Source: an uncultured Acidobacteriota bacterium
GTDB taxonomy: Bacteria; Acidobacteriota; Vicinamibacteria; Vicinamibacterales; 2-12-FULL-66-21
Reading direction: 5' to 3'
Length of the DNA stretch: 64,000 nt
NCBI GenBank assembly: GCA_963776315.1
Contig: CAVZMJ010000010.1
Span: forward strand, 148,896-212,895
Program-made: the position numbers and the translations under genes
In this document: one piece after another, positions 1 to 64,000 of the stretch
Layout: every line of letters begins with the position of its first letter
Numbering within the stretch: position 1 is the first letter of the stretch
Notes under the pieces: model-generated
What the model saw: only the letters and a program-made list of their open reading frames with translations
Database searches by the model: none
What the model was told of the DNA's origin: nothing

Positions 1-1072
1 CGGTGCCGGTCGTGGCCGCGGCATTCGAAGCGAAGAGGTCGCTTTTGTCGGTGCGGTCGGAGCCGCGGTAGCTGAAATTCAGGAGCACCGAGCTCACCGG
101 CGTGATCGTGACCTTGCCGAAGCCCTCGTCTCGCGTCCGTTCGTACGGCGGCAGCTCACCGTACTTGTTGGCCCGGTTCTGCCGCGAGACCTCGGGACGG
201 TAGTACGACGCGTAGAAAAAGAGGCGGCTCGGCAGGACCGGGCCGCCGACGCTTGCGGTGAGCCAGTTGCGATCCTGCTCGTAGCGCGAGGCGCTGCCAT
301 TGTCGAGGTCTGCCGACATGGCGTCGTTCTGGAACTGGAAGCTGACCTCGCCCGAATACCGGTTGGTGCCGGACTTGCTGATCGTGTCGATCGAGAAGCC
401 GCCGGCGCGGTCGAAGTCGACCGCTCGTGCGCCGGCCTTGATCGTCGTGACCTGCGCGATGTCGTGAGACGAGGGTTCGGCCGACAGCGTGCCGAATAGC
501 GGCAGCGTCACGTTCACGCCGTCGAAGTTGTAGACGTTGTCCTGTCCGCTGCCGCCCGCGCTCGGACCTCGCACGGTGTCCTGCGAGTACTGCACCCCGG
601 GAATCAGCTTGAGGAGGTCGCGATACTCCTGCCCAACAGGCAGCGACATGATCTGCGCGTTCGACAATCCGCTCTTGATGGTCGCCGAATCCGTTTCGAT
701 GAGGCTCGCGGTCGCCGTAACCTCCACGCTCTCCGTCACGCCTTGAAGACCGAGAGTGGCATCGACGACCGTGTCCTGCGAGAGCTGAACTTCGGCCTGC
801 CGCGTGACATTCTGCATCCCCGAGAGGACGAAGGTCAGCGTATAGGCGCCCGGCGGCAGCGCCGGCAGGCGGTACTCGCCGTTGACGCCCGTCGTCGTGA
901 CGCGCGGCACCGGCAGCACGTTGGCGCGAGCCTCGACGGTCACACCCGGAAGCACGCCGCCACCAGAATCGACCACTTTTCCGCTGATGGCGCCGGTCTG
1001 CTGCGCGTATGCGGGAATTACGGGTATGACGAAGGCAAGAAGAAGCACCGTACGCAGGACACGTGAAAGCAT
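1..1072 (-). CDS. TonB-dependent receptor with carboxypeptidase-regulatory-like N-terminus (N-terminal part; gene runs off window start)
   Basis: Own minus-strand translation from ATG at 1072: MLSRVLRTVLLLAFVIPVIPAYAQQTGAISGKVVDSGGGVLPGVTVEARA... This is a signal peptide plus the typical CarboxypepD_reg motif, open to position 1. It is absent from the track because there is no stop in the window. Track ORF 156..1094 is an Arg-rich wrong frame. Confidence 0.85.
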   Translation of the reverse strand, partial: MLSRVLRTVLLLAFVIPVIPAYAQQTGAISGKVVDSGGGVLPGVTVEARANVLPVPRVTTTGVNGEYRLPALPPGAYTLTFVLSGMQNVTRQAEVQLSQDTVVDATLGLQGVTESVEVTATASLIETDSATIKSGLSNAQIMSLPVGQEYRDLLKLIPGVQYSQDTVRGPSAGGSGQDNVYNFDGVNVTLPLFGTLSAEPSSHDIAQVTTIKAGARAVDFDRAGGFSIDTISKSGTNRYSGEVSFQFQNDAMSADLDNGSASRYEQDRNWLTASVGGPVLPSRLFFYASYYRPEVSRQNRANKYGELPPYERTRDEGFGKVTITPVSSVLLNFSYRGSDRTDKSDLFASNAAATTGT

Positions 1073-1211
1073 GTTGGCCCCTCCCCGAGCTCAAGCAGCC
1101 CCAGAATTATATCGCTTGAGCCCGAAATGACGGCCATTCGTCACCCGCGGCGGCCAGGGGCCAGATCTCGATCTTCTGATCGCGTCAAGACGATCGAGAT
1201 CTAGCCCACTC

Positions 1212-1700
1212 CTAGTCGCGCGCGTGGAGCCTCTTGATGAGCTGCACCTGGCCCGCGTGATAGACGGCATGACATGTGATGCCGAGCACGAGCGCGAAGC
1301 GTTCAGCATCCGGGAGCCGGCTGCGAACGCGGCCGGCCTCGATATCGCCGACGAGCGTCGCGAGACGTTGCTGCTGAGCATCGACGACGGTGAGGACGTC
1401 CTTCCATGAGAGCGCATTCGCCCCGGACAGCGTGAACCAGTCTTCGCCGTCCAATACGAACGGCTCGGGCGTGGTGTCTGACAACCGGCCCCGGACCGCG
1501 TGCGCATAGTAGGCGTGGTGAATCGCGATCTCCGCGATGTTGTGCCGGCCGTCGGCCGGCCGCCAGGACGCGAGCTCTGGCGACACATCGGCGAGCGCCG
1601 CCTTCAGATTTGGTCCGTGCCAGGCCTCGGATCCATATCCTTCCTGCAGGACGCGACTATTGAGGGTGTCGGGAATTGCCGCCGTCGTGGTCGTGCTCAT
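1212..1700 (-). CDS. DinB family protein
   Basis: 162 aa ORF with a DinB_2-like four-helix pattern (WHGPNL..., IAIHHAYYAHAVR..., HAVYHAGQVQLIKRL). Confidence 0.8.
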   Translation of the reverse strand: MSTTTTAAIPDTLNSRVLQEGYGSEAWHGPNLKAALADVSPELASWRPADGRHNIAEIAIHHAYYAHAVRGRLSDTTPEPFVLDGEDWFTLSGANALSWKDVLTVVDAQQQRLATLVGDIEAGRVRSRLPDAERFALVLGITCHAVYHAGQVQLIKRLHARD

Positions 1701-1721
1701 CGTGACCTCCTTTGATGGAGG

Positions 1722-2570
1722 TCATCGTAGCGAGTACGACGCCAGCCGATCTTGGAAGATCTTGCGGTCGCCTTTCGCAGCGTTCCGGAAGCCCCGGGGC
1801 GAGACGCCGGCGGCGCGGTGGAACGTACGCACGAAGTTCGACAGGTCACCGAACCCGACGTCGAGGGCGATCTGGGTGACGGCGCGATCGTCGTCGGCCA
1901 GCAGGCGCGCGGCGTGACGCAGCCTCGAGCGGACCAGATACTGATGAGGCGTGACGCCGAGCACCTGCGAAAAGAGCCGCAGGAAATGGAACGGACTGAG
2001 TCCGGCTTCGCCGGCGGCATTATCGAGTGCGATTGGCTCGTGCGAATGCGCGTCTATCCACAGGGCCGTTTCGACCGCGCGCCGGCGGTCGCGTGCGGGC
2101 GGGTTCTCGGGCCGGTGCGTGCGTCCCGAGGCGGTGTCGACGAAGCGTCCGGCCAGCATCAGTCCGACTTCGTCGACGCCGATGGCGGTCCGACCCGAGG
2201 CCGCCGCCTGTGCCAGCTCGCCGAGCACCATCATGCTGGCGATGGGAGGCAGCGATCCTGTCTGCCATGCATCGCGTGGCCCGCCGATGGCGTCGACGAG
2301 CGCCGGGTCGAAGTAGAAGGACAAGCACTCGTCGCCGCCGGCGTGGTCGTGCGTGCACATGTACTCGTCGCCGGGATGGCCGACGAGAAACGACCCGGTC
2401 ACGAGCTCGTACGAGTGGCCGCGGAAGCGATAGCCGAAGCTGCCCTGCCGGACGTAGCTCACCGAAAACGCGTCGTGCCATTCGACGAACGGCTCGTCGC
2501 CTGGCCTGGCGTCGCAGCGGTAGTCGATCACCGAAACCGGTCCGCCGTCGAAGACAGTTGTAATTGCCAT
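1722..2570 (-). CDS. AraC family transcriptional regulator
   Basis: C-terminal AraC HTH ([35 protein letters not shown] ... [23 protein letters not shown]). The ATG at 2570 ([10 protein letters not shown]) is preferred over the TTG at 2612. Confidence 0.85.
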
Positions 2571-2789
2571 GCGAGCGCCCTGATCTCTAGCCACCGACCT
2601 TCCGCCGCTCAAGAGCTTCTCACCGCCGAGGTCGTAGAGGTCGCAGAGCCATCAAAATTGTTTCTGCGTGCTCGGCGCTCTCCGCGGTGAGAGGCTCTTG
2701 GCGGTACACGAACCAGTGCCCTGACGAGGACAGGCCACTACAACCTATCTGATAAACCAAGACCAGACTGAACGCGCCGACGGCTCTGG

Positions 2790-2868
2790 TTCACGATGAA
2801 CACGATGAGCCGATGAACACGATGGAAAACCTCCAGGGATCATCGTGAACATCGTGCTCATCGTGTTG
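2790..2868. repeat. Imperfect palindromic element with ACGATGA-type tandem arms
   Basis: Left arm aacacgatgagccgatgaacacgatg (2799-2824) is the near reverse complement of catcgtgaacatcgtgctcatcgtgtt (2839-2866), with a short loop between them. Confidence 0.6.
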
Positions 2869-2927
2869 TAGCGTGGTCTCGTGACAGCATTTGTGAGACA
2901 GCGTCTATTCTTAGTCTAGCCCCCAGT

Positions 2928-3911
2928 CTAGCGGGAAACCGCGATCCCAGCCTCAGCCATGTAGCGACGGACGATCTCGTCGAAGTCGGTGTCAGCCGGA
3001 AATCCAAGCGCCCGGGCCCGGGTCGCCGCGAGCTCGCCGGGCCACGTGGCGACCATCCGCTCGATGCGGGGATCGGGTTCGAACCGGACTCGCGCGGCGA
3101 CGTCCGCGCCGGCGACTCGCGCCAGCGACGCGACCATCTCGCCCACAGTGATGGACATGCCCGGGAGGCTCAACCAGCGGTTCGAGCCGAGCTTCGCGCC
3201 GTCGATGTCGTGAGCCATGATGAAGCACTCGACCACCGTACGTGGCGACAGCAGCCAGACGCGCGTCGACGCGCCCACGGGACAGACCGAGGTCTCGCCG
3301 TTGAGCGGCTCGCGGATGATGCCGCTCGCAAACGACGAGGCGGCCGCGTTCGGGCGGCCGTGCCGAACGCTGATCGTCGGAAGCCTCAACGACCGGCCGT
3401 CGACGAAGCCGCGCCGCGTGTAGTCGTTGATGAGGAGCTCGGCCATCGCCTTCTGCGTACCGTAGGAGGTCTGCGGCGTGACCGCGAGGTCGTCGGGCAC
3501 CGTCGCCGGCAGGTCGCCGCCGAAGACCGCCACCGAGCTCGTGAACACCACGCGCGGACGCTGTCCGTGATGGCGGCAGATCTCGAGGAGGTGCCGCGAG
3601 GCGTCCAGGTTGACGCGCATCCCGAGATCGAAATCCGCCTCCGCCTGGCCGCTCACGATCGCCGCCAGGTGAAAGACCGATGTCGTCTCGGCGTCGATCG
3701 CGCGCTCGAGGAACTGTCGATCGGCGACGTCGCCCGTGATCTGCCGAACGCGGCCGTCCGTCACGCCTGCCGCGGGCACCACATCGACCAGCGTGATCCT
3801 GTCGATGCGCGCGTCGCGGCCGTCGGCTCCGCCGAGCACGCCGCGCTCGAGCAGCGTCTCGGCCAGACGCCGTCCGAGGAAACCCGCGCCTCCGGTGATG
3901 ACAATGTTCAT
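2928..3911 (-). CDS. NAD-dependent epimerase/dehydratase family protein (D-erythronate dehydrogenase DenD-like)
   Basis: MNIVITGGAGFLGRRL Rossmann N-terminus. The start ATG at 3911 overlaps the stop of the upstream isomerase gene (ATGA). Confidence 0.8.
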   Translation of the reverse strand: MNIVITGGAGFLGRRLAETLLERGVLGGADGRDARIDRITLVDVVPAAGVTDGRVRQITGDVADRQFLERAIDAETTSVFHLAAIVSGQAEADFDLGMRVNLDASRHLLEICRHHGQRPRVVFTSSVAVFGGDLPATVPDDLAVTPQTSYGTQKAMAELLINDYTRRGFVDGRSLRLPTISVRHGRPNAAASSFASGIIREPLNGETSVCPVGASTRVWLLSPRTVVECFIMAHDIDGAKLGSNRWLSLPGMSITVGEMVASLARVAGADVAARVRFEPDPRIERMVATWPGELAATRARALGFPADTDFDEIVRRYMAEAGIAVSR

Positions 3912-4702
3912 GCGATGTGGCGTCCATGGCGCCAGGCGTTCAACCATCCCAGTCCGTCTTCGGTGCGGCCGCCGGGTCGATATTCGCAGCCGACCCATCC
4001 TGCGTATCCCAATTCGTCCATCAGACCGAAGAGATACTCGTAGTTGACCTCGCCGCGATCCGGCTCGCCTCGGGCGGGCACCCCGGCAATCTGCACGTGG
4101 CCGATACCCTCGAAGTATCTCCTGAAGGTCGTCTCCAGATCGCCCTCGACAATCTGTGCGTGGTAGAAGTCCATCTGCACTTTGAGGCCTGGCTCGGCTA
4201 TCTCTTCGCGGATCGCGTGCGCCTCGGCCTGCGTGTTGAGAAAGAAGCCGGGGATGTCGCGCGGGTTGATGGCCTCGATGAGCAGCATGCGACCCTCCTT
4301 CGCCACTCGCTGCGCCGCCGCTCTGATGTTGGCGACGTAGACCTCCCGGTGCCGTCGCCGATCGGCGCCGGAGGGGATGCGTCCCGCCAGGGCATGGAGC
4401 CTCGGCGTGCCCAGTACATCGGCATACTCGAGCGCGCGCTCGACACCCGCGAGGAACTCCGCTTCACGGCCGGGAATCGTCGCGCAGCCACGGTCTCCCG
4501 CGTCCCAGTCGCCGGCGGGCGTGTTGAACAGCACGTTCTCGAGCCTGTTGTCCGCCAGCCACCGCGCGATGTCCTGCGGCGGAAACTCGTACGGAAAGAG
4601 GAACTCGACCGCAGTGAAACCCACGCGGGCCGCGGCCTCGAACCGCTGGGGGAACGGCACCTCGGTGAACATCATGCTCAGGTTCGCGGCGAAGCGCGGC
4701 AT
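3908..4702 (-). CDS. Hydroxypyruvate isomerase family protein (Hyi/OtnI-like TIM-barrel)
   Basis: MPRFAANLSMMFTEVPFPQRFEAAARVGFTAVEFLFPYE... is a typical Hyi family N-terminus. It is translationally coupled to the epimerase gene. Confidence 0.85.
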   Translation of the reverse strand: MPRFAANLSMMFTEVPFPQRFEAAARVGFTAVEFLFPYEFPPQDIARWLADNRLENVLFNTPAGDWDAGDRGCATIPGREAEFLAGVERALEYADVLGTPRLHALAGRIPSGADRRRHREVYVANIRAAAQRVAKEGRMLLIEAINPRDIPGFFLNTQAEAHAIREEIAEPGLKVQMDFYHAQIVEGDLETTFRRYFEGIGHVQIAGVPARGEPDRGEVNYEYLFGLMDELGYAGWVGCEYRPGGRTEDGLGWLNAWRHGRHIA

Positions 4703-4774
4703 GTGAACTTGGAAGTATACCGGTCCGGCCAGTTGTCGCGAGGTTCCAGCATGGTTCGATCCGCGTTTGGTCCA

Positions 4775-4925
4775 CCAACCTCCGCTCACGCGAGCCTACG
4801 CCGAAGCGTGAGCTTCGGCTCGGCAAGCCACGCGAAAGGATGCCGCGCCGCAGCGGCGAAGCCGCGAAGGCGGGCCAGTCGCCTCTGAACGAGCTTCGGC
4901 TCGGCAAGCCGCGCAAAGGCGGGCG
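4775..4925. repeat. REP-like intergenic repeats
   Basis: Direct repeats gagcttcggctcggcaagccRcgcRaagg at 4810-4839 and 4891-4919. Hairpin gccgaagc/gcttcggc at about 4800-4819. Confidence 0.55.
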
Positions 4926-5036
4926 TGTGCTCTCTGCTCGAGAGTCACCCGCGCAAATTTTTAAGCCTTTCAGTCTGGCCGAGTTGCAGGAATTGCAATC
5001 CTGGCGGGGCTCCAGGCACACTGCGCGTGTTTTGAG

Positions 5037-5328
5037 GTGTCGGCTCTCGGCATCGACGTTGCGTCTCGCCAGGTATGGCGGAGGAAGCGATTCGTTTACG
5101 TCTTGAAGAGTCTCCATCCGACGCCACGCTTCTACATCGGCCTCACTTCCGACGTCAGTCCCCGCCTCGTTCACCACAACACCGGCCGTTGCCCTCACAC
5201 CGCGCGCTACCGACCCTGGCAGCTCCACGTCGTCATTGAGCTTCCCGACGAGCAACGGGCCATCGCGTTTGAGCGCTAACCTGAAATCAGGTTCTGGCCG
5301 CGCCTTCGCAAAGCGTCATTTCGAGTGA
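5037..5328 (+). pseudogene. GIY-YIG nuclease family protein, frameshifted
   Basis: KRFVYVLKS...FYIGLTSDVSPRLVHHNTG...RPWQL...AIAFER, then TAA at 5277-5279. The conserved tail LKSGSGRAFAKRHFE continues in the +1 frame to TGA at 5326-5328 (cgc-taa-c-ctg where tac-ctg is expected). Confidence 0.7.
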
Positions 5329-5582
5329 GAGGTTCCCCCTTCGACCAGCTGCCGGTTAGGCCCCGACCACCAGCCTCGCAACGTAACGAAGGCTCGGAGT
5401 GGAAAGTCCGGGTGCGCGCGCTGCTGCGGCGCCGTGCCTGCGACAGACTTGAAGCGCCGCGGATTGATCTGAACGAGGTCGATTTCGCGAATGAACGCTT
5501 GACCTTTGCTTGTTAACCCATCTATAAAGTCACTTTTCAAGTCAGTCACATCGGCCTCGGGCCGAAGAACAGGAAAACGCCA

Positions 5583-5810
5583 ATGAAGACACGCCTTCAC
5601 GCGGTCGCCTTCGTCGTCCTCCTCGGCGTCAGCCTCGTCGCTGCGGACCCGTCCTACGTCGGTAAGTGGAAGTTGAACACCGCTAAGAGCCAGCTCACTG
5701 GCGACACGGTTACCATCTCCAAAGTCGCGGACGGAACGATGACGTTCGACGGACAGGGGTTCAAGTATTCATTCAAGACCGACGGCAAGGAGTATCCGAC
5801 CCCGGACGCG
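5583..5810 (+). pseudogene. Secreted lipocalin-like small protein, 3'-truncated
   Basis: A signal peptide plus GKWKLNTAKSQLTGDTVTISKVADGTMTFDGQGFKYSFKTDGKEYPTPD reads as genuine coding. After about 5810 the frame turns into Arg/Ala-rich read-through overlapping the HipA-like frame. Confidence 0.5.
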
Positions 5811-5835
5811 GCTGGGCATTTCGCCCGCGACGCTC

Positions 5836-7026
5836 ATGCGCATGGTGCGGGACGCTGGACGGGATGTCGTCCGGATCGGTCGCGGTCGGGCCACGCAGTA
5901 TGCGTTGCGTCAACAGTGGCCCAATCTCGACAGTTCGCGCTTTCCGTTGTTTCGAATCACTGACACCGGCGCGGCAGTATCGGCAGGCGAACTCACTACG
6001 CTTGCGACGCGCCAGTCCGTTTGGATGCCCGCCGGCAGAGTCTCAAACGGCCTTCCGATTGAGCTTGTCGACGCTCGACCTTCGGGATTCTTGGGGCGAC
6101 ACTTCGCCGCCACTCATGCCGATCTTCGGCTACCGCCGCGACTGACCGATTGGTCTGATCATCACATCCTGATCGCCATGTCTCGTCGAGGCGAGGACTT
6201 TCCAGGGAACCTCATTGTCGGCGAGGAATCCTTTGCTCGATGGCAAGCGATGGAAGGTGTCGCTGCCACCCACAATGAATACCCAACGCTGGCGAACGCC
6301 ACAATCGCTGGACACCCTCCTGGTTCATCAGCGGGAGGCGAGCGGCCAAAGTTTGGAGTGCTCGTTGACGGACGGCACATGCTCGTTAAGTTTGCTGCGC
6401 GCGGAGGTGCGACCGACGTCGTTGCGCGGCGTTGGTGTGATCTGCTCATCCTGGAGGGAATGGCGCTAGACGTTGTTGGTGCGAGAGGGATTTCGGCCGC
6501 ACGCACCAACATTATCGAAACGCCTTCTCATTGGTTTCTCGAGAGCGAGCGTTTTGATCGTGTGGGAGCACGAGGAAGGCGTGCCGTTTTGAGTCTTGCG
6601 GCGATTCACGACGACCCAGCAGACGCTTGGGCCCGTGCCGCGACGTCGCTCAGAGAGGCGGGCCGTGTGACCGATGCAGATGCGCGACGGCTTCGCTGGC
6701 TTGATGCGTTTGGCGCACTCATCGGAAACACCGATCGGCATCAATACAACATCCTCTTCTTCACCGAAGAGGGCATCCCGCGACTTGCGCCGGCCTTCGA
6801 CCAAGTCTCCATGCTGTATGCGCCAACAGCAGATGGCCAAGTGCCGCCGCGTGTGTTTGCGATACCGAACGTCACATCAGACACTCTCGACGTCTGGGAT
6901 GACGCGCGGGAGGCCGCGCGTCGGTTCTGGGCGCGGGGAAGCGAGGACGCACGTTTGTCAGACGACGTTCGGGCCATTTGTGGAATCAACGCCCGGTTGC
7001 TCGCGGGGAACGGGCACGCCGGCTGA
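5836..7026 (+). CDS. HipA-family kinase toxin, YjjJ-like (HTH-fused type, N-terminus apparently truncated)
   Basis: GNTDRHQYN catalytic loop and SSAGGERPKF. The in-frame upstream codons (open from 5743) read ...TRLGISPATLMRMVRDAG..VVRIGRGRATQYALR, which is the distal part of the fused HTH, but there is no ATG before 5836. Confidence 0.8.
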   Translation: MRMVRDAGRDVVRIGRGRATQYALRQQWPNLDSSRFPLFRITDTGAAVSAGELTTLATRQSVWMPAGRVSNGLPIELVDARPSGFLGRHFAATHADLRLPPRLTDWSDHHILIAMSRRGEDFPGNLIVGEESFARWQAMEGVAATHNEYPTLANATIAGHPPGSSAGGERPKFGVLVDGRHMLVKFAARGGATDVVARRWCDLLILEGMALDVVGARGISAARTNIIETPSHWFLESERFDRVGARGRRAVLSLAAIHDDPADAWARAATSLREAGRVTDADARRLRWLDAFGALIGNTDRHQYNILFFTEEGIPRLAPAFDQVSMLYAPTADGQVPPRVFAIPNVTSDTLDVWDDAREAARRFWARGSEDARLSDDVRAICGINARLLAGNGHAG

Positions 7027-7066
7027 ATGAGTCCTGACGACGGGCCGACTTCCGCAACGGATTATG

Positions 7067-7095
7067 TTGCGCAACAAAAAGTGTTGCGCTACTAT
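7067..7095 (+). promoter_or_regulatory. Candidate sigma70-like promoter and operator of the Xre-RES operon
   Basis: TTGCGC (7067-7072), 17 nt spacer, TACTAT (7090-7095), with the ATG at 7101. Palindrome gttgcgcaac plus a second gttgcgc copy. Confidence 0.3.
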
Positions 7096-7100
7096 GGAGC

Positions 7101-7433
7101 ATGCCGATTGCCCTCAGTCAGAAAGTCGAAGCCCTGCGGGTGGATTTCCGTTCGGCGGCGCAGCTCGCGGATCTCCTGGGCGTCAGCCGCTCGCAGGTGA
7201 CGCGCTGGCTGCGAGGCGCGGGCATCGACCCTCTGAACGCAGAAAAAGTCGACCTCCTCGAGCTCGTGTGGTCGAATGTGCTCCGGCTGTACGAGCGCGA
7301 CGCGGCGCTCGAGTGGCTCTTCGGCGTGAACCCGCTCCTCGGCGACCGCCGTCCCATCGATTTGATTCGGCTGGGCCGTGCGGAAGAACTGATGCGTGCC
7401 ATCCGGGCGGAGCGCTCGGACACTTTCGCGTGA
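7101..7433 (+). CDS. Xre/MbcA/ParS-like antitoxin (HTH plus DUF2384-like toxin-binding domain)
   Basis: AAQLADLLGVSRSQVTRWLRG HTH and a C-terminal WLFGVNPLLGDRRPIDLIRLGRAEELMRAI motif. The stop overlaps the start of the RES gene. Confidence 0.8.
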   Translation: MPIALSQKVEALRVDFRSAAQLADLLGVSRSQVTRWLRGAGIDPLNAEKVDLLELVWSNVLRLYERDAALEWLFGVNPLLGDRRPIDLIRLGRAEELMRAIRAERSDTFA

Positions 7434-7984
7434 TGCTCTATCGCTGTTTTGCGTGGGACGAGCGCGCACGGCCGCGAGAGACGGACGGGCCGCTCTGGTT
7501 TCCCCGGGTGTTCCAGGGCGATGGCCGCCATGACAATCCTGAGCTCTACGGCTGTGTGTACCTCTCGGCTCACCCCCTATCGTCGGTCGCCGAACAGCTC
7601 GCACGTTTCCGTGGGCAGCGGCTCGTGCCCTCGCTGCTGCGCCGACGCGGGCTGCCGCTGGCCCTGGCCGAGCTCGAGCTCGCCGACGCTGCCGAGCTCA
7701 TCGATCTCGACGACCCGGTCGTGCTTCGGCGAGAGCGTCTCAAGCCGTCGGTCGTGGCCACGCGCCAGCGAGCCACGACCCAGCCGCAGGCACGGGCCTT
7801 GTACGAGCGTCACGCGAGTGCGGCCGGGTTGCGGTGGTGGTCGACCTTTGAGTCACTCTGGGCGAATGTGACGGTCTTCGACCGCGCAGCGACCATGCTG
7901 CGCGTGCAGTCCGTGCGCGTCCTCGGCGTGGATGATCCCGCAGTGGTACAGGCGGCCGACTTTTTCGGCCTCCGGATTCTATGA
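7433..7984 (+). CDS. RES domain toxin (NAD+-degrading RES family)
   Basis: ATG at 7433 overlaps the antitoxin TGA (gTGATG). Sequence MLYRCFAW...GDGRHDNPELYGCVYLSAHPLSSVAE...WWSTFES... fits the Arg/Glu/Ser RES layout. Confidence 0.75.
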   Translation: MLYRCFAWDERARPRETDGPLWFPRVFQGDGRHDNPELYGCVYLSAHPLSSVAEQLARFRGQRLVPSLLRRRGLPLALAELELADAAELIDLDDPVVLRRERLKPSVVATRQRATTQPQARALYERHASAAGLRWWSTFESLWANVTVFDRAATMLRVQSVRVLGVDDPAVVQAADFFGLRIL

Positions 7985-8090
7985 CGGACGCGGCGCGAAG
8001 CCGCGCGTTGCGTCACTGGCGCTCAGGCCGGCGCAGGAGTAGCCTTGAGCCCACTCGGTATCTCCTTCGGCAATCGGAAGAGAGGCGTGA

Positions 8091-9425
8091 ATGCGCAAGA
8101 CGTGGTGCATGGTGGCAGCGGTGCTGATCGGTTCGGGGCTTTCCATCGCCGGTCAGCAGGCTCCTCCGCAGGGATCGTCTGCGCCGCCCGGTCAGGCTGC
8201 TGCACCACCGGCTTCAGCAACCAACCTCGGCGCTGACGCAAACGGCAACCCGTTGCGTCGCGCGCTGAAGACCGGTCACGTCTCGAACTATGACGAGGCC
8301 AAGGTGGCGCCGTTCGCGCTGCCCGATCCCCTCGTCCTGGCCAACGGTAAACCGGTCCGCGATCGTCAGACCTGGATCAAGCAGCGCCGGCCCGAGATCG
8401 TGCAGATGTACGAGACCGAGATCTACGGCCGGTTGCCAGCGAAGACGCCTGCGGTGAAGTGGGAGGTTACGGAGACCGACGCCAACGCGCGCGACGGCAC
8501 GGCGGTCATGAAGAAGATCACCGGAACGATCGGCAGCGGGCCGGATGCTCCGCAGATCAAACTGACGCTCTACACGCCGGTGGCGGCGAAGAAGCCGGTG
8601 CCGGTGATCTTGCTGGTCAACTTCGGCGGCGGACCGCCGCCTCCCCCGACGGCACAGGGCAGGGGCGGCGCCGGCTTTCCGTCTGATCCCCCCGTCGCCG
8701 CGGAGATCATCAGCCGGGGCTGGGGCTACGCGACCGTCGGGTATGCGGATATCCAGCCGGATCGACTCAATACGTTCACGCAGGGAGTCATCGGCCGCAC
8801 GCTCGCGCCCGGGCAGGAGCAGCCCTTGCTCGACGAGTGGGGGACGATTAGCGCCTGGTCGTGGGGTGTCAGCCGGATGATCGACTACTTCGAGACCGAC
8901 AGTTCGGTGAACGCCAAGCAGGTCGCCCTCTTTGGCCACTCGCGGCTGGGGAAGACGGCGCTGTGGGCCACGGCCAAGGACGAGCGGATTGCCGCGGCGT
9001 TCTCGAGTTGTTCGGGTGAGATGGGCGCTGCGCTGGCACGGCGTGACTGGGGTGAGACCGTCGACGACATGGCGCAGAACTTTCCCTGGCAGTTCGCCGG
9101 CAACTTCCAGAAGTGGTCCGGCCGCTGGAACGAGATGCCAGTCGATGCTCACATGCTAATCGCCCTGAGTGCGCCGCGTCCCGTGTTCATCAGCGGCGGC
9201 ACGACCGATCAGTGGGCCGACCCCGTAGGGATGTTCAAGGCCGCCGTCGCCGCTGGGCCGGTCTACCGTCTGCTCGGCAGGAAGGATCTGGGTGTAACGG
9301 AGCTGCCCCCGCTCGATACACCAGCGATCACCGGCGACATCGGGTGGAATTACCACACCGGTGGTCACACCGCCACGCCAGCCGACTGGAAAGCGTTCCT
9401 CGACTTCCTGGGGAAGTATTTCTAG
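8091..9425 (+). CDS. Glucuronoyl esterase-like (CE15) secreted hydrolase
   Basis: Signal peptide plus FGHSRLGKTALWA serine motif and overall CE15-like layout. Confidence 0.7.
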   Translation: MRKTWCMVAAVLIGSGLSIAGQQAPPQGSSAPPGQAAAPPASATNLGADANGNPLRRALKTGHVSNYDEAKVAPFALPDPLVLANGKPVRDRQTWIKQRRPEIVQMYETEIYGRLPAKTPAVKWEVTETDANARDGTAVMKKITGTIGSGPDAPQIKLTLYTPVAAKKPVPVILLVNFGGGPPPPPTAQGRGGAGFPSDPPVAAEIISRGWGYATVGYADIQPDRLNTFTQGVIGRTLAPGQEQPLLDEWGTISAWSWGVSRMIDYFETDSSVNAKQVALFGHSRLGKTALWATAKDERIAAAFSSCSGEMGAALARRDWGETVDDMAQNFPWQFAGNFQKWSGRWNEMPVDAHMLIALSAPRPVFISGGTTDQWADPVGMFKAAVAAGPVYRLLGRKDLGVTELPPLDTPAITGDIGWNYHTGGHTATPADWKAFLDFLGKYF

Positions 9426-9441
9426 GCGGGGACACTCAATC

Positions 9442-9478
9442 GGGACACTCAACCGTGACAGTCACGGTTGAGTGTCCC
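9442..9478. terminator. Perfect 18 bp hairpin between convergent genes (GGGACACTCAA family)
   Basis: gggacactcaaccgtgac / gtcacggttgagtgtccc, with an extra direct copy ggggacactcaa at 9428-9439. There is no T-tract, so it could be a bidirectional terminator or a repeat element. Confidence 0.5.
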
Positions 9479-9596
9479 CGCCGCGAGGATCGTGCCACGG
9501 GTCGCAGGAATTGAACGTTCCAGCGCCCTGGTGCTGGAGCAACACGACAGCTCACCGGCAAAGTGTCTTGAATTCAGACGCGCTCCGGACGTCCGT

Positions 9597-11273
9597 CTAC
9601 TTCCCAGGGCGTTCGGGGACACTCAAGGTTGACTGTCCCGGTTGAGTGTCCCCGAGGGCGCGCAAGACCGCCGGGTCGAGGGAATAGACGTCCTTGGCGA
9701 AGCGCAGATCGCCGGCGGCGCCGACCGAGACGGTCCAGTAGACGATGAGGACCGGTAGCGGCGTCTTGAGGAAGACAGTTTGCGACTGCGCGGAGTCGAC
9801 GGCTTCCTGAATGCGTGTCGCGTTCCAGTTGTCCTGTCCATCCAGCAACACGGCGGCCAGGTCGAGCGGCTGCTCGACGCGGATGCAGCCCGAGCTGAAG
9901 GTGCGCTGATCGGTCGCGAACAGCTCCCGGCTCGGCGTGTCGTGCAGAAAGATCGAGTACTGGTTGGGGAAGATGAACTTGACCCGCCCGAGCGCGTTGT
10001 CGGGTCCCGGTGGCTGACGGAGGGTGTAGCGGAAGTTGCCGGGCGTCGCGCTCTGCCAGTCGATCGACGCCGGATCCACGGCGCGCCCCTGTTGATCGAG
10101 AATCGTCAGACGCTTCTTTGCGATGGTGTTCTGCCCCTTGCGCATGCCGGCGAGCACGTCCTGCGCGAGGATCGTCGGCGGCACGGTCCAGTCGGGATTG
10201 AGCACCAGATACTTCATGTCGGCGCGGAACATCGGCGTTTGCCGCGCCTCGCGTCCGATCTGGGTCCGCCCTTCCCAGACGTTCTTGCGATCGCGGATGA
10301 GGTAAACCTTGAACGCGGGCAGGTTGACGAGCACGAACGAGTCGCTCAACCCCGAGACGATCCACCGCGCGCGCTCGAGGTTCACCCGGAGCTGCTGCAC
10401 CCGCACCTCGGCGCTGACGTTCATGGCATCGATCGTCGCCTTCCCGATGACCCCGTCGTCTGTGAGCCGATGATGGACCTGGAAGTCCTTGACGGCTGAC
10501 TCGAGCGCGGCGTCGTAGGCCGTGTCGTCGCCCGATGCCGCGCCCGCGAGCTCGCCGGTGACGCGGAGGCGCTTCCTGATCGCGCCGAGGCGCGGATCCG
10601 TCGCGCCAGGCTTGATCGCCGCCCCGGCCGCGACGGCCGGCCATCCTCCCGAACCGGCGACCGTGCGCATCCGTGCCAGCGCCTCCTTCAGACCGGTATA
10701 GATGAAGTGCGTCGGCTTCTGTGCTTCGATCCCGGTGTCGAGTGCCGGCGCCCGTGCGAGCTCGTCGAGGGCGACATCGAGTGCGGGCGCACCGATACGC
10801 GGGTCGACGTTCCAGCGCTTGTCGAGCGATGAGGGTCGCACGCGCCCGTACCGCACATCGTCGACGAGGACCGCGGCGGCGTCGGCGATGAGCACCTGGA
10901 GGTCGCCCGCGATCTCCGGTGACGGGGCCTTCGTGTAGGCGTCGAGTCCGGCCGTGATGGCGTCCAGGTGATAGTCAGCAGGCGTGAGGCCATCCTGCTC
11001 GACGTTGCGAACGGCCGCGAGCATCTGCTGCGCGCCGCCCGGAAGACGCCAGGCCGGCGCGAACGCGCGCGCTTCGAAGAATCGCGCGACCGCGTCGGGC
11101 TGGATCAGGCGAGTGCCGCGAACGCCCATCGCCGGCTGCAGCCTCACTTGCTCCACGCGCAGCCGGATGGTGTTCTCGACCGTCGGCGGCTGCGCGCCGG
11201 CCGGTCCATGTGCAGCCGGGAAGGAAAGAGCCAGGAAAATGAGGGTGAGAGCAAAGCGCCGATGTCTGGGCAT
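9597..11273 (-). CDS. L,D-transpeptidase (YcbB/LdtD-like, PG-binding plus YkuD domain)
   Basis: FLHDTPSRELFATDQRTFSSGCIRV YkuD active site. The start at ATG 11273 (MPRHRRFALTLIFLALSFPAAHG) gives a signal peptide. Confidence 0.85.
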   Translation of the reverse strand: MPRHRRFALTLIFLALSFPAAHGPAGAQPPTVENTIRLRVEQVRLQPAMGVRGTRLIQPDAVARFFEARAFAPAWRLPGGAQQMLAAVRNVEQDGLTPADYHLDAITAGLDAYTKAPSPEIAGDLQVLIADAAAVLVDDVRYGRVRPSSLDKRWNVDPRIGAPALDVALDELARAPALDTGIEAQKPTHFIYTGLKEALARMRTVAGSGGWPAVAAGAAIKPGATDPRLGAIRKRLRVTGELAGAASGDDTAYDAALESAVKDFQVHHRLTDDGVIGKATIDAMNVSAEVRVQQLRVNLERARWIVSGLSDSFVLVNLPAFKVYLIRDRKNVWEGRTQIGREARQTPMFRADMKYLVLNPDWTVPPTILAQDVLAGMRKGQNTIAKKRLTILDQQGRAVDPASIDWQSATPGNFRYTLRQPPGPDNALGRVKFIFPNQYSIFLHDTPSRELFATDQRTFSSGCIRVEQPLDLAAVLLDGQDNWNATRIQEAVDSAQSQTVFLKTPLPVLIVYWTVSVGAAGDLRFAKDVYSLDPAVLRALGDTQPGQSTLSVPERPGK

Positions 11274-11341
11274 TGATGGCGATGTGTCCTGGATGAATCT
11301 CCGATTGCGACCGCGCATACATTCTAAGCCCGTCCTCCATT

Positions 11342-13780
11342 TCATTCCGCTCGCAATGCGACGAGCGGATCGATCCGCGTGGCCCTCTGCGCCGGGATGC
11401 CTGCCGCCGTCGCGGCGACCAGCGCGAGCAGGCACGCAACGCCGATAAACGTCGGCCGGTCGAGCGGCACGACACCGAAGAGCAGAGCCTCGAGATAACT
11501 CGTCGTCGCTATGGCTCCCGCCACTCCGAGGATCAGGCCGGCGGCGGTGATGGCAAGGCTCCTGAAGAGGACGAGGCCCATGACGTGCGTCCGTTGAGCA
11601 CCGAGCGCCATCCTGATCCCGATTTCGAACTGCCGGCGGCTGACGGTGTACGACGTCACGCCGTACAGTCCGAGGCCTGCCAGCAGTAACGCCAGGCCGC
11701 CAAAGAGACCCGCCAGCCGAGCCACGAGTCGCTCCTGCGATACCGACGCGTCCACGTAGTCCTGCAGCGTCCTGAACGAGTACGACAGGCCGGGGTCGAC
11801 CGCGTCCAGTGCGGCCGACACCTGCTTTTGCAACAGTGCCGGCGGACCGGACGCGCTGCGGACACTGATCTGCACCTCCGTGCGCCCCGGCATGCCCGTT
11901 CCGGCGGATTGCGCCAGCGGGATGTAGAGCGTGGGCCGCGCCCCCCCACGCACAGTGGCGAAGACGGCGTCGCCGACGATGCCAACGATCGTCCTCTTCT
12001 CGGTGACTTCGCCGAGGGCGTTTCTATCGGGGAAGAACTTGCGCGCAAACGCCTGGTTGACGATCGCGCATCGCGCTGCGCTCGCGGAGTCCACGCTGCT
12101 GAAATCCCGGCCGGCGACGAGTCTGGTCCCATAGGTAGCGAACCAACCGGGCGCCACGACGCTCTCCACCCACTCGGCCTTCAACAGCAGTGGAGCCTGG
12201 CGCGCTCTGCTCAGCGGCGTGTCCATCGACGCGGCCGCATGCGCGACTCCGGGGACGCGGCTGACGGCCTCGGCGAGGCGCTCATAGAACGGGAGCCGCT
12301 CATCCGGGTCGATGCGTGCGCGCGCCGTGTCGACGGTGGCGACCAGCACACGGCCGCTGTCAAAACCCAACGGCACGTTCAACAGCCGTCCGAACGTGCG
12401 GACGAATAGACCCGCGGCTACGACGAGCATCAGTGAAAGGGCGATCTGGATGACGGTCAATCCGCTCGTCAGGCGGGCGCTGCCGCTCGTGCCGCGCGAG
12501 CCTCCAGGCCCGCGCAACGCCGAGAGCGGCTGGACGTTGGTCGCGCGAAACGCGGGGGCCGCGCCGAAGAGGAGGGCCGTGGCCACCGCGATCGCGATGG
12601 TAAAGCCGAGCACCCGCCAGTCGGGCCGGAGGTTGAATGTCACCTCGGTGTCGAACGCGGACAACTGCGACACAAGCGCGTGGCTTCCCCACGACGCCAG
12701 CAGCAGCCCGATTGCCGCGCCAGCGGCGGCGAGGAGAACGCTCTCGATCAGGAGCTGCGGAACGAGCTGCCAGCGCCCGGCGCCGAGCGCGATGCGGATG
12801 GCCATCTCGTGCCGGCGGCCCGCCGCGCGCGCCAGGAGCACGCACGCGACGTTGACGCAGGCGATGAGGAGCACGAGTCCCACGAGGACTTGCAGCGTCA
12901 GAAGCGGCCGTTCGTACTGAATGCGCATGCGCGAGAAGTCCGTGCCCGTCGGCGCCGCGACCGCCACGAACGGTTCTTTCAGGAACGGCGGGCGGACGTC
13001 GGACAAACGCTCGGGCGGCACGCCAAGCACCGCGGGTTGGATCGAACGGAGGACCGCGGTCGCCGACTCGAGCGACTGCCCGGGCTTCAGCCGTACGAGC
13101 ACAGCGAACGTGAAGGCGCGCCGCTCATCGATTGCGCTCCGCCTTCCGAGGATCAAGGGCTCGGTTCCGAGCGGTATCGCCACGTCGAACGCGCGGCCCA
13201 CCTCAATCCCGAGAAACTCCGGCGGCGTGACCCCGACAATCGTGAACGGCACGCCGTCGAGCGTCAGGTCTCTGCCGATTGTGTCGGCTGCGCCATCGAA
13301 CCGCTCCTGCCACAGCCGGTGGCTGATGACGGCCACCGGCCCATCCTTTCCACCGCCCCTCACGTCGTCTTCGACCGACAGCAGGCGGCCGACGCGTGGT
13401 TGAATGCCGAGCGTGGTGAAGAACCTCCCGCTGACGAGCAGCGTGCGGGCAGGGTCCCTCTCTCCGCTCCGCGCGAAGTTGAATGTGGACCCTGACCACA
13501 TGAGCACGCCGTCAAAGATCGGCGGCAGCTGCAGCAACCGGGTCCACATCTCGTAGTTCCACCCGACGCCGGCCTTGAACCCGTGCGCCAGCGCATAGTC
13601 GGACGAGATCGTCACCAGCCGTCCGGGCTCTGGCACCGGCAGGGTCCGGAGGAGCAGGCTGTTGACGACGCTGAAGATGGCGGTGTTGGCGCCGATCGCG
13701 AGCGCAAGCGTGAAGACGACGATGGCGGACACGGCCGGCGTCGATCGAAGCGCACGGATAGCCATTCGGAGCATGTGCAT
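11342..13780 (-). CDS. ADOP family duplicated permease (MacB/FtsX-like)
   Basis: 812 aa with N-terminus MAIRALRSTPAVSAIVVFTLALAIGANTAIFSVVNSLLLRTLPVPEPGRLV and two FtsX-type membrane modules. Confidence 0.9.
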   Translation of the reverse strand: MHMLRMAIRALRSTPAVSAIVVFTLALAIGANTAIFSVVNSLLLRTLPVPEPGRLVTISSDYALAHGFKAGVGWNYEMWTRLLQLPPIFDGVLMWSGSTFNFARSGERDPARTLLVSGRFFTTLGIQPRVGRLLSVEDDVRGGGKDGPVAVISHRLWQERFDGAADTIGRDLTLDGVPFTIVGVTPPEFLGIEVGRAFDVAIPLGTEPLILGRRSAIDERRAFTFAVLVRLKPGQSLESATAVLRSIQPAVLGVPPERLSDVRPPFLKEPFVAVAAPTGTDFSRMRIQYERPLLTLQVLVGLVLLIACVNVACVLLARAAGRRHEMAIRIALGAGRWQLVPQLLIESVLLAAAGAAIGLLLASWGSHALVSQLSAFDTEVTFNLRPDWRVLGFTIAIAVATALLFGAAPAFRATNVQPLSALRGPGGSRGTSGSARLTSGLTVIQIALSLMLVVAAGLFVRTFGRLLNVPLGFDSGRVLVATVDTARARIDPDERLPFYERLAEAVSRVPGVAHAAASMDTPLSRARQAPLLLKAEWVESVVAPGWFATYGTRLVAGRDFSSVDSASAARCAIVNQAFARKFFPDRNALGEVTEKRTIVGIVGDAVFATVRGGARPTLYIPLAQSAGTGMPGRTEVQISVRSASGPPALLQKQVSAALDAVDPGLSYSFRTLQDYVDASVSQERLVARLAGLFGGLALLLAGLGLYGVTSYTVSRRQFEIGIRMALGAQRTHVMGLVLFRSLAITAAGLILGVAGAIATTSYLEALLFGVVPLDRPTFIGVACLLALVAATAAGIPAQRATRIDPLVALRAE

Positions 13781-13830
13781 GAGCTCCTCCGAGCGTGTGA
13801 TTGTTGAGCGTCCGGAATTGCAGGGGAGCG

Positions 13831-13935
13831 TCAGCTGAACCAGCGATACCAGCCCACGAGGCAGAGAAACGCGCCGAGGATGGCGATCATGAGCTTCACG
13901 CCGAGTGACAGGCGGTCAGGTGAATTGGTGGCCAT
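13831..13935 (-). CDS. Small hydrophobic peptide (34 aa), hypothetical
   Basis: Own translation: MATNSPDRLSLGVKLMIAILGAFLCLVGWYRWFS. AAGGAGG lies 5 nt upstream of the ATG. Below the track size cutoff. Confidence 0.45.
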   Translation of the reverse strand: MATNSPDRLSLGVKLMIAILGAFLCLVGWYRWFS

Positions 13936-14002
13936 GGCGGTCCTCCTTCGTTAACGCTGAGATCTCAAACAGAGAGGCTGGGTGATTCCGGCCCCGTGTC
14001 CG

Positions 14003-14105
14003 CATTTCTCAATGCTCGTGGGGCCCCACCCCCACTCGCTCTCGCGCGGCGACTTCCGCCGTCGCTGCAGCTTCGGCGGACCGCCGTAGCCTTGGCGGAG
14101 GCTGG
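14003..14105. repeat. REP-like dispersed repeat (GGGGCCCCACCCCCACTCGCTCTC family plus GCTWCGGCGGWCCGCCGWAGC unit)
   Basis: gcatttctcaatgctcgtggggccccacccccactcgctctcgcgcggcgac is nearly identical to the reverse complement of 46674-46727 and similar to 17812-17870. The unit at 14070-14105 matches 44990-45024. Confidence 0.6.
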
Positions 14106-14139
14106 TCGCGCCGCGCTCGGGCGCAGGCGCTGCTGTCAG

Positions 14140-15072
14140 CTACTCCGGTTTCGGCGGCTGATCGTTGCCGCCGGTCAGCGTCGCCTGCCGCATCGCCGCG
14201 GCGCCGAGCATGCCGCCCATCCCCATCGACTCCACGGCGCTGCTCGGGATGAGCATGAGCGCGCCCTTTTCCTTCAGGCCCTCGTAGAGCATGTTCATGG
14301 CGCGCAAGTGCAGTGCCGTCGGGTTGTCGTGGTACGACTTGGCGGCTTCCTGGAAGGAGTGCGCGATCTCCATTTCGGCCTGGCCCAGGATGATGCGCGC
14401 CTGCTTCTCGCGCTCGGCTTGCGCCTGCCGCGACATCGCGTCCTGCAGCGCACCGGGGATCACGATGTCCCGCATTTCGACCGACGAGACGGTGACGCCC
14501 CAGGGGTTCGAGCGCACGTCGATCAGCTGCTGGAGCTCGGCTTCGATCTGTTCACGGCCGCGGAGGAGATCGGCGAGCGTCGTGCGGCCGATGATGTCGC
14601 GCAGCGCGGTCTGGGCCGCCCAGCTTACCGCCTGCGAGTAGTCCTGCACTTCGAGCGCCGCCCGCTGCACGTCGTGCACCATCCAGAAGAGCACCGCGTC
14701 GACGTTCACCGGGACGGTGTCCGAGGTCAGCGTCTGCTCGGCGGCGAAGCTCGTGGTGATGGTCCGCTGATCGATCCACGCGGTGACCCGGTCGACGAAG
14801 GGCACGAGCCAGAAGAGGCCGGGCCCGCGCAGGCCGACGAAGCGGCCGAGCCGGAGCACGACCGCCCGCTCCCATTGCTGGGCGACGCGAGGCGCCTGCA
14901 TCAGCACCAGGCCGCCCGCGAGGATGGCGATGGGCAGGACCAGGCTGCCCGTGACCCGCCATTCGTACATCCCCAGCCCGGCCGATGCGATTAAGATCGC
15001 GATGGCCACGAAGTTGACGCGTGGGACGCCGACGCCGGGGCCGTCCGAAACCGCAAAGATGACGGGAGCCAT
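14140..15072 (-). CDS. SPFH/Band 7 (stomatin-like, slipin) membrane protein
   Basis: QWERAVVLRLGRFVGLRGPGLFWLVPFVDRV...TLTSDTVPVNVDAVLFW... is a canonical SPFH core. Confidence 0.9.
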   Translation of the reverse strand: MAPVIFAVSDGPGVGVPRVNFVAIAILIASAGLGMYEWRVTGSLVLPIAILAGGLVLMQAPRVAQQWERAVVLRLGRFVGLRGPGLFWLVPFVDRVTAWIDQRTITTSFAAEQTLTSDTVPVNVDAVLFWMVHDVQRAALEVQDYSQAVSWAAQTALRDIIGRTTLADLLRGREQIEAELQQLIDVRSNPWGVTVSSVEMRDIVIPGALQDAMSRQAQAEREKQARIILGQAEMEIAHSFQEAAKSYHDNPTALHLRAMNMLYEGLKEKGALMLIPSSAVESMGMGGMLGAAAMRQATLTGGNDQPPKPE

Positions 15073-15467
15073 CAGGCTTCTCCTCCTGTGTGTTCTCGTT
15101 TGTGTAGGTCGAGGGCGGCGACCAGATCGTCGAACGTGAACCCGGCCGCGTCGGCGTCCGCCAGCACGCGCGTGACGAACGCGCGAAGCCGCCGATCGCG
15201 CTCGCGCGGCGGGTGCGCCTGGGTCGGGGTGGCGGTGACAAACGATCCAACGCCGCGCCGGGTCTCGATCACGCCGGCACGCTCGAGCTCGCCGTACACC
15301 CGCGCAACGGTGTTGGCGTTCACGCTCAACTCCACCGCCAGCTGGCGCACCGTCGGCAGCTGATCACCGGGGCGCAGGCGGCTCGTGGCAATCGCCGCCC
15401 GCAGTCCGCGCTCGAGCTGCGCGTAGATCGGCGTCGCGTCTCGCGGGTCGATGGATACGATATCCAT
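15072..15467 (-). CDS. GntR family transcriptional regulator (short YtrA-like)
   Basis: PIYAQLERGLRAAIATSRLRPGDQLPTVRQLAVELSVNANTVARVYGELERAGVIETRRGVGSFV. The stop overlaps the SPFH start. Confidence 0.9.
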   Translation of the reverse strand: MDIVSIDPRDATPIYAQLERGLRAAIATSRLRPGDQLPTVRQLAVELSVNANTVARVYGELERAGVIETRRGVGSFVTATPTQAHPPRERDRRLRAFVTRVLADADAAGFTFDDLVAALDLHKREHTGGEA

Positions 15468-15473
15468 GTGAAC

Positions 15474-15497
15474 TATTGTACTAGTTCATTAATACAA
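15474..15497. promoter_or_regulatory. Candidate GntR operator (ATTGTA-N12-TACAAT)
   Basis: Inverted hexamers immediately upstream of the GntR start, in an AT-rich patch. Confidence 0.3.
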
Positions 15498-15626
15498 TGT
15501 CAAACCATTGGGACAAGTAACCGTCCGGAGCCTCCGGCACGTGATACAAGACCTGGAGAGGATTCCACGGTCGCCGGATGACGCGGCTTGTACGCTTTAC
15601 CGTTTGCGAACGTTTTCGGAGGACTG

Positions 15627-17087
15627 ATGATCGACCGACTTTGGTATCGCTCTCTCGCGCTGGGCCTCGTACTCGGCGTCGTCGTACCCGGACCAGCTGC
15701 GGCACAGGACGCGCCGCTCAACCTCGCCGAGCTGCTGCCTGACCTCATCCTTCGCGAAATCACGTTGCCCCGGCCGGTTACGGCCGGCTTGTCGCACGTG
15801 GCGCACTTCAGTCCGATCGACGCCGACGAGCTGGACAACCCGGCCGTCGACGTGGTTCGCAGCTTCAACACGCTGATGTTGATGCAGCTCTCGTCATTTC
15901 CGTTGGGGTCGCCGGCCGGCGGTTTCACCTACAAGTTCGACGAAACACTGGGCACGTTCCGGCGGTCGACACCCAGCTTCGGCCCCGTGTTTGCCGAGCG
16001 CGCCGTGACGATGGGCCGGAACCGGTTCAACGCGGGCTTCTCGTATCAGCACACGACATACCAGACCTTCGAAGGCCAGAACCTCGACGGCGGCGCGATC
16101 AAGTTCTACCTCCGCCACGAGGAATGCTGCTCGTCGGGCACTGGCGGCGGCACAGGGGGCGGCGGCGGGGGTAGCGGTGGCGGCGGCGGGCCCGTCGTGA
16201 CGCCGAATGACACGCGGTTCGACCCGCCGTTCGAAGGGGACCTCATCGAGGCGGCGCTCTCGATGAAGACCAGTACGGACACCGCCGTGTTCTCGTTGAA
16301 CTACGGCCTGACCGATCGCTGGGACGTCGGCCTGCTCGTCCCGCTCGTGCACGTCAAGATCGAGGCCGATGTCCAGGCGACCATCATGCGCCTCTCGACG
16401 GCCAACGATCCGCTCACGCACACGTTCGAGGCAGGCAACGCCGCGGCGACGCAGAAGAGCTTCCATGAAGGCGGCTCCGCGACGGGCGTCGGCGACGTCG
16501 TCGTGCGATCGCAGTACCGCTTTCTGGATTTCGCCGGCGGCGGCGTGGCGGGCGGCATCGACGTGCGGATGCCGACAGGCGATCAGAACAATTTGCTCGG
16601 CGCCGGTGGCCAGACCAAGATGTTCGCGATCGTGTCGGGCGGGAACGGCCGGTTCATGCAGCACGCCAACTTCGGCTATACCGCGACCTGGGGCTCGGTG
16701 CCGAACGTGGGCGTGCTCGCCACGCTCGGCGACGAATCGGCGTTGCCCGACGAGCTCAACTACGCGGCCGGCCTCGAGTTCGTCGTGGAGTCGCGGCTGA
16801 CGATTGTCGGCGACGTTCTCGGTCGGACGCTTCGCGACGCAGGCCGGCTGGAGGTCGTCAGCAAGCCGTTCCAGTACGTGACACGGAACGGCGGACCGGT
16901 TCAGGTCGTCAACTTTGACGAGTTCGACCCACGGCCGGGAAACCTGAACCTGACGCTCGGGACTATCGGCGCGAAATACAATCCGACGGGCAACCTGCTC
17001 ATTTCGGCCAGCGTTCTCTTCCCGATCAGCTCGTCTGGGCTCAAGAGCCGGGTGACGCCGGTTATCGGGGTTGACTACGCGTTCTAG
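15627..17087 (+). CDS. Outer-membrane beta-barrel protein, family not recognised
   Basis: GGAGG lies 4 nt before the ATG at 15627. Signal peptide ...PGPAAAQ, alternating beta-strand pattern and a terminal ...VIGVDYAF. Contains EECCSSGTGGGTGGGGGGSGGGGG. Confidence 0.65.
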   Translation: MIDRLWYRSLALGLVLGVVVPGPAAAQDAPLNLAELLPDLILREITLPRPVTAGLSHVAHFSPIDADELDNPAVDVVRSFNTLMLMQLSSFPLGSPAGGFTYKFDETLGTFRRSTPSFGPVFAERAVTMGRNRFNAGFSYQHTTYQTFEGQNLDGGAIKFYLRHEECCSSGTGGGTGGGGGGSGGGGGPVVTPNDTRFDPPFEGDLIEAALSMKTSTDTAVFSLNYGLTDRWDVGLLVPLVHVKIEADVQATIMRLSTANDPLTHTFEAGNAAATQKSFHEGGSATGVGDVVVRSQYRFLDFAGGGVAGGIDVRMPTGDQNNLLGAGGQTKMFAIVSGGNGRFMQHANFGYTATWGSVPNVGVLATLGDESALPDELNYAAGLEFVVESRLTIVGDVLGRTLRDAGRLEVVSKPFQYVTRNGGPVQVVNFDEFDPRPGNLNLTLGTIGAKYNPTGNLLISASVLFPISSSGLKSRVTPVIGVDYAF

Positions 17088-17232
17088 CGGCTCGCTGCTG
17101 GCTGCTCGCTGCTCGCTGCTCGCTGCTCGCTGCTGCTAATTAGCAACCGCTAGCCGCTAGCCGCCAGCCGCTAACTGCTAGCTGCCAGCTGCTGCTACTT
17201 AGCAACCGCTCGCCGCGAGTCGCGAGCCGCGA
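17088..17232. repeat. Heptamer tandem arrays (GCTGCTC)n followed by (GCTAGCC/GCCAGCC)n
   Basis: Strict 7 nt periodicity. Two direct copies of gctgctaNttagcaaccgct, each containing the palindrome gctaattagc or a variant. Fills the gap between convergent genes. Confidence 0.7.
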
Positions 17233-17233
17233 A

Positions 17234-17809
17234 CTATGCTCTTCCCGCGAACTCGCGCGTCTCCGTGTGCACCTTGACCTTCTCGCCGTCCTTGATGAAA
17301 AGCGGCACACGAATCTGGAGTCCGGTTTCGAGCGTGGCGACTTTGGTGACGCTGCCGCTCGCCGTGTCTCCGCGGGCGCCGGGCTCGGATGACGTAACCG
17401 TCAGCAGGACATGGGGTGGAAACTGAAGGCCGATGGCGTTGCCGTTGTACTTCTGGATCTGCACGAGGACGTTGTCGACGAGGAGGAGCCGGTCGTCGCC
17501 GACCATGGCGGCATTGAGCGAGACGGTTTCAAACGTCTCCTGGTCCATGAAGTGATAGCCGTCGCCCCCCGAATACAGGAACGTTGCGTCTACCGTGGCG
17601 AGATCGGGCTCCTTGAACTTCTCGCCGGCCTTGAAGGTCTTGTCGAACACCGCGCGCGTCAGCAGGTTGCGCATCTTGAGGCGAACGAGCGTCTGCCCTC
17701 CGCGCGCCGTGGGCTTCGAGACTTCGACGTCGATGCAGTGATACGGCGCGTCCTCGAACTCGAAGAACATCTTGCGCTTGATCTCGATTGCTTCAATCAG
17801 GCTGGCCAT
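17234..17809 (-). CDS. yeiP: Elongation factor P-like protein (YeiP/EfpL type)
   Basis: MASLIEAIEIKRKM...VSKPTARGGQTLVRLKMRN...VHTETREFAGRA parallels E. coli YeiP (SPTARGAATLYKMRF ... IHIEERRYMGRAD), recalled from memory. Confidence 0.8.
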   Translation of the reverse strand: MASLIEAIEIKRKMFFEFEDAPYHCIDVEVSKPTARGGQTLVRLKMRNLLTRAVFDKTFKAGEKFKEPDLATVDATFLYSGGDGYHFMDQETFETVSLNAAMVGDDRLLLVDNVLVQIQKYNGNAIGLQFPPHVLLTVTSSEPGARGDTASGSVTKVATLETGLQIRVPLFIKDGEKVKVHTETREFAGRA

Positions 17810-17811
17810 AA

Positions 17812-17890
17812 CATTTTTCAGCGCTCGCGGGGCCCCACCCCCACTCGCTCTCACTCGGCGTCTTCGCGCCTCGCTCGGGCCGCGGGCGCC
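17812..17890. repeat. REP-like repeat copy abutting the efp-like start codon
   Basis: tcagcgctcgcggggccccacccccactcgctctcactcggcg; same family as 14003 and 46674. Confidence 0.55.
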
Positions 17891-17988
17891 CTATTCTAGT
17901 CCACAGCCGCGTTGAGCCTCCAGCCCGCACCTACCCCGATCGGGTGAAGATCCCTGAACTGATTCTGAGGTACGTTTAGCCAAGAACC

Positions 17989-19635
17989 ATGGCTCAATTC
18001 GATCTTCACGAAACGGCATTTCCCACACTCTCGGAGGCGCAGATCGCCCAGCTCGGCAGCTGCACGGCCGCCTCGCTGTCGCGCTATGCCGCCGGCGACG
18101 TGCTCGTGCATTTCGGCGACCGCGACTTCAAGTTCTTCGTCGTCCGCTCGGGCGAGATCGAGATCCTCGACCAGACGGGAGACAGGCCGAAGACCATTGC
18201 CGTGCACAGTCGAGGCGAGTTCACCGGCGACGTCTCGCACCTGACCGGCACGCCGGCGATTTTCACTGCCGTGGCGTTGAGCGACTGCGAGGTCTACGCG
18301 ATCGCCGGCGACATGCTCAAGCAGGTCATCAATCAGTGTCCCGATCTCGGCGACATCATCCTGCGCGCGTTCATGGCACGCCGTCAGCTCGTGCGCGAAT
18401 CGGGCACGTTCACGGGCCTGCGCGTGATCGGCTCCCGCTATTCGCCCGACACCTTCCGCATCCGTGATTTCCTCGCCAAGAATCTCGTCCTCTTCACGTG
18501 GACCGACCTCGAGGCGAATCCGGACGTCGATCAGCTGCTGAAGCACTTTGGCGTCACCGAAGCGGAGACGCCAATCGTCGTGTGCCCGGAGCACATGCTG
18601 CGCAACCCGTCCAACAGAGACCTGGCGGACGCGGTCGGCATTCTGAAGACCTTCGAACGCACCGTGTACGACCTCGCCGTCGTCGGCGCCGGTCCGGCCG
18701 GTCTGGCCGCGGCGGTCTACGGCGCCTCCGAAGGTCTCAACACCGTCGTGCTCGAGCGCACGGCGCCGGGGGGGCAGGCCGGCAGCAGCATGCGGATTGA
18801 GAACTATCTCGGCTTTCCCACCGGGCTGACCGGCAGCGAGCTCGCCGAGCGCGCCGTCCTGCAGGCGAACAAGTTCGGAGCCGTGCTCTCGATTCCCGCT
18901 CCGGTGACGGGAGTCACGTTCAACGGCGGCTACTCGGTGATCGCGCTCGAGGGTGGAGAATCGCTCGTCACCAAGTGCCTGCTGGTCGCAACCGGCGCCG
19001 ACTACCGCCGCCTGGAAGTCGAGGGCTGCGCGCAATTCGAAGGCAGCGGCGTGTTCTATGCCGCGACGCCCAACGAGGTGCAGCAATGCCGAGGCGCGAA
19101 CGTCGTCGTGGTCGGCGGCGGCAACTCGGCCGGGCAAGCGGCAGTGTTCCTCGCCGGGCAGGCGAAGCAGGTCTACATCCTGATTCGCGGCGGTGATCTG
19201 TACAAGCAGATGTCGACGTATCTCGCACGACGAATCGAACAGACACAGAACATCGAAGTGCTGCTCAACACGTCCGTTGAGCGCATGCTCGGCAACGGAT
19301 CGCTGGCGACGGTCGAGGTCGTCAACAGGAAGACCGGTGATACACGCGCGCTGCACGTCGCGGCACTCTTCAGCTTTATCGGCGCCGTGCCGCGCACCGA
19401 ATGGCTTCCCGGCGACATCGAAACAGACGCCAGGGGATTCGTTCGCACCGGGCCGGCCGTCGAAAGACTTTCGGAGGGTGTGACCAAGCGCCAGCCCTTT
19501 CTCCTCGAGACGAGCCGGCGCGGTGTGTTCGCCGCCGGCGACGTGCGCGCCAGCTCGGTCAAGCGCGTGGCGTCGGCGGTGGGCGAGGGATCGATGGCGA
19601 TCCAGTTCGTGCACGAATACCTCAAAGAGATGTGA
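17989..19635 (+). CDS. Cyclic-nucleotide-binding domain fused to thioredoxin-reductase-like FAD oxidoreductase
   Basis: N-terminal cNMP-binding fold (FFVVRSGEIEILD...GEFTGDVSHLTG), then YDLAVVGAGPAGLAAAVYGASEGL, VVVVGGGNSAGQAA and GVFAAGDVR. Confidence 0.85.
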   Translation: MAQFDLHETAFPTLSEAQIAQLGSCTAASLSRYAAGDVLVHFGDRDFKFFVVRSGEIEILDQTGDRPKTIAVHSRGEFTGDVSHLTGTPAIFTAVALSDCEVYAIAGDMLKQVINQCPDLGDIILRAFMARRQLVRESGTFTGLRVIGSRYSPDTFRIRDFLAKNLVLFTWTDLEANPDVDQLLKHFGVTEAETPIVVCPEHMLRNPSNRDLADAVGILKTFERTVYDLAVVGAGPAGLAAAVYGASEGLNTVVLERTAPGGQAGSSMRIENYLGFPTGLTGSELAERAVLQANKFGAVLSIPAPVTGVTFNGGYSVIALEGGESLVTKCLLVATGADYRRLEVEGCAQFEGSGVFYAATPNEVQQCRGANVVVVGGGNSAGQAAVFLAGQAKQVYILIRGGDLYKQMSTYLARRIEQTQNIEVLLNTSVERMLGNGSLATVEVVNRKTGDTRALHVAALFSFIGAVPRTEWLPGDIETDARGFVRTGPAVERLSEGVTKRQPFLLETSRRGVFAAGDVRASSVKRVASAVGEGSMAIQFVHEYLKEM

Positions 19636-20336
19636 CCGACCCCGTCCTCCTCGCGTTCGTCGTGATCCCCGTGGCGCTGGCCACGGCCCTGGCGTGGGGC
19701 GCGGCGGTGTCCTGGCGCCGTGCCGGCGCTGATCCATCGGCCGCGCGCCGCGCCGGCGTCCTGACGCTGGTCGCATCCGCCGTCTGGATGGCGGGCACGT
19801 GGCTCGCGGCGGCGAGCGGCGTTCTCGCCAATTTCGAACGAACGCCTCCGCCATTTGCGCTTCTCGTTCTCGCCATCCTCGTCCTCGCCTGCCTACTCGC
19901 GTTCAGCAAACTGGGTACGAGGCTGTCCACCTGCCTTCCGCTGTGGGTGCTTGTGGCGGTGCAGGGATTCCGGCTGCCGCTCGAGCTTGCCATGCACGCG
20001 ATGTACGAACGCGGCGTCATGCCCGTTCAGATGAGCTACTCCGGCCGCAATTTCGACATCGTGACCGGCGGGACCGCCATCGCGGTCGCGCTGCTCGTGC
20101 GATCAGGACGCGCCGGCCGCGGGCTGGTTGCTGCCTGGAACGTCATCGGACTGGCGCTCCTCGCCAACGTCGTCACGGTCGCGATCCTCGGCACGCCCCG
20201 GTTTCAGTATTTTGGTCCCGAGCACCTCAACGTCTGGGTGACGCATCCGCCGTTCGTGTGGCTGCCGGCAGTCATGGTGCTCGCGGCGCTCGCCGGACAT
20301 CTGGTGATCTTCAGAGCCCTGGTCGAGCCGCGATGA
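19632..20336 (+). CDS. Integral membrane protein, hypothetical
   Basis: GTG at 19632 overlaps the upstream TGA. About six hydrophobic segments. The upstream part of track ORF 19401 is an overlap artefact. Confidence 0.55.
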   Translation: MTDPVLLAFVVIPVALATALAWGAAVSWRRAGADPSAARRAGVLTLVASAVWMAGTWLAAASGVLANFERTPPPFALLVLAILVLACLLAFSKLGTRLSTCLPLWVLVAVQGFRLPLELAMHAMYERGVMPVQMSYSGRNFDIVTGGTAIAVALLVRSGRAGRGLVAAWNVIGLALLANVVTVAILGTPRFQYFGPEHLNVWVTHPPFVWLPAVMVLAALAGHLVIFRALVEPR

Positions 20337-20420
20337 GGGCGAACACCGCCTGATCAATGAGATCCGCGTGATCCGCGTCCCGTGAGACGCTCGACAGTAA
20401 TCGGCGTCCGTTAGAGCGTT

Positions 20421-21918
20421 TCACCGATCGGCGTTCACCCATGTCGTCAGGCGCTGCGCCAGATACGGGAAGAACGGGTTCGATGTCACGCGCATCAACA
20501 CGTCGACGGGCACGGTCAGCACCGCGCGTTCGCCGCGCGGGCTGAGCAGTCCGAGCGCGACGGGCCCGCTCGGCGATTCCCGGGCCATGTTTCCGTAGAC
20601 GGGATCGTCTTCGGGAAACGGCAGCGCGACGTGCGAGAGCGAGAACGTGTCCCGCGGCCAGGCCAGGCCGAGCGTCTCGTCGACGGGCGTCGTCGAGCCC
20701 GGCGCCACATCGCGAGCGGCCACGTCGAGCGTGTCGGTGCGCGCGTTGGTCACGACCGTGATGCGATAGTTTCGCGCCCGCCTCTCGAAGAGCGTCGAGA
20801 TCAGCCTCTGATCCTCGGGCCGGATGAACTGGTCGAGCCTCGCGTGGCGGTTGATATCGAAGAGGACGAGAGCGCTGCCGTTCTGCGGCAGGCGATCGTA
20901 GAGGTTGGCCACGATCGCCGGCGTGCTGACGGTGGCGTCGACCAGGGACTGGAACGTCAGCACCGGAGGAAACGCGCTGAGCCGTCCGGCGGTTTCCAGC
21001 CGTGTGAGTCGCCGTTGCACATCGGTCGTGAGGTCGTACGTCTGCCGCCCGGCGTTGGCCGGGAACGAGTTGTACTTGAACGGGTTGTATTCGGGAATCA
21101 CGTCGAGCCAGCGCGCCTTCTCGAAGTAGGGAATGGGGCCGAGCGCGCTGATCACGCTCGCCAGGCGCGCCATCGGCGAGATGCCGATCATGGGCGAGAC
21201 GAGCATCAGGCGATCGGGACGGGGAAGCGACGAGTCCTCGAGGGCCTCGAGTGTGTAGCGCGTCACGAGCGCGCCGCCGTTCGAGTACCCGACGAGCACG
21301 AGCGGCAGGCCGGCCCCAATCCGTGACCGCACGTGGCGGACGCCCAGTCTGACGGCCGCATTCCAGTCGTCGGCTCCACTCTTCACGAGTCCCGCGGGCA
21401 CCGTGCCGTGCCCGGGCATCCGCAGCGCGAGTGAATAGTAGCCGTCAGCGCGGAGCTGCTCCGCGATCGCCCGCATGGAGTACCGGCGAATCCGTGAGGC
21501 CATGGATCAGAAGGGCGCCGCCCTTGAGCGTTTCCGGCTCGACCTCGTACGTCCGGTTGTAATCGCGATCGAGCCTTGACGGACTCGATCGGCTGGCCCG
21601 GACGTAGCGATTCACGGCGAAACTGCCGATCGGAGCAATCGCATCCTCGACCCCGGTCCGCACCTCGTCGAAGACCTGCTGTTCCCGCTTGAGGTAATCG
21701 GCCAGCGTGAACCGTTCGTCCATGTCAGCGGCGCGCAGTTCGCTCGGCGGCGCGTTCCTGTGCCACACCTGCAGATCGGCCAGGCGGAAACGCGCGTCGA
21801 CTGCCGCGCCGACGACAACCGTCGCGACGATGAGAAGGATGGCGAGTGAGAGCCAGATGGCCCACCGCAGCAGGCGGCGGGGCCAGGGTTTATGTGGTGC
21901 CGTCTCGATGCTGGTCAT
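20421..21918 (-). pseudogene. Alpha/beta hydrolase with N-terminal membrane anchor, one frameshift
   Basis: Track ORFs 21445..22002 and 20421..21503 join as ...GGALLIHGLTDSP|YSMRAIAEQLRADGYYSLALRMPGHG...GYSNGG. One extra base lies near 21486-21489 (tcgccGgtactcc on the coding strand). Confidence 0.7.
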
Positions 21919-21977
21919 GCGCGCAGTATATCCGGCCGCTTCGAAGTAGCATTGCTTCTCCAAGGAGCTCAGCAGAC

Positions 21978-22313
21978 ATGAACCGCAAGAGCCTGCCCGC
22001 ACTCGTCTTCGTGCTCGCGGCGGCCGGCATCGTCGCCACGCATGCCCGCCAGGATGCCAAAGCGGACGTAAAGAAGTGGGACGTCGCCGATCCCACCGGT
22101 CCTACGACGACGCTGGCCTTCGATACGAGCGAGGGCACGTGGATGAACGTCGACGTGAGCCCCGATGGCACGCAGGTGGTGTTCGACCTCCTGGGCGACA
22201 TCTATCTCGCGCCGATCGGCATGGTCATGATGAACGGCCGGCTGTACGACGGGAAGACGCTGGCCGAGATCGGTGCGACGAAACGGCCGGCGCCACGATT
22301 CTGGTGGGAGTGA
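21978..22313 (+). pseudogene. Internally deleted remnant of a large TolB-like beta-propeller/amidohydrolase protein
   Basis: 111 aa. The N-terminus KKWDVADPTGPTTTLAFDTSEGTWMNVDVSPDGTQVVFDLLGDIYLAPIG is joined directly to a C-terminal-type tail VMMNGRLYDGKTLAEIGATKRPAPRFWWE. Full-length relatives as I remember them are about 1000 aa. Confidence 0.55.
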
Positions 22314-22324
22314 GGATGTAAGCA

Positions 22325-22655
22325 GCGGAAGAGAACGAATAAGACTCAACACGAAGGAACGAAGCGAACGAAGACGCACGAAGACAACGAGCTGGCTTGG
22401 GTCCCTCTGCCGCTGGTCGCACCGCGCTTCGCGCGGTAGGCAGGGCGTGAGGCCGACGGATCACAAGCACTTCATGAATTTTGCGCGTGCTTGCGATCCG
22501 TCGGCCTCGCGCCCTGCCGTGACGCCGGCCCAAGGGCCGGCGAGCGACCAGCTCGGTGCCCAGTGCCCCGAGGCATACCGGATCTCTCCGTGCGTCTCCG
22601 TTTGCTTCGGTCCTTCGTGTTGAAACCGTTGTCTCCGTCCTCTCCGTCGCCCTCC
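22325..22655. mobile_element. Miniature (RT-less) copy of the palindromic element at 27490-28826
   Basis: Same inverted arms (tcaacacgaaggaacgaagcgaacgaagacgcacgaaga vs its complement at about 22585-22630). Same three hairpins, including the long stem 22439-22470/22487-22518. Confidence 0.65.
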
Positions 22656-22675
22656 AAAGTCCTGGCCGCACGCGG

Positions 22676-23677
22676 CTATTGCACGCCCGGAAGCGTAAGC
22701 TGCGCGCGCAGGCCGCCGGCGGACGAACGGTCGAGCGCGATCGTGCCGCCATAGAGGTCGGCGAGATCGCGGACGATCGCCAGCCCGAAGCCCGATCCCG
22801 GCGCGGCCTCGTCGGCGCGCACGCCGCGTTGAATCACGACGTCCCGCATCGATGGATCGAGTCCTGGTCCATCGTCATCGACCGTAATCACGATCGATTG
22901 GGGTCCCGCCACTGATTCGATCGACACGCGCGTCCGGCCCCATTTGCAGGCGTTGTCGAGCAGGTTGCCCAGCATCTCGTCGAGGTCCTCGCGCTGGCAG
23001 CGGACCGAATGCGTTGCCGGCACGCGGACGTCGATAGCGAGCCCGCGGTCGGCGTGGAGCCGGAGCATCGTCCGCGCCAGTCCCTCCGCCGATTCCGCGA
23101 CCTGACATCGGGCACCGGGCGTTGCGCCGGAGGCGGCGGCGCGCGCGTGTGCCAGGTGCGATTCCACCTGGCGCCTCATCCGCTCCACCTGCTGACTGAC
23201 GGCCTGGGCGAGCTCGTGTTGACCGGCGGCGGCCGCGCGCTCGGCCTCCTGCGACAGGACGGCCAGCGGCGTCTTCAGGCCATGCGCGAGGTCGCCGGCT
23301 CTCGCGACGGCTCGCCTGACCGCCTGCTCGCGGTGGTCGAGCAGGGCGTTCAGATCGTTGACCAGCGGCTGCACCTCGGCGGGGTAGTTGCCTTCGACGA
23401 GGCGTTCCCGCCCCTGATGAACAGCGGCCAACCGCACGCGCAGGCGATCGACGGCCGACAATCCGCTCCGCACGTAAACGAGGCCCGCGATCAAGCAGAT
23501 CAACGCGAAGACAGACGTCGCCGTCACGTGGAGGAATATGCCGTGGAAGACCCTGGGCGCGGTGGGATGCCGATAAATGATCTGGGTCATGACGACGCCA
23601 GCCACGGCGAACAGCCCGACCGTCCACAACACGGCCCCAAGGAGCACGCGGGTGCGCAGCGTAAACGCTGGTGTCAT
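22676..23677 (-). CDS. Sensor histidine kinase (two TM, HAMP, HisKA, HATPase)
   Basis: H-box DLAHGLKTPLAVL; G-boxes DDDGPGL and GSGFGLAIV. The start overlaps the response-regulator stop (ATGA). Confidence 0.9.
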   Translation of the reverse strand: MTPAFTLRTRVLLGAVLWTVGLFAVAGVVMTQIIYRHPTAPRVFHGIFLHVTATSVFALICLIAGLVYVRSGLSAVDRLRVRLAAVHQGRERLVEGNYPAEVQPLVNDLNALLDHREQAVRRAVARAGDLAHGLKTPLAVLSQEAERAAAAGQHELAQAVSQQVERMRRQVESHLAHARAAASGATPGARCQVAESAEGLARTMLRLHADRGLAIDVRVPATHSVRCQREDLDEMLGNLLDNACKWGRTRVSIESVAGPQSIVITVDDDGPGLDPSMRDVVIQRGVRADEAAPGSGFGLAIVRDLADLYGGTIALDRSSAGGLRAQLTLPGVQ

Positions 23678-24339
23678 GGGCCGTCCTGCGCGATCCGATA
23701 GCCCATCCCTCGCACTGTTTCGATGAACGACGGGCCCAGTTTGCGCCGCAGGCGCGCGATGAATACTTCCACCGTGTTCGAGTCCCGGTCGAAGCCCTGC
23801 GAGTAGATGTGCTCGGTCAGCTCGCCCTGCGAGACGAGGCGCCCGCGGTGGTGCATCAGGTAGGACAGCACGCGGAACTCGTGGCTCGTCAGCTTCACCG
23901 GCGTGCCGTTGCGGGTGACGCGCGCGGCACGCGGATCGAGCGCGACGGCGCCACAGCGAAGCTCGGGCGCAAACTGTCCGCTGGCGCGGCGGATGAGAGC
24001 GCGCAGGCGTGCCAGGACTTCCTCCATCCGGAACGGCTTCGCCACATAGTCGTCCGCGCCGCCGTCGATCCCCTGCACCTTCTCGTGCCAGCTTCCACGC
24101 GCCGTCAGGAGCAGTACGGGTATCGCCAGGCCCTCTTCACGCCATCTCCTCAGCACCGTCAGCCCATCCACTTTTGGCAGGCCGAGGTCGAGCACCACCG
24201 CGTCGTACCGTTCGGTCCTCCCGAGAAAGTCGGCTCGCTCGCCGTCGGCGGCGCAGTCGACCGCGTACCCGGCCTCGCCGAGCGCGGCTGCGAGCTGCCG
24301 CAACAGCTGCGCTTCATCTTCGACGACCAGGACTCGCAC
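23674..24339 (-). CDS. OmpR/PhoB-family response regulator
   Basis: VRVLVVEDEAQLL...VVLDLGLPKVDG...ADDYVAKPF plus a winged helix. The GTG at 24339 is preferred; the longest ORF extends to 24387. Confidence 0.9.
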   Translation of the reverse strand: MRVLVVEDEAQLLRQLAAALGEAGYAVDCAADGERADFLGRTERYDAVVLDLGLPKVDGLTVLRRWREEGLAIPVLLLTARGSWHEKVQGIDGGADDYVAKPFRMEEVLARLRALIRRASGQFAPELRCGAVALDPRAARVTRNGTPVKLTSHEFRVLSYLMHHRGRLVSQGELTEHIYSQGFDRDSNTVEVFIARLRRKLGPSFIETVRGMGYRIAQDGP

Positions 24340-24460
24340 CAGACCGTTATAGCCCAACCGAACCTGAACGGCACCTGAACGCCGCATTCACGCGCCATTC
24401 AGGGCCCCTTGGATACGCTCTCCCGGTCTAAACCACTCGAGACGACTCGAAACCACGCCC

Positions 24461-24586
24461 ATGACCAAGCGAACGCTCCTCATCGTCCTCGTCGCCGCCG
24501 CGCTGCTCGTCGTTGCCGCCATCGCGCTGCGAGGACACGGCGACGGCGCCCTGACGGACTGGTTCCAGCGGATCCATGGGCATTGA
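24461..24586 (+). CDS. Small membrane peptide (41 aa), hypothetical
   Basis: Own translation MTKRTLLIVLVAAALLVVAAIALRGHGDGALTDWFQRIHGH. Directly precedes the next ORF and is divergent from the two-component genes. Confidence 0.35.
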   Translation: MTKRTLLIVLVAAALLVVAAIALRGHGDGALTDWFQRIHGH

Positions 24587-24596
24587 GGAGAGATCG

Positions 24597-25013
24597 ATGA
24601 CGACCAGAACCGTCGCGTTGCTGACCTCGATCGCGCTGTCGGGTTTCGTACAGGCCAGTGAAGCCCGTGCTGTGACCACTGTTCAAGAGAAGAAGGCCGA
24701 CCAGAAAGCCGCGCCGGGCGTGGCCGGCCGCTGGGCGATGTTCGTCAAGGGTGGACCCCACGGCGACATGACGATGGGCCTGGAGCTGGCGCAGGAGGGC
24801 AAGAAAGTCAGCGGCACGTTTGCCACCCCGCACGGTGACATCAAGGTCGAGGGCGAATTCGTTGAAGCCAAGCTGACCATCGCTACTCCAATCGGTACCG
24901 AAACGCAGATCAGCCTGACCGCGAAGCTGAAGGACAACGGCACGCTCGAGGGATACCTCTCGAGCCAGATGGGCGACATGACCTGGACCGCCAGCCGCTC
25001 GATCGGCAAGTAG
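24597..25013 (+). CDS. Secreted small protein, hypothetical
   Basis: GGAGAG precedes the ATG at 24597. Signal peptide MTTRTVALLTSIALSGFVQASEA and protein-like composition. Confidence 0.6.
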   Translation: MTTRTVALLTSIALSGFVQASEARAVTTVQEKKADQKAAPGVAGRWAMFVKGGPHGDMTMGLELAQEGKKVSGTFATPHGDIKVEGEFVEAKLTIATPIGTETQISLTAKLKDNGTLEGYLSSQMGDMTWTASRSIGK

Positions 25014-25050
25014 CGTCGAGCGCCGGGCAGGGACACGACGCGAGGCCCCA

Positions 25051-27472
25051 TTGCAGTGGATTGAGTCGGCAGGCCGCGACGTGCGGCACGCGTGCCGCAT
25101 GGTCGCCCGGATGCCTGTCCTTGCGATGGTCGTCATCCTCTCGCTCGGCGTTGGCATCGGCGTCAACGTCGTCATCTTCTCGTGGATTCAAGCCGTCGTC
25201 TTTCAGCCGATTCCCGGCGTCGCCGACGCCGCGAGCTTTCACCTCGTCGAGCCGCGCACCGAGACGGGCATGAATCCGGGCACGTCCTGGCTCGAGTACC
25301 GCGATCTGCGGGAGCGCTTGCAGACGTTCCGCGATCTGCTGGCGTTTCGGATGACGCCGCTCTACGTCGGCGAGTCGGGACAGGTGGAGCGGGCGTACGG
25401 GCTGCTCGTCTCCGGCAACTACTTCACGGCCCTCGGTCTGCAGCCGGTTCGAGGCCGCTTCTTCCGTCTCGACGAGGCCGCCACTCCCGGCGGCGAACCG
25501 GTGGCGGTGATCTCTGCACGAGTACTGGCAGAGTCACCTCGCTGGTGCGCCGACGGCGGTGGGACAGAGGATTCGGGTCAACGGCCGCGACATCACCGTC
25601 GTCGGCGTCGCGCCGCAGGGGTTCCAGGGCACGGTACTGCGGCTGAAGTTCGATCTGTGGTTGCCGGCCACCATGGCGCAGGCGCTGCTCAACGGATCGC
25701 GAGAGCTCGACGAGCGTGGTGCCCGCGGCTATACAGCCACGGGCCTTCTCCGGCCTGGGACGACGCGCGAGCAGGCGCAGAGCGATGTGGACGGAGTGAT
25801 GCGGCAGTTGTCGCAGCAGTATCCCGAGACGAACGCCACCATGCAGGCCGAGGTGTTGCCGTTCTGGCAGTTCTCGCGCGGGCCGCAGCGTTTCCTGGTA
25901 ACGGCGCTCGCGTTTCTGCAGGCCATCATGCTGCTGCTCCTGGTCGCGGTGTGCGGCAACACGGCGAACCTCATGCTGGCGCGCGCCAGCGCCCGTCAGC
26001 GTGAGATGGGCATGCGGCTGGCGCTCGGCGCCGGACCCTGGCGTATCGTGCGCCTGCTGCTGGCGGAGAACCTGATGCTCGCGCTCGCCGGCGCGGCGCT
26101 GGGCATCGCGATCGGCGTCTGGGGAACGCGCGCACTGTCCGCGGTACCGCTGACGATCGGCTTGCCGATCAATTTCGAGACGCACGTCGACCTGGGCGGG
26201 CTCCTGTTCGCGGCGTCGCTCGGCCTCGCGTGCGGCGCGATCTTCGGGGCCGCCCCGGCATTTCATCTTGCACACCTGGACCCGCAGGTCGCGTTCCGCG
26301 CCGGCGCGTCGCCCGCTGGCCGCAGCCGGTTGCGCAACAGCCTCATGGCCGTCCAGGTGGCGCTGGCACTGATGGTGCTCGTGGCGGCAGGCCTTTTTCT
26401 CCGCAGCTTCCTCGAGACGCGCGACACCGACCCGGGCTTCCGCCGTGAAGGTGTGCTGCTCGCGGCCTACGATCTCACCGGCCGAAATGCTGACGATGGG
26501 TTTGCCCGCACGTTTGCCAGCCGGCTTCTCGACCGGCTGCGGGCATTGCCGTCGGTCGACGGCGTCGCCATTGCGTCGTCCATTCCGCTCGACATTCACG
26601 GACTGCCGTCCCGCGTCTTCAGCGTCGACGGCTGGGTGCGCGCGGCGTCGGGGTTCGATCAGGCGCTCGCGAACACGGTCACGCCAGGCTACTTCGCTGT
26701 GATGGACATTCCGCTCCTCGCGGGGAAGGATTTTGCCGACCTGCGCGACACGTCGACGCCTCCACAAGTCATCGTCAACGAGGCGTTCGTGCGGCGCTAT
26801 CTCGCCCGCCTCGAGCCGCTCGGCCGGCGCCTGCAGGCGCGCGGCCGGTCGTACGTGATTGCCGGCGTTGCCCGCAACTCGCTCTACAACGCCTTCGGCG
26901 AGCCGCCGACGCCCATCATCTACTTCTCGTACCGCGACGGCCCCACGCGCGTGGGAGAGATACACTTACGCACAAGGGCCGGAAGCGAGACGGCAGTCGC
27001 GTCAGCCGTGCGCAACACCGTGCGCGAGCTCGATCCCGAGCTGCCGGTCTACAACGTCAGGACGCTGACGGCCCACGTCGAGACCAGCCTGCTTTTCCGG
27101 CGCATTCCTGCGCGGATGTTCGCCGTCCTCGGGCCCATGCTCCTCGTGCTGGCAGCGATCGGGATCTACGCCGTCGTGTCCTACACCGTGTCGCAACGGA
27201 CGACCGAGATCGGCGTGCGCCTCGCGCTCGGCGCGACGCCACAGGGCGTCGTCGCCCAGTTCGCGCGCGAGAGCCTGTTCGTCATCAGTGTCGGCGCGCT
27301 GGCCGGCTGGGCGATCGCCTTGAGCGCGCTCATCGTCCTTCGGGGCCCGATGGACGTCGCGATTCTTGCCGGCGTGCCGGCACTCCTGATGACGGTGGCG
27401 GCCAGCGCCTGCTGGCTGTCAGCGCGTCGTGCCGCACGCTGCGATCCGATGGCCGCGCTGCGCCAGCAGTAG
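25051..27472 (+). pseudogene. ADOP family duplicated permease, one frameshift
   Basis: ORF 25051..26004 is genuine to ...GGEPVAVIS. The sequence continues in the frame of ORF 25559..27472 as HEYWQSHLAGAPTAVGQRIRVNGRDITVVGV. One extra base at about 25516 (atc tct G cac gag). Confidence 0.8.
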
Positions 27473-27489
27473 AGTTGCCGGAGGGGACG

Positions 27490-28826
27490 CTTCGGAGGAG
27501 ACGAAGCGAACCGGAGAAGACTCGACACGAAGGAACGAAGCGAACGAAGACGCACGAAGACAACGAGCTGGACTCGAGTCCCTGCAGCTGGTCGCACCGC
27601 GCTTCGCGCGGTCGGCTGGGCGTGAGTGGCGACGGATCACAAGCACTCCGTGAATCCTGCTCGTGCTTGTGATCCGTCGCCACTCACGCCCAGCCGTGAC
27701 GCCGGCCAAGGCCGGCGTTCGACAGCCGACGGCAGTGCCCGCAGGGGCTAGCCCCGTCGGCGCGGTCCGGGCCCGGTGGGTGTGGACCGCACCTGAAGTG
27801 TGGACGGAGCGGATGCTGACGGCGCTCGAACAGGGCGTCAGAGGAGGCCGATGGTACACGTTGATGGACAAGGTCTATGCGCTGCCAACGCTGCGGGCCG
27901 CCTTCGCGCGAGTGAGGGCGAATCGCGGGGCGGCTGGTGTGGACCATGTGACGATCGCGATGTATGAGGCGCGACTCGACGCGAATCTCGCCGCGCTGTC
28001 GGCGTCGTTGCAGGACGGCACCTACCGCCCGCAGCCGATTCGCCGGCACTGGATTCCGAAAGGGCCGCGCGAGCGGCGCCCCCTCGGGATTCCGACCGTG
28101 CGGGACCGCGTCGTGCAAACCGCTCTGCGTCTGGTCGTGGAACCGATCTTCGACGTCACGTTCGCCGAGCACAGCTACGGCTTTCGTCCGCGTCGGGGCG
28201 CCAAGGCTGCGCTCCGCCGGGTGAACGCGTTGCTGCGCGCCGGCTATCGTTACGTCGTGGACGCGGACCTCCAAGCCTACTTCGACACCATCCCGCTCGC
28301 ACCGCTGCGCGCGCGGGTGGCGGCGAAGGTCAGCGACAGTCGGGTGCTCGCCCTCGTCGACGCCTTCCTGCACCAGCCCATCGTCGAGGGGCTGGCGCAG
28401 TGGACGGTCGAGGAGGGGACCCCGCAAGGCGCGGTCATCAGCCCCGTGCTCGCCAATCTGTATCTCGACCCGCTCGACCACGCGATGGTCGCGGCGGGCT
28501 TCGAGATGGTGCGCTACGCGGACGACTTCGTCGTCCTGTGTCGCACAGCGGACGAAGCGCAGCAAGCACTGGCGGTCGTGCAGCGCTGGACGGCAGCGGC
28601 AGGGCTGCGGCTGCATCCCGAGAAAACACATCTCGTGGACCTGCAGTCCCCGGGCGGCTTTGACTTTCTCGGCTACCACTTCGAGCGGCGCTATCGTCTG
28701 CCGCGCACGAAGAGTCTGCGGAAGCTCAACAGCTCAGCGCGCAGTGCCCGAACCATTCCCGGATCTCTCCGTGCGTCTTCGTTCGCTTCGTTTCTTCGTG
28801 TTGAACCCGTTGCCTCCGTCGCCTCC
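27490..28826. mobile_element. About 1.3 kb palindromic element carrying a truncated reverse transcriptase ORF
   Basis: Inverted arms 27495-27571 and 28760-28826 (core roughly 40 of 44 matching by eye). Three hairpins at 27596-27716, then the RT ORF. Imperfect direct repeats ending in gcagtgcccg at 27732-27741 and 28741-28750 bracket the RT segment. Confidence 0.65.
27614..27695 (+). other. Perfect 33 bp stem with 16 nt loop upstream of the RT (candidate structured RNA or DNA hairpin)
   Basis: ggctgggcgtgagtggcgacggatcacaagcac / gtgcttgtgatccgtcgccactcacgcccagcc. Flanked by accgcgc-ttc-gcgcggt (27596-27612) and gccggcc-aa-ggccggc (27701-27716). Confidence 0.6.
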
Positions 28827-28856
28827 AATGCCACGCACTCTCCACTTCCGATTTGA
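27663..28856 (+). CDS. Group-II-intron-type reverse transcriptase, lacking thumb/maturase (X) and endonuclease regions
   Basis: WTERMLTALEQGVRGGRWYTLMDKVYALPTLRAAFARVRANRGAAGVDHVTI (RT0/1), RRPLGIPTVRDRVVQ, GFRPRRG, GTPQGAVISPVLANLYLDPLD, RYADDFVVLC, LHPEKTHLV, GFDFLGYHF. The homologous part ends at ...RLPRTKSLRKL and the rest reads through the right arm. The real start is probably ATG 27813 or a nearby GTG. Confidence 0.8.
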   Translation: MLVIRRHSRPAVTPAKAGVRQPTAVPAGASPVGAVRARWVWTAPEVWTERMLTALEQGVRGGRWYTLMDKVYALPTLRAAFARVRANRGAAGVDHVTIAMYEARLDANLAALSASLQDGTYRPQPIRRHWIPKGPRERRPLGIPTVRDRVVQTALRLVVEPIFDVTFAEHSYGFRPRRGAKAALRRVNALLRAGYRYVVDADLQAYFDTIPLAPLRARVAAKVSDSRVLALVDAFLHQPIVEGLAQWTVEEGTPQGAVISPVLANLYLDPLDHAMVAAGFEMVRYADDFVVLCRTADEAQQALAVVQRWTAAAGLRLHPEKTHLVDLQSPGGFDFLGYHFERRYRLPRTKSLRKLNSSARSARTIPGSLRASSFASFLRVEPVASVASNATHSPLPI

Positions 28857-28924
28857 CGCCGCCAGCAACGTTGGATACTGTGCGAATGCTCGGCGGCTCT
28901 TCCGCTGGTGCTTCAGGAGACGAC

Positions 28925-29437
28925 ATGGACCAATCTCAGGCACAGTTTCTCGCCCAGTATCTCTGCAAGCTCTGGGAAGGCGAGTTCCCCGCGACGCTCA
29001 AGGTCATCGCCGCGGTCCCCGACGACAAGCGCACGTATCGTCCAGACGAGAAGTCCCGCACGGCCTGGCAGCTGGCGACGCACCTCGCGACGGCTGACAT
29101 CTGGTTCGCCGACAGCGTTGTCGCGGGCAGTTTCGTGTTCGATCCCGCGGTCGCCAAGCAGCGCGAGTCGCTGTTCGGATCGGTCGCGGACGTCGTCGCC
29201 TACTACAAGAAGGAATTTCCCGCCGCGCTCGACCGCGTCCGCGCGATACCCGCCGACAAGCTGGCGGCCACGGTGGACTTCTTCGGCGTCATGCAGATGC
29301 CGAATGTGACCTACCTCGGCTTCGCCAACAACCACTCGGTGCATCACCGCGGCCAGCTGGCCGCGTACCTCCGCGCGATGGGGTCGAAGGTGCCGGCGAT
29401 CTACGGCGACAGCGCCGACGAGAAGATGGGCGGGTGA
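28925..29437 (+). CDS. DinB family protein
   Basis: MDQSQAQFLAQYL...WQLATHLATADIWF...NNHSVHHRGQLAAYLRAMG is a DinB-type His triad pattern. Confidence 0.8.
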   Translation: MDQSQAQFLAQYLCKLWEGEFPATLKVIAAVPDDKRTYRPDEKSRTAWQLATHLATADIWFADSVVAGSFVFDPAVAKQRESLFGSVADVVAYYKKEFPAALDRVRAIPADKLAATVDFFGVMQMPNVTYLGFANNHSVHHRGQLAAYLRAMGSKVPAIYGDSADEKMGG

Positions 29438-29519
29438 TCGTTCGCGAGGCAACGGAAGTGGCCGACCAGCCTCCGCTTGCCCCGACCTCGTCAGCTTCGG
29501 GATAGAGTAGTGGTGACTC

Positions 29520-30227
29520 ATGTCCACTGACTACTCGACCCTCGAAGGCGCGCTCGTTTCCGCGGTTGGTCCTCTCCGCCTGATCGCCGTCTCGTATCTG
29601 TCAGCCGCTCCACAGGGAGTGGAGCAGTTCTCGGGCACGGTTCCGTCCGGGTGCACGTTCTGGAGCCTCGCCGCGAGCGGCAACGGCTTCTACACGGTGC
29701 CGGACGATCACCTGAACTGTCCGATCGGCAGCTACACGCACGCGATCGATCGGCCCGCCGGCCGCGAGGCGGAGCTCGAGCAGGCGCTGACGCTGATGGC
29801 GGGCATCGGCTACGTGCGGATGGAAGAGGTTCCTGCGATTCCGCGCCTGGCGAAGTCGCCCGCGTTCATCTATTACGCTCCGCTCGGGAAGGCGGTCGTC
29901 GCGCCCGACGTGATCATCGCGGCTGGGCGGCCGGGGCCGCTGATGCCGCTCCAGGAAGCTGCCGCGCGCGCCGGCGCCGCGTCACAGCTCCCGTTGCTCG
30001 GCCGTCCGACGTGCATGGCGCTACCCGCGGCGATGGCTCACGGATCGGTCATGAGCACCGGTTGCGTCGGCAACCGCGTCTACACCGGCCTCGGCGACGA
30101 TGAGCTCTATTTGATGATTCCTGGTCCGCGGCTTGCGGATGTTGTGAAGGAGCTCGCGGTGATCACGACCGCGAACGACACGCTGCTGCAGTATCACGAG
30201 CAGCGCCGCGCGACGCTGACATCGTAG
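29520..30227 (+). CDS. DUF169-like protein
   Basis: 235 aa with conserved Cys pattern (SGCTFW, LNCPIGSYTH, RPTCMALP, STGCVGNRVY) as I recall for DUF169. Confidence 0.6.
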   Translation: MSTDYSTLEGALVSAVGPLRLIAVSYLSAAPQGVEQFSGTVPSGCTFWSLAASGNGFYTVPDDHLNCPIGSYTHAIDRPAGREAELEQALTLMAGIGYVRMEEVPAIPRLAKSPAFIYYAPLGKAVVAPDVIIAAGRPGPLMPLQEAAARAGAASQLPLLGRPTCMALPAAMAHGSVMSTGCVGNRVYTGLGDDELYLMIPGPRLADVVKELAVITTANDTLLQYHEQRRATLTS

Positions 30228-30366
30228 CTTGCTGCTCGCTGCTCGCTGCTCGCTGCTCGCTGTTGCCAACCCGGGCCGCCAGCCGGGAGCCGCCAGCGGG
30301 GAGCCGCCAACCCGAGCCGCCAGTCGCCAGCCGCGACCGGCGAGCCGCCGCCCGTCAGCCGCGGAC
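30228..30366. repeat. Heptamer tandem arrays (GCTGCTC)4 followed by (GAGCCGCCA/AGCCGSS)n
   Basis: Same first motif as 17088-17140. Starts right after the DUF169 stop. Confidence 0.6.
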
Positions 30367-30370
30367 TAGA

Positions 30371-30424
30371 GGTCTTGACCCTCCAGAACTTGTCCATTTT
30401 GCGTCAAGTTTCTCGGGTCAAGAC
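30371..30424. terminator. Hairpin ggtcttgaccc ... gggtcaagacc between convergent genes
   Basis: 11 bp stem with a 32 nt loop. A second 10 bp stem ctagcgaggc/gcctcgctag at 30460-30503 spans the stop of the minus-strand gene. Confidence 0.35.
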
Positions 30425-30499
30425 CGTCCCGCGTCAGCGGGCGTTATCAAGAATGCAACCTAGCGAGGCGGAGCCTCGTGGGTCTGAGGCGCAGCCTCG

Positions 30500-30769
30500 C
30501 TAGTACTCCGCCATCTCATCGTCGGGATAGCAGTAGAGCCACCGCTCCCCCGGCTCGGCGGACGCGACGACCGGATGTCCGCTGGTGCGGGCGTGCTTGG
30601 TCGCGTGCTGGTTCGGCGACGAGTCGCAGCAGAGCGTGGCGCCGCACGACTGGCACGTGCGGAGGTGGACCCAGCGGGCCCCAATCTTGACGCACTCCTC
30701 GCAGCGCCGTGCCTTCGCGTGCTTGACGTCGGTGATCACGTTGATGTGTTGACAGACTTGGGAAGCCAT
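30500..30769 (-). CDS. UBP-type zinc-finger domain protein
   Basis: MASQVCQHINVITDVKHAKARRCEECVKIGARWVHLRTCQSCGATLCCDSSPNQHATKHARTSGHPV. The rest of track ORF 30500..31450 is an antisense artefact. Confidence 0.8.
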   Translation of the reverse strand: MASQVCQHINVITDVKHAKARRCEECVKIGARWVHLRTCQSCGATLCCDSSPNQHATKHARTSGHPVVASAEPGERWLYCYPDDEMAEY

Positions 30770-30801
30770 AGTCGTGTTGTGCCCGCGAATTGCCCCGGCG
30801 C

Positions 30802-32403
30802 CTACGAGGCCGCCGTGCCCGTCAGTTCTTCGTAGGTGCCCTTGAAGTCCACGATCTTGCCGTCCTCGAAGTGCCACACGCGGGTGCCGACTTCTTCGAG
30901 CAGATCCTGGTCGTGGGTCACGAGCAGGACCGTGCCCTCGAACTTCTGGAGCGCGACGTTCAGGGCGTTGATCGACTCGAGGTCCAGGTGGTTCGTCGGC
31001 TCGTCGAGGATGAGGACGTTCGGCTTGAGAAGCATGATGCGGCAGAAGAGCAGCCGCGCCGTTTCGCCGCCCGACAGCGCCTCGGTCGGCTTGAGGCCTT
31101 CCTCGCCGCTGAAGAGCATCTGACCGAGCAGCCCGTGAATCTCCTGGCGCGCCGCGTCGGGGTCGAACTGGTGCAGCCACTCGACTGCGGTCAATCCCTT
31201 CTCGATTGCGCCAGTGTGATCCTGGGGGAAGTAGCCGATCGAGACCTCGTGCCCCCACCGGATCGATCCGCTGTCCAGATCCGCCGGCGACGCTGGCCGA
31301 TCGGGCGCGTCCGCGAGCAGCGCCTTGAGCATCGTCGTCTTGCCGACGCCGTTCCTGCCGACCAGAACGATCTTCTCGCCGCGGTTGACGATCGCGCTGA
31401 AATTCTTGATCACCTTCAGGGGGCCATGGGCCTTGTTGAGACCCTTGCACTCGAACGGCACTTTGCCCGACGGGCGCTTGGTCGTGAACTTGATGTAGGG
31501 ACGCTGGATGTTGGATCGGGCCAGCTCGGTCGTCTGCAGCCGCTCGACCTCCTTGCGCCGCGACGTGACCTGGCTCGCCCGTGTGCCGGCGCCGAACCGC
31601 GCGATGAAGTCGTTGAGCTGCGCGATCTTCTTCTCGCGCTGCGCGTTGTCGGCTTCGATCGTCGAGCGGATCTGCGTCTTGGCGAGCACCATGTCGTCGT
31701 AGCCGCCGGTATACGTGATGATCGTCTGGTAGTCGATGTCGGCGATGTGCGTGCAGACCTTGTTCAGGAAGTGCCGGTCGTGCGAGATCACGATGAGCGT
31801 GCCCTGATAGCGCTCGAGGAACGACTGCAGCCAGTGGATCGAGTCGAGGTCGAGGTGGTTCGTCGGCTCGTCGAGCAGCAGCGCCTCAGGGCTCCCGTAG
31901 AGCGCCTGCGCCAGGAGCACGCGGACCTTCTGACCGCCTTGCAGCTCAGCCATCTTGCGATCGTGCAGCGCGTCGGGGATGTCGAGCCCCTGCAGGAGCA
32001 CGGCGGCGTCGCTCTCGGCCGAGTACCCGTCCTCCTCGCCGACGATGCCCTCGAGCTCGCCGAGCCGCATGCCGTCGTCGTGCGTCATGTCGGGCTTTTC
32101 GTAGAGCGCGTCCCGTTCCTTGAGCGCGTTCCACAACCGCTCGTTGCCCATGATGACGGTGTCGGTGACCCGATAGTCGTCGAAGGCGTACTGATCCTGT
32201 CGCAGCACGCCGAGCTTGCGCGGCCGGCTGACCGTGCCTCGTTGCGGCTGGGTCTCGCCCGTCAGGAGCTTCATGAAGGTGGACTTGCCGGCCCCGTTCG
32301 GGCCCGTGAGGCCGTAGCGCCGGCCCGCCGAGAACGTCGTCGTGACCTCCTCGAAGAGGATCTTCGACCCGAACCGCATGGAAACGCCGCTGACCGAAAT
32401 CAT
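30802..32403 (-). CDS. ABC-F family ATPase (YbiT/EttA-like)
   Basis: Two ABC cassettes: GPNGAGKST / LSGGQKVRV and GRNGVGKTT / LSGGETARL. No TM domain. Confidence 0.9.
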   Translation of the reverse strand: MISVSGVSMRFGSKILFEEVTTTFSAGRRYGLTGPNGAGKSTFMKLLTGETQPQRGTVSRPRKLGVLRQDQYAFDDYRVTDTVIMGNERLWNALKERDALYEKPDMTHDDGMRLGELEGIVGEEDGYSAESDAAVLLQGLDIPDALHDRKMAELQGGQKVRVLLAQALYGSPEALLLDEPTNHLDLDSIHWLQSFLERYQGTLIVISHDRHFLNKVCTHIADIDYQTIITYTGGYDDMVLAKTQIRSTIEADNAQREKKIAQLNDFIARFGAGTRASQVTSRRKEVERLQTTELARSNIQRPYIKFTTKRPSGKVPFECKGLNKAHGPLKVIKNFSAIVNRGEKIVLVGRNGVGKTTMLKALLADAPDRPASPADLDSGSIRWGHEVSIGYFPQDHTGAIEKGLTAVEWLHQFDPDAARQEIHGLLGQMLFSGEEGLKPTEALSGGETARLLFCRIMLLKPNVLILDEPTNHLDLESINALNVALQKFEGTVLLVTHDQDLLEEVGTRVWHFEDGKIVDFKGTYEELTGTAAS

Positions 32404-33677
32404 GACGAGAAGCCTTCCGTTGATGCCAAACCCTTAATTGTAGCAGAAGCCCCCAGCCCGGCCGCTCGGCCCGTGGCCCAGGCCCAGAGGAAGTTGTAAC
32501 CGCCGATCGGTCCGAAGGCGTCGAGCATCTCTCCGCACAGGAAGAGGCCTTTGTGCTTCCGGCTCTCCATCGTCCTGGGGTCGACCTCGCTCAGGCTGAC
32601 ACCGCCGCCGGTCACCTCGGCCTTCTTGTAGCCTTCATCGCCGGTCCAGGGCAGCACGCCGCGAACGAGGAGATCGATCAGCCGCAGTCGATCGGCGCGG
32701 CTGAGGTGGGCGAGCGACTGCCGCGGATCGATCCCGGCGGCATCGATCAGGGCCTCGGCGAGACGAAGCGGCAGGTCGGCGCTGACGGCCGTGAGAACCG
32801 TGCGCGTGCCCTGGGGTTTCAGCGCTGCCTTCCACGCCTCCTCGCCACGTACCGTCCAGCGCACCTTGATCACGGCAGGAGACATCGCCTCCGCGCGAGA
32901 TCGCACCGCAACGTGAGACACGTCGAGGACGGCCGGCCCGCTGTAGCCATGGTGCGTGAAGAGAAAGCCGCCGGTTGCCGTCGACGAGAGACCATTCGCG
33001 CGCGCCGTGATCGTTATTGGCAGCGACACCCCCGACAGCGACGCGAACGGCGCCGGGCTGGCCGTGAGCGGAGTCAATGCGGGATAGGTTGGCTGGATGG
33101 CGTGGCCCAGCGCTTCAGCGATGCGCAGGCCGCCGCCGTCGCTGCCCGTGCTCGGCACCGAGAGTCCGCCGGTAGCGATGACGAGCGCATCGGCGTGTAA
33201 CGGTTCGGCATCGTGAATGTCGATGCGCCAGCCGCTGCCCTGGGGGCGGAATCCAATGACGGTCGTATTCATCAGAATGCGCGCGCCGCGCCGTCGTGCG
33301 AGGTCCAGCAGGCGATCGCGAACGTCCCTTGCCCGTTGCGACGCAGGGAAGAGCTTTGCCGACTCCACCTCTTCGACGAGCGGCATTCCGAGCTCTCGTT
33401 CGAAGAATGCGATCTGTTCCCTGAGCGGCCACGAACGCACGATGCGGCGGACGAGATGAGGCGGGGCCTCACTGACGAATCGTGACTCGTCGAGTCGGGC
33501 CGGCAGGATATTGCATCGCCCTCCGCCGCTGATGAGGATCTTGCGCCCGCCGTCGGCCGTGCGCTCGAGGAGCACTGTGTCGGCGCCCGAGGCCGCGGCG
33601 AAGATCGCCGCCATCGTGCCGGCCGCCCCCGCGCCAATGACAACGACGCGGGCGGTGCTCGAAGCGGGATCGGTCAT
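32400..33677 (-). CDS. HI0933/BaiN-like NAD(P)/FAD-dependent oxidoreductase
   Basis: VVVIGAGAAGTMAAIFAA ... ILISGGGRCNI. The stop overlaps the ABC-F start (ATGA). The ATG at 33677 is preferred over the GTG at 33683. Confidence 0.85.
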   Translation of the reverse strand: MTDPASSTARVVVIGAGAAGTMAAIFAAASGADTVLLERTADGGRKILISGGGRCNILPARLDESRFVSEAPPHLVRRIVRSWPLREQIAFFERELGMPLVEEVESAKLFPASQRARDVRDRLLDLARRRGARILMNTTVIGFRPQGSGWRIDIHDAEPLHADALVIATGGLSVPSTGSDGGGLRIAEALGHAIQPTYPALTPLTASPAPFASLSGVSLPITITARANGLSSTATGGFLFTHHGYSGPAVLDVSHVAVRSRAEAMSPAVIKVRWTVRGEEAWKAALKPQGTRTVLTAVSADLPLRLAEALIDAAGIDPRQSLAHLSRADRLRLIDLLVRGVLPWTGDEGYKKAEVTGGGVSLSEVDPRTMESRKHKGLFLCGEMLDAFGPIGGYNFLWAWATGRAAGLGASATIKGLASTEGFSS

Positions 33678-33680
33678 CGA

Positions 33681-33780
33681 CACGATGAAGGGCCGCGAAG
33701 GGCTCGAAGACCGCGAGGATCGCGAAGCAGGGCTTGATAACCGTCCTTCGTGGTCTTCGTGATCTTCGCGGTCATCGTGA
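33681..33780. repeat. Imperfect palindromic element with CGAAG/ACGATGA-type arms
   Basis: cacgatgaagggccgcgaagggctcgaagaccgcgagg versus ccttcgtggtcttcgtgatcttcgcggtcatcgtg (about 80 percent complementary by eye). Confidence 0.5.
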
Positions 33781-33807
33781 ATGGCGTCGTGGCGTTCAGC
33801 CGCCTAA

Positions 33808-34854
33808 TCATCCCTCCCGTGGCAGCAGCACGGACTTGATGACGCGCCCGTCGTGCATCGAGTCGAACGCCTCGCGCCAGCCGGCGAGGGGCGAGCGGAG
33901 TCCGACGATGGTGTCGGCCATCGTCACCCCGCGATCGAGCAGCTGGATGACGCGCTCCCAGACGGGATAGTTGTGGCTGAACGACCCTTGCAGGCGAACG
34001 TTCTTGAATACCAGCGGGTTCACATCGGTCGTAATGCGATCCGGCGACCATCCGACCTTTGACACCTGGCCGTCCGGGCGCGCCAGCCGCAGCGCGGTTT
34101 CGAGCGTGGCGCTCGCACCCGACGCATCGCAGACAAGGTCCGCACCGATGGGGCAGATGTCGCGGACGATCTCGTCCAGGTTCTCCGTCTCGATGTCGAC
34201 GGTATGCGTCGCGCCCAGCCGTCGTGCGGTCTCGAGGCGTGGCCGGTCCACCGACAATCCGGCGACGATGAGCGTGCTCGCACCAGACAGCGCCGCCATC
34301 CGCGTGCACAGCAGTCCGATGGGGCCTGGCCCGATGACGACAACGAAATCGCCCGGCGCGATTCTCGAGTTGACGCACATCACCTGGTAGGCAACCGAGT
34401 GCGGCTCGGCCAGGCACGCGATGTCGAAGGGCAGAGAATCGGGGATGTGGTGCAGGCATCTCGCCGGCACGCGAACGTACTGCGCCATAGCGCCGTTGAC
34501 GCCGTAGCCGAACCCCTTTCGCTCCGGGCACAGGTTGTAGCGGCCTGTCCGGCAGAGCAGGCACGTCCCGCAGATCTCGGCCGCCGTCTCGCTGACGACG
34601 CGATCGCCTTCGCGAAAACCGGTGACGCCGCGGCCCAGCCGGGCGATGGTGCCGCCGAATTCATGGCCCAGGACGACCGGGATGTTGACCGGCCACGAAT
34701 GGGTGTTGCGCGACTGGTGCACATCCGAGCCGCAAACCGACACGGCGCCGACTTCGAGCAGCACCTCGCCGTCGCCAATCTGAGGAATCGGGACCTCGCG
34801 CAGTTCGACGGCGAGCGGTTCGAGCGCGTAGTGGACGACGGCTTGTTGGGTCAC
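33808..34854 (-). CDS. Zinc-dependent alcohol/polyol dehydrogenase (MDR family)
   Basis: VCGSDVH, GHEFGG, CGTCLLCRTGRYNLC structural-zinc loop, VVIGPGPIGL. The GTG at 34854 is assumed as start because the longer ORF runs into the repeat. Confidence 0.85.
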   Translation of the reverse strand: MTQQAVVHYALEPLAVELREVPIPQIGDGEVLLEVGAVSVCGSDVHQSRNTHSWPVNIPVVLGHEFGGTIARLGRGVTGFREGDRVVSETAAEICGTCLLCRTGRYNLCPERKGFGYGVNGAMAQYVRVPARCLHHIPDSLPFDIACLAEPHSVAYQVMCVNSRIAPGDFVVVIGPGPIGLLCTRMAALSGASTLIVAGLSVDRPRLETARRLGATHTVDIETENLDEIVRDICPIGADLVCDASGASATLETALRLARPDGQVSKVGWSPDRITTDVNPLVFKNVRLQGSFSHNYPVWERVIQLLDRGVTMADTIVGLRSPLAGWREAFDSMHDGRVIKSVLLPREG

Positions 34855-34904
34855 GGATAACAGGGATACAACGAGTTGGCCGCGATCGCAAGCGCCGTGA
34901 TTTT

Positions 34905-35200
34905 GGGGACGCGGATCTCGCGGATCACCGCACGCCCACAGGACGCGGATCACTCCGGGACACGGATTACTACGGGACGCGGATTACGCGGATCACTGCG
35001 GGACACGGTTGCGCGGATCCGCTAGGACGTAGTTCGTCGATCGCCGACGGGGTGTGTTCCAGCAGAGCGGACCCCAATCACAGAGGAAGATTCGCGCAAT
35101 CCGCGTCCTTTGAAAACCGTGATCCGCGACCGCTCCGCAACCGTGTCCGCGAAATCCGCTCCGTGACCTGATTTGAATCCGCGAGAATCCGCGTCCGAGC
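34905..35200. repeat. About 300 bp palindromic element with GGGACGCGGATCAC-type arms
   Basis: Left arm 34905-35015 (gggacgcggatc units) and right arm about 35090-35200 (gatccgcg units) around a loop of about 75 nt. Confidence 0.6.
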
Positions 35201-35265
35201 TCGTGTCTCTTGCGCGATAAGTGCTGTCGCGTGACAGAATTGACTCGTTGCCTCAGAGTAAACTC

Positions 35266-35475
35266 ATGAAGCTCTATCTGAAGACGTTTCTGCTCGTCGG
35301 CTCGTGCTTCGGTGTCCTGACTCATTTTGTGACCAGAGAATCGATGCCGTGGTGGCCTGATACGGCGATTATGGGCGCGACCTTTGGGACACTCGCAACG
35401 TTGGGCACGTTCCAGCATCGTCGCACCAATCGGATCCTCTGGAACGCGCTGAAGAGCGCCTTCCGACGTTCATAG
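35266..35475 (+). CDS. Small two-TM protein, hypothetical
   Basis: MKLYLKTFLLVGSCFGVLTHFV...AIMGATFGTLATLGTF. Locally lower GC. No family recognised. Confidence 0.35.
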   Translation: MKLYLKTFLLVGSCFGVLTHFVTRESMPWWPDTAIMGATFGTLATLGTFQHRRTNRILWNALKSAFRRS

Positions 35476-35487
35476 CGTCGATCGCTG

Positions 35488-36480
35488 TTGATGCGGTTTC
35501 TACACGTCGCGAATGGCACATCGACCACGGGAACGATCCACCTGGCCGGGATTCCCGGGTCGACCTCCATCTGGGCGGATCCGCTGCACGAGGGCCCTGT
35601 TCCCGGACACCTGACGGATGAGGAGTTGCTCGACGTGCGCGCGCGTCATCTGGCTGGGGACGGTTCTGCGGGAATCGATGCGGCAGACACGATCGCCGAG
35701 CTTCGGCGCTGGCGCCAGGTGATCGACGATCACCCGTCCTACGACGAGCTGGTCCTCTGGTACGAGCACGATCTCTTCGATCAGCTCAATCTCATTCAGC
35801 TGCTCAACCGGATCGGGCAGGGACCGTGGGTTTCTCGATCCGTGCGCCTCATCTGTATCGACGCCTTTCCGGGTCATCCGCACTTCAAAGGGCTGGGTGA
35901 GCTGTCGCCCGACGAGCTCGGATCGCTCTTCGGCGCGAGGCAACCCGTCAGCGCGGCGCAGTACGCGCTGGCCGCGCGGGCATGGGACGCCTTCCGTGCC
36001 GCCGATCCCCTGGCGCTTGACGCGCTGCTGCATACAGATACGTCGGCCCTGCCGTTTCTTGCCGCGGCACTGCGGCGCCACCTCGAGGACTATCCGTGGA
36101 CGCGCGACGGGCTGTCGCGAACCGAACGCCGCTTGATGACGTTGGCACAGCCGGGCCCGATCGATATCTCGAGGGCGTTTGCCCTCATGCACGACGACGA
36201 AACGGCGTTCTACATTGCCGACTCGTCGTTCTGGCACGTCGTCAAGGAACTGGAATCGGCGCGGCCGGCGCTCGTCTCCGTTGCCGGGACTGCGACCGTT
36301 TCGGGCCGGTTGCCGGACGCTACGATCGCCTTGACCGACGCAGGTCGCTCGATTCTCGGCGGCCATGTCGATCGCGTCGAGCGGTGTGGCCTCGATCGCT
36401 GGCTTGGTGGCGTGCACCTCACGGGCGCGCATCCGATGTGGCGATGGGATGACGCGTTGGAAAAGATCTGGCAATGCTGA
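35488..36480 (+). CDS. DUF1835 domain protein
   Basis: N-terminus LHVANGTSTTGTIHLAGIPGSTSIWADPLHEGPVP and WYEHDLFDQLNLIQLL match my memory of DUF1835. Confidence 0.7.
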   Translation: MMRFLHVANGTSTTGTIHLAGIPGSTSIWADPLHEGPVPGHLTDEELLDVRARHLAGDGSAGIDAADTIAELRRWRQVIDDHPSYDELVLWYEHDLFDQLNLIQLLNRIGQGPWVSRSVRLICIDAFPGHPHFKGLGELSPDELGSLFGARQPVSAAQYALAARAWDAFRAADPLALDALLHTDTSALPFLAAALRRHLEDYPWTRDGLSRTERRLMTLAQPGPIDISRAFALMHDDETAFYIADSSFWHVVKELESARPALVSVAGTATVSGRLPDATIALTDAGRSILGGHVDRVERCGLDRWLGGVHLTGAHPMWRWDDALEKIWQC

Positions 36481-36735
36481 ATGCTGAGTGCTGAATGCTG
36501 AAATGAATTGCGGACTCGGCGTGCTGCCATGAGCACGGACAAGAAGGGTGCGCAGGGTGCCAAAGGGCCTTGGGTGCCTGGTGCTTAGAGTGCCAGGTGC
36601 TGGAGTGCCTCGGTGCCAGGTGCCCATCGCAACCCGACACCTGGGCCCCCAGCACCGAGGCCATCTTGGCCCGTTGGCCCCGTGGCACTTCAAGCACCGG
36701 GCACTGAGGCCCCTTCGCACCCTGGCACCTCGAAG
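36474..36735. repeat. (GCTGAAT)4 heptamers plus a long imperfect palindrome of GGTGCCW-type motifs
   Basis: gggtgccaaagggccttgggtgcctggtgcttagagtgcca... versus the complement ...tggcacttcaagcaccgggcactgaggccccttcgcaccc. Centre near 36640. Confidence 0.45.
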
Positions 36736-36747
36736 AGTGAGCCGCGT

Positions 36748-38505
36748 CTACGGGTTGAGCAGCATGATGATCAAGCCGCCGCTGCCATCCCGCTGGAACG
36801 ACACGCGGAGATGTTCGTCGAGGTTTCGCGCAACTTCACTGGCGCGTTTGGCCATGTCTTCGGTGATCGAATCGCCGATGCTGAGGCCCGAGCGCTGCAC
36901 GAACTCCTTCATCGTTTCCGGGGTGACGCGTTCGCCGCCGATCCGGACGAGCCGTAGCGGTCCCTCGAAGACCGGGCGGCGTTGGTCCAGTCGGACCGTG
37001 TACTCGGCTTCACCCTTCAAGGCACTTTCAGCGAGCATCTTGTTGAGAAGCAGCGACTGCTTCTCGTACTCGCGCTTCCATTCGTCCTTCTGTTCAGGGG
37101 AAGCGTTCTGATCCTGCAGCGCCATCTTGAGCTCGTTCATGGCATGTTTGGCGTGCTGCGCCTTGTCCGGCTCGGCCTTCAATTCGTCCTCTTTCTCCAT
37201 GCGGAAGGCGTAACCGCGGTTCTCGAACTCCGCATTGCCGGCCGGCAGGGTGAAACGCAGCGTGGCCTGGAGGGTGGTGGAGCGAAGCGCTTCCGGTGAG
37301 TAGTGCCACTGGAGCACCGATTCGAGCGCCGCGCGCCTGAGCTCGTCCGGACCGCTGACGACCCGGGCGTCAGACACCTCTCCGCGCTCGTCGGTCATGA
37401 CGTCTAGAACGACGTCGCCCTGCACGCGCTGTTCGACTGCCCGTCCCGGATACTCGGCCAGGGAGGCGTGCAGCAGGTGTTCGCCGCCCTTCACGATCTG
37501 AACCGGCGCGCCTGTCGATTGCTGTTGCGGGACGCTCTGTCCTTGCGCCTCGAGCGGGAACGATCGGACGGCGACGGTCGCGGCGAGGGCGAGTGCGGCC
37601 GTGCTGGCGGTAAGCGAGGCGATCAGTCGGCGTGTTGTCATGGTGGTCTCCTGCAGAATCTGGGCGACTCGCTGCCTCAGGAGGCTGCGCCGCAGGAAGA
37701 GCGGCGCGGGAACGAGGGCCATACGCGATTTGTTCAACGCAACGACGAGCAGCGCATCGATGTAGCGCTCCTTGGACTCAGTCAATCCCACGGCCGCCCG
37801 ATCGACGACCTGTTCGCGACTGAGCTGAATGCGTCCGATCAGCCACCAGATGGCCGGATGGAACCAGAAGACCGTGCGTATCCCTTCTTCGAGGATCTCG
37901 AACAGCCAGTCGCGACGGAGCACGTGCAGCAACTCGTGATAGGCGATTGCCTTCTGCACGTGGTGGGGCATCGCGAGGACAGATGGAGGAACGATGACGA
38001 CCGGGGAGCGCAGGCCGAACGTGATTGGCCCGGAGACGCGCTCCGAAACAAAGATGCCTGGCCGGACGCCGATCCGGGCTTCCGCTTCGCCGAACGCCGC
38101 GGGCGGCGGCACGAGTGGTGACGCGGTGCGGCGCAAGCGACCGAGCGTCCATGCGCCGACGGTCAGCCACAGCGCGCGTATCGCGGCCCCGCCAGCGAGT
38201 GCAAGCAGGCTCAGGGCGGCGATGGACCATGGCGCAGGGGCCGTCGCCGACGGCGAGAGCTGGGGCACGACGTCCGCTCCCGCCACGGGCAGGATCGCCA
38301 TCGTCACGCTCGTCGAGCCCGACGTCAGCCACGGCTGGCAGAGGGGCAGGAGCAGGCACGCCGCCAGCAGCGTACGCCAGCAGGCCAGCATGACCTTCGG
38401 CTCGCGGATCCGGAACATGAACGCGAGCACTGCGCCCGCGGCGATGATCAGGGACAGCTGCAGGCTGTAAGAGAGGATGTCGCGGAACACTATCGCGGTC
38501 GTCAT
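36748..38505 (-). CDS. BlaR1-like M56 metallopeptidase sensor with TonB C-terminal-like domain
   Basis: HELLHVLRRDW (HEXXH) in a multi-TM N-terminal half, then YPGRAVEQRVQGDVVLDVMTDERGEVSDARVVSG (TonB_C-like). Confidence 0.85.
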   Translation of the reverse strand: MTTAIVFRDILSYSLQLSLIIAAGAVLAFMFRIREPKVMLACWRTLLAACLLLPLCQPWLTSGSTSVTMAILPVAGADVVPQLSPSATAPAPWSIAALSLLALAGGAAIRALWLTVGAWTLGRLRRTASPLVPPPAAFGEAEARIGVRPGIFVSERVSGPITFGLRSPVVIVPPSVLAMPHHVQKAIAYHELLHVLRRDWLFEILEEGIRTVFWFHPAIWWLIGRIQLSREQVVDRAAVGLTESKERYIDALLVVALNKSRMALVPAPLFLRRSLLRQRVAQILQETTMTTRRLIASLTASTAALALAATVAVRSFPLEAQGQSVPQQQSTGAPVQIVKGGEHLLHASLAEYPGRAVEQRVQGDVVLDVMTDERGEVSDARVVSGPDELRRAALESVLQWHYSPEALRSTTLQATLRFTLPAGNAEFENRGYAFRMEKEDELKAEPDKAQHAKHAMNELKMALQDQNASPEQKDEWKREYEKQSLLLNKMLAESALKGEAEYTVRLDQRRPVFEGPLRLVRIGGERVTPETMKEFVQRSGLSIGDSITEDMAKRASEVARNLDEHLRVSFQRDGSGGLIIMLLNP

Positions 38506-38879
38506 CGGCGTTTCCCCATCATCCGGGTGATCTCGACAAGATCTGCTTCCGTGAGCCGGTCGTCCTCGATGAGATGCGTGACGAGCGGCTGGGCGGAGCC
38601 GTTGAACACGCGGTCGACGAACTCACGCACCATGGCCTTGATGACCTGCTGCCTGGGCTTGGCGGGCCGGTAGAGATACGCTCGATCCTGCTGGGTGGCC
38701 TTCAAATACCCCTTCTGCTCGAGCGTCTTCATGCTCGTCATCACGGTGGTGTAGGCGATCGTGCGGCGCGCGCGCAGCGCCTCGTACACCTCGCGCACCG
38801 TGACAGGAGCGTCGTGCTGCCAGACGATTTTCATCATCTCCAGCTCGTGGGCGGTCAACGTCGGCGACTTGGGTCTCAT
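38502..38879 (-). CDS. BlaI/MecI/CopY family repressor
   Basis: LTAHELEMMKIVWQHDAPVTVREVYEAL...YTTVMTSMKTLEQKGYL. The stop overlaps the BlaR1-like start. Confidence 0.9.
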   Translation of the reverse strand: MRPKSPTLTAHELEMMKIVWQHDAPVTVREVYEALRARRTIAYTTVMTSMKTLEQKGYLKATQQDRAYLYRPAKPRQQVIKAMVREFVDRVFNGSAQPLVTHLIEDDRLTEADLVEITRMMGKRR

Positions 38880-38883
38880 TAAT

Positions 38884-38899
38884 TACTAGTTAACTAGTA
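38884..38899. promoter_or_regulatory. Perfect 16 bp palindrome TACTAGTTAACTAGTA, candidate BlaI operator
   Basis: Lies 5 nt upstream of the repressor start codon in an AT-rich patch. Confidence 0.5.
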
Positions 38900-38926
38900 C
38901 TACCGAACATTGTCAAGAGCAAGATT

Positions 38927-39023
38927 GGCTCAGGGCTCAGGGCTCAGGGCTCAGGCAAAACCTTCGACCACATACTCGAGGGTTCTGGCTTGGCCCTGAG
39001 CCCTGAGCCCTGAGCCCTGAGCC
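38927..39023. repeat. GGGCTCA-heptamer palindromic element
   Basis: (ggctcag)x4-gcaaaacc ... core ttcgaccacatactcgagg ... ggcc-(ctgagcc)x4. Confidence 0.8.
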
Positions 39024-39092
39024 TTCCCCTTCGCCTCCCACTTCACTTGACACCCCAGTGAACAAGTGTCAGGCTGAGACGACTCCACTGCG

Positions 39093-39443
39093 ATGTCTAG
39101 TGAACCATCCGACCGGATCGAGCTCCTTCAGGGCACCCTCGATCTCATCGTGCTGCGGGCGCTGTCGACGATGGGGCCGCAGCATGCCTACGGGCTGGCC
39201 GCGCGCCTCGAGCAGGTGAGCGACCATCCGCTGACGCTGAACCAGGGGACGCTCTATCCGGCGCTCGTGCGGCTCGAGCAGAAGGGCTGGATCAAGGGCA
39301 CCTGGCAGAAGACCGACAGCAACCGCGACGCGAAGTCCTACGCCATCACGAAGGCCGGGACTCGGGCCCTCGAGAAGCAGGCCGAGCGCTGGCGGAAGCT
39401 CGCGGGACTCGTCAACAAGCTGCTTCTCGGCGAATCATCCTGA
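39093..39443 (+). CDS. PadR family transcriptional regulator
   Basis: LLQGTLDLIVLRALSTMGPQHAYGLAARL...LNQGTLYPALVRLEQKGWIKG. Confidence 0.9.
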   Translation: MSSEPSDRIELLQGTLDLIVLRALSTMGPQHAYGLAARLEQVSDHPLTLNQGTLYPALVRLEQKGWIKGTWQKTDSNRDAKSYAITKAGTRALEKQAERWRKLAGLVNKLLLGESS

Positions 39444-42079
39444 TGTGGCGACTACGCCGCGCACTGTTCCGGCTGTTCAACACCGTCCGTGCCGGCGCTG
39501 CCGAGCCAGAACTGGCGCGAGAGATTGCGTCGCACCTGGCGCTGCTCGAAGAAGAGTTCACGCGCCGTGGCATGACGCCCGACCAGGCACGCGCGGCCGC
39601 GCGCCGGGCGCTCGGCGGCGTCGAACAGGCGAAGGAACGCCACCGTGACGAGCGGGCGTTTCTCTGGCTGGACGACCTGAAGCGGGATACCCAATACGCG
39701 ATCCGCTCGCTCGCCCGGACCCCCGGCTTCGCCGCCGGTGCGGTCCTCACGCTGGCCCTGGGTATTGGCGCCAATACGACCGTGTTCAGCGTCGTCAACG
39801 CGGTGCTGCTGAAGCCACTCCCGTATCCAGATCCCGATCGCATCGTGCGGCTCTCGACTGCGTCAGCGGCCGTCACCTCGTCCGCCTCATTGTCCAGGCA
39901 GGTATCGCTCCCCGACTTTGAGGACTGGCGAACGCTCAGCACGTCTTTCGCGGCGATGGCCTACTACAGCTCGCGCGAGACGTCCGTCATGCCTGGGCCA
40001 ACCGCCGAGTACGCCCGCGCGGCGAGGGTCGGGCCCGACTTCTGTCGCGTGTTCGCGGTCGAACCCGTGCTCGGCCGCCAGTTCACGGCAGATGAGATGA
40101 AACCAGGCAGCGGCGGAGCCCTGCTGATCAGCTACGCCTACTGGCAAAGCCGTTTCGGTGGCGACGCTGGCGTCCTGGCAAAGAGCGTCCGGCTCCAGGG
40201 CAAGGTGCTCCAGATAGTCGGTGTCCTGCCGCCAGGATTTCACTTCCCCGGCGACACCGATCTCTGGTTCCCGGCCGACACGATCACTCGGGAAACCAGA
40301 GAATACCGGTCAGCCAACAACTATCTCGCGGTGGGGCGATTGAAGCCGGAGGTGACGCTCGAACGGGCGCAGGCTGAAATGACGGCGATCGCGGTTCGGC
40401 AGGAGCAGCAATACCCCGACAGCAACAAGGGCCGCACGGTTGCGGTGGCGCGGATGCGTGACGACATGGTCGGCGATATCCGACTGACGCTCTACCTGTT
40501 GTGGGGTGCCGTCGGCGTGGTGCTGCTGATTGCCTGCGCGAATACCGCGACGCTCCTTCTGGCCAGGGCCACGAGTCGTACCCGCGAGATCGCGGTTCGC
40601 GCGGCGCTCGGCGCCAGCCGACGGCGTATCCTGCGCCAGGTCATCACCGAAAGCCTGATTCTTGCCTGCCTCGGCGCGTCCGCGGGAGTGTGCCTGGCCG
40701 CGTTCGCGTCGAGCGCGCTCGTCGCGTGGGCTCCGGCGAGCGTTCCACGCATCGCTGAAACCAGCGTCGACGGGCGAGTACTTCTCTTTACGCTCGGCGT
40801 CGCCGTCCTCACCAGCGTACTGTCGGGCCTCGTGCCGGCGCTCCATGCGTCGAAGGTCGATCTGAACGATGCGCTGAAGCAGTCCGCGGCGCGGTCGGTC
40901 GTCGGCGGCACGCTTCGCCTCCGCGGAACGCTCGTGGTAGTGCAGATAGCCTTTTCTGTCGTCCTGCTCGCGGGTGCAGGGTTGCTGATCAAGAGCTTTG
41001 TTGCGCTGCAGACGGTCGCGCTGGGATTCAGGCCGGAGCACGTCCTCGTCGTTCGGGCGACGGTCCCGGGTGTTGCGCTACAGGACGCGAACCGCTACTT
41101 CAAGGACATGATCGATCGGGTCGCCGACTTGCCCGGTGTCACGGCCGCGGGAGCGACGATGGCGCCGCCCGGACGCGTCGAGTCGGATGGGGGATATTTC
41201 GTCGACCAGCTGCCGGCGCGGTTGACCTTGCAGGGGCCGTCAGCCGTCCGATCGGTGGTGACGCCGGGCACGTTCGCGGCTCTCGGGATTCCGGTTGTGG
41301 CTGGCCGCGACTTCGACGAGCGCGACAGTTACGACGCGCCGTTCACCGCCGTCGTCAACGAGGCGTTGGTCCGGACGTCGTTCCCCGGGGTCGATCCCAT
41401 CGGGCGAACGATCTTCTGTACGTTCGATTCGATGAAGGGTATGACCATCGTCGGGGTCGTCGGAGATGTCCGGCAGCACGGCCCGGCCCGGGAACCGATG
41501 CCGGAGTGCTTCATGCCCTACCAGCAGCATCGCTATAACGGAGCGAGCTTGAGTCTCGTCATGCGGACCGCCGGTGACCCGACGGCGTTGATCGAAACCG
41601 TGCGGCGGCTGGCCCTCGAGCGGTCGGCCGAAGTGCCCGTGCACATCACCACCATGGAGGCAGCGCTTTCGGCCAACGTCGCCGAGCCGCGATTCCGCAC
41701 GTGGCTGTTCGGAGTCTTCGCCGCGCTGTCCGTGTGCCTCGTGGTGGCGGGCGTCTACAGCGTCCTGTCGTACGCCGTCGGCCAGCGCTCGAGCGAAATC
41801 GGCTTGCGGAAGGCACTCGGCGCGAGCACGCGCTCGGTGATCCGCGAGGTAGTCGCGCATGGACTGACCCTGACGGCCGTCGGCCTCGCGCTCGGCTTGG
41901 CCGGCGCAGTTGCCGGCACACGGTTGTTGTCGACAGTGCTGTTTCACGTCACGCCGCATGACCCGGTGGTCTACGTGGGTGTGGTCGTGCTCCTGGGCGG
42001 TGTCACGATCGTCGCCAGCGTCGTTCCCGCGTGGCGAGCCGCGAACACCGATCCGCTGGTGGCGCTGCGGCAGGAATAG
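39443..42079 (+). CDS. ADOP family duplicated permease (MacB/FtsX-like), PadR-coupled
   Basis: 878 aa. The ATG overlaps the PadR TGA. Sequence LKRDTQYAIRSLARTPGFAAGAVLTLALGIGANTTVFSVVNAVLLKPLPYPDPDRIV and two FtsX modules. Confidence 0.9.
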   Translation: MWRLRRALFRLFNTVRAGAAEPELAREIASHLALLEEEFTRRGMTPDQARAAARRALGGVEQAKERHRDERAFLWLDDLKRDTQYAIRSLARTPGFAAGAVLTLALGIGANTTVFSVVNAVLLKPLPYPDPDRIVRLSTASAAVTSSASLSRQVSLPDFEDWRTLSTSFAAMAYYSSRETSVMPGPTAEYARAARVGPDFCRVFAVEPVLGRQFTADEMKPGSGGALLISYAYWQSRFGGDAGVLAKSVRLQGKVLQIVGVLPPGFHFPGDTDLWFPADTITRETREYRSANNYLAVGRLKPEVTLERAQAEMTAIAVRQEQQYPDSNKGRTVAVARMRDDMVGDIRLTLYLLWGAVGVVLLIACANTATLLLARATSRTREIAVRAALGASRRRILRQVITESLILACLGASAGVCLAAFASSALVAWAPASVPRIAETSVDGRVLLFTLGVAVLTSVLSGLVPALHASKVDLNDALKQSAARSVVGGTLRLRGTLVVVQIAFSVVLLAGAGLLIKSFVALQTVALGFRPEHVLVVRATVPGVALQDANRYFKDMIDRVADLPGVTAAGATMAPPGRVESDGGYFVDQLPARLTLQGPSAVRSVVTPGTFAALGIPVVAGRDFDERDSYDAPFTAVVNEALVRTSFPGVDPIGRTIFCTFDSMKGMTIVGVVGDVRQHGPAREPMPECFMPYQQHRYNGASLSLVMRTAGDPTALIETVRRLALERSAEVPVHITTMEAALSANVAEPRFRTWLFGVFAALSVCLVVAGVYSVLSYAVGQRSSEIGLRKALGASTRSVIREVVAHGLTLTAVGLALGLAGAVAGTRLLSTVLFHVTPHDPVVYVGVVVLLGGVTIVASVVPAWRAANTDPLVALRQE

Positions 42080-42151
42080 GAAGAGCGCCTGGTGAGAGAG
42101 CAGCTTCGCCGGCTATTCTCGAGGCGCTGCGCTCGGAGTAGCGCTGTGGGA

Positions 42152-42248
42152 GGGATCAGGGATCAGGGATCAGGAAGAGCATTCAAGGCTTAGCCCGCTC
42201 GGCTGAGATCTGAACGCTCTTCCCGATCCCTGATCCCCGATCCTTGAA
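42152..42248. repeat. GGGATCA-heptamer palindromic element
   Basis: (gggatca)x3-ggaagagc ... gctcttcc-cgatccctgatccccgatcc. An extra attcaagg/ccttgaat pair lies in the loop and after the right arm. Confidence 0.7.
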
Positions 42249-42250
42249 TG

Positions 42251-43499
42251 CTACCAGCGGCCGCGGTCGATGACGTAGGTCGAGTCGATGCGCGCGATCG
42301 ACGGCGTGCCTGCCTGGCGCATCACGAGCTCGAGCTCGCGGCGCAGCATCGTGAGGACTTCCTCGACGCCCGGCTGGCCGAAGGCGGCAAGGCCCCAGAC
42401 GTACGGACGGCCGATGCACGACGGCGGTCGCGCCGAGCGCGAGCGCCTTGAAGATGTCAGTGCCGCGGCGGAAACCGCTGTCGACGAGTACCGGTACTGC
42501 GCCGCCCACGGCCTCGACGACTTCGCGCACGCACTCGATCGATCCACGTCCGCTGTCTTCGGAGCGGCCGCCGTGGTTCGACACGATGAGGCCGTCGACG
42601 CCGTGCTGTGCGCGCCAGGTCGGCGTCCTCGCGCGTGACGAGCCCCTTGATGACGAGCTTCATTTTCGTCAGGGCGCGAAGCCGGTCGATCTGATTCCAG
42701 TTCCAGTCCTGCGGGGAGACACGTTCGGCGCGCGACATGTCGATGCCGCTGAATATCGGTCGCGTGACGAAGAACCGCCCCGTCGAAGGAGGCGTCGCGT
42801 GGCAGGACTGACACGTACGAGTGTCGAGCCGCGTCAGTCGCCGTTGCGTGACGCGGTTGTTGCCGAGGTTGTCGACCGTCAGCACGAGCACCGGACAGCC
42901 GGCTTTCTCGGCTCGCTCGACGATGGCCGTGGTTACGTTCCAGTCATTGGTGGGGTAGAGCTGAAACCAGACCGGCTCGCCGCGCGCGGCGTTGACCGCC
43001 TCCACGGCTGTCGACGACATCGTCGAGAGGATTTGCAGGTGCTTCTGCGCGCGAGCGGCTTTCGCGACGGCGATTTCGCCCTCGGGATAAAAGGCCCGCT
43101 GGCTGCTGACGGGAGCGAGGACGATCGGCGAGTCGTAGCGACGCCAAACAACTTGACCGACATGTCCGGCTTGGCGACGTTGACCAGCCGCCGGACGCGA
43201 AGCTGATAGCGGCCGAACGACTCCCGGTTCGCGCGCACGTGTCGTCGCGTCGGTGCCGGTGGCCAGGTAGCCGAAGTGTGCGGGCGGCAGCGTCCGCCGC
43301 GCGACAGCTTCGAAGTCGAAGACGTCGAGCGCGTCTTCGAACCTTGGTGATGACCACCGCGTCATCGCGGGCGAGCCTGCGAGCCCGCGGGCGCCTGGAA
43401 AGCCCACAGCCCCGACGCGTTGGCCATGGCCAGCGGGCTCGCCGCCGCCCACTGCAGCAGCTTCCGGCGCGCCGCCCGGCTAGAGGAGTCGTGTCTCAC
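42251..43499 (-). pseudogene. FMN-dependent alpha-hydroxy-acid dehydrogenase (LldD/glycolate-oxidase family), multiple frameshifts
   Basis: Homologous blocks lie in three frames: FEDALDVFDFEAVARRTLPPAHFGYLATGTD | VRANRESFGRYQLRVRRLVNVAKPDMSVKLFG | RRYDSPIVLAPVSSQRAF...WFQLY...KLVIKGLVTREDADLA | QHGVDGLIVSNHGGR...VLVDSGFRRGTDIFKALALGATAV | CIGRPYVWGLAAFGQPGVEEVL. Shifts near 42420, 42608, 43143, 43240 and 43343. Confidence 0.75.
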
Positions 43500-43569
43500 A
43501 TTGTGCTTTCGTGCCTATTGCTCAAGGGTGGGGTCTGACCCCGGTCTGACCCCGGCTCTGACCCCGTCC

Positions 43570-44887
43570 TCATTTCTTGACGGTCGCGCCGGTCAGTTGC
43601 GCGACAGCCGACAGCGTCGTCTGGGCGGCGTTCAGCCCAAGACGGAAGTCCTTGTCGGAGAACGTCGAGAAGACGTCGGTCACCTGGTGCCAGTGGGGAT
43701 CCCAGCCGCCGCCGACCTGCGCGCCGCGCTCGTTTTCGCGCAGGCTGATTGCGGGGACGAGATCCATGAACGGCGTGGAGTCGGTGTTGGTCATGTGCGG
43801 GCCGACGGCCGCGGGGTAGTCGGTCGCGTACTTCTCGTTGGCCGCCTTGAAGAACCACGCCAGCTTCTGCGCCGCCTCGGCCATCTTCGCGGTCGATTGG
43901 AACTCGATGTTCACGTCGGCCTCCGGACGTTGCTCGGGGCTGACCTTCCCGTCGGAGTCAGGCATCCCATGATCGAACATCATCATGTCGTGCTGGATCA
44001 TCCCGAGCCACTTCGGCTCCGGGTATCGGCGTGACCCGGGCGGGTCTTCCTTCCCCTGCAAGTCCTTGCGCTGATCGACGTAGGCCCGCGCGCCGTTAAG
44101 GCCGGTCTCCTCGTTGTTCCAGAGCGCGAACCTGATAGACCGCTCGGTCTGCACGTCAGGACTGCTGAAGGTGCGCGCCAGCTCCATCACCAGGGCAGTT
44201 CCCGAGCCGTCGTCGTTGGCGGCCTCGCCGAACCCGATGCCGTCCATGTGGCCCCCGACGATGTACATCTCGTCGGGCCGCGTGGTGCCGACCTTGGTGC
44301 AGAAGACCTGTTCGCGGAGGCCCGGCGTGCTCGGCGGCGAGTTGAGCTCGCGGAGCTTGAGGTCCGTCTGGGCGGTGGGATCGTTGTTGACGCCGGTGCG
44401 GCCGCGGTTGCCGAAGATCGTGCTGCCGCCCTGACCCGCGCGCCCGCGCCCGCCCCCGCGCTGTCCGCCGGCCGCGGCTTCGCCTCGTCCTGCGCCCCGG
44501 CCTTCACCGGCCTGTCCCGCTGCGGCGGCGCCTTCACCACGCCCGGCACCTGCCGCGCCGCCTCGCCCGGCGGGGGGCTGGTAGTCGGTACTTGATGCGC
44601 TCAGTGTTCGTGCAGCCGTAGCTCTTGAGCTGGGCCTCGATCCAGTCGATCGCCGCGCGATTCCGATCGGTCCCCTGACGGCGGTCGCCGAACTGCGTCA
44701 GTCCCTTGATCGTCGCCTTGTATTTCTCGAGGTCGAGCCTGCCGACGAGCGCGCGCACAGGGTCGTCGTCGGCCGCGGCTGCCTGCGGCGCCGCCTGGGC
44801 CTGTTGCCCCTGCGCCCGCACCGACGGCCAGGCCGTGACGATCCCCATCAGCACCAACGCGACAGACACACGTAGCGTCGAACGCAT
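43570..44887 (-). pseudogene. M28 family peptidase with signal peptide, one frameshift (or indel error)
   Basis: MRSTLRVSVALVLMGIVTAWPSVRAQ...IDWIEAQLKSYGCTNTERIKY, then in another frame DYQPPAGRGG...(Gly/Ala/Arg-rich)...TRPDEMYIVGGHMDGIGFGEAANDDGSGTA...WNNEETGLNG. The shift is near 44585-44592, next to a G6 run. Confidence 0.75.
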
Positions 44888-44989
44888 CGTTGCAGTCTCC
44901 TCCCGATTTCTGCTAACGCCGGGCCCCATCACGAATCGTCTGCCGTCTTCTTGGTCGAGCCCAGGTCCGGCTGACCAGCTTCCGCTGAA

Positions 44990-45034
44990 GCTACGGCGGT
45001 CCGCCGAAGCCTTGGCGAAGGCGGAAGCCGGAGG
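44990..45034. repeat. REP-like unit GCTACGGCGGTCCGCCGAAGC-CTTGGCGAAGGCGG
   Basis: Same unit as 14070-14105. Contains the hairpin cggcgg-t-ccgccg. Abuts the stop of the methyltransferase gene. Confidence 0.5.
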
Positions 45035-45853
45035 CTACTTCTTGGTCGCCATCCAGGCGCCGCCGCCCGACACCGCGCCCACAATCGACGTGCCGTTCAC
45101 CTTACCGGTGTAGACAGTCTTGCCCGCCGTCAGCGTGATCTGGTCGCCGTTCATCTTGCCTTCGACCTTGTTCGCGCCGAGCGTTCCAGCGAGCTTCTGG
45201 TATGTCTGGGTGAGCTTGAGATCGCCCTGCGCTGTGGACCAGGTGCCGTCGACCTTGGCCGGCACGATCCAGAGGAGCGCCGTGCACCAGCTCGTACAGT
45301 CGCCGCCAATCGTTTCCGTCTGGTCCGCCTCCCAGTCTTCCATCGTGAAGGAGTTCGACACGACGCGCGTCCCGGGCTTCAGGTTGAGAATCTTCGGCCG
45401 CAACTTGACGTTGATGTCGGGCAGCAGAAACATCGTGATGACCGTGGCCTTCGAGAAGTCGGTCTCGAAGAGGTCGGCCTTCACGAAGGCGGCCTTGGCG
45501 GTCACGTTCTCCTTGGCGGCGTTCTTCTTCGACAGCTCGACCATGTCCGGGTTGTACTCGATGCCCATCGCGGTCGCGCCGCGCTTGGCGGCGGTGATCA
45601 CGGTGCGGCCATCGCCGGACCCGAGATCCATCACGAAGTCCTGCGGCGTCACCTTGGCCATGTCGAGCATCTTGTCGACGAGCGCCTGCGACGTGGGCAC
45701 CCAGACGACGTCCTTGCCGGCCTGGCCGACTTTGGGTTCAAACGGCTGCTGTGCAGGTTTCTGAGTGGCTGTCGCCTGCGCGTGCGCGCTGACGGCCAGC
45801 AGGCAGACCCCAAGGGTCAGCCCGGCCCGCCTGACCATACCTCGTGCATTCAT
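45035..45853 (-). CDS. Class I SAM-dependent methyltransferase with signal peptide
   Basis: VMDLGSGDGRTVITAAKRGA (motif I), AMGIEYNPDMV, ADLFETD. N-terminus LTLGVCLLAVSAHAQ. Confidence 0.8.
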   Translation of the reverse strand: MNARGMVRRAGLTLGVCLLAVSAHAQATATQKPAQQPFEPKVGQAGKDVVWVPTSQALVDKMLDMAKVTPQDFVMDLGSGDGRTVITAAKRGATAMGIEYNPDMVELSKKNAAKENVTAKAAFVKADLFETDFSKATVITMFLLPDINVKLRPKILNLKPGTRVVSNSFTMEDWEADQTETIGGDCTSWCTALLWIVPAKVDGTWSTAQGDLKLTQTYQKLAGTLGANKVEGKMNGDQITLTAGKTVYTGKVNGTSIVGAVSGGGAWMATKK

Positions 45854-46012
45854 AAGAGCACTCCTGACAAGACCAACGTTGGTATCAAGACTTCAAGGCG
45901 TGCGCTGTCTGTGCTGCCCGCAACTCGAAGACCGCTCAGATAATACCTTGCGCGACGGGCGCCTGTTTACCGACCTGTCGAGTCCAGGCGAACGCGGCGC
46001 TATAATCGGGGC

Positions 46013-46674
46013 TTGTCCACCGTTCAGCACGGGAGATCGCAGGCGCTCTCCGTCGCGGCAGAGGAGCTGGTGCGGGCGGGGCGCCGTTTCGACCAGCGAG
46101 GCTGGGTCCAGGGGACGAGCGGCAACTTCAGCGTCGTCATCGACCGCGATCCGCTGCGGCTGGCGATCACGCCGAGCGCGACGTTCAAGGGCGAGCTCGA
46201 CGCGGACCACATTCTCGAGATGGACGAGCGTGGCACGCCGGTCGGGGGCGGGACGGCGCGTGTGTCGGCTGAAGCGCTCCTGCACGTCGAAATCGTTCGC
46301 GCGCGTGGTGCCGGAGCAGTGCTCCACACCCACTCGATCTGGAGCACGCTCCTCTCCGGGCGCTTCGGAGACGCCGGTGGGTTCTCGATCGAGGGTTACG
46401 AGATGCTCAAGGGACTCGAAGGCGTCGCACGCACGAGCATCGCGAGTGGTTGCCGATCGTCGAGAACGACCAGGACATGGCGCGCCTGTCGGGCGTCGTG
46501 CGCGGCGTGCTCGACCAGCATCCGGATGCGCACGGCTTCCTGCTGCGCCGTCACGGACTCTACACCTGGGGTGCCGATCTGGCGCAGGCCGTCCGGCACG
46601 TGGAGATTCTGGAGTTCCTGATGGAAGTCGTTGGGAGAGATGAGGAGCGCCTGCGGCCCGAGCGCGGCGCGTAG
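46013..46674 (+). pseudogene. mtnB: Methylthioribulose-1-phosphate dehydratase, one frameshift (or indel error)
   Basis: GRRFDQRGWVQGTSGNFS...VLHTHS...YEMLKGLEGV, then the frame of ORF 46450..46674: THEHREWLPIVENDQDMARL...GFLLRRHGLYTWG. Shift near 46425-46432. Confidence 0.75.
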
Positions 46675-46727
46675 TCGCCGCGCGAGAGCGAGCGGGGGTG
46701 GGGCCCCGCGAGCATTGAGAAATGCAG
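46674..46727. repeat. REP-like repeat (reverse orientation copy of 14003-14056)
   Basis: gtcgccgcgcgagagcgagcgggggtggggccccgcgagcattgagaaatgc; two mismatches to the reverse complement of the 14003 copy by eye. Confidence 0.6.
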
Positions 46728-46770
46728 ACTCAGCCTTTTGTAGGAACATGCGACTAGAAGGAGCCTCACC

Positions 46771-47337
46771 ATGGCCGTCGTCAAGATTCCCTCGGATAAC
46801 GTCACGCTGACAGACGCGCAGGACGTCACGACGTTCCTCGCCGTGCGCGGCATCGAGTACGAGCGCTGGACGCCGGCTGTCGAAGTGCCTGCCGATGCGC
46901 CGGCCGACGCGGTGCTCGACGCGTACGCGCACCAGATACAGACGTTGAAGCGACGCGGCGGCTATGTGACCGCGGACGTGATCGACGTCAAGCCCGACAC
47001 GCCGAACCTCGACGTCATGCTCGCGAAGTTCAACAAGGAGCACTGGCACGACGAAGACGAAGTGCGGTTCATCATCGAGGGACGCGGCATCTTCCACATC
47101 AACGCCGGCGACAGCGTGTTCGTGCTGGAAGTGGGCCGTGGCGATCTGATCCGCGTGCCCCGAGGGACGCACCACTGGTTCGATCTCTGCGCCGAGAAGC
47201 GGATCAGGGCGATTCGCCTGTTCCAGGACCCTTCGGGCTGGACGCCGCACTACACCGAGAGCGGCGTGGACCGCGGGTTCCAGCCCCTTTGCTTCGGTCC
47301 GTCGTACGTCGGGCCGTGGGTCCAGCCGCACGCGTAG
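46771..47337 (+). CDS. mtnD: Acireductone dioxygenase (ARD cupin)
   Basis: [24 protein letters not shown]...[10 protein letters not shown]. Confidence 0.9.
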
Positions 47338-47340
47338 CGA

Positions 47341-48195
47341 GTGTCTGCGTCTCTGCACCTGGGCGCCGCGGGCATCGATTTCGTGCTGCTCGACATCGAG
47401 GGCACGACCACGCCGATCACGTTCGTGCACGACGTGCTCTTTCCCTACGCACGCGTCCGCGTGCGCGCGTATCTCGAGGATGCCCACAATTCCGACCCTG
47501 AGGTTCGTCAGATCGTCGAGGACCTGCGTCTCGAGCTTCCAGCTTCCGGCTTCCCGCCGCCAGCAGGAGGCCTGAACCCAGACGTGGGGAGCCGTGAGCT
47601 GGAAGCTGGCAGTGGGAAGCTGGAGTCTGGCACCGCGAAGCTGGGAGCTGGCAGCGGGAAGCCGGAAGCTGACAGCGGGAAGCTCGGCTGGCAGCTGGAA
47701 GCTGACATCGCCAGCTATGTCTATTGGTTGATGGACCGCGATCGCAAGTCCGGTCCGCTCAAAGCGCTGCAGGGGCGCATCTGGGAGCAGGGTTACGCCA
47801 CCGGCGCGCTGAAGGGCGAGGTGTACGCCGACGCGCCAGACGCGTTCGCGCGGTGGACCGCCGCCGGCGTGCGCATCGGCATCTACTCGTCGGGCAGCGT
47901 GCTCGCGCAGAAACTCCTGTTCGCCCACTCGACGGCCGGCGACCTCTCGCGGTTCCTCAGCGGTTACTTCGATACCGCTGTTGGCGCAAAGAGAGAAGCC
48001 GTCAGCTACCGGCGGATCGTCGAGGCGCTCGAGCTCGCGGCGTCACGCGTGCTCTTCGTATCGGATGTCGTCGCCGAGCTCGACGCCGCGCAGGAGGCAG
48101 GCCTTCAGACCATGCTCTGCGTGCGGCCTCCGGCGCGACCGCCCGCAGCGAGCGCGCACCGCATGGTCGAGTCCTTCAACGAGATCGAGGCGTGA
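47341..48195 (+). CDS. mtnC: Enolase-phosphatase E1 (HAD family) with an inserted repeat-encoded segment
   Basis: LLDIEGTTTPITFVHDVLFPYAR, DRDRKSGPLKALQGRIWEQGY, IYSSGSVLAQKLLF, GYFDTAVGAKRE, LFVSD. 284 aa versus about 225-235 aa as I recall for orthologs. Confidence 0.85.
   Translation: MSASLHLGAAGIDFVLLDIEGTTTPITFVHDVLFPYARVRVRAYLEDAHNSDPEVRQIVEDLRLELPASGFPPPAGGLNPDVGSRELEAGSGKLESGTAKLGAGSGKPEADSGKLGWQLEADIASYVYWLMDRDRKSGPLKALQGRIWEQGYATGALKGEVYADAPDAFARWTAAGVRIGIYSSGSVLAQKLLFAHSTAGDLSRFLSGYFDTAVGAKREAVSYRRIVEALELAASRVLFVSDVVAELDAAQEAGLQTMLCVRPPARPPAASAHRMVESFNEIEA
47531..47706. repeat. GCTGGAA-heptamer palindromic element embedded in frame in mtnC
   Basis: Left arm tcgagcttccagcttccggcttcccgccgccagc (47531-47563) is complementary to gctggcagcgggaagccggaagctg..gaagctcg (47647-47687). 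At least 12 consecutive 7 nt units run from 47597. Confidence 0.7.
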
Positions 48196-48234
48196 GCGAT
48201 TGCCTTCAGTGTCGTTCGCGCCGATAATGCAGCG

Positions 48235-48420
48235 ATGAAGGACCTCGCCCCACAGACGATCGAGCTCGAATCCGAGAAGGTGCAGTTTCTCGAGGAGATG
48301 TCGACCAAGTACGGCCTCGCGGACATCGGCAAAGCCGTGCGATGCCTCGTGAACTACGCCCGCGAGAACCCCGATCGACTAGACGACATCTTCAGCGAGA
48401 TCCGCTGCCTGGACTGTTAG
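48235..48420 (+). CDS. Small conserved-looking protein (61 aa), hypothetical
   Basis: MKDLAPQTIELESEKVQFLEEMSTKYGLADIGKAVRCLVNYARENPDRLDDIFSEIRCLDC. Protein-like composition; no family recognised. Confidence 0.5.
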   Translation: MKDLAPQTIELESEKVQFLEEMSTKYGLADIGKAVRCLVNYARENPDRLDDIFSEIRCLDC

Positions 48421-48429
48421 CCGCTGGGA

Positions 48430-48571
48430 GGGCTCAAAGGGTCAAGGCTCAGGGCTCAAGGCTCAGGCAAAAGCCTTCTGCCCTGATGAAGATCAGTATG
48501 CTCTTCCCTGAGCCCTGAGCCCTGAGCCCTGAGCCCTGAGCCCTGAGCCCTGAGCGCCCTGAGCCTGAGCC
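48430..48571. repeat. GGGCTCA-heptamer palindromic element (long right arm)
   Basis: ggctcaaagggtcaaggctcagggctcaaggctcaggc ... (cctgagc)x7 and more. The right arm runs into the stop codon of the M13 gene. Confidence 0.8.
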
Positions 48572-50595
48572 TACCAGATCACCACTCTCCCCCCCGGCTC
48601 CCGATACATCCCATCGCCCGGCTTGGTTCCGAACGCTTCGTGGAAGCCGGCTATGTTGCTCGCGGGGCCGTTCGCGCGGTATTCGGGTGGCGCGTGCGGC
48701 GTGGAGAGGAGCGTCTGCCGCAGGTACTCATCCCGGATCCGGCCCTTCCACGCCTGCGCCCAGCTCAGAAAAAAGCGTTGTTCACCGGTAAATCCATCGA
48801 TCACAAGCGACGATCGCCCGCGGAGCGACATCTTGTAGGCGCGCCACGCGATGGCCAGCCCGCTCAGGTCGCCGACGTTCTCGCGCTGCGTCACGAGTCC
48901 GTTGACGCGGGCGCCGGGCAGCGGACTATAGGCATTGAACTGCGCGACGAGCGACTGCGCTTTCGCGGCGAACGCCTGTTCGTCGGCGGCCGTCCACCAG
49001 TTCGCTGCCGCGCCGCTCCCGTCGAGGCGGCGGCCGCGATCGTCGAAACCATGGCCGAGCTCGTGCCCGATGATGGCCCCGATCGCCCCATAGTTGGCGG
49101 CGTCGTCGGCTTCGACGTTGAAGAGCGGCGGCTGCAGCATGGCGGCCGGCACCACTACTTCGTTGAGGACCGGGTTGTAGTACGCATTGACCGTCTGCGG
49201 CGTCATCAGCCACTCGCCGTGCGCGCCTGACGCCGACAGCCGGCTGAGTCTGTACTCGCCGTCGAACTGACGCGCGCGCTGCACGTTGCCGAAGAGATCG
49301 TCTGGCTTGATGACGAGCCCGCGGTAGTCGCGCCAGCGATCCGGGTAGCCCACCTTCGTCGAGAGCTTCGCCAGTTTGTCGAGAGCGCTGCGCTTCGCCG
49401 TCGCGGACATCCACGGCGACTCGGCGATCGCCTGACGAAATGCCGTGAGGAGCGTGGCGACGAGGACCTCGACGCGTGCCTTGGATGAAGCGGGGAAGTG
49501 CTGCTCGACGTACAGCCGTCCGACCGCATCGCCGAGAAAACCGTTGACCAGGCTCACGCCGCGTTTCCAGTGCGTGCGCGGCAGTTCCTGCCCGCTCAGC
49601 ACCCGGCCGAAGAACTCGAATCGCGCGTCCGAGAGCGCGCGTGTCAGGTAGGGCGCGCATGCGGTCAGCAGTCGAGAGACCAGCCACGCCTTCCATGTCT
49701 CAATCGGCGTCTCACCGGGCGTGGATCCGACGAGCGCCGCGAAGCCCTTGAAGAACGACGGCTGTGCGAGGACGACGAAGCCGGTGCGGTCGATGCCTTG
49801 AGGTCGAGCCCAGCGCGACCAGTCGAAGCCTGGCATCTCACGCTCGAGCGCGGCAAGGGAGAACTTTGTCGCGGCCCGCACCGGGTCGCGCATCTCCTGC
49901 GGCGTCCACTGCAGCCGGGCGATGCGAGTTTCGAGGGCGAGCACGGCTCCCGCGTCCGACGCGGCGCTCGTGCGTCCGGCGAGGGTGAAGATGGTCGTCA
50001 GGTAGGCGACATACTGCGCGCGGATGCGGACGAAGCGTTCTTCCTCCTCGAGGTAGTAGTCGCGATCCGGCAGCAGCGTTCCGCCCTGGGCCATCGATAC
50101 GAGCGGGAGGCCGGGCCTCGCGGCGTCTTCCTCCACCGTACCGAGAAACGGACCGCCGAGCGCGATGGCCGAGAGATAGCCCGACTCCGACGCGAGATCG
50201 CGCGGCGTCCGGATCGCATCGATCCGGCCGAGCAGGTCCGCGATCGGCCTGAGGCCGAGCGCTTCCGCGCGCGGCTGGTCCATGAGGCTGGCGTACAAGT
50301 CCGCAATCTGGCGCGCCGTTCCGCGCTGACGATCGCGCGCGGCGGCGATGCCCTCGATGATGGCGCGCAAGTCGCTTTCAGTTTTGTCGGCGAGCTCGAT
50401 GAACGTTCCGTACGTCACTCGATCGGACGGGACTGGCGTCCGCGCGAGCCACCGACCGTTGACAGCGCGAAAAAGGTCATCCTGCGGGCGGACTCCTGGA
50501 TCGAAATTGCTCACGTCCAGGCCCGACGCGGGCTGCTGCGCTGGCGTCAGCGCGACACCTACCAAGACCGCCAAAACCAGGGTTTTGAGCGTCAT
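48571..50595 (-). CDS. M13 family metallopeptidase (PepO/endothelin-converting-enzyme-like)
   Basis: GAIIGHELGHGFDDRG (HEXXH), ENVGDLSGL, signal peptide. Confidence 0.9.
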   Translation of the reverse strand: MTLKTLVLAVLVGVALTPAQQPASGLDVSNFDPGVRPQDDLFRAVNGRWLARTPVPSDRVTYGTFIELADKTESDLRAIIEGIAAARDRQRGTARQIADLYASLMDQPRAEALGLRPIADLLGRIDAIRTPRDLASESGYLSAIALGGPFLGTVEEDAARPGLPLVSMAQGGTLLPDRDYYLEEEERFVRIRAQYVAYLTTIFTLAGRTSAASDAGAVLALETRIARLQWTPQEMRDPVRAATKFSLAALEREMPGFDWSRWARPQGIDRTGFVVLAQPSFFKGFAALVGSTPGETPIETWKAWLVSRLLTACAPYLTRALSDARFEFFGRVLSGQELPRTHWKRGVSLVNGFLGDAVGRLYVEQHFPASSKARVEVLVATLLTAFRQAIAESPWMSATAKRSALDKLAKLSTKVGYPDRWRDYRGLVIKPDDLFGNVQRARQFDGEYRLSRLSASGAHGEWLMTPQTVNAYYNPVLNEVVVPAAMLQPPLFNVEADDAANYGAIGAIIGHELGHGFDDRGRRLDGSGAAANWWTAADEQAFAAKAQSLVAQFNAYSPLPGARVNGLVTQRENVGDLSGLAIAWRAYKMSLRGRSSLVIDGFTGEQRFFLSWAQAWKGRIRDEYLRQTLLSTPHAPPEYRANGPASNIAGFHEAFGTKPGDGMYREPGGRVVIW

Positions 50596-50791
50596 TCCTG
50601 GCCCATTGCCTAGGTGGTCGACTTACACAAATCTGGTTATAGGCAGATGTGCGTGAATCTTGCACTGCGACAAGTAGTCGCGGTTGAAACGTAGAAGTTG
50701 AATGTGTTCAATGCGTTAGCTATGAAAGAGGCACTCGTAAGGGAGCACAAAGTCTGCCTTCCAGGTGATGGTTCCAAAGGAATCCGCAAAC

Positions 50792-51436
50792 ATGAAATTG
50801 CGAAATCTTGTCCTGGTGCTCGCCCTGCTTGTTCCGTCGATCGCAACGGCGGGCCCGATTTCGACCGGCATCTGGTCTCCGACCTCAACGGTCCCGGTCG
50901 CCGACCCGGCGCTCCACCCGCTCGAGCTCGCCTCATTCTGGTCGGGGGCCTCGTGGGACGGCTGGCACAAAGGCGTCCGTTATCTCCTCGAGGAGTACGG
51001 CGTGACGGGACTCGAGTACCTCAACGACGGTTTGGGGAACTACACGTCCTTCCGATTCGACGAAGACATCTTCAACCTCACAAAGATCGGCGGCATCACC
51101 GGCTGGACGAACGGCGTGCTCGGTCGTCGCTCGGACGGGGCCTTCACCTATGACAGCGGCACCGGTCGCGTGTCGAATTCGTGGGACAACCCCGGGCAGT
51201 ATGCGCTCTTCCGCCTCGTCCTTCCCGAAGAGACGCGCTACTTTCTCGGCGTCGAGGACATTCTTCTGAGCGAAGAGTACAACGATCGCGACTACAACGA
51301 CCACATCGTCAGGTTCGACGTTCCGCAGCCCGTTCCCGAGCCGGGCACGCTGCTGCTCCTCGGCTCCGGGATGGCGGCGCTCGCGGCGCGAAGGAAGCTC
51401 GCAGCCCGAAAGGCACGCAACGAGAACGCCGTCTAG
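50792..51436 (+). CDS. PEP-CTERM sorting-domain protein
   Basis: Signal peptide MKLRNLVLVLALLVPSIATA and C-terminal VPEPGTLLLLGSGMAALAARRKL. Confidence 0.8.
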   Translation: MKLRNLVLVLALLVPSIATAGPISTGIWSPTSTVPVADPALHPLELASFWSGASWDGWHKGVRYLLEEYGVTGLEYLNDGLGNYTSFRFDEDIFNLTKIGGITGWTNGVLGRRSDGAFTYDSGTGRVSNSWDNPGQYALFRLVLPEETRYFLGVEDILLSEEYNDRDYNDHIVRFDVPQPVPEPGTLLLLGSGMAALAARRKLAARKARNENAV

Positions 51437-51546
51437 AACCGCAGATCGCACGAGCCACGGACGACACAGAGCGCGAGCTCCTCCGCCTGTCGTCGCCGAC
51501 CATCGAGCGCGGTGCATACGGCTCGCGGATCACGCGGACTGGCCAA

Positions 51547-51630
51547 GACTCACGGGGCGCGGATCACGCGGATGGTTGACTCACGGGACGCGGATTACGC
51601 GGATCACTGACTCACGGGACGCGGATCACG
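51547..51630. repeat. 31 nt tandem repeat (2.7 copies) of gactcacgggRcgcggatYacgcggatNNtt
   Basis: Units at 51547-51577, 51578-51608 and 51609-51630. A single reverse copy lies at about 20350-20380. Confidence 0.7.
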
Positions 51631-51721
51631 ACAGGCTCAAGGGTCAAGGCTCAGGACTGAAACAAGGTCTTCGAGTGTGCAGTCGAAAGGGTTTGCCCTG
51701 AGCCCTGAGTCCTGAGCCTGT
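51631..51721. repeat. GGGCTCA-type palindromic element, reverse orientation core
   Basis: acaggctcaagggtcaaggctcaggac ... cttcgagtgtgcagtcgaaag ... gccctgagccctgagtcctgagcctgt. Confidence 0.75.
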
Positions 51722-51954
51722 CCGCGATCCTCGCCCGCCCTCTTCGTCACGTCGCGTGCGTGCTGGTCGGCTGGCCCTCGTCACTCTAACTCTGGCACCG
51801 CGCGAGAGGCGTCGCGCTCTCGAGCAGTCAGCAATGGATGGTGTGGCTGTCGTTTGCGGCCGGCGCCGCGCTCAGCCTCGGTAACGTGTGGGTGGTCGAT
51901 GCGATCAGGCGTGCGGGCGCTCGAAGAAGTGGGCTGAGGATTGTCGGGGAGCTG

Positions 51955-52617
51955 TCAGATCGCGTCCACCAGGCCGTGCCACTCCGGCGTTTCCTGAAAG
52001 AGGGCGGCGCCACACATCCACGTGCCCTCGCCAATCAGGTTCTCCCACACCAGCTTGGCCTTGACCGACAGCTGCGCAGTGGGCAACGTGATGCTCAGCG
52101 ATTCCGGCAGCGCGCCTTCCGTGGCAGGGAGGCTTCGCCGCATCTCGAAGCGCAGACCGCCGTAGCTCACGTCCACGATCCGCGCCGGCGCGTCGTCGAC
52201 GCTGATGGGCAGGCCGCCAATCACGGGCTTGCGTTCCCATCGGCGCGGTATGCCGAATGCCGGTCGGGCAGCGGTGAGCTTCTGAGCGACCAGGTCGAGC
52301 AACCGAGCGGGCGACACCGGTTTGAGGACGTAGTCGGCGCCGCGGCGCCGCGCGTCGGCCTCGAGGACGGGGTCGGCGAACCCGGTGATGATGATCGCCG
52401 GTATCGGCTGCGGGCTGCTGATTACGAGCTGGAGCCCGTTGAACGGGCCGAGCCGCACGTCGGCGATCAGGAGATCGGGTGGCGACGTCCGCAGCACGCG
52501 CGTGGCCTCTTCGAACGTGCCGACGGCGACCGCCTCGTAGCCGGCTTCCTCGAGGAATTCGGCGAGGCCTTCCCTCGTTGTCTTGTCGTCGTCGACGATC
52601 AACACCTTCGAAGGCAT
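51955..52617 (-). CDS. Response-regulator receiver plus PilZ domain protein
   Basis: AGGAGAG precedes the ATG at 52617. MPSKVLIVDDDKTT...DLLIADVRL (REC), then RRWER ... DVSYGG (PilZ RxxxR / DxSxxG). Confidence 0.8.
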   Translation of the reverse strand: MPSKVLIVDDDKTTREGLAEFLEEAGYEAVAVGTFEEATRVLRTSPPDLLIADVRLGPFNGLQLVISSPQPIPAIIITGFADPVLEADARRRGADYVLKPVSPARLLDLVAQKLTAARPAFGIPRRWERKPVIGGLPISVDDAPARIVDVSYGGLRFEMRRSLPATEGALPESLSITLPTAQLSVKAKLVWENLIGEGTWMCGAALFQETPEWHGLVDAI

Positions 52618-52938
52618 GCTCTCCTCTGCGGCCGCGTGTGCAGGTGACGAGGGGTCAACGCAACCTTGATGCCGGACCGGGCCGGAAAGGAACGCCGCGC
52701 CGGCGTGGGTTGCGGGACGTTGACCCCGAGCCGTCCATTTCACATTTGTCGAGTGCTGTTTCGAGTCTGATGGCAGCTCTACCATAGCATTGATCGCCTG
52801 GCACCCCGCTAGTTTGCCATGACGCTACACAGAGACGCGACAAGACGAGACGAAGCGTTCCCTACGCCCGGGGGTATCGGGTGCTGTTGCGACGTGCTTT
52901 AGTGGGCGCGGGAACGGACTATCGAAGGGGCGGGGCTC

Positions 52939-54261
52939 TTACAGGAATCGCACGCGGCGCACGGCCGTAGTGACGACGAAGACGCGGGTGTTGTTTGCGG
53001 CGGGATCCGCAGGGCTGACAAAAAACCCCTGGGCGTCAGGCCGATAGTTGAGCGTCGTGCCGAGAACGCTCTCGCCGTCGGAGAAGGTGACCTCGACGCG
53101 CCTGCCCTGGCCCTTGGTGCCAAACGCCTTGCGTTCGCGATAGTGCGGATTGCCGTTGAAGTCCCGGACGAAGAACACGGCCTTCAGTCGCGCGACCGGC
53201 ACGAGGACGCGCTCTTTCGGCGTGGCGCTGATCGAGGGCCAGAGCGAGAACTGCGCCCGCGACGGGTGAAAGTCCTGCGTGTAACCCTTGAGGATCTTTC
53301 CGTCCGTGTATCGCGCCACGATTCGCTGAAACGTCGACTTGCCCTGGTCCGCGGATTCTGGGGTGAGGACCTCTGGCCGTGCCACTTGCACCTCGACCGC
53401 ATCGGGCGAGATCTCCGTCGGCGCCGGTACGCTCGTCGTTGGCGTCACGTCCGCGTCGACGACCGTCGCGCAGTGGTCGATGAGAGACGCCAGTCGTCCG
53501 CTGGTCGGCTCGAGCAGCGATCGCCAGCGCTGCGGCACGCCGCGCATCCGTTCTACGAGTGCGGCCGCCGCGACTTCGCGAGGCGCGCCGTCGCGCAGAG
53601 CAGGAAGGATCGCGGTCAGCAGATCTGAAATGTGTCGGCTGAGCACGTCGCTCCCGCGCGTCGACGTGCGCGCCTGAAGCGCATCGAGCACGTGGAGCAC
53701 TTCCGTGCGCTCGAGCGTGACGCCGCCCGTCCCGGCCGCGCTCGACGATACGCATCGTTCGAGCAGGTACCTCAGCGCCTTGTCCGTACCGACGAAATTC
53801 GCCGCCGCCGGTAGCGGCGCGGGTGCGGACGCGCGTCGCGCTGTCCGCTCGGGCAGCTCGATCAAGTGGGCAAAGGCGCACGCGCCGCGGTACTTCGCCG
53901 TTTCACCACGGAGGCTGGCGATGTAGCAGCGCAGCACTTCGAGGGGGACCGCCGCGTCGATTTCGGGCCCCGTCATCTCGAGCGTGAGCGTGACGCCGGG
54001 CCGCAGCGGCGCGTCGACCTCGACGAGCGCACCACCCTCGGACAGATCGACGAGCGTGACGTCGTAGCCGGTGCCGCCGAGCAGACGCACGGCGCGCAGC
54101 CATTCGAGATCGCCGGCACCCCGTCGCTGATGCGCGCGGCGATCGGCGCGGGCGGCCGCGGCAGGCGACGTCAGACGGCGCGCCGCCAGCCGAACCGAGA
54201 ACGGGACCGCCTCAGCGGTCTCCGGCGCAAGCAGTTCCAGTGGACTCATCGCTCCCGACAC
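52939..54261 (-). CDS. PilZ domain protein with conserved C-terminal domain of unknown function
   Basis: RRAHQRR ... DLSEGG PilZ motifs at the N-terminus. C-terminal block ILKGYTQDFHPSRAQFSLWP...LKAVFFVRDFNGNPHY...GFFVSPADP. Confidence 0.7.
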   Translation of the reverse strand: MSGAMSPLELLAPETAEAVPFSVRLAARRLTSPAAAARADRRAHQRRGAGDLEWLRAVRLLGGTGYDVTLVDLSEGGALVEVDAPLRPGVTLTLEMTGPEIDAAVPLEVLRCYIASLRGETAKYRGACAFAHLIELPERTARRASAPAPLPAAANFVGTDKALRYLLERCVSSSAAGTGGVTLERTEVLHVLDALQARTSTRGSDVLSRHISDLLTAILPALRDGAPREVAAAALVERMRGVPQRWRSLLEPTSGRLASLIDHCATVVDADVTPTTSVPAPTEISPDAVEVQVARPEVLTPESADQGKSTFQRIVARYTDGKILKGYTQDFHPSRAQFSLWPSISATPKERVLVPVARLKAVFFVRDFNGNPHYRERKAFGTKGQGRRVEVTFSDGESVLGTTLNYRPDAQGFFVSPADPAANNTRVFVVTTAVRRVRFL

Positions 54262-54282
54262 TTTCCTCGCACAGCACCATCG

Positions 54283-55239
54283 CTAGACCACGACGGTCGG
54301 AACTTCCAGCTCGCCTTTGCGGAACGCTTCCGTGAACGCATGCACGACGCTCGGATCGAAGTCGGTTCCCGAACCCTTGACGATGATTTCCTTGGCGTCG
54401 AACGGCGACATCGCTTTGCGGTAGGGCCGATCGCTCGTCAGCGAATCGTAGACGTCGGCCACGGAGATGATGCGCGCTTCGAGGGGAATGTCCTGGCCCT
54501 TGGTCGGGTTGTAGCCCGACCCGTCGAACTTGTCGTGGTGCGACAGCACGATCGGAATCACGCGCCGCAGCGATCCGCCGACAGGCTCGAGGATCGACAC
54601 GCCCTTGTTCACGTGCTCTTGCATGTGCTTGAACTCTTGCTCCGTCAGCCGCGCGGCCTTGTAGAGGAGCTCACGACTGATGTCCAGCTTGCCGATGTCG
54701 TGGAGGAGCGCCGCCGATCGCACGTCCTCGACGCGGCCCTGAGGCAGCTCGAGCTCGGCGGCAATCGTCGCGGCGTAGACCGAGACGCGATACGAGTGGT
54801 TCTCGGTGTAGGTGTCCTTTGCGATGAAGTGACGGAGGATCATCAGGACACCGTGATAGGTCTGGCGCAGTTCGTTGATCTGGCTGGCGCTGTGCTCGTA
54901 GAGCGTGCCCATCGAGTAGCCCGTGACGATGAGCACGCCGCCCCACACCGCGATATCGAGCCAGCGCTCCGACAGCACCGTCGCGCTCGCGGTCGCCGCG
55001 AGGAGCACCGGGTTGTACCACGTCATCAGGCACACGAGCAGGACGCTGCCGAGCGCCGTCAGCGTCGCGTGGCGGCGCCCGTAGAGGTAAGCGGAGCTGA
55101 GCGTCGGCAGCGTGTAGAAGCTGAGCACCATGCGCTGGCCGTCCACCGCCAGATTCAGGAGCAGGCAAATCCCGAACAGAGACAGGAGCAGCCAGAGCTC
55201 CTTGTTCACTTCCTCGATGCGGCCGAACCTCGGTTTCAT
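54283..55239 (-). CDS. Membrane-anchored HD-GYP-type phosphodiesterase
   Basis: HSYRVSVYA, LLHDIGK, HHDKFDGSGYN (GYP degenerated to GYN). About four N-terminal TM helices. AGGAG lies 8 nt before the ATG at 55239. Confidence 0.85.
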   Translation of the reverse strand: MKPRFGRIEEVNKELWLLLSLFGICLLLNLAVDGQRMVLSFYTLPTLSSAYLYGRRHATLTALGSVLLVCLMTWYNPVLLAATASATVLSERWLDIAVWGGVLIVTGYSMGTLYEHSASQINELRQTYHGVLMILRHFIAKDTYTENHSYRVSVYAATIAAELELPQGRVEDVRSAALLHDIGKLDISRELLYKAARLTEQEFKHMQEHVNKGVSILEPVGGSLRRVIPIVLSHHDKFDGSGYNPTKGQDIPLEARIISVADVYDSLTSDRPYRKAMSPFDAKEIIVKGSGTDFDPSVVHAFTEAFRKGELEVPTVVV

Positions 55240-55590
55240 ACCTGGTGCTCCTGGCTGTTTCACTGACGCCACAATCGGTCCCGTGCTCGAGAGGCAACCG
55301 ACTGAGCGCTGGCAAGAAAAGATCCGCGCCAGCGGATTCGAGCCAACTAGCTGGTGCTCAAGACTTTGATGCGGAGGGACTCTTAGGGGGTCGCCGAAGG
55401 TCAGCGTCTAAATGCTCCAGATCGAGACGCTTTGGTGACGAATCCGGCAAAGAGTGTTGAATTCTAGTGAAATCGAGAGTATTGCCTGTGCTGAAACAGC
55501 TCAGGCAACCTGTGCGGTGCCCGAATGTGCGCAGTTCATGCTGCCTTGTTTGGAGGCAACTCTCCGCGCCGAAGCGGCGCAGCCGCAGCC

Positions 55591-55800
55591 TTAATCCCTG
55601 CCGTGCGGGCCCCACCAGCCGGCGGACACGAGCGTGTCCTGCAGCTCGACCCAGCGTTTGTAGGCCTCGTCAGAGGTCGGGAACGACTCCCGCCGTTCCG
55701 GGCGCTTCGGCTCGGTGATCACAATCTCATAGCCCGAAGCATCGTCTCCCCTGATTTCGCACTGGAGGAACTCCGCCCCGCGTTGAAAGAAATAAAACAT
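55591..55800 (-). CDS. Small conserved-looking protein (69 aa), hypothetical
   Basis: MFYFFQRGAEFLQCEIRGDDASGYEIVITEPKRPERRESFPTSDEAYKRWVELQDTLVSAGWWGPHGRD. Confidence 0.5.
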   Translation of the reverse strand: MFYFFQRGAEFLQCEIRGDDASGYEIVITEPKRPERRESFPTSDEAYKRWVELQDTLVSAGWWGPHGRD

Positions 55801-55847
55801 CTCGCCTTCTGACCAGATATCGGCTCAGGCCCTCCCATGGTGCAGGG

Positions 55848-56132
55848 TCACTGCGCGGCGCGGACGGCGATTACGTGATTCTGCGTGCGATAGAGCAGGG
55901 CGCCCTCTGAGATCGCCGGCGTCGAGAGGACGCTCTCGGTCATGTCGTTCTCGGCCAGCACCTCGAACGCCGGGCCGGCCTTGAGCACGCAGACGTGTCC
56001 CTCCTCGCTCGCGAGGTAGATCTTGCCGTCGGCGGCGATGGGCGACGAAGTGAACGCCGACAAGCCGCCCGCGAGGCGCTGCCAGAATCGCGGATGCGTG
56101 GCATACGGGACGCGGGCGGATCGAAGACAGGC
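55848..56132 (-). pseudogene. C-terminal remnant of a PQQ-like beta-propeller repeat protein
   Basis: The in-frame stretch RVPYATHPRFWQRLAGGLSAFTSSPIAADGKIYLASEEGHVCVLKAGPAFEVLAENDM...ISEGALLYRTQNHVIAVRAAQ opens only inside the palindromic element at 56127. No N-terminal body is present. Confidence 0.6.
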
Positions 56133-56220
56133 TCAAGGCTTTGGGCTCAGGGCTCAGGCAAAACCTTTCGACTACACACTCGAAGATCTTGCTTGAGCCC
56201 TGAGCCTGAGCCCTGAGCCT
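56127..56220. repeat. GGGCTCA-type palindromic element with conserved core
   Basis: acaggctcaaggctttgggctcagggctcaggc aaaacc tttcgactacacactcgaag ... gcttgagccctgagcctgagccctgagcct. Flanked by cgcgggcggatcg and cgatccgcgatccgcg. Confidence 0.8.
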
Positions 56221-56239
56221 CCCGATCCGCGATCCGCGC

Positions 56240-56779
56240 TCAGCGGCCCCCGAGCGACCGCTCGAGCGCTTCGAGACGCTGGTTGAGATCTGTCCAGCGA
56301 CCCTGCTCGGCGGTGATGTCCTGGGTCCGCACGGCCTCGTCGGTCTGCAGTCGTTGAAGGTCGAGCGTCGCCCTCGTCATCTCTGTCTTGAGTTCTTTGA
56401 GCTCCGCCTCGGCTTGCCCTCGCGCCTCGGGGTCGGATGCCTCGCGAGCCATGCGCTCGAGGCTGCTCGTGCGCAGGGTCATGGTCTCGGAATCCCTTTG
56501 CGCCTGTGCCAGCTTGTTTCTGATCTCCTCGAGCCCGCGCACGAGGTTGTTGATGCGCTGCTCCTGAAGCTGTAGCCGTCCCAGGGCCAGCTGCACGCGG
56601 GGACCCGCGGACGCCATCTGCTCCATCGCGGCCCGGAGCCCCCGCACTTCGACGAGAAGCGCCGCAAGAACTTCCGGCGGCGTCGTCGTGGCCTGCGCGC
56701 GGCCGTCCGCGGGCCCTCCGAGGAGTGCCGCCGACACGAGAACTGCCGTCAGGACCAGGGAGCGAAAGGTGGTGGACAT
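56240..56779 (-). CDS. Secreted coiled-coil protein, hypothetical
   Basis: MSTTFRSLVLTAVLVSAALLGGPADGRAQ signal peptide, then a heptad-like Leu/Glu/Arg/Gln-rich sequence. Confidence 0.6.
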   Translation of the reverse strand: MSTTFRSLVLTAVLVSAALLGGPADGRAQATTTPPEVLAALLVEVRGLRAAMEQMASAGPRVQLALGRLQLQEQRINNLVRGLEEIRNKLAQAQRDSETMTLRTSSLERMAREASDPEARGQAEAELKELKTEMTRATLDLQRLQTDEAVRTQDITAEQGRWTDLNQRLEALERSLGGR

Positions 56780-56828
56780 CAGGTGTCTCCCGCGAAAGGC
56801 GAATGGAAGTGGATTCGAAAAGCTGCGT

Positions 56829-58166
56829 TCATCGTTCGACGGACTCGACCCTGGCAAGAGCGGCCGCGATCTCGGGGTTCTGCAGGAACCACGACCAGAC
56901 TCGGCCCGTTCGCAGGTTCTCGGCGCTGAGCAGCGTGATGCCGAGGTCGATGCCAATGACGTCGCGATTGACCCAGCCGTCCGTGGGATGGAAGGCATCA
57001 GCGAACCCGTAGCGCCCGTAGATGCGATCGCCGAATCGACGGTGCATCTCACGAAGAGCGGGAACGGTGATGTCCGGTGCAAACATGAGCGAACCAGCGG
57101 CGGCGGCCGGGACGACTGTGCCGTCGATTGCCTGGTGACGCGGCGGCCCGCCCCATGCGACGTAGCCCTTGCGGCTGTCTGATGCCGTGATTCCCCAGAT
57201 GTTGTCGCTGTAACCGGGGAACTCCGGCCCGAGTGAAAGAACGAACGCCTTGTGCGCGCGCGTCGCCGTCACCGAGTTCTGGAACCAGTCGACCGCTATC
57301 GAGCCGCCCTCGCGCAGCCGGCGGAAGTCGATCCACGCGTGCGAGTACTGGTGCACGAAGAGCGGATCGGACCAGCTGACGTAGGTGAACGGCCCAAAGG
57401 TCATCACGGGCCGCGACCACGCGAACCACGACGCTGCCGGAATTGGATGCGACGGCGATCCGATCGCCAGCACGTAAAGAATCATCAGCTCGCAGTATCG
57501 ATCCCACCGCCCAGCGAGAAATCCCGACTCCGGCTTCCAGCCATGCGACAGCGTCGTCGGACTGCCGGCCAGCATCCACTGGAAATCCACGCGGCGGTAG
57601 ATGGCGTCGGCGTAGCGGACCACGCCGGGGTCGTCTCCGAAGCAGCGCCGTACCGTCAGAACGCCCGAGAGGAGCAGCGCCGTGTCGATCGATGACAATT
57701 CGCTGTGCCACGCCCGCGCACCGGTCTCGAGGTTGACGAAGTGATAGAACCAGCCGTGTTCCTGCGGCATTTTCTCGGCAAACCAGCGCAGCGTCGTTGC
57801 GGCGCGGTCGACGGCGCTCGCGCGTGGCTGCCAGCCGCGGGCGGCCGCAATGCACAGCCCGCTCAGCCCGAAGCCAACGGACGCGATGCTGCCGATGTGG
57901 GCGGCTTCTTCGCTGGCGGGACCACCGTCGGTGCGCGACCGGTCGCGGATGATGCCGGTGCGGACATCCGCCTGCTCCCAGAAGAACGCAAACGAGCGCC
58001 GTGCCAGATCCTCGAGAAACCGATCGTCCGCACGGCTCAGCCGATAGGCGGTCGGCGAGGCCGAGGGCTGTCGGGCCCGCTCCACAACACGCAGCGGTGC
58101 GCCGCCGATGTGACCGGCGACGAGCGCGACGAGCACGACCCAGGCCTTCAGAGCCACTGAGGACAA
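56829..58166 (-). CDS. Glucoamylase-like / beta-1,2-glucanase-like (six-hairpin) family protein
   Basis: [17 protein letters not shown]..., [39 protein letters not shown] resemble the family annotated as glucoamylase family protein. From memory only. Confidence 0.6.
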
Positions 58167-58268
58167 GGTATACCGAACGGCACCAGCGGGCTGGGGTTTT
58201 CAGACCTCGAAAAGGCTTGTGAGACGCGGAGAGCCGCGGAAGCCCTATATAATCGTAGGTTGACCGTC

Positions 58269-59969
58269 ATGGACAAGCCGACAACGGAGCCAGTCCGCGA
58301 AGCGGGCACGCCGCTGGACTTCATCCGCACGATAGTGGCCGAGGACATCAAGGCCGGTAAACACGAGGGGCGCATTGCGACCCGGTTTCCGCCCGAGCCG
58401 AACGGCTACCTGCACATCGGGCACGCGAAATCGATCTGCCTCAACTTCGGCGTCGCGGCGGAGTTTGGCGGCACCTGCAACCTGCGGTTCGACGACACCA
58501 ATCCCACCAAGGAAGACGTCGAATACGTCGATTCGATTCAGGAAGACGTCCGCTGGCTCGGCTTCACCTGGAGCGGGCAGCCGCTCTACGCGTCGGACTA
58601 CTTCGAGCGGCTGTACCAGTACGCGCAGCACCTGATCAGGGCAGGACTCGCCTACGTCGACAGCCTGACGGCCGAGGAGATCCGCGCGCACCGCGGCACC
58701 CTGACCGAGCCGGGGACTTCCAGCCCGTATCGCGACCGGCCCGCAGAGGAGAGCCTCGATCTCTTCGCCCGCATGCGCGCGGGCGAGTTCCCCGACGGGG
58801 CGCTCGTGCTGCGCGCGAAGATCGACATGGCGTCGCCGAACATCAACCTGCGCGATCCCGTGCTGTACCGCATCCGGCGCGCGCACCATCACCGGACGGG
58901 CGATGCGTGGTGCATCTACCCGATGTACGACTTCGCGCACCCACCCTCGGACGCCCTCGAGCACATCACCCACTCGCTCTGCACGCTCGAGTTCGAGGAC
59001 CACCGTCCCCTCTACGACTGGCTGATCGAGAACCTGCCCGTGCCGTCACAACCGCGCCAGATCGAGTTCGCGCGGCTGAACCTGACCTACACGGTCATGA
59101 GCAAGCGCCGGCTGCTGGAGCTCGTCGCGGAAGGTCACGTCTCGGGTTGGGACGACCCTCGCATGCCGACGATCGTCGGGATGCGGCGCCGCGGCTACAC
59201 GCCGGAGGCCATCCGCGCGTTCTGCGACCGCATCGGCGTCGCCAAGCGCGAGAACATGGTCGATGTCGCCCTGCTCGAGCACGCCGTGCGCGAAGACCTG
59301 AACCGCCGCGCGCCGCGCGTGATGGGCGTGCTCGATCCGCTCCGCGTCGTGATCGAGAACTACGCTGAGAACGAAAGCGAAGAGTTCGAGGTTGCGAACA
59401 ACCCCGAAGACGATGCAGCCGGGACCCGGCGCGTGCCGTTCTCCCGCGTGCTCTTTATCGAACGCGACGATTTCCGCGAAGAGCCGCCGAAGAAGTTCTT
59501 CCGGCTCAGCCCCGGGCGCGAGGTACGGCTCCGCGGCGCCTACTTCATCACCTGCACGGGCGTCGTCAAGGATCCCGCATCCGGGGACGTCGTCGAGCTC
59601 CGGTGCACCTACGATCCGGCAACGCGCGGCGGAGACGCGGCCGACGGCCGCAAGGTCAAGTCGACGCTGCACTGGGTCTCGGCCGCGCACGCAGTTGGCG
59701 TCGAGGTCAGACTCTACGATCGGCTGTTCACGAGCGAGAACCCAGGCGCGATCGACGACTACCGCTCGCAACTCAACCCGAAGTCACTCGAGGTGTTGAC
59801 CCGCTGCTGGATCGAGCCGAGCGTCACCGGGGCGCCGGCGGGGACGCGCTACCAGTTCGAGCGGCTCGGCTATTTCTGCGTCGACGCCGATTCGACGCCG
59901 GGCCGACTGGTGTTCAACCGCACCGTAACCCTCAAAGACACCTGGGCACGAATCGAGCAGCGCGGGTGA
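58269..59969 (+). CDS. glnS: Glutamine--tRNA ligase
   Basis: [17 protein letters not shown] (HIGH), [10 protein letters not shown] (KMSKS) and the typical GlnRS C-terminal beta-barrel region. Confidence 0.95.
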
Positions 59970-60212
59970 GCGGGCGGGTCTGCCTCCCGGTAGACTTGGT
60001 CTATCGAGCAGACTTCATTCCGGCTTTGGCGGCGAATAAAGTCTTGTTTCGGGTAGACTTTTGCTGATTCCAGCTCTGTAATAAGTTCCTAAGCTATTGT
60101 CCTGTAAGCCGTTGTAAGAAGTCATCAACGCTGAGACTCGGGCATTCCCCTTGCGGATACGGTGTGCGGGCGCCTCGTGCGTCAGAGACAGCCGGAACCA
60201 AAGGGACGATCA

Positions 60213-61466
60213 ATGCCACGTATTCTCGCCATCGAAGCCGATTCCAAACGCTGCCGCGTGCTGACTGCGCTCGTGCGCGAGCACGTGAAGGCCAACCTCG
60301 TGGTCGTCTCCTCCGTACGGGCCGCCATCGACTCCATTGCCGAACACACGCCCGATTTGATCATCGCGCCGGCGCTGCTCTCGCCCCCGGACGAGGCCGA
60401 GTTGCACACGCACATGAAAGGGCTCGATACGGCGCCCTACATTCAGATGCTGACCGTGCCCGCCCTCGACATGCTGGTGGACGCGCCCCGGGAAGAGTCG
60501 CGCCGCCGGAGCCTGTTTGGTCCGGTCTTCAATCGCCGGCCCGTCTCGCTGGGCCTCCAGTACGACCGCAGCATGGTGGCGGCGCAGATCGTGGACGGCC
60601 TCGCGCGCGCCCGTCAGCAGCGGATGGAATACGCCGCGATGCTCGCCTACAAGGAAGCGGCGAGCTGCGCTCCGCGCGAATCGTCGCTGGTCCTCGCGCG
60701 AGCCGGTCATCACGACATCGCCGAAGCAAGCGACGCGTTCATCGAACAGCAGCTGCGCGACCGTGCCCGTGACGAGCGTCGTATCGCCCTGCGGAAGGGC
60801 CTCGGCGACGTGCCCTGGTTGTCGGGGATCAAGCTCTCGTGGGGACCGGAGCTGCAGCTGATCAACATCTCGAGCACGGGAGTGCTGGTCGAGACCGGAT
60901 CCAAGTTCGCGCCCGGCAGCACGACCAACCTGCAACTCTGTGGTCCGGAGACCAATCTTGTGGTGCCGGTGCGTTTCATCCGCAGCGACGTCGCCAGAAT
61001 CGACGGGCTCGGCGTTCGCTACCGCGCCGCCGCGGCCTTCACGAAAGAGATCGATCTGGCGGGACCCCGGCGCGATGCCGGTCTGCCGGCGACGCCACCG
61101 GAGGCGCTCGCGGCGCTGCTCGGCTCGGTGCTGTCGTCCGGGCGCGAGCGTCCTGAGCCAGCGCACGCCAGGTTTGCTCAGGGGCTCCGCCAACTGGTCG
61201 GCGCCCGCGATGTTCGGCTGAGCGCAGCAGGAATGGGATCTCAAGCCGGGAGGGAAACGCTTTACTTCGACGTTCCTGGCGACGACCGATCGCGCGCGAC
61301 GCTGCAAGTGACCTTCGACCGCAATCACGACGTCACCGACCCCGAGTTCAAGCTGCTCAAGGCCGCCGCATGGCTCACCGCCGCAGTCCTCGAGCTCGAG
61401 AAGCCAGTCACGCCCGCCGCCGAACGCCCAGCCGACATGGCGCTTCTCACCGAGCGCGTGGCATAG
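60213..61466 (+). CDS. Pseudo-receiver plus PilZ domain protein
   Basis: MPRILAIEADSKR...PDLIIAPALL (Ala where the phospho-acceptor Asp is expected), then RRIALR ... NISSTG PilZ motifs. Confidence 0.7.
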   Translation: MPRILAIEADSKRCRVLTALVREHVKANLVVVSSVRAAIDSIAEHTPDLIIAPALLSPPDEAELHTHMKGLDTAPYIQMLTVPALDMLVDAPREESRRRSLFGPVFNRRPVSLGLQYDRSMVAAQIVDGLARARQQRMEYAAMLAYKEAASCAPRESSLVLARAGHHDIAEASDAFIEQQLRDRARDERRIALRKGLGDVPWLSGIKLSWGPELQLINISSTGVLVETGSKFAPGSTTNLQLCGPETNLVVPVRFIRSDVARIDGLGVRYRAAAAFTKEIDLAGPRRDAGLPATPPEALAALLGSVLSSGRERPEPAHARFAQGLRQLVGARDVRLSAAGMGSQAGRETLYFDVPGDDRSRATLQVTFDRNHDVTDPEFKLLKAAAWLTAAVLELEKPVTPAAERPADMALLTERVA

Positions 61467-61480
61467 ACGCTCGAGACGTT

Positions 61481-61560
61481 GGGCTCAGGGCTCAGGAAAG
61501 AACTCGCTGTCCCTAGTCGCAGGGCTAGGATCGGTATGTTCTTGCCTGAGCCCTGAGCCC
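61481..61560. repeat. GGGCTCA-type palindromic element
   Basis: gggctcagggctcaggaaagaac ... gttcttgcctgagccctgagccc. Confidence 0.7.
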
Positions 61561-61587
61561 TGATCGATTGATCCATGCGCATCGACA

Positions 61588-62014
61588 TCAAGCTTCGGTG
61601 AAGATGCGGCCGCGCAGCGGCTGGACACCAAGCATCCGCAGCAGCGAGGGCCTGCCAACCGTGCCGGTGATGCGCTGCGAGGCGCCGCCCGAGCCGCTCG
61701 CCGGGCCGCCGATCGTCATGCCCCGCGTGTCGTAGAGCGCCCGCTCCTCGAAGACGTCCACGTCGCGCAGTCGATCGTAGTAGTCGGGCACGCCGTTTGA
61801 AGCCTGCTCGACACCGGATAACTGTTGAAGATACGCACGAGCCGCTCGGGCTCGGGAACGGGCAGGGGGCGCAGTAACACTGCGCTGACACTCGAGGAAA
61901 TGGCCGCATTCGCCCCGATGCACACCGCCAGCGTGAGGAGCGTCGGGAGCGCGAACGCCCGATCGGACCAGAGCAGCCGGACCGCAACTTCAGATCTTTG
62001 AATAGTCGATCCAT
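61588..62014 (-). pseudogene. N-terminal remnant of an ADOP permease with two frameshifts
   Basis: MDRLFKDLK | AVRLLWSDRAFALPTLLTLAVCIGANAAISSSVSAVLLRPLPVPEPERLVRIFNSYP | GVEQASNGVPDYYDRLRDVDVFEE...LGVQPLRGRIFTEA, then a stop. Three frames, about 140 aa of an 800+ aa protein. Confidence 0.65.
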
Positions 62015-62138
62015 AGAGCCTTATTACGTCCGATGGACGGTTGTCGTGCGGATTCGACCGTAACGGCAACCTGATTGACGCTGTCCCTCAGGGCCCATCA
62101 CCATCGGACTCCGTTCGCGAACAGCCAAGGAGTCTTGA

Positions 62139-64000
62139 ATGTTTCAACGTTCCCTGTCGGCTCTGCTCTCCCGTCGCGCTCTCGGCCTGGCGATCGCGAT
62201 GCTGCTGAGCCTGCCTGCCGCAGGCATCGCGCAGACGATCCAAGGTCAGATTTCAGGCCGCATCACCGATTCCTCCGGCGGGGTCCTGCCTGGGGTGACC
62301 GTGACGATCGTCAATGACGGCACCGGATTCACCGACACTCGCGTGACCGACGCCGCCGGCTTGTATACGTTCACCAACCTCCGCGTCGGCACCTACTCGG
62401 TCTCGGCGGAGATGCAAGGTTTCCGCAAGGAACAGCGAACCGGGTTCTCCCTCACCGCCGACGGCCGTCTCTCGGCGGACTTCTCCCTCGGCGTCGGTGA
62501 GCTGAACGAATCGGTCGAGGTGACGGCCACGCTGGGCGAGGCGGTCAACCGCACGAGCGGCGAAGTGGCGCGCACGATCGACTCGCAGCAGATCAGGGAC
62601 CTTGCGTTCAACGGCCGAAACTACCTCGAGCTCGCCTCGCTCATACCCGGCGCGGTCGCGACCGACTTCGATCCGCTCGCGCTCGCGACCAGCCTCAGCG
62701 TGACGGGCCAGTCGATCAACGGCAGCCGCAGCAATACGAACAACCTGACCGTCGACGGCGGGTCGAACCTCGACTCGGGCTCGAACGGTAGCCAGATCAA
62801 CAACGTGAGCCTGAGCTTCATCGACCAGGTCAAGATCCAGACGTCGAACTTCTCGGCGGAGCTCGGGCGCAACAGCGGCGGGGCCATCAACGTCGTGACC
62901 CGCAGCGGAACCAACAAGTTCCAGGGCACGGCGCGGTACGACTTCCGCGACGAGAAGTTCGACGAGCCGAACTACTTCGCCGCGCGCGACGCCAACGGCA
63001 ACCGGACGAAGCCCGCCCTCGAGTTCAAGAACTTCGAGGGCGCGCTCGGTGGTCCGATTCTCCGCAACAAGCTTTTCTTCTTCGGCGGCCAGCAGTACCG
63101 CGTCATCAACCGCTTCACGAACCCGGCGCGGCAGACCATGCCGACGCGCGCCGAGCTCGCGGGCGACTTCTCCTTCCGCCTTCGCGGTACCGACAACATC
63201 GTCGGCACCGCCGACGATGGCGTGCTGCGTGATCCGGCCACCGGACAGCAGTTCCCCGGCAACGTGATCCCGTCTGGCCGCATTACGACCGACGGACGGG
63301 CGATCGCCAATACCTATAACCGGATGATCGAATTGGCGTCGGAGTACACGAGCACGCCGACAGCGAACAATGCGACCTACCAGCTCTACAACCCATTCGA
63401 GCAACGTCAGGACATCATCCGCATCGACTGGCAGGCCACGGGAAATCAGCGCGTGCACGGACGGTATCTGCACGACGAGTACGACCTGCTCGATCCGTAC
63501 GGCGTGTTCTCCGGCGCGGCGCTGCCGACCGTGCCGACCAACCGTTCGCGGCCCGGCACCAGCTACCAGATTGGTCACACGTGGGTCGTCCGGCCGACGC
63601 TGGTAAACGAGGCCAGGATCAGCGCGGCGTGGAACGGGCAGCGAATCAACCCGCAGGGCGACACGTGGCTTCGGGATACCTATGGCTATCAGTTTCCCGA
63701 GCTCTACCCGGGCGGCTTTATCACCGACGGCATCCCTTCGGTGAGTGTCTCGGGGTTCGCGGCCCTGACGTCGCCATCATTCGCGCTGCTCTCCCCGACG
63801 ACCGACATCACGTTCCAGGACACGCTGACCTACTCGCGCTCCACCCATTCCATCCGCACCGGCTTTGCCCTGTCACGCAACCGGAAGGATCAGAATGGAC
63901 GAGCGGCCTACTTGGGCAACGTCGCTTTCAACCCCTCTGGGAACCCGAACAGCACGAGCAACGCGCTCGCCGACGCGCTGCTCGGTAACTTCAGAACTTA
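62139..64000 (+). CDS. TonB-dependent receptor with carboxypeptidase-regulatory-like N-terminus (runs off window end)
   Basis: AAGGAG precedes the ATG at 62139. Own translation MFQRSLSALLSRRALGLAIAMLLSLPAAGIAQTIQGQISGRITDSSGGVLPGVTVTIVNDGTG...NGRNYLELASLIPG..., open to 64000. Confidence 0.85.
   Translation, partial: MFQRSLSALLSRRALGLAIAMLLSLPAAGIAQTIQGQISGRITDSSGGVLPGVTVTIVNDGTGFTDTRVTDAAGLYTFTNLRVGTYSVSAEMQGFRKEQRTGFSLTADGRLSADFSLGVGELNESVEVTATLGEAVNRTSGEVARTIDSQQIRDLAFNGRNYLELASLIPGAVATDFDPLALATSLSVTGQSINGSRSNTNNLTVDGGSNLDSGSNGSQINNVSLSFIDQVKIQTSNFSAELGRNSGGAINVVTRSGTNKFQGTARYDFRDEKFDEPNYFAARDANGNRTKPALEFKNFEGALGGPILRNKLFFFGGQQYRVINRFTNPARQTMPTRAELAGDFSFRLRGTDNIVGTADDGVLRDPATGQQFPGNVIPSGRITTDGRAIANTYNRMIELASEYTSTPTANNATYQLYNPFEQRQDIIRIDWQATGNQRVHGRYLHDEYDLLDPYGVFSGAALPTVPTNRSRPGTSYQIGHTWVVRPTLVNEARISAAWNGQRINPQGDTWLRDTYGYQFPELYPGGFITDGIPSVSVSGFAALTSPSFALLSPTTDITFQDTLTYSRSTHSIRTGFALSRNRKDQNGRAAYLGNVAFNPSGNPNSTSNALADALLGNFRT

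Follow-up and report, generated by a model that had tools for sequence, protein, structure and literature searches.

The window analysed here, a stretch of 64,000 nucleotides, contains two copies of one palindromic DNA element, at 22325-22655 and 27490-28826. The best explanation overall, which we hold to be probable, is that the short copy is an empty palindrome and the long copy is the same palindrome holding a dead fragment of a group IIC intron at its homing site, with template switching as the origin of the fragment and with pairing kept up at the level of DNA.

Two copies of one palindromic element

Both loci hold the same element, sharing its arms and all three hairpins. The original prediction, made from the letters of the window, had said as much, and end-to-end alignment bears it out: with a 1006-nt segment taken out of the long copy, the two are 88.3% identical (279/316). 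The predicted 1-kb indel between similar flanking sequences is likewise real and lies at 27724-28729. The window contains the arm core, ACACGAAGGAACGAAGCGAACGAAGACGCACG, four times against an expectation of 0, in the inverted pairs 22349/22589 and 27525/28770, and a repeat finder marked a 39-nt stretch of the short-copy arm as 90% complementary to 22585-22623. Between the arms lie a closing stem (P1) and three hairpins (hp1, hp2 and hp3), arranged as follows.

Short copy
22325-22388, no strand: 5' arm (outer inverted repeat of ACG(A/G)AG units), best-paired core 22346-22384
22412-22420, + strand: 5' strand of the closing stem P1, GCTGGTCGC
22422-22436, + strand: hp1, CCGCGC-TTC-GCGCGG, invariant in the family
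22439-22518, + strand: hp2, arms 22439-22470/22487-22518, a 32-nt stem, 94% complementary
22524-22541, + strand: hp3, GCCGGCC-loop-GGCCGGC, the stem-loop that is the target determinant of the IIC intron
22544-22552, + strand: 3' strand of P1, GCGACCAGC, containing the unoccupied homing site
22549-22570, + strand: single repeat, CAGCTCGGTGCCCAGTGCCCCG, native spacer of the element
22585-22655, no strand: 3' arm, core 22585-22623

Long copy
27490-27563, no strand: 5' arm, core 27522-27560 (39 nt, 92% complementary)
27587-27611, + strand: 5' strand of P1 (27587-27594) and hp1 (27597-27611)
27613-27696, + strand: hp2, arms 27613-27646/27663-27696, a 34-nt stem, 100% complementary
27701-27723, + strand: hp3 (27701-27716), spacer GTT and IBS1 CGAC (27720-27723), CGAC being the end of the 5' exon
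27724-28729, + strand: intron-ORF fragment, 1006 nt, codons ~8-344 of 442
28730-28750, + strand: R2, the intact start of the 3' exon, comprising the rest of the P1 3' strand (CAGC) and the native spacer
28766-28826, no strand: 3' arm, core 28766-28804

In the short copy, IBS1 (CGAC) occupies 22545-22548 and the insertion point falls between 22548 and 22549. Its hp2 has the conserved apex AAGCAC..GTGCTT, and the lower stem is hypervariable yet paired. Between the two copies this long stem differs by an A-T to T-A swap and a C-G to G-C swap, both compensated, and by one base pair inserted on both arms (GCC/GGC versus TGGC/GCCA). The claim that the changes in the long stem are compensatory therefore stands for two swaps and one inserted pair; it fails for two transitions in the short copy, one giving a G.U and one an A.C, which are uncompensated. 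DGR-like mutagenesis of hp2 was considered and ruled out, the differences being mirrored on both arms and not adenine-specific. We also ruled out a duplication introduced by assembly: the copies are merely 88% identical, that is, diverged.

The reverse transcriptase segment is an internal piece of an intron protein

The open reading frame of the segment has RVT_1 as its only Pfam match (E = 2e-36), without GIIM, and scores 319.9 bits against TIGR04416 (cut-off 300), covering profile positions 4-282 of 353. The reverse transcriptase (RT) motifs 0-7 of fingers and palm are present, with YADD at 28515-28526; a start codon and an X/maturase (thumb) domain are missing from the fragment. It is 96% identical to residues 8-344 of the 442-residue protein P0001, and past residue 344 of P0001 the window frame diverges into element sequence and reads through the 3' arm. 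Close homologues found in a search of 5.8 billion proteins are all about 442 residues long, combine RVT_1 with GIIM and come from Vicinamibacterales; P0001 and P0122 are the closest full-length copies, at 96% amino-acid identity to the fragment. Among solved structures in the PDB, the intron protein is best matched by IIC RTs (6ar1, 229 bits; 7uim, 189), followed by IIB (148) and IIA (130).

As to a ribozyme, neither RF00029 nor any other group II intron family matched in the window (gathering threshold; E<=10), and Rfam searches of the window (gathering threshold) and of 22000-29200 (E<=10) returned chance matches to miRNA-like hairpins only. Comparison with the full-length proteins shows the RT of the window to be a non-functional intron remnant, and not the element's own gene. 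The segment is a new yet ordinary case among many dead group II intron fragments, which are known to persist in genomes, those of RmInt1 among them (PMC4496777). The public gene call at this place, P0121 (347 aa, 27813-28856), begins at an internal ATG; for annotation, this 347-aa 'reverse transcriptase' is a pseudogene fragment and should be counted neither as an active intron nor as a retron or defence RT.

Complete introns occupy the same site in related elements

Window positions 27723-28729 are 92% identical at the DNA level to positions 3022-4028 of two relatives, L086 and L087, whose introns begin with GTGCG and have an RF00029 (D5-D6) match of 56 bits. Both introns sit in the same element, with a 5' arm of ACGGAG units, hp1, hp2 and hp3 upstream and a 3' arm downstream. 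There hp2 differs considerably in sequence from that of the window and its pairing is still full, hp3 reads GCCGGCC..GGCCGGC, and a spacer of ~30 nt lies between the intron and the 3' arm. Boundaries were set by empty elements with the same exons (L217/L218 for L086 and L220 for L087), giving GACGCGAC^GTGCGCC...CCCTAT^CGGT, where carets mark the junctions, and an intron length of 1869 nt. The complete 1869-nt arrangement is found also at L221 (with L087) and at L223, and in these introns (L086, L087/L221, L223) we have the intermediates with a complete RT that the original prediction sought. Related introns follow GC hairpins at L222 and L224, in palindromes armed with other heptamers; the intron at L222 is apparently without D6.

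Insertion occurs 8 nt downstream of hp3 (CGAC^C), and the target consists of hp3 (8-9 bp), a spacer of 2-3 nt, CGAC and then C. The published layout of IIC targets is a stem, a spacer, a 4-nt IBS1 and a 1-nt IBS3 (PMC10190682, PMC3898094, PMC4424553). In an alignment of the 5' part of the introns, one intron loop covaries over three target sites (GTCG/CGAC, ATCC/GGAT and TCCGG/CCGGA) with the last 4-5 exon nucleotides, with which it pairs as EBS1 with IBS1; EBS1 GUCG matches CGAC. The intron proteins (IEPs), of 442-444 aa, contain RVT_1 and GIIM and no endonuclease domain. For the ribozyme of the full-length relatives RF00029 was the only match, with no family match to D1-D4. By the definitions of PMC4424553, PMC3898094 and PMC10190682, the lack of an endonuclease domain, the target layout and IIC RTs as the best solved relatives place the intron family, as far as sequence features go, as IIC-like. 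Relatives of P0001 among the matches listed are 56-66% identical, and none lies inside this element.

The long copy is built on the same site. It reads hp3-GTT-CGAC^AGCCGACGG...(ORF)...GGAAGCTCAA^CAGCTCAGCG, with IBS1 CGAC at the end of the 5' exon and the first C of the 3' exon as in occupied and empty relatives, and at its junctions, GTTCGAC^AGCC... and ...CTCAA^CAGCTCAG, both exons are intact.

The introns at L086, L087, L221 and L223 resemble the known introns B.h.I1, GsI-IIC and E.r. IIC in having an IEP with RT and X domains and no endonuclease domain; in inserting a few nucleotides after a GC-rich DNA stem-loop, with an IBS1 of 4-5 nt and an IBS3 of 1 nt; and in the GUGCG start, the RF00029 D5-D6 match and EBS1-IBS1 covariation, the relatives described here being 1869 nt long. 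The window, by contrast, has an internal ORF fragment only and no ribozyme. The stem-loop also differs from known IIC targets, since it is neither an intrinsic terminator (there is no U tract) nor attC, but belongs, as one of several hairpins, to a multicopy cloverleaf palindrome, and insertion falls inside the closing stem of that element. RmInt1 with ISRm2011-2 is likewise an intron without an endonuclease domain for which a repeated element provides safe landing sites in many copies; it is, however, IIB-like and recognizes a long sequence-specific site in a transposase-bearing IS, whereas the site here is a hairpin in a non-coding palindrome. For RmInt1-type fragments, loss of the 3' end alone is commonly described, whereas the window fragment lacks both ends.

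The short form is the basic element

The RT segment is bounded by imperfect repeats, as had been noted. Both repeats exist, and only their coordinates needed slight refinement: R1, CAGCCGACGGCAGTGCCCG, lies at 27723-27741 and R2, CAGCTCAGCGCGCAGTGCCCG, at 28730-28750. Their local alignment score of 11 corresponds to p ~0.007 against random 30-mers of the window; a 10-mer shared between the fragment and a random 40-mer arises by chance in 9% of trials. R1 is intron ORF sequence that codes for QPTAVPA, where L086 has CAGTCGACCACAGTGCCCG, and is present in full-length introns elsewhere, in unrelated exons. R2 is native element sequence and recurs in the RT-less short copy and at the loci L002 and L004. 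Because R1 belongs to the intron ORF and R2 to the element, the repeats are not a target duplication, and the suggested insertion with target duplication falls away.

The locus of the long copy has an empty ortholog. L002, in the sister genome MFD02242.bin.2.257, is syntenic with window positions 24000-33000 at ~87% identity; positions 1-254 of the long copy correspond to L002 4532-4279 and positions 1261-1389 to 4278-4150, which are contiguous. The single repeat of L002 is R2-like over its whole length and is not an R1/R2 hybrid, which speaks against the other mechanism originally suggested, deletion between the repeats. Such a deletion between R1 and R2 would yield the L002 sequence only with a crossover in the first four bases, and in all likelihood the two repeats would not have acted as a deletion substrate. 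A search of the junctions for repeats that could mediate deletion gave AGCTCA and CGAC close to the junctions, both copies being kept; simple repeat-mediated deletion does not fit.

Both window copies are present at orthologous loci as well, the short copy at L004 and the long-copy locus at L002. Since the L002 ortholog is empty and ~45 other copies are without an RT, we conclude that the short form appears to be the basic, abundant element, and the long copy an element whose homing site has been invaded; for the same reason, the short copy is not the RT-less miniature that it was first taken for. The polarity, a presumed gain in the long copy, is drawn from one orthologous comparison together with parsimony.

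A loss in L002 would reverse this polarity. The common ancestor with MFD02242.bin.2.257 would then have had the fragment or the intron, and L002 would have excised it exactly. R1 and R2 do share CAGC...GCAGTGCCCG, which could mediate a deletion, and gene conversion from empty copies is possible, the element being 97% identical across species. Recombination within the 10-nt block, however, leaves the left half of R1, CAGCCGACG, whereas L002 has CAGCTCAGTG. Moreover, the fragment contains no frameshift or stop over 337 codons and no indel relative to L086, which suggests a recent arrival and, set against ~13% divergence of the flanks, makes precise loss quite improbable in our judgement.

A further reading takes the long copy as an autonomous RT retroelement, retron-like or new, and the short copy as its deletion-derived, non-autonomous miniature. 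Arms, small hairpins and a long hairpin beside an RT are superficially retron-like—retrons, too, have small hairpins and a single long one between inverted repeats, with an RT ORF close by—and the RT segment is bounded by imperfect repeats. The RT here is nevertheless of the group II intron type, truncated, and placed inside the inverted repeats, not downstream of them; it has no start codon and no thumb/maturase domain and runs into the arm. At the DNA level it shares 92% identity with the middle part of complete IIC introns, and with retron RT models it reaches 28.8-43.6 bits where the cut-offs are 235-600 (43.6 against 235 for one). The element is multicopy and nearly always without an RT, with ~45 such copies in addition to the ortholog. 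RT-less copies have R2 as native sequence, R1 belongs to introns that lie in unrelated exons, and the repeat of L002 is R2-like throughout, not the hybrid expected from R1 and R2. An autonomous retroelement is therefore scarcely credible, and we proceed from a palindrome invaded by an intron fragment.

Origin of the fragment

For the presence of an internal fragment exactly at the homing site we favour a template-switch origin. The fragment would have entered in a single step, in the lineage of the window, by a route for which known activities would suffice. Both exon ends would be set precisely by the ribozyme, through reverse splicing into DNA or, in a transcript, through splicing or the reopening of spliced exons. 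Switching templates, the intron RT would pass from the 3' exon to the RNA of a broken ORF and on to the 5' exon, and so produce one cDNA; this composite cDNA would have just the structure seen in the long copy, and would become fixed in the chromosome either at the target itself or through recombination with the homologous flanks. Group II RTs are documented to jump from the end of one template to the 3' end of the next (PMC3898094). The similarity of R1 and R2 may have aided strand annealing; it would have no required role and would be partly explained. A second example or an intermediate of fragment insertion was not found among ~50 copies.

Stepwise decay could lead to a similar structure: a full intron would have retrohomed and then undergone two independent deletions, of 470 nt on the 5' side (ribozyme domains I-IV and codons 1-7) and of 393 nt on the 3' side (the C-terminus of the ORF and domains V-VI). 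Bacterial genomes often contain broken group II introns (PMC4496777), the fragment here occupies a canonical homing site, and L222 offers an apparent case of an intron with D6 gone. Yet both deletions must end 0-1 nt from the exon junctions and leave the exons intact, and direct repeats that would fit are not found, AGCTCA occurring twice at the 3' junction and the 5' junction sharing 1 nt. In addition, the L002 ortholog is cleanly empty, with no intron remnant. We regard stepwise decay as rather unlikely, though it deserves to be kept in mind beside a template switch.

An exact intron-internal fragment between intact exons is unusual. If template switching produced it, it would show how group II RTs can place partial or non-intron RNA at homing sites in vivo, a route that might be open even to arbitrary fragments of RNA.

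A family of palindromes in soil Acidobacteriota

The element is a repeated intergenic DNA palindrome of a narrow clade of soil Acidobacteriota (Vicinamibacteria-like MAGs). Each copy is laid out as ~60-nt arms of ACG(A/G)AG units that enclose a cloverleaf of P1, hp1, hp2 (30-35 bp) and hp3. Scans for the arm pattern gave ~25 copies from five Microflora Danica Acidobacteriota MAGs and a further 26 from JGI metagenomes, with arm-to-arm distances of 80-305 nt and no cargo; ~45 copies are without an RT, and the 26 metagenome copies contain no intron, fragment or other cargo. The pattern for hp1, GGTCGSRCCGCGCN{3,4}GCGCGG, was too generic for such a scan, returning 117 loci of which only few were true elements (L126, L169 and L170).

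The outer arm sequence is conserved throughout the family, and the inverted, TIR-like arms extend over ~50 copies. Arms are 85% complementary within an element and 81% between elements, many A/G mismatches being tolerated. Whole hairpins are gained and lost between copies, P1 enclosing one, two or three of them. At L004, the ortholog of the short copy, both flanks are kept, the core is inverted and hp2 is missing. Recombination between its arms may invert the palindrome, and deletion of hairpins may trim it.

Terminal inverted repeats and multiple copies are features of MITEs. Like REP/REPIN sequences and MITEs, the element is short, non-coding, intergenic, multicopy and strongly palindromic, with family-specific inverted arms. 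It is, however, much larger, at 200-330 nt, and has a branched core with up to three hairpins in a closing stem; its arms consist of tandem 7-9-nt units, and neither a transposase partner nor presence/absence polymorphism was seen among the copies compared. No arm pair among the scanned copies encloses a transposase, and the arm ends show no clear target-site duplication. Palindromic repeats are known as targets of other mobile elements (PMC1525189, PMC3116915). In the literature consulted on heptamer-armed palindromes and Vicinamibacteria repeats, no description of this palindrome family was found.

Less ordinary are two features: a target hairpin within a cloverleaf palindrome whose closing stem contains the insertion point, and a fragment truncated at both ends between intact exons. 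A conserved hairpin in a multicopy, covarying palindrome is a possible third kind of natural IIC target, beside terminators and attC, and would offer the intron many neutral landing sites. Taken further, the cloverleaf palindromes and the other heptamer-armed palindromes of these genomes would form an undescribed class of structured repeats that act as dedicated multicopy landing pads for a IIC lineage, with the 1006-nt insert as a natural record of template switching between ribozyme-cut exon ends and a broken intron RNA; we put this forward as a tentative proposal that may well prove wrong.

Covariation and upkeep of pairing

For the core we built a covariance model, to which 24 full copies were aligned; an alignment fitted to the model favours the structure. 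Changes on both sides were found in 37/56 pairs overall, including 29/32 pairs of hp2 and 6/9 pairs of P1. Paired cells amount to 96.4%, versus 32-40% when partners are slid, and on all five measures 0/500 shuffles reached the observed value. An independent MAFFT alignment has double changes in 13 of the 18 upper hp2 pairs. P1 is a perfect stem of 8-12 bp (6-7 bp in two copies) in 33/35 copies, in at least six sequence versions, and hp2 arms are 92% complementary within an element against 61% between elements. The predicted covariation of the long stem thus held in these 24 copies, and independent variation of its two arms was not seen.

Mismatches in hp2, read on the + strand, comprise 15 G.U and 17 A.C beside 517 Watson-Crick pairs, and those in the arms 62 G.U and 72 A.C. 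This strand symmetry argues for maintenance as a DNA palindrome and fits the templated maintenance of the hairpin that had been proposed at the outset. Pairing of hp2 would be kept in the DNA itself, by template switches that correct a quasi-palindrome, by selection on a DNA hairpin, or by both; selection on a one-strand RNA seems less likely to lie behind it.

Could the cloverleaf be a structured non-coding RNA gene or a 3'-UTR element under RNA-level selection, of which the intron merely exploits hp3? Covariation in P1 and hp2 is very strong, hp1, hp3 and the hp2 apex (AAGCAC..GTGCTT) are invariant in the family, and folding of single sequences predicts the cloverleaf with z = -12. The element is also more conserved between species than neighbouring genes, and a structured RNA made from both strands would yield symmetric mismatches as well. 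On the other side, the fold is obtained equally well from either strand, G.U and A.C are equally frequent, the core of the short copy is inverted in L004 relative to both flanks, and entire hairpins are present in some copies and absent from others. The family exists in many copies, has TIR-like arms and is without an Rfam match. Moreover, no sigma-70-like promoter was found, nor an intrinsic terminator at hp1 or hp3 on either strand, a U tract being absent. An RNA-level explanation is thus unlikely in our view, and upkeep of the pairing in DNA remains the reading that we prefer.

The palindrome family unites conserved arms, invariant hp1, hp3 and hp2 apex, and a hypervariable yet paired hp2, and it is more conserved than its neighbours. 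Identity between the window and L002 is 95-97% for the element and ~87% for the flanking genes. This excess of conservation suggests constraint or gene conversion, since a passive palindrome alone would not suffice, and the palindrome could conceivably have a biological role.

Conservation of the two copies between species

At the long copy, the element is better conserved than its surroundings. Window 27470-27723 and 28730-28858 are 95-97% identical to the orthologous locus in the sister genome (L002, 4150-4532), with 34/34 pairs of hp2 identical, whereas the flanking genes reach 86-88% identity. This higher identity suggests that the element is under constraint or has recently undergone gene conversion. 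Within the long copy, pairing with the 5' strand of the closing stem P1 is partly restored by the opening bases of the intron fragment, AGCC (within window 27720-27733), and the covariance model therefore still aligns this copy end to end.

The ortholog of the short copy (22325-22655), in L004 (124-344), keeps both flanks, but its core (hp1 through hp3) runs in the opposite orientation to these flanks and lacks hp2. The inverted core and the missing hairpin fit arm-to-arm recombination that inverted the core, plus deletion of the hairpin. Upstream of the short copy lies a gene remnant, an ORF at window 21846-22313 with a junction near 22216; its L004 ortholog (490-3420) is longer by about 2.9 kb, located between the parts matching the window up to 22216 and at 22213-22315.

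Full-length homologues of the intron fragment

Two full-length intron-encoded proteins, P0001 and P0122 (442/443 aa), share a 90% cluster with P0121, the fragment gene of the window. Their genes may be the donors of the fragment, carried by the window's own MAG or by a sibling MAG. The encoding contigs measure 868,550 nt for P0001, 215,969 nt for P0122 and 521,127 nt for P0121.

Other palindromes and repeats

Besides the ACG(A/G)AG elements, the window contains many further intergenic palindromes, the arms of which are tandem heptamers of a sequence specific to each family; in most, the centre is short. A separate repeat family adjoins GC hairpins and is present in both orientations.

Palindromes and repeats in the window and at related loci
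Window 38927-39025, 48437-48549, 51640-51718, 56113-56219 and 61482-61563: palindrome, GGCTCAG units
Window 42153-42243: palindrome, GGATCAG units
Window 17076-17207 and 30220-30292: palindromes, GCTCGCT/GCTAGCC units
Window 9427-9654: palindrome, GGGACACTCAA arms
L222: host palindrome of a related IIC intron, CGCAGAG arms
L224: host palindrome of a related IIC intron, CAGGAGA arms
Window 13998-14107, 17812-17889, 44973-45030 and 46647-46729, and L239 2479-2562: separate family, CATTTCTCAATGCTCG..GGGGCCCCACCCCC..

As L222 and L224 illustrate, heptamer-armed palindromes with still other units host related IIC introns, placed after GC hairpins. The L222 intron lies downstream of an hp1-like hairpin of its host palindrome, not hp3; its domain VI is apparently missing, GATCCATGAGCCGGCC coming directly after D5 (L222, about 2835-2960).

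Short ACGGGACGCGGATTACGCGGATCACTG repeats form tandem-like clusters adjoining heptamer-armed palindromes at window 34904-34998 and 51552-51609. In the separate family, window 46646-46729 is 98.8% identical to a JGI metagenome contig (L239, 2479-2562).

Follow-up and report, generated by a model that had tools for sequence, protein, structure and literature searches.

In the 64,000-nt stretch of DNA analysed here (hereafter the window), a reverse transcriptase (RT) gene lies inside a palindromic element, copy B, and a second copy of the element, copy A, occurs elsewhere in the window free of any RT (Table 1). The original prediction, made from the letters alone, had described inverted arms of about 70 nt enclosing three hairpins and the RT gene, and this geometry was borne out, every feature lying at the stated coordinates or no more than a few nt away. 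The arms pair without gaps over a core of 39 nt (27522-27560 with 28766-28804, 92% complementary), and their similarity extends, with one 6-nt indel, to about 27495 and 28826. Hairpin 1 is present as described with its 7-bp stem; the long hairpin is perfect as claimed, while its stem measures 34 bp rather than 33 bp; and hairpin 3, predicted as a 7-bp stem at 27701-27716, extends to 9 bp (27699-27707 with 27710-27718). Arms and hairpins are not a product of chance: their sequences recur at 22320-22660.

Table 1. Features of the RT locus (copy B) and of the empty element (copy A) in the window; a slash within a sequence marks an insertion point or junction
Feature	Position	Strand	Remarks
Copy A, empty palindromic element	22325-22655		arms, three hairpins; target gagcgac/cagctc unoccupied at 22548/22549
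Left arm, copy B	27495-27571		degenerate CGAAG-type short repeats; 95% identical over 60 nt to copy A left arm 22336-22395
Hairpin 1 (ACCGCGC-TTC-GCGCGGT)	27596-27612		7-bp GC stem, read directly
Long hairpin	27613-27696		stem 27613-27646 with 27663-27696, 34 bp, 100% complementary, 16-nt loop
Chimeric ORF, 397 aa	27663-28856	+	only codons 21-356 are RT
Hairpin 3 (ACGCCGGCC-AA-GGCCGGCGT)	27699-27718	+	stem-loop recognised by the intron family upstream of the insertion site
5' exon end TCGAC, IBS1-like	27719-27723	+	insertion point after 27723
Internal group II intron fragment	27724-28729	+	intron nt 472/473-1478 of 1869; RT residues 8-342 of 442 (RT0-RT7, fingers and palm)
3' exon, inner right part of element	28730-28765		begins exactly at the 3' exon start of the empty copies
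Right arm, copy B	28760-28826		81% identical over 97 nt to copy A 22549-22645

The ORF carrying the RT is a chimera, its head of 20 codons running through the hairpins and its tail of 42 codons through the 3' exon and the right arm, and the sequences of both head and tail also exist without the RT, in copy A and in L118, the orthologous ADOP-permease/DinB locus of a related genome (85-89% nucleotide identity), where the element is empty. An in-frame ATG at 27813 is the start used for the relative P0037. The RVT_1 domain is complete (Pfam, E 2e-36), and the NCBIfam model TIGR04416 'group II intron RT/maturase' scored 319.9 bits (cutoff 300), with only model positions 4-282 of 353 matched; motifs RT0 to RT7 including YADD are intact and the RT part carries no disabling substitution, in agreement with the group-II-type motifs reported earlier. 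Homology with full-length relatives ends after ...RTKSLRKL, at residue 342 of 442, just where the original prediction had placed its end (RLPRTKSLRKL), and the frame does read on through the right arm, its tail belonging to the element. For the X/maturase (thumb) domain, Pfam gave no GIIM match in the ORF; in P0001, the nearest protein among the matches listed (96-97% identical; 96% of amino acids over P0001 residues 8-348), GIIM (PF08388) spans residues 340-404.

Alignment by blastn of window positions 27723-28729 with 4022-5028 of the intact intron locus L001 gave 92% identity over 1007 nt without gaps. The intact introns, which were copies from related Vicinamibacterales-type contigs, are 1869 nt long, begin with GTGCG some 450 nt ahead of the ORF and encode a 442-aa RT and maturase, and domain V/VI (RF00029) directly follows the ORF in L001, L002, L113, L115, L116 and L003 (48-56 bits, cutoff 40). 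The relatives' proteins (442-444 aa, 92-97% identical) comprise RVT_1 and GIIM only, without an endonuclease domain. Relative to these introns, the window fragment is missing ribozyme domains I-III and V-VI as well as, from the coding sequence, the first 7 codons with the start codon and the X/maturase domain. The 5' GUGYG and ribozyme domains I-III have no counterpart upstream of the window ORF, no other piece of the intron was found in the 64-kb window, and Rfam detected no group II RNA (RF00029, domain V/VI) in 26500-30000 at E<=10 or in the whole window at gathering score, as the claim that ribozyme domains are absent had foreseen. It had also been stated that colinear intact introns would reduce the locus to an intron fragment beside unrelated repeats. 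The first part holds, in relatives at 92% nucleotide identity over 27723-28729, while the second does not: hairpin 3 with the TCGAC behind it is the intron's homing site, and three independent intact copies occupy the equivalent place in elements of this type. When a full-length homolog was compared with solved structures, it scored 229 bits against GsI-IIC, 186 against the E. rectale IIC RT, 146 against IIB, 125 against IIA and 55 against G2L4. We call the intron family class C-like from RT similarity, size, the missing En domain and target behaviour, and not from a curated phylogeny or a complete secondary structure modelled for the ribozyme. A search with the RT of the contigs of a genome collection gave a top match of 84% in a 3-kb contig of a Gemmatimonadaceae bin, and others of at most 69%.

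Copy A lies between convergent genes, the neighbouring ORFs ending at 22313 (+) and 22676 (-), and its RNA fold reaches -213.8 kcal/mol (z-score -15.8). Both copies in the window stand directly behind gene ends, and the element is multi-copy, intergenic and strongly self-complementary, as are REP-, BIME- or MITE-like repeats. Hairpin 1 occurs also in copy A (27582-27626 against 22407-22451, 93%), in the intron-bearing loci L001, L002 and L115, in L118 and in metagenome copies that keep their interior; the long hairpin is near-perfect in copy A and in the ortholog L118, with mirrored changes, and is also present in RT-less metagenome copies; and at L117 arms only were found. At the perfect hairpin, Rfam matched only spurious miRNA models (26500-30000 at E<=10; whole window at gathering score). 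The right arm of copy B is 82-90% like the arms around the intact introns in L001 and L002 as well, and the 3' exon of copy B, cagctcagcgcgcagtgcccg..., aligns with cagctcggtgcccagtgccccg... in copy A and cagcctcagtgccg... in L118. Element arms were found at 30 metagenome loci, and intron or RT sequence at 0/30. Given the empty copy A, the empty L118 and these 30 intron-free loci, the palindrome is a repeat independent of the RT, and the arms and three hairpins are a property of this host repeat, not of the RT.

One option left by the original prediction was that the RT is cargo of a hairpin element. In a wider form of this reading, the RT would be carried by the palindromic element or supply its mobility, with the 1.3-kb unit as the autonomous form and the 330-nt copies as its MITE-like derivatives. 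The RT-less short copies and the one RT-bearing copy indeed have arms and hairpins in common, and similar patches of 19-21 nt (CAGC..CAGTGCCCG) flank the RT piece and could mediate its deletion. However, the RT of the relatives belongs to entire group II introns that stand by themselves within the element and have 5' and 3' termini of their own, the same intron family follows unrelated hairpins outside the element, the patch on the left is part of the conserved reading frame and agrees with the family consensus (QPT.VP.GA), and the arm-bearing metagenome loci hold no RT sequence, so that we give the cargo reading next to no credence.

Intact introns occupy the same type of element at three independent loci, namely L001, L115 and L002 (identical with L113), where they begin 7 nt past the equivalent CGCCGGCC...GGCCGGCG hairpin, and the window fragment begins 5 nt past hairpin 3, behind TCGAC. 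This pentanucleotide corresponds to ...GCGAC/ before GTGCG in the intact introns and to gagcgac/cagctc in copy A, and it is complementary to GTCG(A) at intron position ~178. The family also stands behind unrelated hairpins outside the element (L003, L114, L116 and 20 other sites). At 27/27 distinct family sites the intron stands behind a GC hairpin, which ends 0-8 nt upstream of it, and the last 4 exon nucleotides are complementary to the EBS1 loop (aligned intron position 170-190) at 24/27, while permuting exon ends among introns as a control gave a mean of 4.5 and a maximum of 10 complementary sites. Judged by these comparisons, hairpin 3 with the following TCGAC is the homing site of the intron, and a hairpin combined with 4-nt IBS1/EBS1 covariation is behaviour of class C (IIC). 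It has been reported that IIC introns sit downstream of terminators or other inverted repeats, with recognition of a stem-loop and a 3-4-bp IBS1 (PMC1702495). By analogy with the relatives and published IIC biology, the intact form would consist of about 450 nt of ribozyme domains I-III, a 442-aa RT and maturase ORF in domain IV, and domains V/VI; it would read a DNA or RNA stem-loop together with a 4-5-nt IBS1 (...CGAC) and one IBS3 nucleotide, and would insert a few nt downstream of the hairpin, for which hairpin 3 and TCGAC/C of the repeat would be such a site.

We propose, with a probability of roughly 90%, that the RT gene is the middle piece of a class C-like (hairpin-targeting) group II intron, dead and doubly truncated, at its usual homing site in a pre-existing palindromic intergenic repeat. 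The locus is a decayed mobile element and no new RT system, and since it represents a doubly truncated intron, the earlier statement that its architecture matches no described RT system fails. Among the possibilities then put forward, the one supported, by the intact colinear introns and the homing site, is that of an IIC-like, hairpin-targeting intron which was trapped in a palindromic repeat and has decayed. As the ribozyme 5' half, the first 7 codons, the thumb/maturase and the catalytic domain V are absent, the window copy would be unable to splice or move and is almost certainly inactive, and a thumb-less RT may still be expressed from the chimeric ORF.

The last of the earlier options, a functional ncRNA-associated RT module of retron or DRT kind, would make the hairpins the template or primer RNA of a thumb-less RT, and it can point to an open ORF with intact RT0-RT7, YADD included, and to structured sequence directly upstream. 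Yet copy A, L118 and those metagenome copies whose interior is retained bear these hairpins without any RT, the X/thumb domain and native start codon are absent, the scan of 27300-29000 found no sigma-70-like promoter, and the truncated architecture or the tail was present in 0 of the best 120 protein matches listed, for which query coverage ends at 87-95%. Retron and DRT profiles also scored 5-6x below the group II score. With the PADLOC and NCBIfam profiles, retron models reached 29-52 bits against 320 for group II, in line with the claim that the RT is not retron-like, and retron and DRT models together 52-60 bits or below; the top DRT profile, UG17, gave 149 bits against 276 for a generic group-II-like RT model. 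An msr-msd ncRNA would be linked to its RT, while the upstream hairpins here belong to a repeat also found without one; DRT, UG and G2L enzymes are conserved stand-alone RTs with a thumb in a non-intron context, while the nearest relatives here lie inside complete introns. The module reading is thus very improbable. Assignment to retron, DRT, UG or CRISPR-RT classes (PADLOC, NCBIfam) was rejected on these scores and on the context of the relatives.

Among known systems, the closest are the IIC introns, such as B.h.I1 of Bacillus halodurans and GsI-IIC of Geobacillus stearothermophilus. Like them, the intact relatives are small (1869 nt), with an RT and X ORF that lacks an endonuclease, a GUGYG 5' end and an RF00029 domain V/VI, and they insert a few nt past a GC stem-loop with a 4-5-nt IBS1 covarying with EBS1 (PMC1702495); the window copy is of the same RT family and in the same target context. 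Unlike them, it is intron nt 472/473-1478 only, without ribozyme or maturase, and its target hairpin lies in a complex palindromic repeat without a T-run and is no Rho-independent terminator. Fragmentation at the 5' or 3' end is a general trend in bacterial group II introns according to Dai and Zimmerly's compilation as summarised in PMC2504315, which puts truncation down to incomplete reverse transcription or rearrangement. The fragments covered in that summary are, like ours, partial introns in an intergenic or mobile-DNA context (PMC2504315), while the window copy is without both ends and is an internal ORF piece with breakpoints exactly at the exon junctions. Structured repeats as targets have precedents as well: REP sequences of P. 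putida KT2440 are targeted by IS elements and a group II intron, 2/9 intron copies being REP-associated (PMC1525189), and IIC introns are associated with integrons, which bear attC sites, the IIC-attC introns sitting in attC hairpins (PMC7923331). In these cases and in ours a multi-copy structured repeat serves as landing pad, but ours is a larger, composite repeat, about 330 nt long with arms of short repeats and three hairpins, from Vicinamibacterales-like Acidobacteriota. The likeness to retrons, DRT/UG and G2L, that of a ribozyme-less RT gene beside structured non-coding sequence, is superficial, for the RT is 92-97% identical to intron RTs and without a thumb, and the adjacent structure is a host repeat found RT-free.

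Both breakpoints of the fragment lie within 1 nt of the intron-exon boundaries, and exon nucleotides were neither lost nor added: the junctions in copy B read ...GTTCGAC/AGCCGACGG and ...GCTCAA/CAGCTCAGCG, and the empty sites gagcgac/cagctcgg (copy A) and gtgcgac/cagcctcag (L118). This geometry is a hint that the event was an abortive retrohoming, or was assisted by homology, more than that two random deletions took place; since complete exon sequence adjoins both ends of the fragment, we judge an event linked to retrohoming, or to recombination with empty copies of the element, to be no less likely than two separate deletions at a later time. An assembly artefact, a repeat-induced misjoin in this metagenome-assembled genome, could in principle have made the truncated intron, given that there are multiple copies both of group II introns and of the palindromic repeat, and that many relatives were assembled as isolated contigs of about 2 kb. 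However, the window flanks are colinear with L118 on both sides, and the sequence common across the two junctions, just 4-11 nt, is too short for a k-mer misjoin, which we regard as highly unlikely.

While the element's identity is not at stake, the route to the doubly truncated intron may have been either full insertion followed by two deletions or a single event, in which an internal piece of intron RNA or cDNA (nt 473-1478) was put into the empty homing site and no full intron ever stood there. The single event might have proceeded by abortive retrohoming in which the intron RT switched templates end to end, by RT-mediated or end-joining repair of a break opened at the homing site, or by homology-assisted capture via the CAG...CAGTGCCCG patch. 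Consistent with it, the two junctions are blunt and at most 1 nt away from exact, the orthologous site in L118 is empty, and the first 24 nt of the 3' exon, when slid along the intron, match best at nt 467-472 (score 11-12), which is one breakpoint, and second or third best at nt 1472 (score 9; several 8s), which is the other. On the other hand, the RNA or cDNA intermediate is hypothetical, the match at nt 1472 barely exceeds background, a single AGCTCA would be expected after a crossover within the homology patches but two are present, a crossover in the left patch requires an additional 1-nt loss, and a single such locus has been seen. We therefore consider a one-step origin possible, at somewhat below even odds. 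More doubtful is the narrower proposal that the intron RT, switching templates or repairing a break, wrote the piece into the exact, otherwise intact homing site, or that the piece was captured there via the patch. Three local explanations were tried and rejected: a target-site duplication of the 3' exon at the left junction, the left patch being in-frame, family-consensus ORF sequence; direct-repeat slippage at AGCTCA for the right junction, both AGCTCA copies being kept; and cleavage at a cryptic IBS1 as in B.h.I1, the internal CGAC lying 4-7 nt after the left breakpoint, not before it. The exact coincidence of breakpoints with exon junctions is not predicted by simple decay.

The locus leaves current understanding unchanged, and it carries a caution for RT mining, where an RT beside hairpins without a ribozyme can be an intron fragment in its own hairpin target; the quickest tests for such RTs are a search for an empty copy of the flanking repeat and for a colinear intact intron in relatives. 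The comparison also puts on record a family of IIC-like introns from Vicinamibacterales-type Acidobacteriota and related soil bacteria, some members of which have a composite palindromic repeat as their safe, multi-copy landing site, and the 27 sites provide a clean comparative demonstration of a hairpin together with 4-nt IBS1/EBS1 covariation. As one example of an internal fragment whose exon junctions are exact, the locus may help to explain how introns without an endonuclease fail in retrohoming, and, if the one-step origin is true, it would record, as a genomic fossil, the aberrant retrohoming of such an intron, of IIC type, in its landing-pad repeat.

In DNA of 66% G+C long ORFs come about easily; the antisense frame 27684-28679 is likewise open over 331 codons. 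The ratio of non-synonymous to synonymous codons was 0.52-0.71 between the fragment and intact copies, against 0.46-0.66 among intact copies at comparable divergence. As this substitution pattern over codon positions is the same as among intact copies, the fragment is young, too young for decay or selection to be read from it. At the 210 highly conserved columns of the family it carries 5 mismatches, the family median being 3.

The inverted arms, the three hairpins, the reverse transcriptase (RT) ORF and the absence of a ribozyme, which the original prediction had described as an unrecognised architecture, are all present in the sequence of this element (copy B), and its arms reach about 27495 and 28826 once one 6-nt indel is allowed. 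Scored against NCBIfam's model for group II intron RT/maturases, the ORF reached 319.9 bits (cutoff 300), its match being confined to model positions 4-282 of 353. Rfam gave no group II RNA hit around the ORF with the threshold relaxed to E<=10, and none across the 64-kb window. The ORF is chimeric, as codons 1-20 of 397 are hairpin sequence and the last 42 codons are 3' exon plus right arm, the same sequence existing in RT-less copies. The open frame is uninformative: in this window of 66% G+C DNA, an antisense frame stays open for 331 codons as well. No sigma-70-like promoter was detected.

Features of the RT-bearing palindromic element (copy B)
Feature	Position in window	Description
Inverted arms, gapless core	27522-27560 vs 28766-28804	39 nt, 92% complementarity
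Hairpin 1	27596-27612	7-bp stem
Long hairpin	27613-27646 / 27663-27696	perfect 34-bp stem, 16-nt loop
Hairpin 3	27699-27718	GC stem, 7-9 bp
ORF	27663-28856	397 aa, complete RVT_1 domain

A protein search returned hundreds of relatives of 442-444 aa with RVT_1 and a group II maturase domain, several of which NCBI lists as Vicinamibacterales group II intron RT/maturases, and full-length relatives were up to 96-98% identical to the window RT, the figure varying with the stretch aligned. In the closest full-length protein, P0001, residues 8-342 align with the window RT and divergence sets in beyond residue 342; since GIIM occupies residues 340-404, the whole maturase/thumb domain is absent from the window copy. 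Intact introns for comparison were taken from six relatives (L001, L002 and L113-L116) and a genome-collection contig (L003). These introns measure 1869 nt, open with GTGCG, have their ORF some 450 nt from the 5' end and show an RF00029 domain V/VI match (48-56 bits, cutoff 40) directly 3' of the ORF's stop codon, with the exception of L114, whose 3' end is disrupted. Window positions 27723-28729 correspond to intron nt 472-1478, gapless and at 92% identity, and the remaining intron parts were found nowhere in the 64-kb window. This alignment identifies the RT piece as an internal part of a mobile group II intron. On the 5' side it has lost domains I-III and the first seven codons, on the 3' side the X domain and domains V-VI; with these losses the window copy is unable to splice or retrohome, and its protein would have no thumb. 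A same-family RT, P0065 (84% identical, 360 aa), carries a frameshift just where RT and X meet (the frame is lost after ...KSLKKLKDAV) and may represent a second decayed intron copy.

The arm motif was found again at 22360 and 22596, within an RT-less copy (copy A, ~22325-22655) that occupies the gap between two convergent genes, keeps the same arms and three hairpins in the same order, and is predicted to fold up as a single large, cruciform-like structure (-213.8 kcal/mol, z -15.8). Alignment of the two copies placed the RT segment between ...gttcgac and cagctcagcg... of copy B, the counterpart in copy A being uninterrupted (...gagcgac/cagctcggtg..., 22548/22549). Metagenome copies of the element collected by a degenerate arm pattern lacked the intron at 30/30 loci, a single weak match (63 nt at 79% identity) occurring in one, and many share the architecture of arms, short GC hairpin, long near-perfect hairpin and CGCCGGCC...GGCCGGCG hairpin. 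At L118, a relative's orthologous locus (nucleotide identity 89% for the ADOP permease and 85% for DinB), the element is complete and unoccupied (...ggccggcgtgcgac/cagcctcagtgccg...); at the orthologous locus L117 it is reduced to its two arms, fused. The RT-less copies (copy A, the metagenome loci and L118) thus mark the arms and hairpins as a host repeat that is older at this locus than the RT.

The long hairpin, compared at window 27613-27696, at 22439-22518 and at L118:3195-3280, retains near-perfect symmetry, changes in one arm being mirrored in the other, a 1-nt indel among them; variants are TGGC/GCCA in copy B, GTC/GAC in L118 and GCC/GGC in copy A, and GGCTGGG/CCCAGCC in copy B and L118 versus GGCAGGG/CCCTGCC in copy A. 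Metagenome stems are quite different in sequence, always 30-35 bp and near-perfect, with a conserved loop-proximal GATCAC[AG]AGCAC. The mirrored changes suggest that selection for structure, or arm-to-arm templated correction, may have acted. The upstream ADOP-family permease gene (25051-27472) is split over two reading frames, its pieces matching TIGR03434 at positions 3-151 (25051 to ~25520) and 164-802 (25559-27472), and is either frameshifted (a pseudogene) or affected by sequencing error; gene calls of the L118 ortholog are fragmented too.

Intact introns occupy the same element type at three independent loci (L001, L002, which is the L113 locus, and L115), where the arms are 82-90% identical to the window arms, three hairpins lie upstream, and the intron begins 7 nt past hairpin 3 (...GGCCGGCGACGCGAC/GTGCG). 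More distant members of the family sit behind unrelated GC hairpins. A hairpin ends 0-8 nt upstream of the intron at 27/27 distinct insertion sites, and the last four exon nt are complementary to a variable intron loop at 24/27, against a mean of 4.5 and a maximum of 10 of 27 when exon ends were permuted among introns. This loop lies at intron position ~178, between conserved GAGCCTGC and GGCGAA motifs, and the window 5' exon end TCGAC fits EBS1, GTCG(A), in the intact introns closest to the window copy. By these sequence matches, the hairpins of the element are the homing site of the intron. In its stem-loop plus short IBS1/EBS1 recognition, small size and RT-plus-X ORF without an endonuclease domain, the family is like IIC introns, for which these traits have been described (PMC1702495), and its best solved-structure relatives are IIC RTs (GsI-IIC, 229 bits; E.r. 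IIC, 186 bits). Identity as a retron, a DRT/UG system or a G2L RT was rejected by RT profile and structure-relative comparisons.

IIC introns lie behind terminators and other inverted repeats (PMC1702495) and are the class reported with integrons (PMC7923331), a P. putida intron lies in REPs (2/9 copies; PMC1525189), and fragmentation of bacterial group II introns is a reported general trend (PMC2504315). The closest described systems are IIC introns behind inverted repeats, fragmented group II introns and mobile elements targeting repeated palindromes, and the locus itself is a decayed group II intron of ordinary type, lying in a palindromic repeat that holds its homing site. Elements of this kind are known, and the origin of an internal fragment with exact junctions is the modest remaining curiosity.

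Compared with intact copies, the fragment has the same third-position bias as in intact-vs-intact comparisons, a non-synonymous/synonymous codon ratio of 0.52-0.71 (0.46-0.66 intact-vs-intact, comparable divergence) and 5 mismatches at 210 highly conserved columns (family median 3); on these figures the fragment is recent. The two junctions are exact. No nucleotide of the 5' exon is missing up to ...GTTCGAC (27723), next to which AGCCGACGG begins (intron nt 473, codon 8); the fragment ends in ...GGAAGCTCAA at 28729 (intron nt 1478), and with the adjoining CAGCTCAGCG the 3' exon starts, as set by copy A and the L118 ortholog. If two unrelated deletions had come later, one would not expect them to end at both boundaries of the intron. 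When the first 24 nt of the copy B 3' exon were slid along the intron, the best match in the whole intron was at nt 467-472, and nt 1472 ranked second or third; these positions are the fragment's two breakpoints. The junctions suggest one of two origins: illegitimate recombination, assisted by homology, with an empty copy of the element, or one-step insertion at the homing site, in which an internal intron piece would have been inserted via template switching or abortive retrohoming. Models of simple slippage fail at the right junction, as both copies of AGCTCA are kept. The start of the element's 3' exon (28730-28752, CAGCTCAGCGCGCAGTGCCCGAA) is similar to the beginning of the ORF piece that is kept (27723-27743, CAGCCGACGGCAGTGCCCGCA), where L001 reads ACAGTGCCCGAAGG in its ORF. 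The patch CAGTGCC(C)GA also occurs in empty copy A and L118, and is therefore older than the insertion.

The sole tRNA gene of the window, tRNA-Leu(CAG) at 23717-23797, bears no relation to the RT locus. Other palindromic intergenic elements (38927-39016, 42153-42243, 48439-48535, 51640-51718, 56113-56219, 61481-61563; 17076-17207, 30220-30292) have arms of tandem heptamers, (GGGCTCA)n / (TGAGCCC)n and (GCTCGCT)n, and the L116 intron sits in yet another short-repeat-armed palindrome (arms CAGGAGAT); several families of such palindromes seem to be plentiful in the genome. A palindromic repeat pair with GGGACACTCAA lies at 9427-9480 and 9614-9654, ~135 nt apart, and a dispersed repeat family of 60-110 nt (83-95% identity, both orientations) occurs at 13998-14107, 17812-17889, 44973-45030 and 46647-46729.

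Follow-up and report, generated by a model that had tools for sequence, protein, structure and literature searches.

The window, by which we mean the whole 64,000-nt stretch of DNA that was analysed, has a GC content of 65.8% and contains an mtnB-mtnD-mtnC operon. In it, mtnB (aldolase_II) and mtnD (ARD) lie directly upstream of mtnC, and this gene order is conserved among relatives. The mtnB gene of the window is frameshifted near 46420-46430. Gene calls for the wider context are crude and were made with a GC3 filter. The gene of interest is:

47341..48195, + strand: mtnC, acireductone synthase / enolase-phosphatase E1, an intact ORF of 284 aa

The mtnC product matched the NCBIfam equivalog TIGR01691 with 248.4 bits (cutoff 128.1) in two stretches, with a repeat block at approximately profile position 67. 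It also matched the Pfam HAD family PF00702. Human E1 (1yns) was both the best PDB match by sequence (query residues 10-65 and 119-265) and the top PDB fold match of the MtnC model (TM 0.87). The HAD catalytic residues are retained (DxExT with D18, E20 and T22; S183/S184; K217; D242), as are the other invariant HAD columns of the homologue alignment. The mtnC of the window is a bona fide methionine-salvage acireductone synthase gene.

Between residues E65 and D122 the gene contains an in-frame heptamer block (47534-47706), which is flanked by the conserved protein segments ...EVRQIVEDLR before and ADIASYVYWLMDRDRK after it. An earlier note on this DNA had described a palindromic heptamer element in frame at this position, and the uninterrupted ORF together with the repeat and inverted-repeat searches bears this out. 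The block is built of the following parts:

47534..47564, + strand: left arm, AGCTTCC AGCTTCC GGCTTCC CGCCGCC AGC (Tandem Repeats Finder, period 7; inverted-repeat search)
47565..47596, + strand: spacer (hairpin loop) of 32 nt, non-repeat by direct reading, encoding GGLNPDVGSR(E)
47597..47706, + strand: right arm of 15 GGAAGCT-type units (Tandem Repeats Finder), encoding residues 86-122
47647..47676, + strand: right-arm mirror copy of the left arm (inverted-repeat pair 27/30 and DNA fold)

The left arm encodes (E)LPASGFPPPA, residues 65-75 of MtnC, and Tandem Repeats Finder reported AGCTTCC x3 at 47534-47554. The run of consecutive heptamers from 47597 that had been described before was recovered as 15.7 copies of period 7 ending at 47704. 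The same span was also reported with period 21 (5.2 copies, 77% matches, score 132). Read from left to right, the right arm consists of four 21-nt triplets (AGCTGGA AGCTGGC AGCGGGA), a 12-nt irregular piece (47681-47692) and the units AGCTGGA AGCTGAC.

The inverted-repeat search paired 47535-47564 with 47647-47676 at 90% over 30 nt (27/30 complementary), and the variant units AGCTTCC, GGCTTCC and CGCYGCC follow each other in mirrored order in the two arms. This match and the mirrored order of three variants argue that the arms are true inverted copies and not merely two arrays of one unit. The minimum-energy DNA fold of the block (-57.5 kcal/mol, z = -4.9) was not equalled in stability by any of 200 shuffles. 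In this fold the left arm pairs with roughly 47647-47687 over a 7-nt bulge, in agreement with the claim that it pairs with this segment apart from one 7-nt unit. Among 3195 windows of 108 nt covering the whole 64 kb, the right arm ranks third for lag-7 identity, and it ranks second among such windows for lag-21 identity. With at most one mismatch, GGAAGCTGGAAGC occurs four times in the window, always within the mtnC block, where 0.08 occurrences are expected. Taken together, the repeat, inverted-repeat, fold and lag statistics set the block far outside chance.

Identity within the right arm at lags of 7, 14, 21, 28, 35 and 42 nt was 0.63, 0.56, 0.64, 0.49, 0.49 and 0.62, respectively, and lag-7 identity in the remainder of mtnC was 0.25. 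The lag identities show a 21-nt superperiod, and the real repeating unit of the right arm is therefore the 21-nt triplet encoding EAGSGKL. This superperiod was found only in the coding array, whereas identity in the intergenic arrays of the window decays monotonically with lag. At the 7-nt level the right arm is degenerate, and nowhere do three identical units follow one another. When repeated without variation, the unit GAAGCTG encodes EAGSWKL whichever frame is read, and its complement encodes QLPASSF. The 7-aa period of the block peptide thus follows from a heptamer array that reads alike in every frame, and the peptide series given earlier (ELEAGSG KLESGTA KLGAGSG KPEADSG) is correct.

Approximately ten palindromic heptamer elements with various units are present in the window, five of them with GGCTCAG and the rest with GCTCGCT, AGGGATC (an AGGGATC/GATCCCT pair at 42151-42247), AATGCTG and others. 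The nine other catalogued elements are intergenic or merely abut stop codons, and only the mtnC element lies inside a gene. Most of the intergenic ones adjoin stop codons at the 3′ ends of genes, and their fold z-scores reach -14. For comparison we used one element downstream of mtnC:

48431..48571, no strand assigned: intergenic GGCTCAG/CTGAGCC palindromic heptamer element (repeat search and fold, z = -10)

Its neighbours are a conserved ORF of 61 aa and, on the other side, the stop codon of a convergent M13 peptidase gene. Sites orthologous to it in relatives hold elements of this kind with varying numbers of units, or lack one. The architecture of inverted heptamer arrays around a spacer is indeed common to the mtnC block and the intergenic palindromes, as had been proposed. 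Neither AGCTTCC nor GCGAGCC contains a stop codon on either strand, in contrast to GGCTCAG, AGGGATC and AATGCTG. Since about 73% of heptamers, weighted by GC content, pass this filter, its effect on which units enter genes is real but weak.

The closest MtnC homologues come from uncultured Acidobacteriota genomes assembled from metagenomes. In a set of 120 acidobacterial MtnC proteins (57-86% identity), the peptide ELPASGF(Q)LPA...AGSGKLEAD or a derivative of it was found at the same site in approximately 75, down to approximately 65% identity. The block is therefore old, common to a large clade of Acidobacteriota and not a fresh insertion in this genome, and the idea of a discrete recent insertion or colonisation is not supported.

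We compared the DNA of the block across 15 relatives. Near-perfect hairpins are present in L001 and L088 (251-252 aa; z = -8.2 and -7.2), which have a different and shorter spacer (~11 nt in L001) instead of the 32-nt one. The left arm is 21 nt longer in L083 (hairpin z = -9.4), and the right arm is 21 nt longer in L082. The closest relative (L081/P0002, 266 aa) has the same spacer as the window and two right-arm triplets, compared with four plus 12 nt in the window. In L084 (234 aa) the block has collapsed to CAGCTTC-C-GAAGCTG, and L086 and L087 possess right-arm units only. The left arm is retained in L003, L025 and many others, which on the right side have a stop-free GCGAGCC array (ASREPR) and form no hairpin at the mtnC site (z about 0 in L003 and L025). 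At least two different stop-free units, AGCTTCC and GCGAGCC, thus occur at one MtnC site.

Among 29 two-armed proteins the block measures 30 aa (n=10), 37 aa (n=5) or 44 aa (n=3), with the others scattered. The window block, at 62 aa, is the longest of them. As assembled, the allele is approximately 32 aa above the common form and 18 aa above the closest relative, and this last excess is made up of two extra 21-nt units and 12 nt in the right arm. A metagenome scan for exact matches to the window spacer GGAGGCCTGAACCCAGACGT gave 0 matches and hence no second assembly of the long allele, and at least four right-arm triplets were found in no other assembly among the relatives' DNA and in the metagenome scan. 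Comparison of the relatives documents length change mostly in 21-nt steps, together with collapse, arm loss and replacement of the right arm. Unit number thus varies between relatives as it does in paired heptamer repeats; as to location, those repeats are mostly intergenic, whereas the mtnC block is spanned by an ORF.

Acidobacterial MtnC orthologues without the repeat are approximately 235-254 aa long, and in them the site of the block is taken up by a native loop, about 25-42 aa in length. In L004, P0100, P0068 and others this is an unrelated segment of the type EHARD..GE.VP.W....E.L.S, and human E1 likewise has a long loop at this position. The segment from LR to WLM measures 38 aa both in repeat-free L004 and in repeat-bearing L001. 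The common repeat-bearing form therefore replaces native loop sequence and adds no length relative to the longer of the repeat-free loops. Only the window's allele is clearly longer, apparently through tandem amplification of the 21-nt unit. The orthologue size of 225-235 aa given in the earlier note fits gammaproteobacterial MtnC (Pantoea, ~225 aa; TIGR01691 profile, 224 positions) but is too low for repeat-free acidobacterial proteins, and these do not have the short linker that the note had supposed. A segment of similar length without heptamers does exist in orthologues, as L004 illustrates, which goes part of the way towards what the earlier note had named as speaking against its reading. 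The short forms L084, L086 and L087 resemble internal deletions and not empty sites. A second, more distant group (P0083, P0103, P0089 and P0120) has the same unit type and a left junction after EHARDVA. The right junction is constant across the groups and falls on the ancestral codons LE[AS]/LD[AS], which already contain one GGAAGCT-like unit. This hints at a possible local birth of the block from a seed unit, followed by inverted duplication.

The AF2 model of the window's MtnC has a mean pLDDT of 89. The left-arm peptide contains the end of cap helix 53-69, with ELPAS in the helix (mean pLDDT 94 for residues 61-70), and helix 113-132 begins in the last right-arm units. Residues ~71-112 in between are modelled with low confidence (pLDDT in the region of 46-70, and below 50 for residues 90-104). 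The AlphaFold model of a 252-aa relative (mean pLDDT 91) displays the same arrangement with a 14-residue loop. The block occupies the loop that joins the second and third helices of the cap domain. This loop is exposed to solvent and varies in length by nature, and the centre of the block is predicted to be disordered, in line with the earlier suggestion of a surface loop in the cap region.

Over 13 left-arm codons, comparison of L001 with L003 gave a pS of 0.76 and a pN of 0.20; the corresponding values for the enzyme core were 0.51 and 0.18. Left-arm pN/pS was similar to the core in other pairs as well. This similarity indicates that ELPASGF.LPA was kept by purifying selection while the periodicity of the DNA decayed. 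The proximal ends of the arms are built into the flanking helices and are selected like the rest of the enzyme, also in lineages whose DNA has lost the periodicity and the hairpin. In the hairpin-bearing group, synonymous divergence was 0.24 in the arms and 0.33 in the core, and 10% of random core samples were equally low. Since the lower arm divergence is not significant (p about 0.10), it does not demonstrate ongoing homogenisation at the DNA level in mtnC. Inspection for compensatory arm-to-arm changes yielded no convincing double changes (L001/L088, L105/L110) in repeat alignments that are ambiguous, and the L-to-P changes of L110 are same-strand and not compensatory.

We consider it probable that the mtnC block is a coding-embedded variant of the abundant paired palindromic heptamer simple-sequence repeats of this lineage, situated in a cap loop. 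The arrays would lengthen and shorten by replication slippage, and the mirror arm may be created or maintained by hairpin-templated strand switching. The latter is supported by an intergenic case downstream of mtnC in L090, where both arms consist of GGCTCTC/GAGAGCC units, compared with GGCTCAG/CTGAGCC in relatives, with variants in mirrored order; this unit change in both arms indicates that the arms of elements at the GGCTCAG site evolve in concert. It is patterns in the repeats that point to slippage and to template switching alike. Within a gene, selection would act as a sieve, such that only multiples of 21 nt and units free of stop codons on both strands survive. Given its 7-nt base period, one slippage step in three would be viable in the mtnC array. 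Two extra 21-nt units and a 12-nt event, all in the right arm, may have given rise to the 284-aa allele from a form like the 266-aa one. The block itself would be a passenger that is tolerated, with its ends co-opted as protein, and would serve no separate function.

An ordinary local in-frame 21-nt minisatellite, in which the palindrome is incidental and has no tie to the intergenic elements, appears unlikely to us. Such an origin could explain the constant right junction on the ancestral LE[AS]/LD[AS] codons with their GGAAGCT-like unit. Direct right-arm units also occur alone, in L086, L087 and P0089, and P0092 carries a different 7-aa repeat (PNPEPRI/PSPEPRA) at the same MtnC site. Against this, each arm mirrors the other down to the order of its variant units, and the near-perfect hairpins of relatives (z -7 to -9) are far beyond what two independent arrays would form. 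In the tree-ordered list the right-arm-only forms are nested among two-armed forms and for that reason look secondary. In addition, it is the intergenic repeats of the lineage, and not protein-driven repeats, that are characterised by a base period of 7 nt.

That a palindromic mobile element resembling MITEs or RPEs recently transposed into mtnC of this genome is, in our judgement, quite improbable. The abundance of palindromic heptamer elements in the window would be in keeping with such an event, and one family among them may be mobile. The GGCTCAG elements at 38927 and 56130 have a common core of ~38 nt, which also lies downstream of mtnC in L001, L082, L083, L084 and L090. Unit counts at this downstream site run from L082, with approximately 2 units in the left arm and 18 in the right, to L084, with four in each; in L086 the site is empty. 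The presence of the core at dispersed loci and the filled/empty polymorphism at an orthologous site mark GGCTCAG as a dispersed, possibly mobile family. The mtnC block, including its spacer, nevertheless shares no core with this family, and no second AGCTTCC array was found in the 64-kb window or in approximately 150 kb of relatives' flanks. Nor was a convincing target-site duplication seen at the block: GCTGA is present on both sides of it in L001, yet GCTGA belongs to the unit itself. The occupation of one site in homologues down to ~65% identity likewise argues against a recent event.

The same unit does exist elsewhere. A metagenome scan for the AGCTTCC-type 21-mer GAGCTTCCRGCTTCCGGCTTC gave 36 loci, of which 2 were mtnC and 34 were unrelated. 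Most of the 34 appear to lie between genes. Several form palindromes with a short loop and CCAGCTGG at their centre, some of them directly upstream of a start codon. Such a spread could be expected of a mobile element, but the matches have no more than the simple unit in common with the mtnC block, and simple arrays of this kind can arise independently. When artificial (EAGSWKL)n/(QLPASSF)n peptides were used as protein queries, 264 matches were returned; the matches listed are short ORFs that lack Pfam domains and come from Pseudomonas solani, Stutzerimonas, Halomonas and others. These (EAGSWKL)n 'hypothetical proteins' are spurious translations of intergenic arrays, and several of those that we read are palindromic. 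With almost only domainless short ORFs among its matches, the artificial-peptide search says little about colonisation of coding sequence. The metagenomic loci and the spurious ORFs indicate that the AGCTTCC/GGAAGCT palindrome is an ordinary intergenic element type in several phyla. The unusual feature of the mtnC case is the place of the palindrome inside an enzyme.

It is very improbable that the hairpin or array is itself under selection, either as an mRNA structure for the mtn operon or as a 7-nt slippage on/off switch of mtnC. Very stable hairpins are formed in several relatives, and most intergenic elements lie against the 3′ ends of genes, a position expected of REP-like stabilisers or terminators. 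However, the hairpin is dispensable, since the left-arm peptide persists without it in L003, L025 and many others and L084 has lost nearly all of it; with so many lineages lacking a hairpin, there is no sign of a hairpin function in mtnC. An Rfam gathering scan of the window gave 0 matches. As to a switch, a pure coding heptamer array would frameshift upon 7-nt slippage, but the degeneracy of the right arm at lag 7 disfavours frequent slippage of this kind. The only out-of-frame mtnC sequences recovered (L005 and P0242) are shifted well outside the array. The combination of a perfect tract with out-of-frame alleles that marks a phase-variable locus was not found for the mtnC block among the recovered sequences.

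Mis-assembly of repeat reads is likewise a highly improbable source of the long right arm or of the entire block: frameshift errors in related assemblies (P0242, P0243 and L005), the frameshift in mtnB and the finding of no second assembly with at least four triplets would fit, but the same architecture is present in independent JGI and ENA assemblies, the closest relative has the same spacer with two triplets, and the preservation of the reading frame through 176 nt of repeat, which a random indel error would break, argues against a gross assembly error.

Returning to the reading as a coding-embedded variant of the lineage's repeats, the observation in the earlier note is confirmed and its interpretation is partly supported. 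Comparison of relatives at this locus illustrates cleanly how non-coding repeat DNA turns into protein. Every stage is found at this one locus: a near-perfect hairpin, 21-nt expansion, collapse, arm loss or arm replacement, and a decayed DNA repeat with a selected peptide. The case also illustrates how annotation can be misled both ways, since stop-free arrays are called 'hypothetical proteins' and real enzymes are able to carry arrays. Nothing is overturned by this, as intragenic heptamer repeats and in-frame palindromic elements are already known in other bacteria.

As a broader and tentative possibility, heptamer-array hairpins may be a hitherto unrecognised, lineage-wide generator of protein segments in free-living soil bacteria, by which permissive enzyme loops are repeatedly seeded, arm complementarity is templated, as in the mirrored unit variants, and the ends are captured by selection as helix extensions. 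If true, free-living bacteria would have an equivalent of the Rickettsia palindromic element (RPE) phenomenon with a different, slippage-based mechanism.

Among known systems, REP, BIME and REPIN elements and MITEs are short GC-rich intergenic hairpins, often at 3′ ends between convergent genes. The GGCTCAG elements of the window resemble them in having a conserved core at dispersed loci. Unlike the window's arrays, REPs and MITEs have a fixed sequence without expandable heptamer arrays, and MITEs possess terminal inverted repeats and target duplications in addition. In-frame coding minisatellites resemble the mtnC block in their whole-codon length polymorphism in a disordered surface or linker loop, whereas the mtnC block has a mirror-image partner array with which it forms a long hairpin.

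An over-representation of heptamers was reportedly noted by Mrazek et al. in 2007, as relayed by Rehm et al. in 2015. The cyanobacterial STRR heptamers and the TAACTGA repeats of Beggiatoaceae are, like the elements of the window, abundant intergenic tandem heptamers with lineage-specific units; unlike the mtnC block they are essentially direct repeats only, with reportedly one indirect repeat in 169 sets (PMC4679880). No report of in-frame copies within enzymes was found there.

RPEs are palindromic repeats in frame within metabolic genes, forming dispersed families of ~150 bp with conserved sequence and peptide at 44 sites in unrelated genes (review PMC10969869). The likeness that the earlier note had drawn to them holds as an analogy of outcome: both are in-frame palindromes in a housekeeping gene, at a fold-compatible position, that add a peptide without destroying the enzyme. 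It does not extend to membership, and no transposon features were found at the mtnC block, neither a core shared with the GGCTCAG family nor a clear target duplication nor a second copy in the window. RPEs have a conserved family sequence, whereas the block is made of 7-nt units with no family-specific core, occupies one gene of the window, varies in unit number and has no sequence relationship to RPEs. The hosts also differ, a free-living soil bacterium in one case and a reduced intracellular genome in the other. Because the dispersed conserved family consensus that defines RPEs is lacking, the mtnC block stands outside this family.

Of the phenomena described so far, the GGGAATC repeats of Xanthomonas, which are paired and convergent, come closest. 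For these heptamer repeats, some of them intragenic, polymerase slippage has been proposed (Rehm et al. 2015, PMC4692102). In X. campestris, 70 of 186 sites have a reverse-complement second array nearby with the potential to form a stem-loop. Heptamer repeats of Xanthomonas and Nostoc are mostly intergenic near gene ends, vary widely in unit number between relatives, and overlap ORFs in 7-11% of cases in Xanthomonas and ~32% in Nostoc (PMC4692102). They share with the mtnC block the tandem 7-nt units, a close reverse-complement array and the variable unit number, and the AGGGATC/GATCCCT pair of the window is a further point of likeness; they differ in belonging to other phyla and in having other units, and the block has no G-quadruplex potential, unlike this comparison system. 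An in-frame pair in an enzyme, clade conservation, 21-nt length steps and helix assimilation are undescribed for Xanthomonas or Nostoc (PMC4692102). Particular to the mtnC block are a complete pair in frame in a conserved enzyme, its conservation in a clade, length change mostly in 21-nt steps and a partial assimilation into helices.

Immediately downstream of mtnC we found a 61-aa ORF (window 48235-48420, + strand) without a Pfam or NCBIfam match; an ORF of equal length is called at the corresponding position in most syntenic metagenomic loci of relatives (L082-L086, L088, L090). The spacer between the upstream genes mtnB and mtnD carries heptamer arrays in relatives, built from other heptamers of the AGCTGAA, TCAGCTC and TGAGAGC types (coordinates of each locus):
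L083 4370-4401, mtnB-mtnD spacer array
L025 4343-4370, mtnB-mtnD spacer array
L087 4302-4322, mtnB-mtnD spacer array
L085 40-82, mtnB-mtnD spacer array
No heptamer array was found in the window's own mtnB-mtnD spacer.

In the window, mtnB (46013-46674) is split by a frameshift near 46420-46430: the N-terminal part follows the frame of 46013 as far as ...EGYEMLKGLEGVA, and the remainder (THEHREWLPIVENDQDMARL...HGLYTWG...) lies in a different frame. Since frameshifts are also present in related long-read assemblies, the shift is probably a sequencing error and not the mark of a pseudogene.

Many database 'hypothetical proteins' among those matched by artificial array peptides (P0121-P0240) consist of just (EAGSWKL)n or (QLPASSF)n, for example P0121 of Pseudomonas solani, P0130 of Stutzerimonas stutzeri and P0127 of Halopseudomonas. 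They are translated, stop-free GGAAGCT heptamer arrays, often followed later in the sequence by the mirror array, and are probably artefacts of annotation. Three further metagenomic loci (L091, L114, L118) each have exactly three AGCTTCC/GGCTTCC units (21 nt) within a long high-GC3 ORF; the genes are unrelated and the encoded peptide is GSRKPEA or SFRLPAS. These units may represent in-frame heptamer arrays of minimal size in further proteins.

The window also holds other repeats. A compound heptamer element at 17088-17236, composed of a GCTCGCT array, a TGCTAATTAGCA centre and CCGCTAG/GCCGCGA arrays and partially duplicated with a period of 59, occupies the entire spacer of a convergent gene pair, abutting the stop codon of each gene. 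Short palindromes of 13-nt GGGACACTCAACC units (9429-9475 and 9615-9655) lie on either side of some 150 nt of sequence, and an additional (GGTCTGACCCC)x3 array is located at 43532-43566. A distinct repeat class has tandem units of 31 nt and 17-26 nt, based on CGCGGATCACG/GGGACGCGGATTAC:
51524-51630, tandem repeat
34941-35019, tandem repeat with an apparent inverted partner about 100 nt off, the apparent complement being a GATCCGCG-rich sequence at about 35100-35200

A conserved core, GCAAAACCTTTCGACCACAYACTCSAAGATCTTGC (about 38 nt), is common to palindromic GGCTCAG/CTGAGCC elements at the following sites:
window 38927-39023, core-sharing element
window 56130-56220, core-sharing element
L001 5996-6079, element in a relative
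L082 about 6018-6192, element in a relative
L084 5940-6036, element in a relative
L083 6935-7030, element in a relative
L090 6015-6125, element in a relative
The orthologous site is empty in L086 (5965-6005), and in the L090 element the heptamer unit of both arms has changed in concert. The core occurs at different loci of one genome as well as at an orthologous site in relatives, which marks the GGCTCAG/CTGAGCC elements as a dispersed family that resembles REPs or MITEs and whose heptamer arms can expand.
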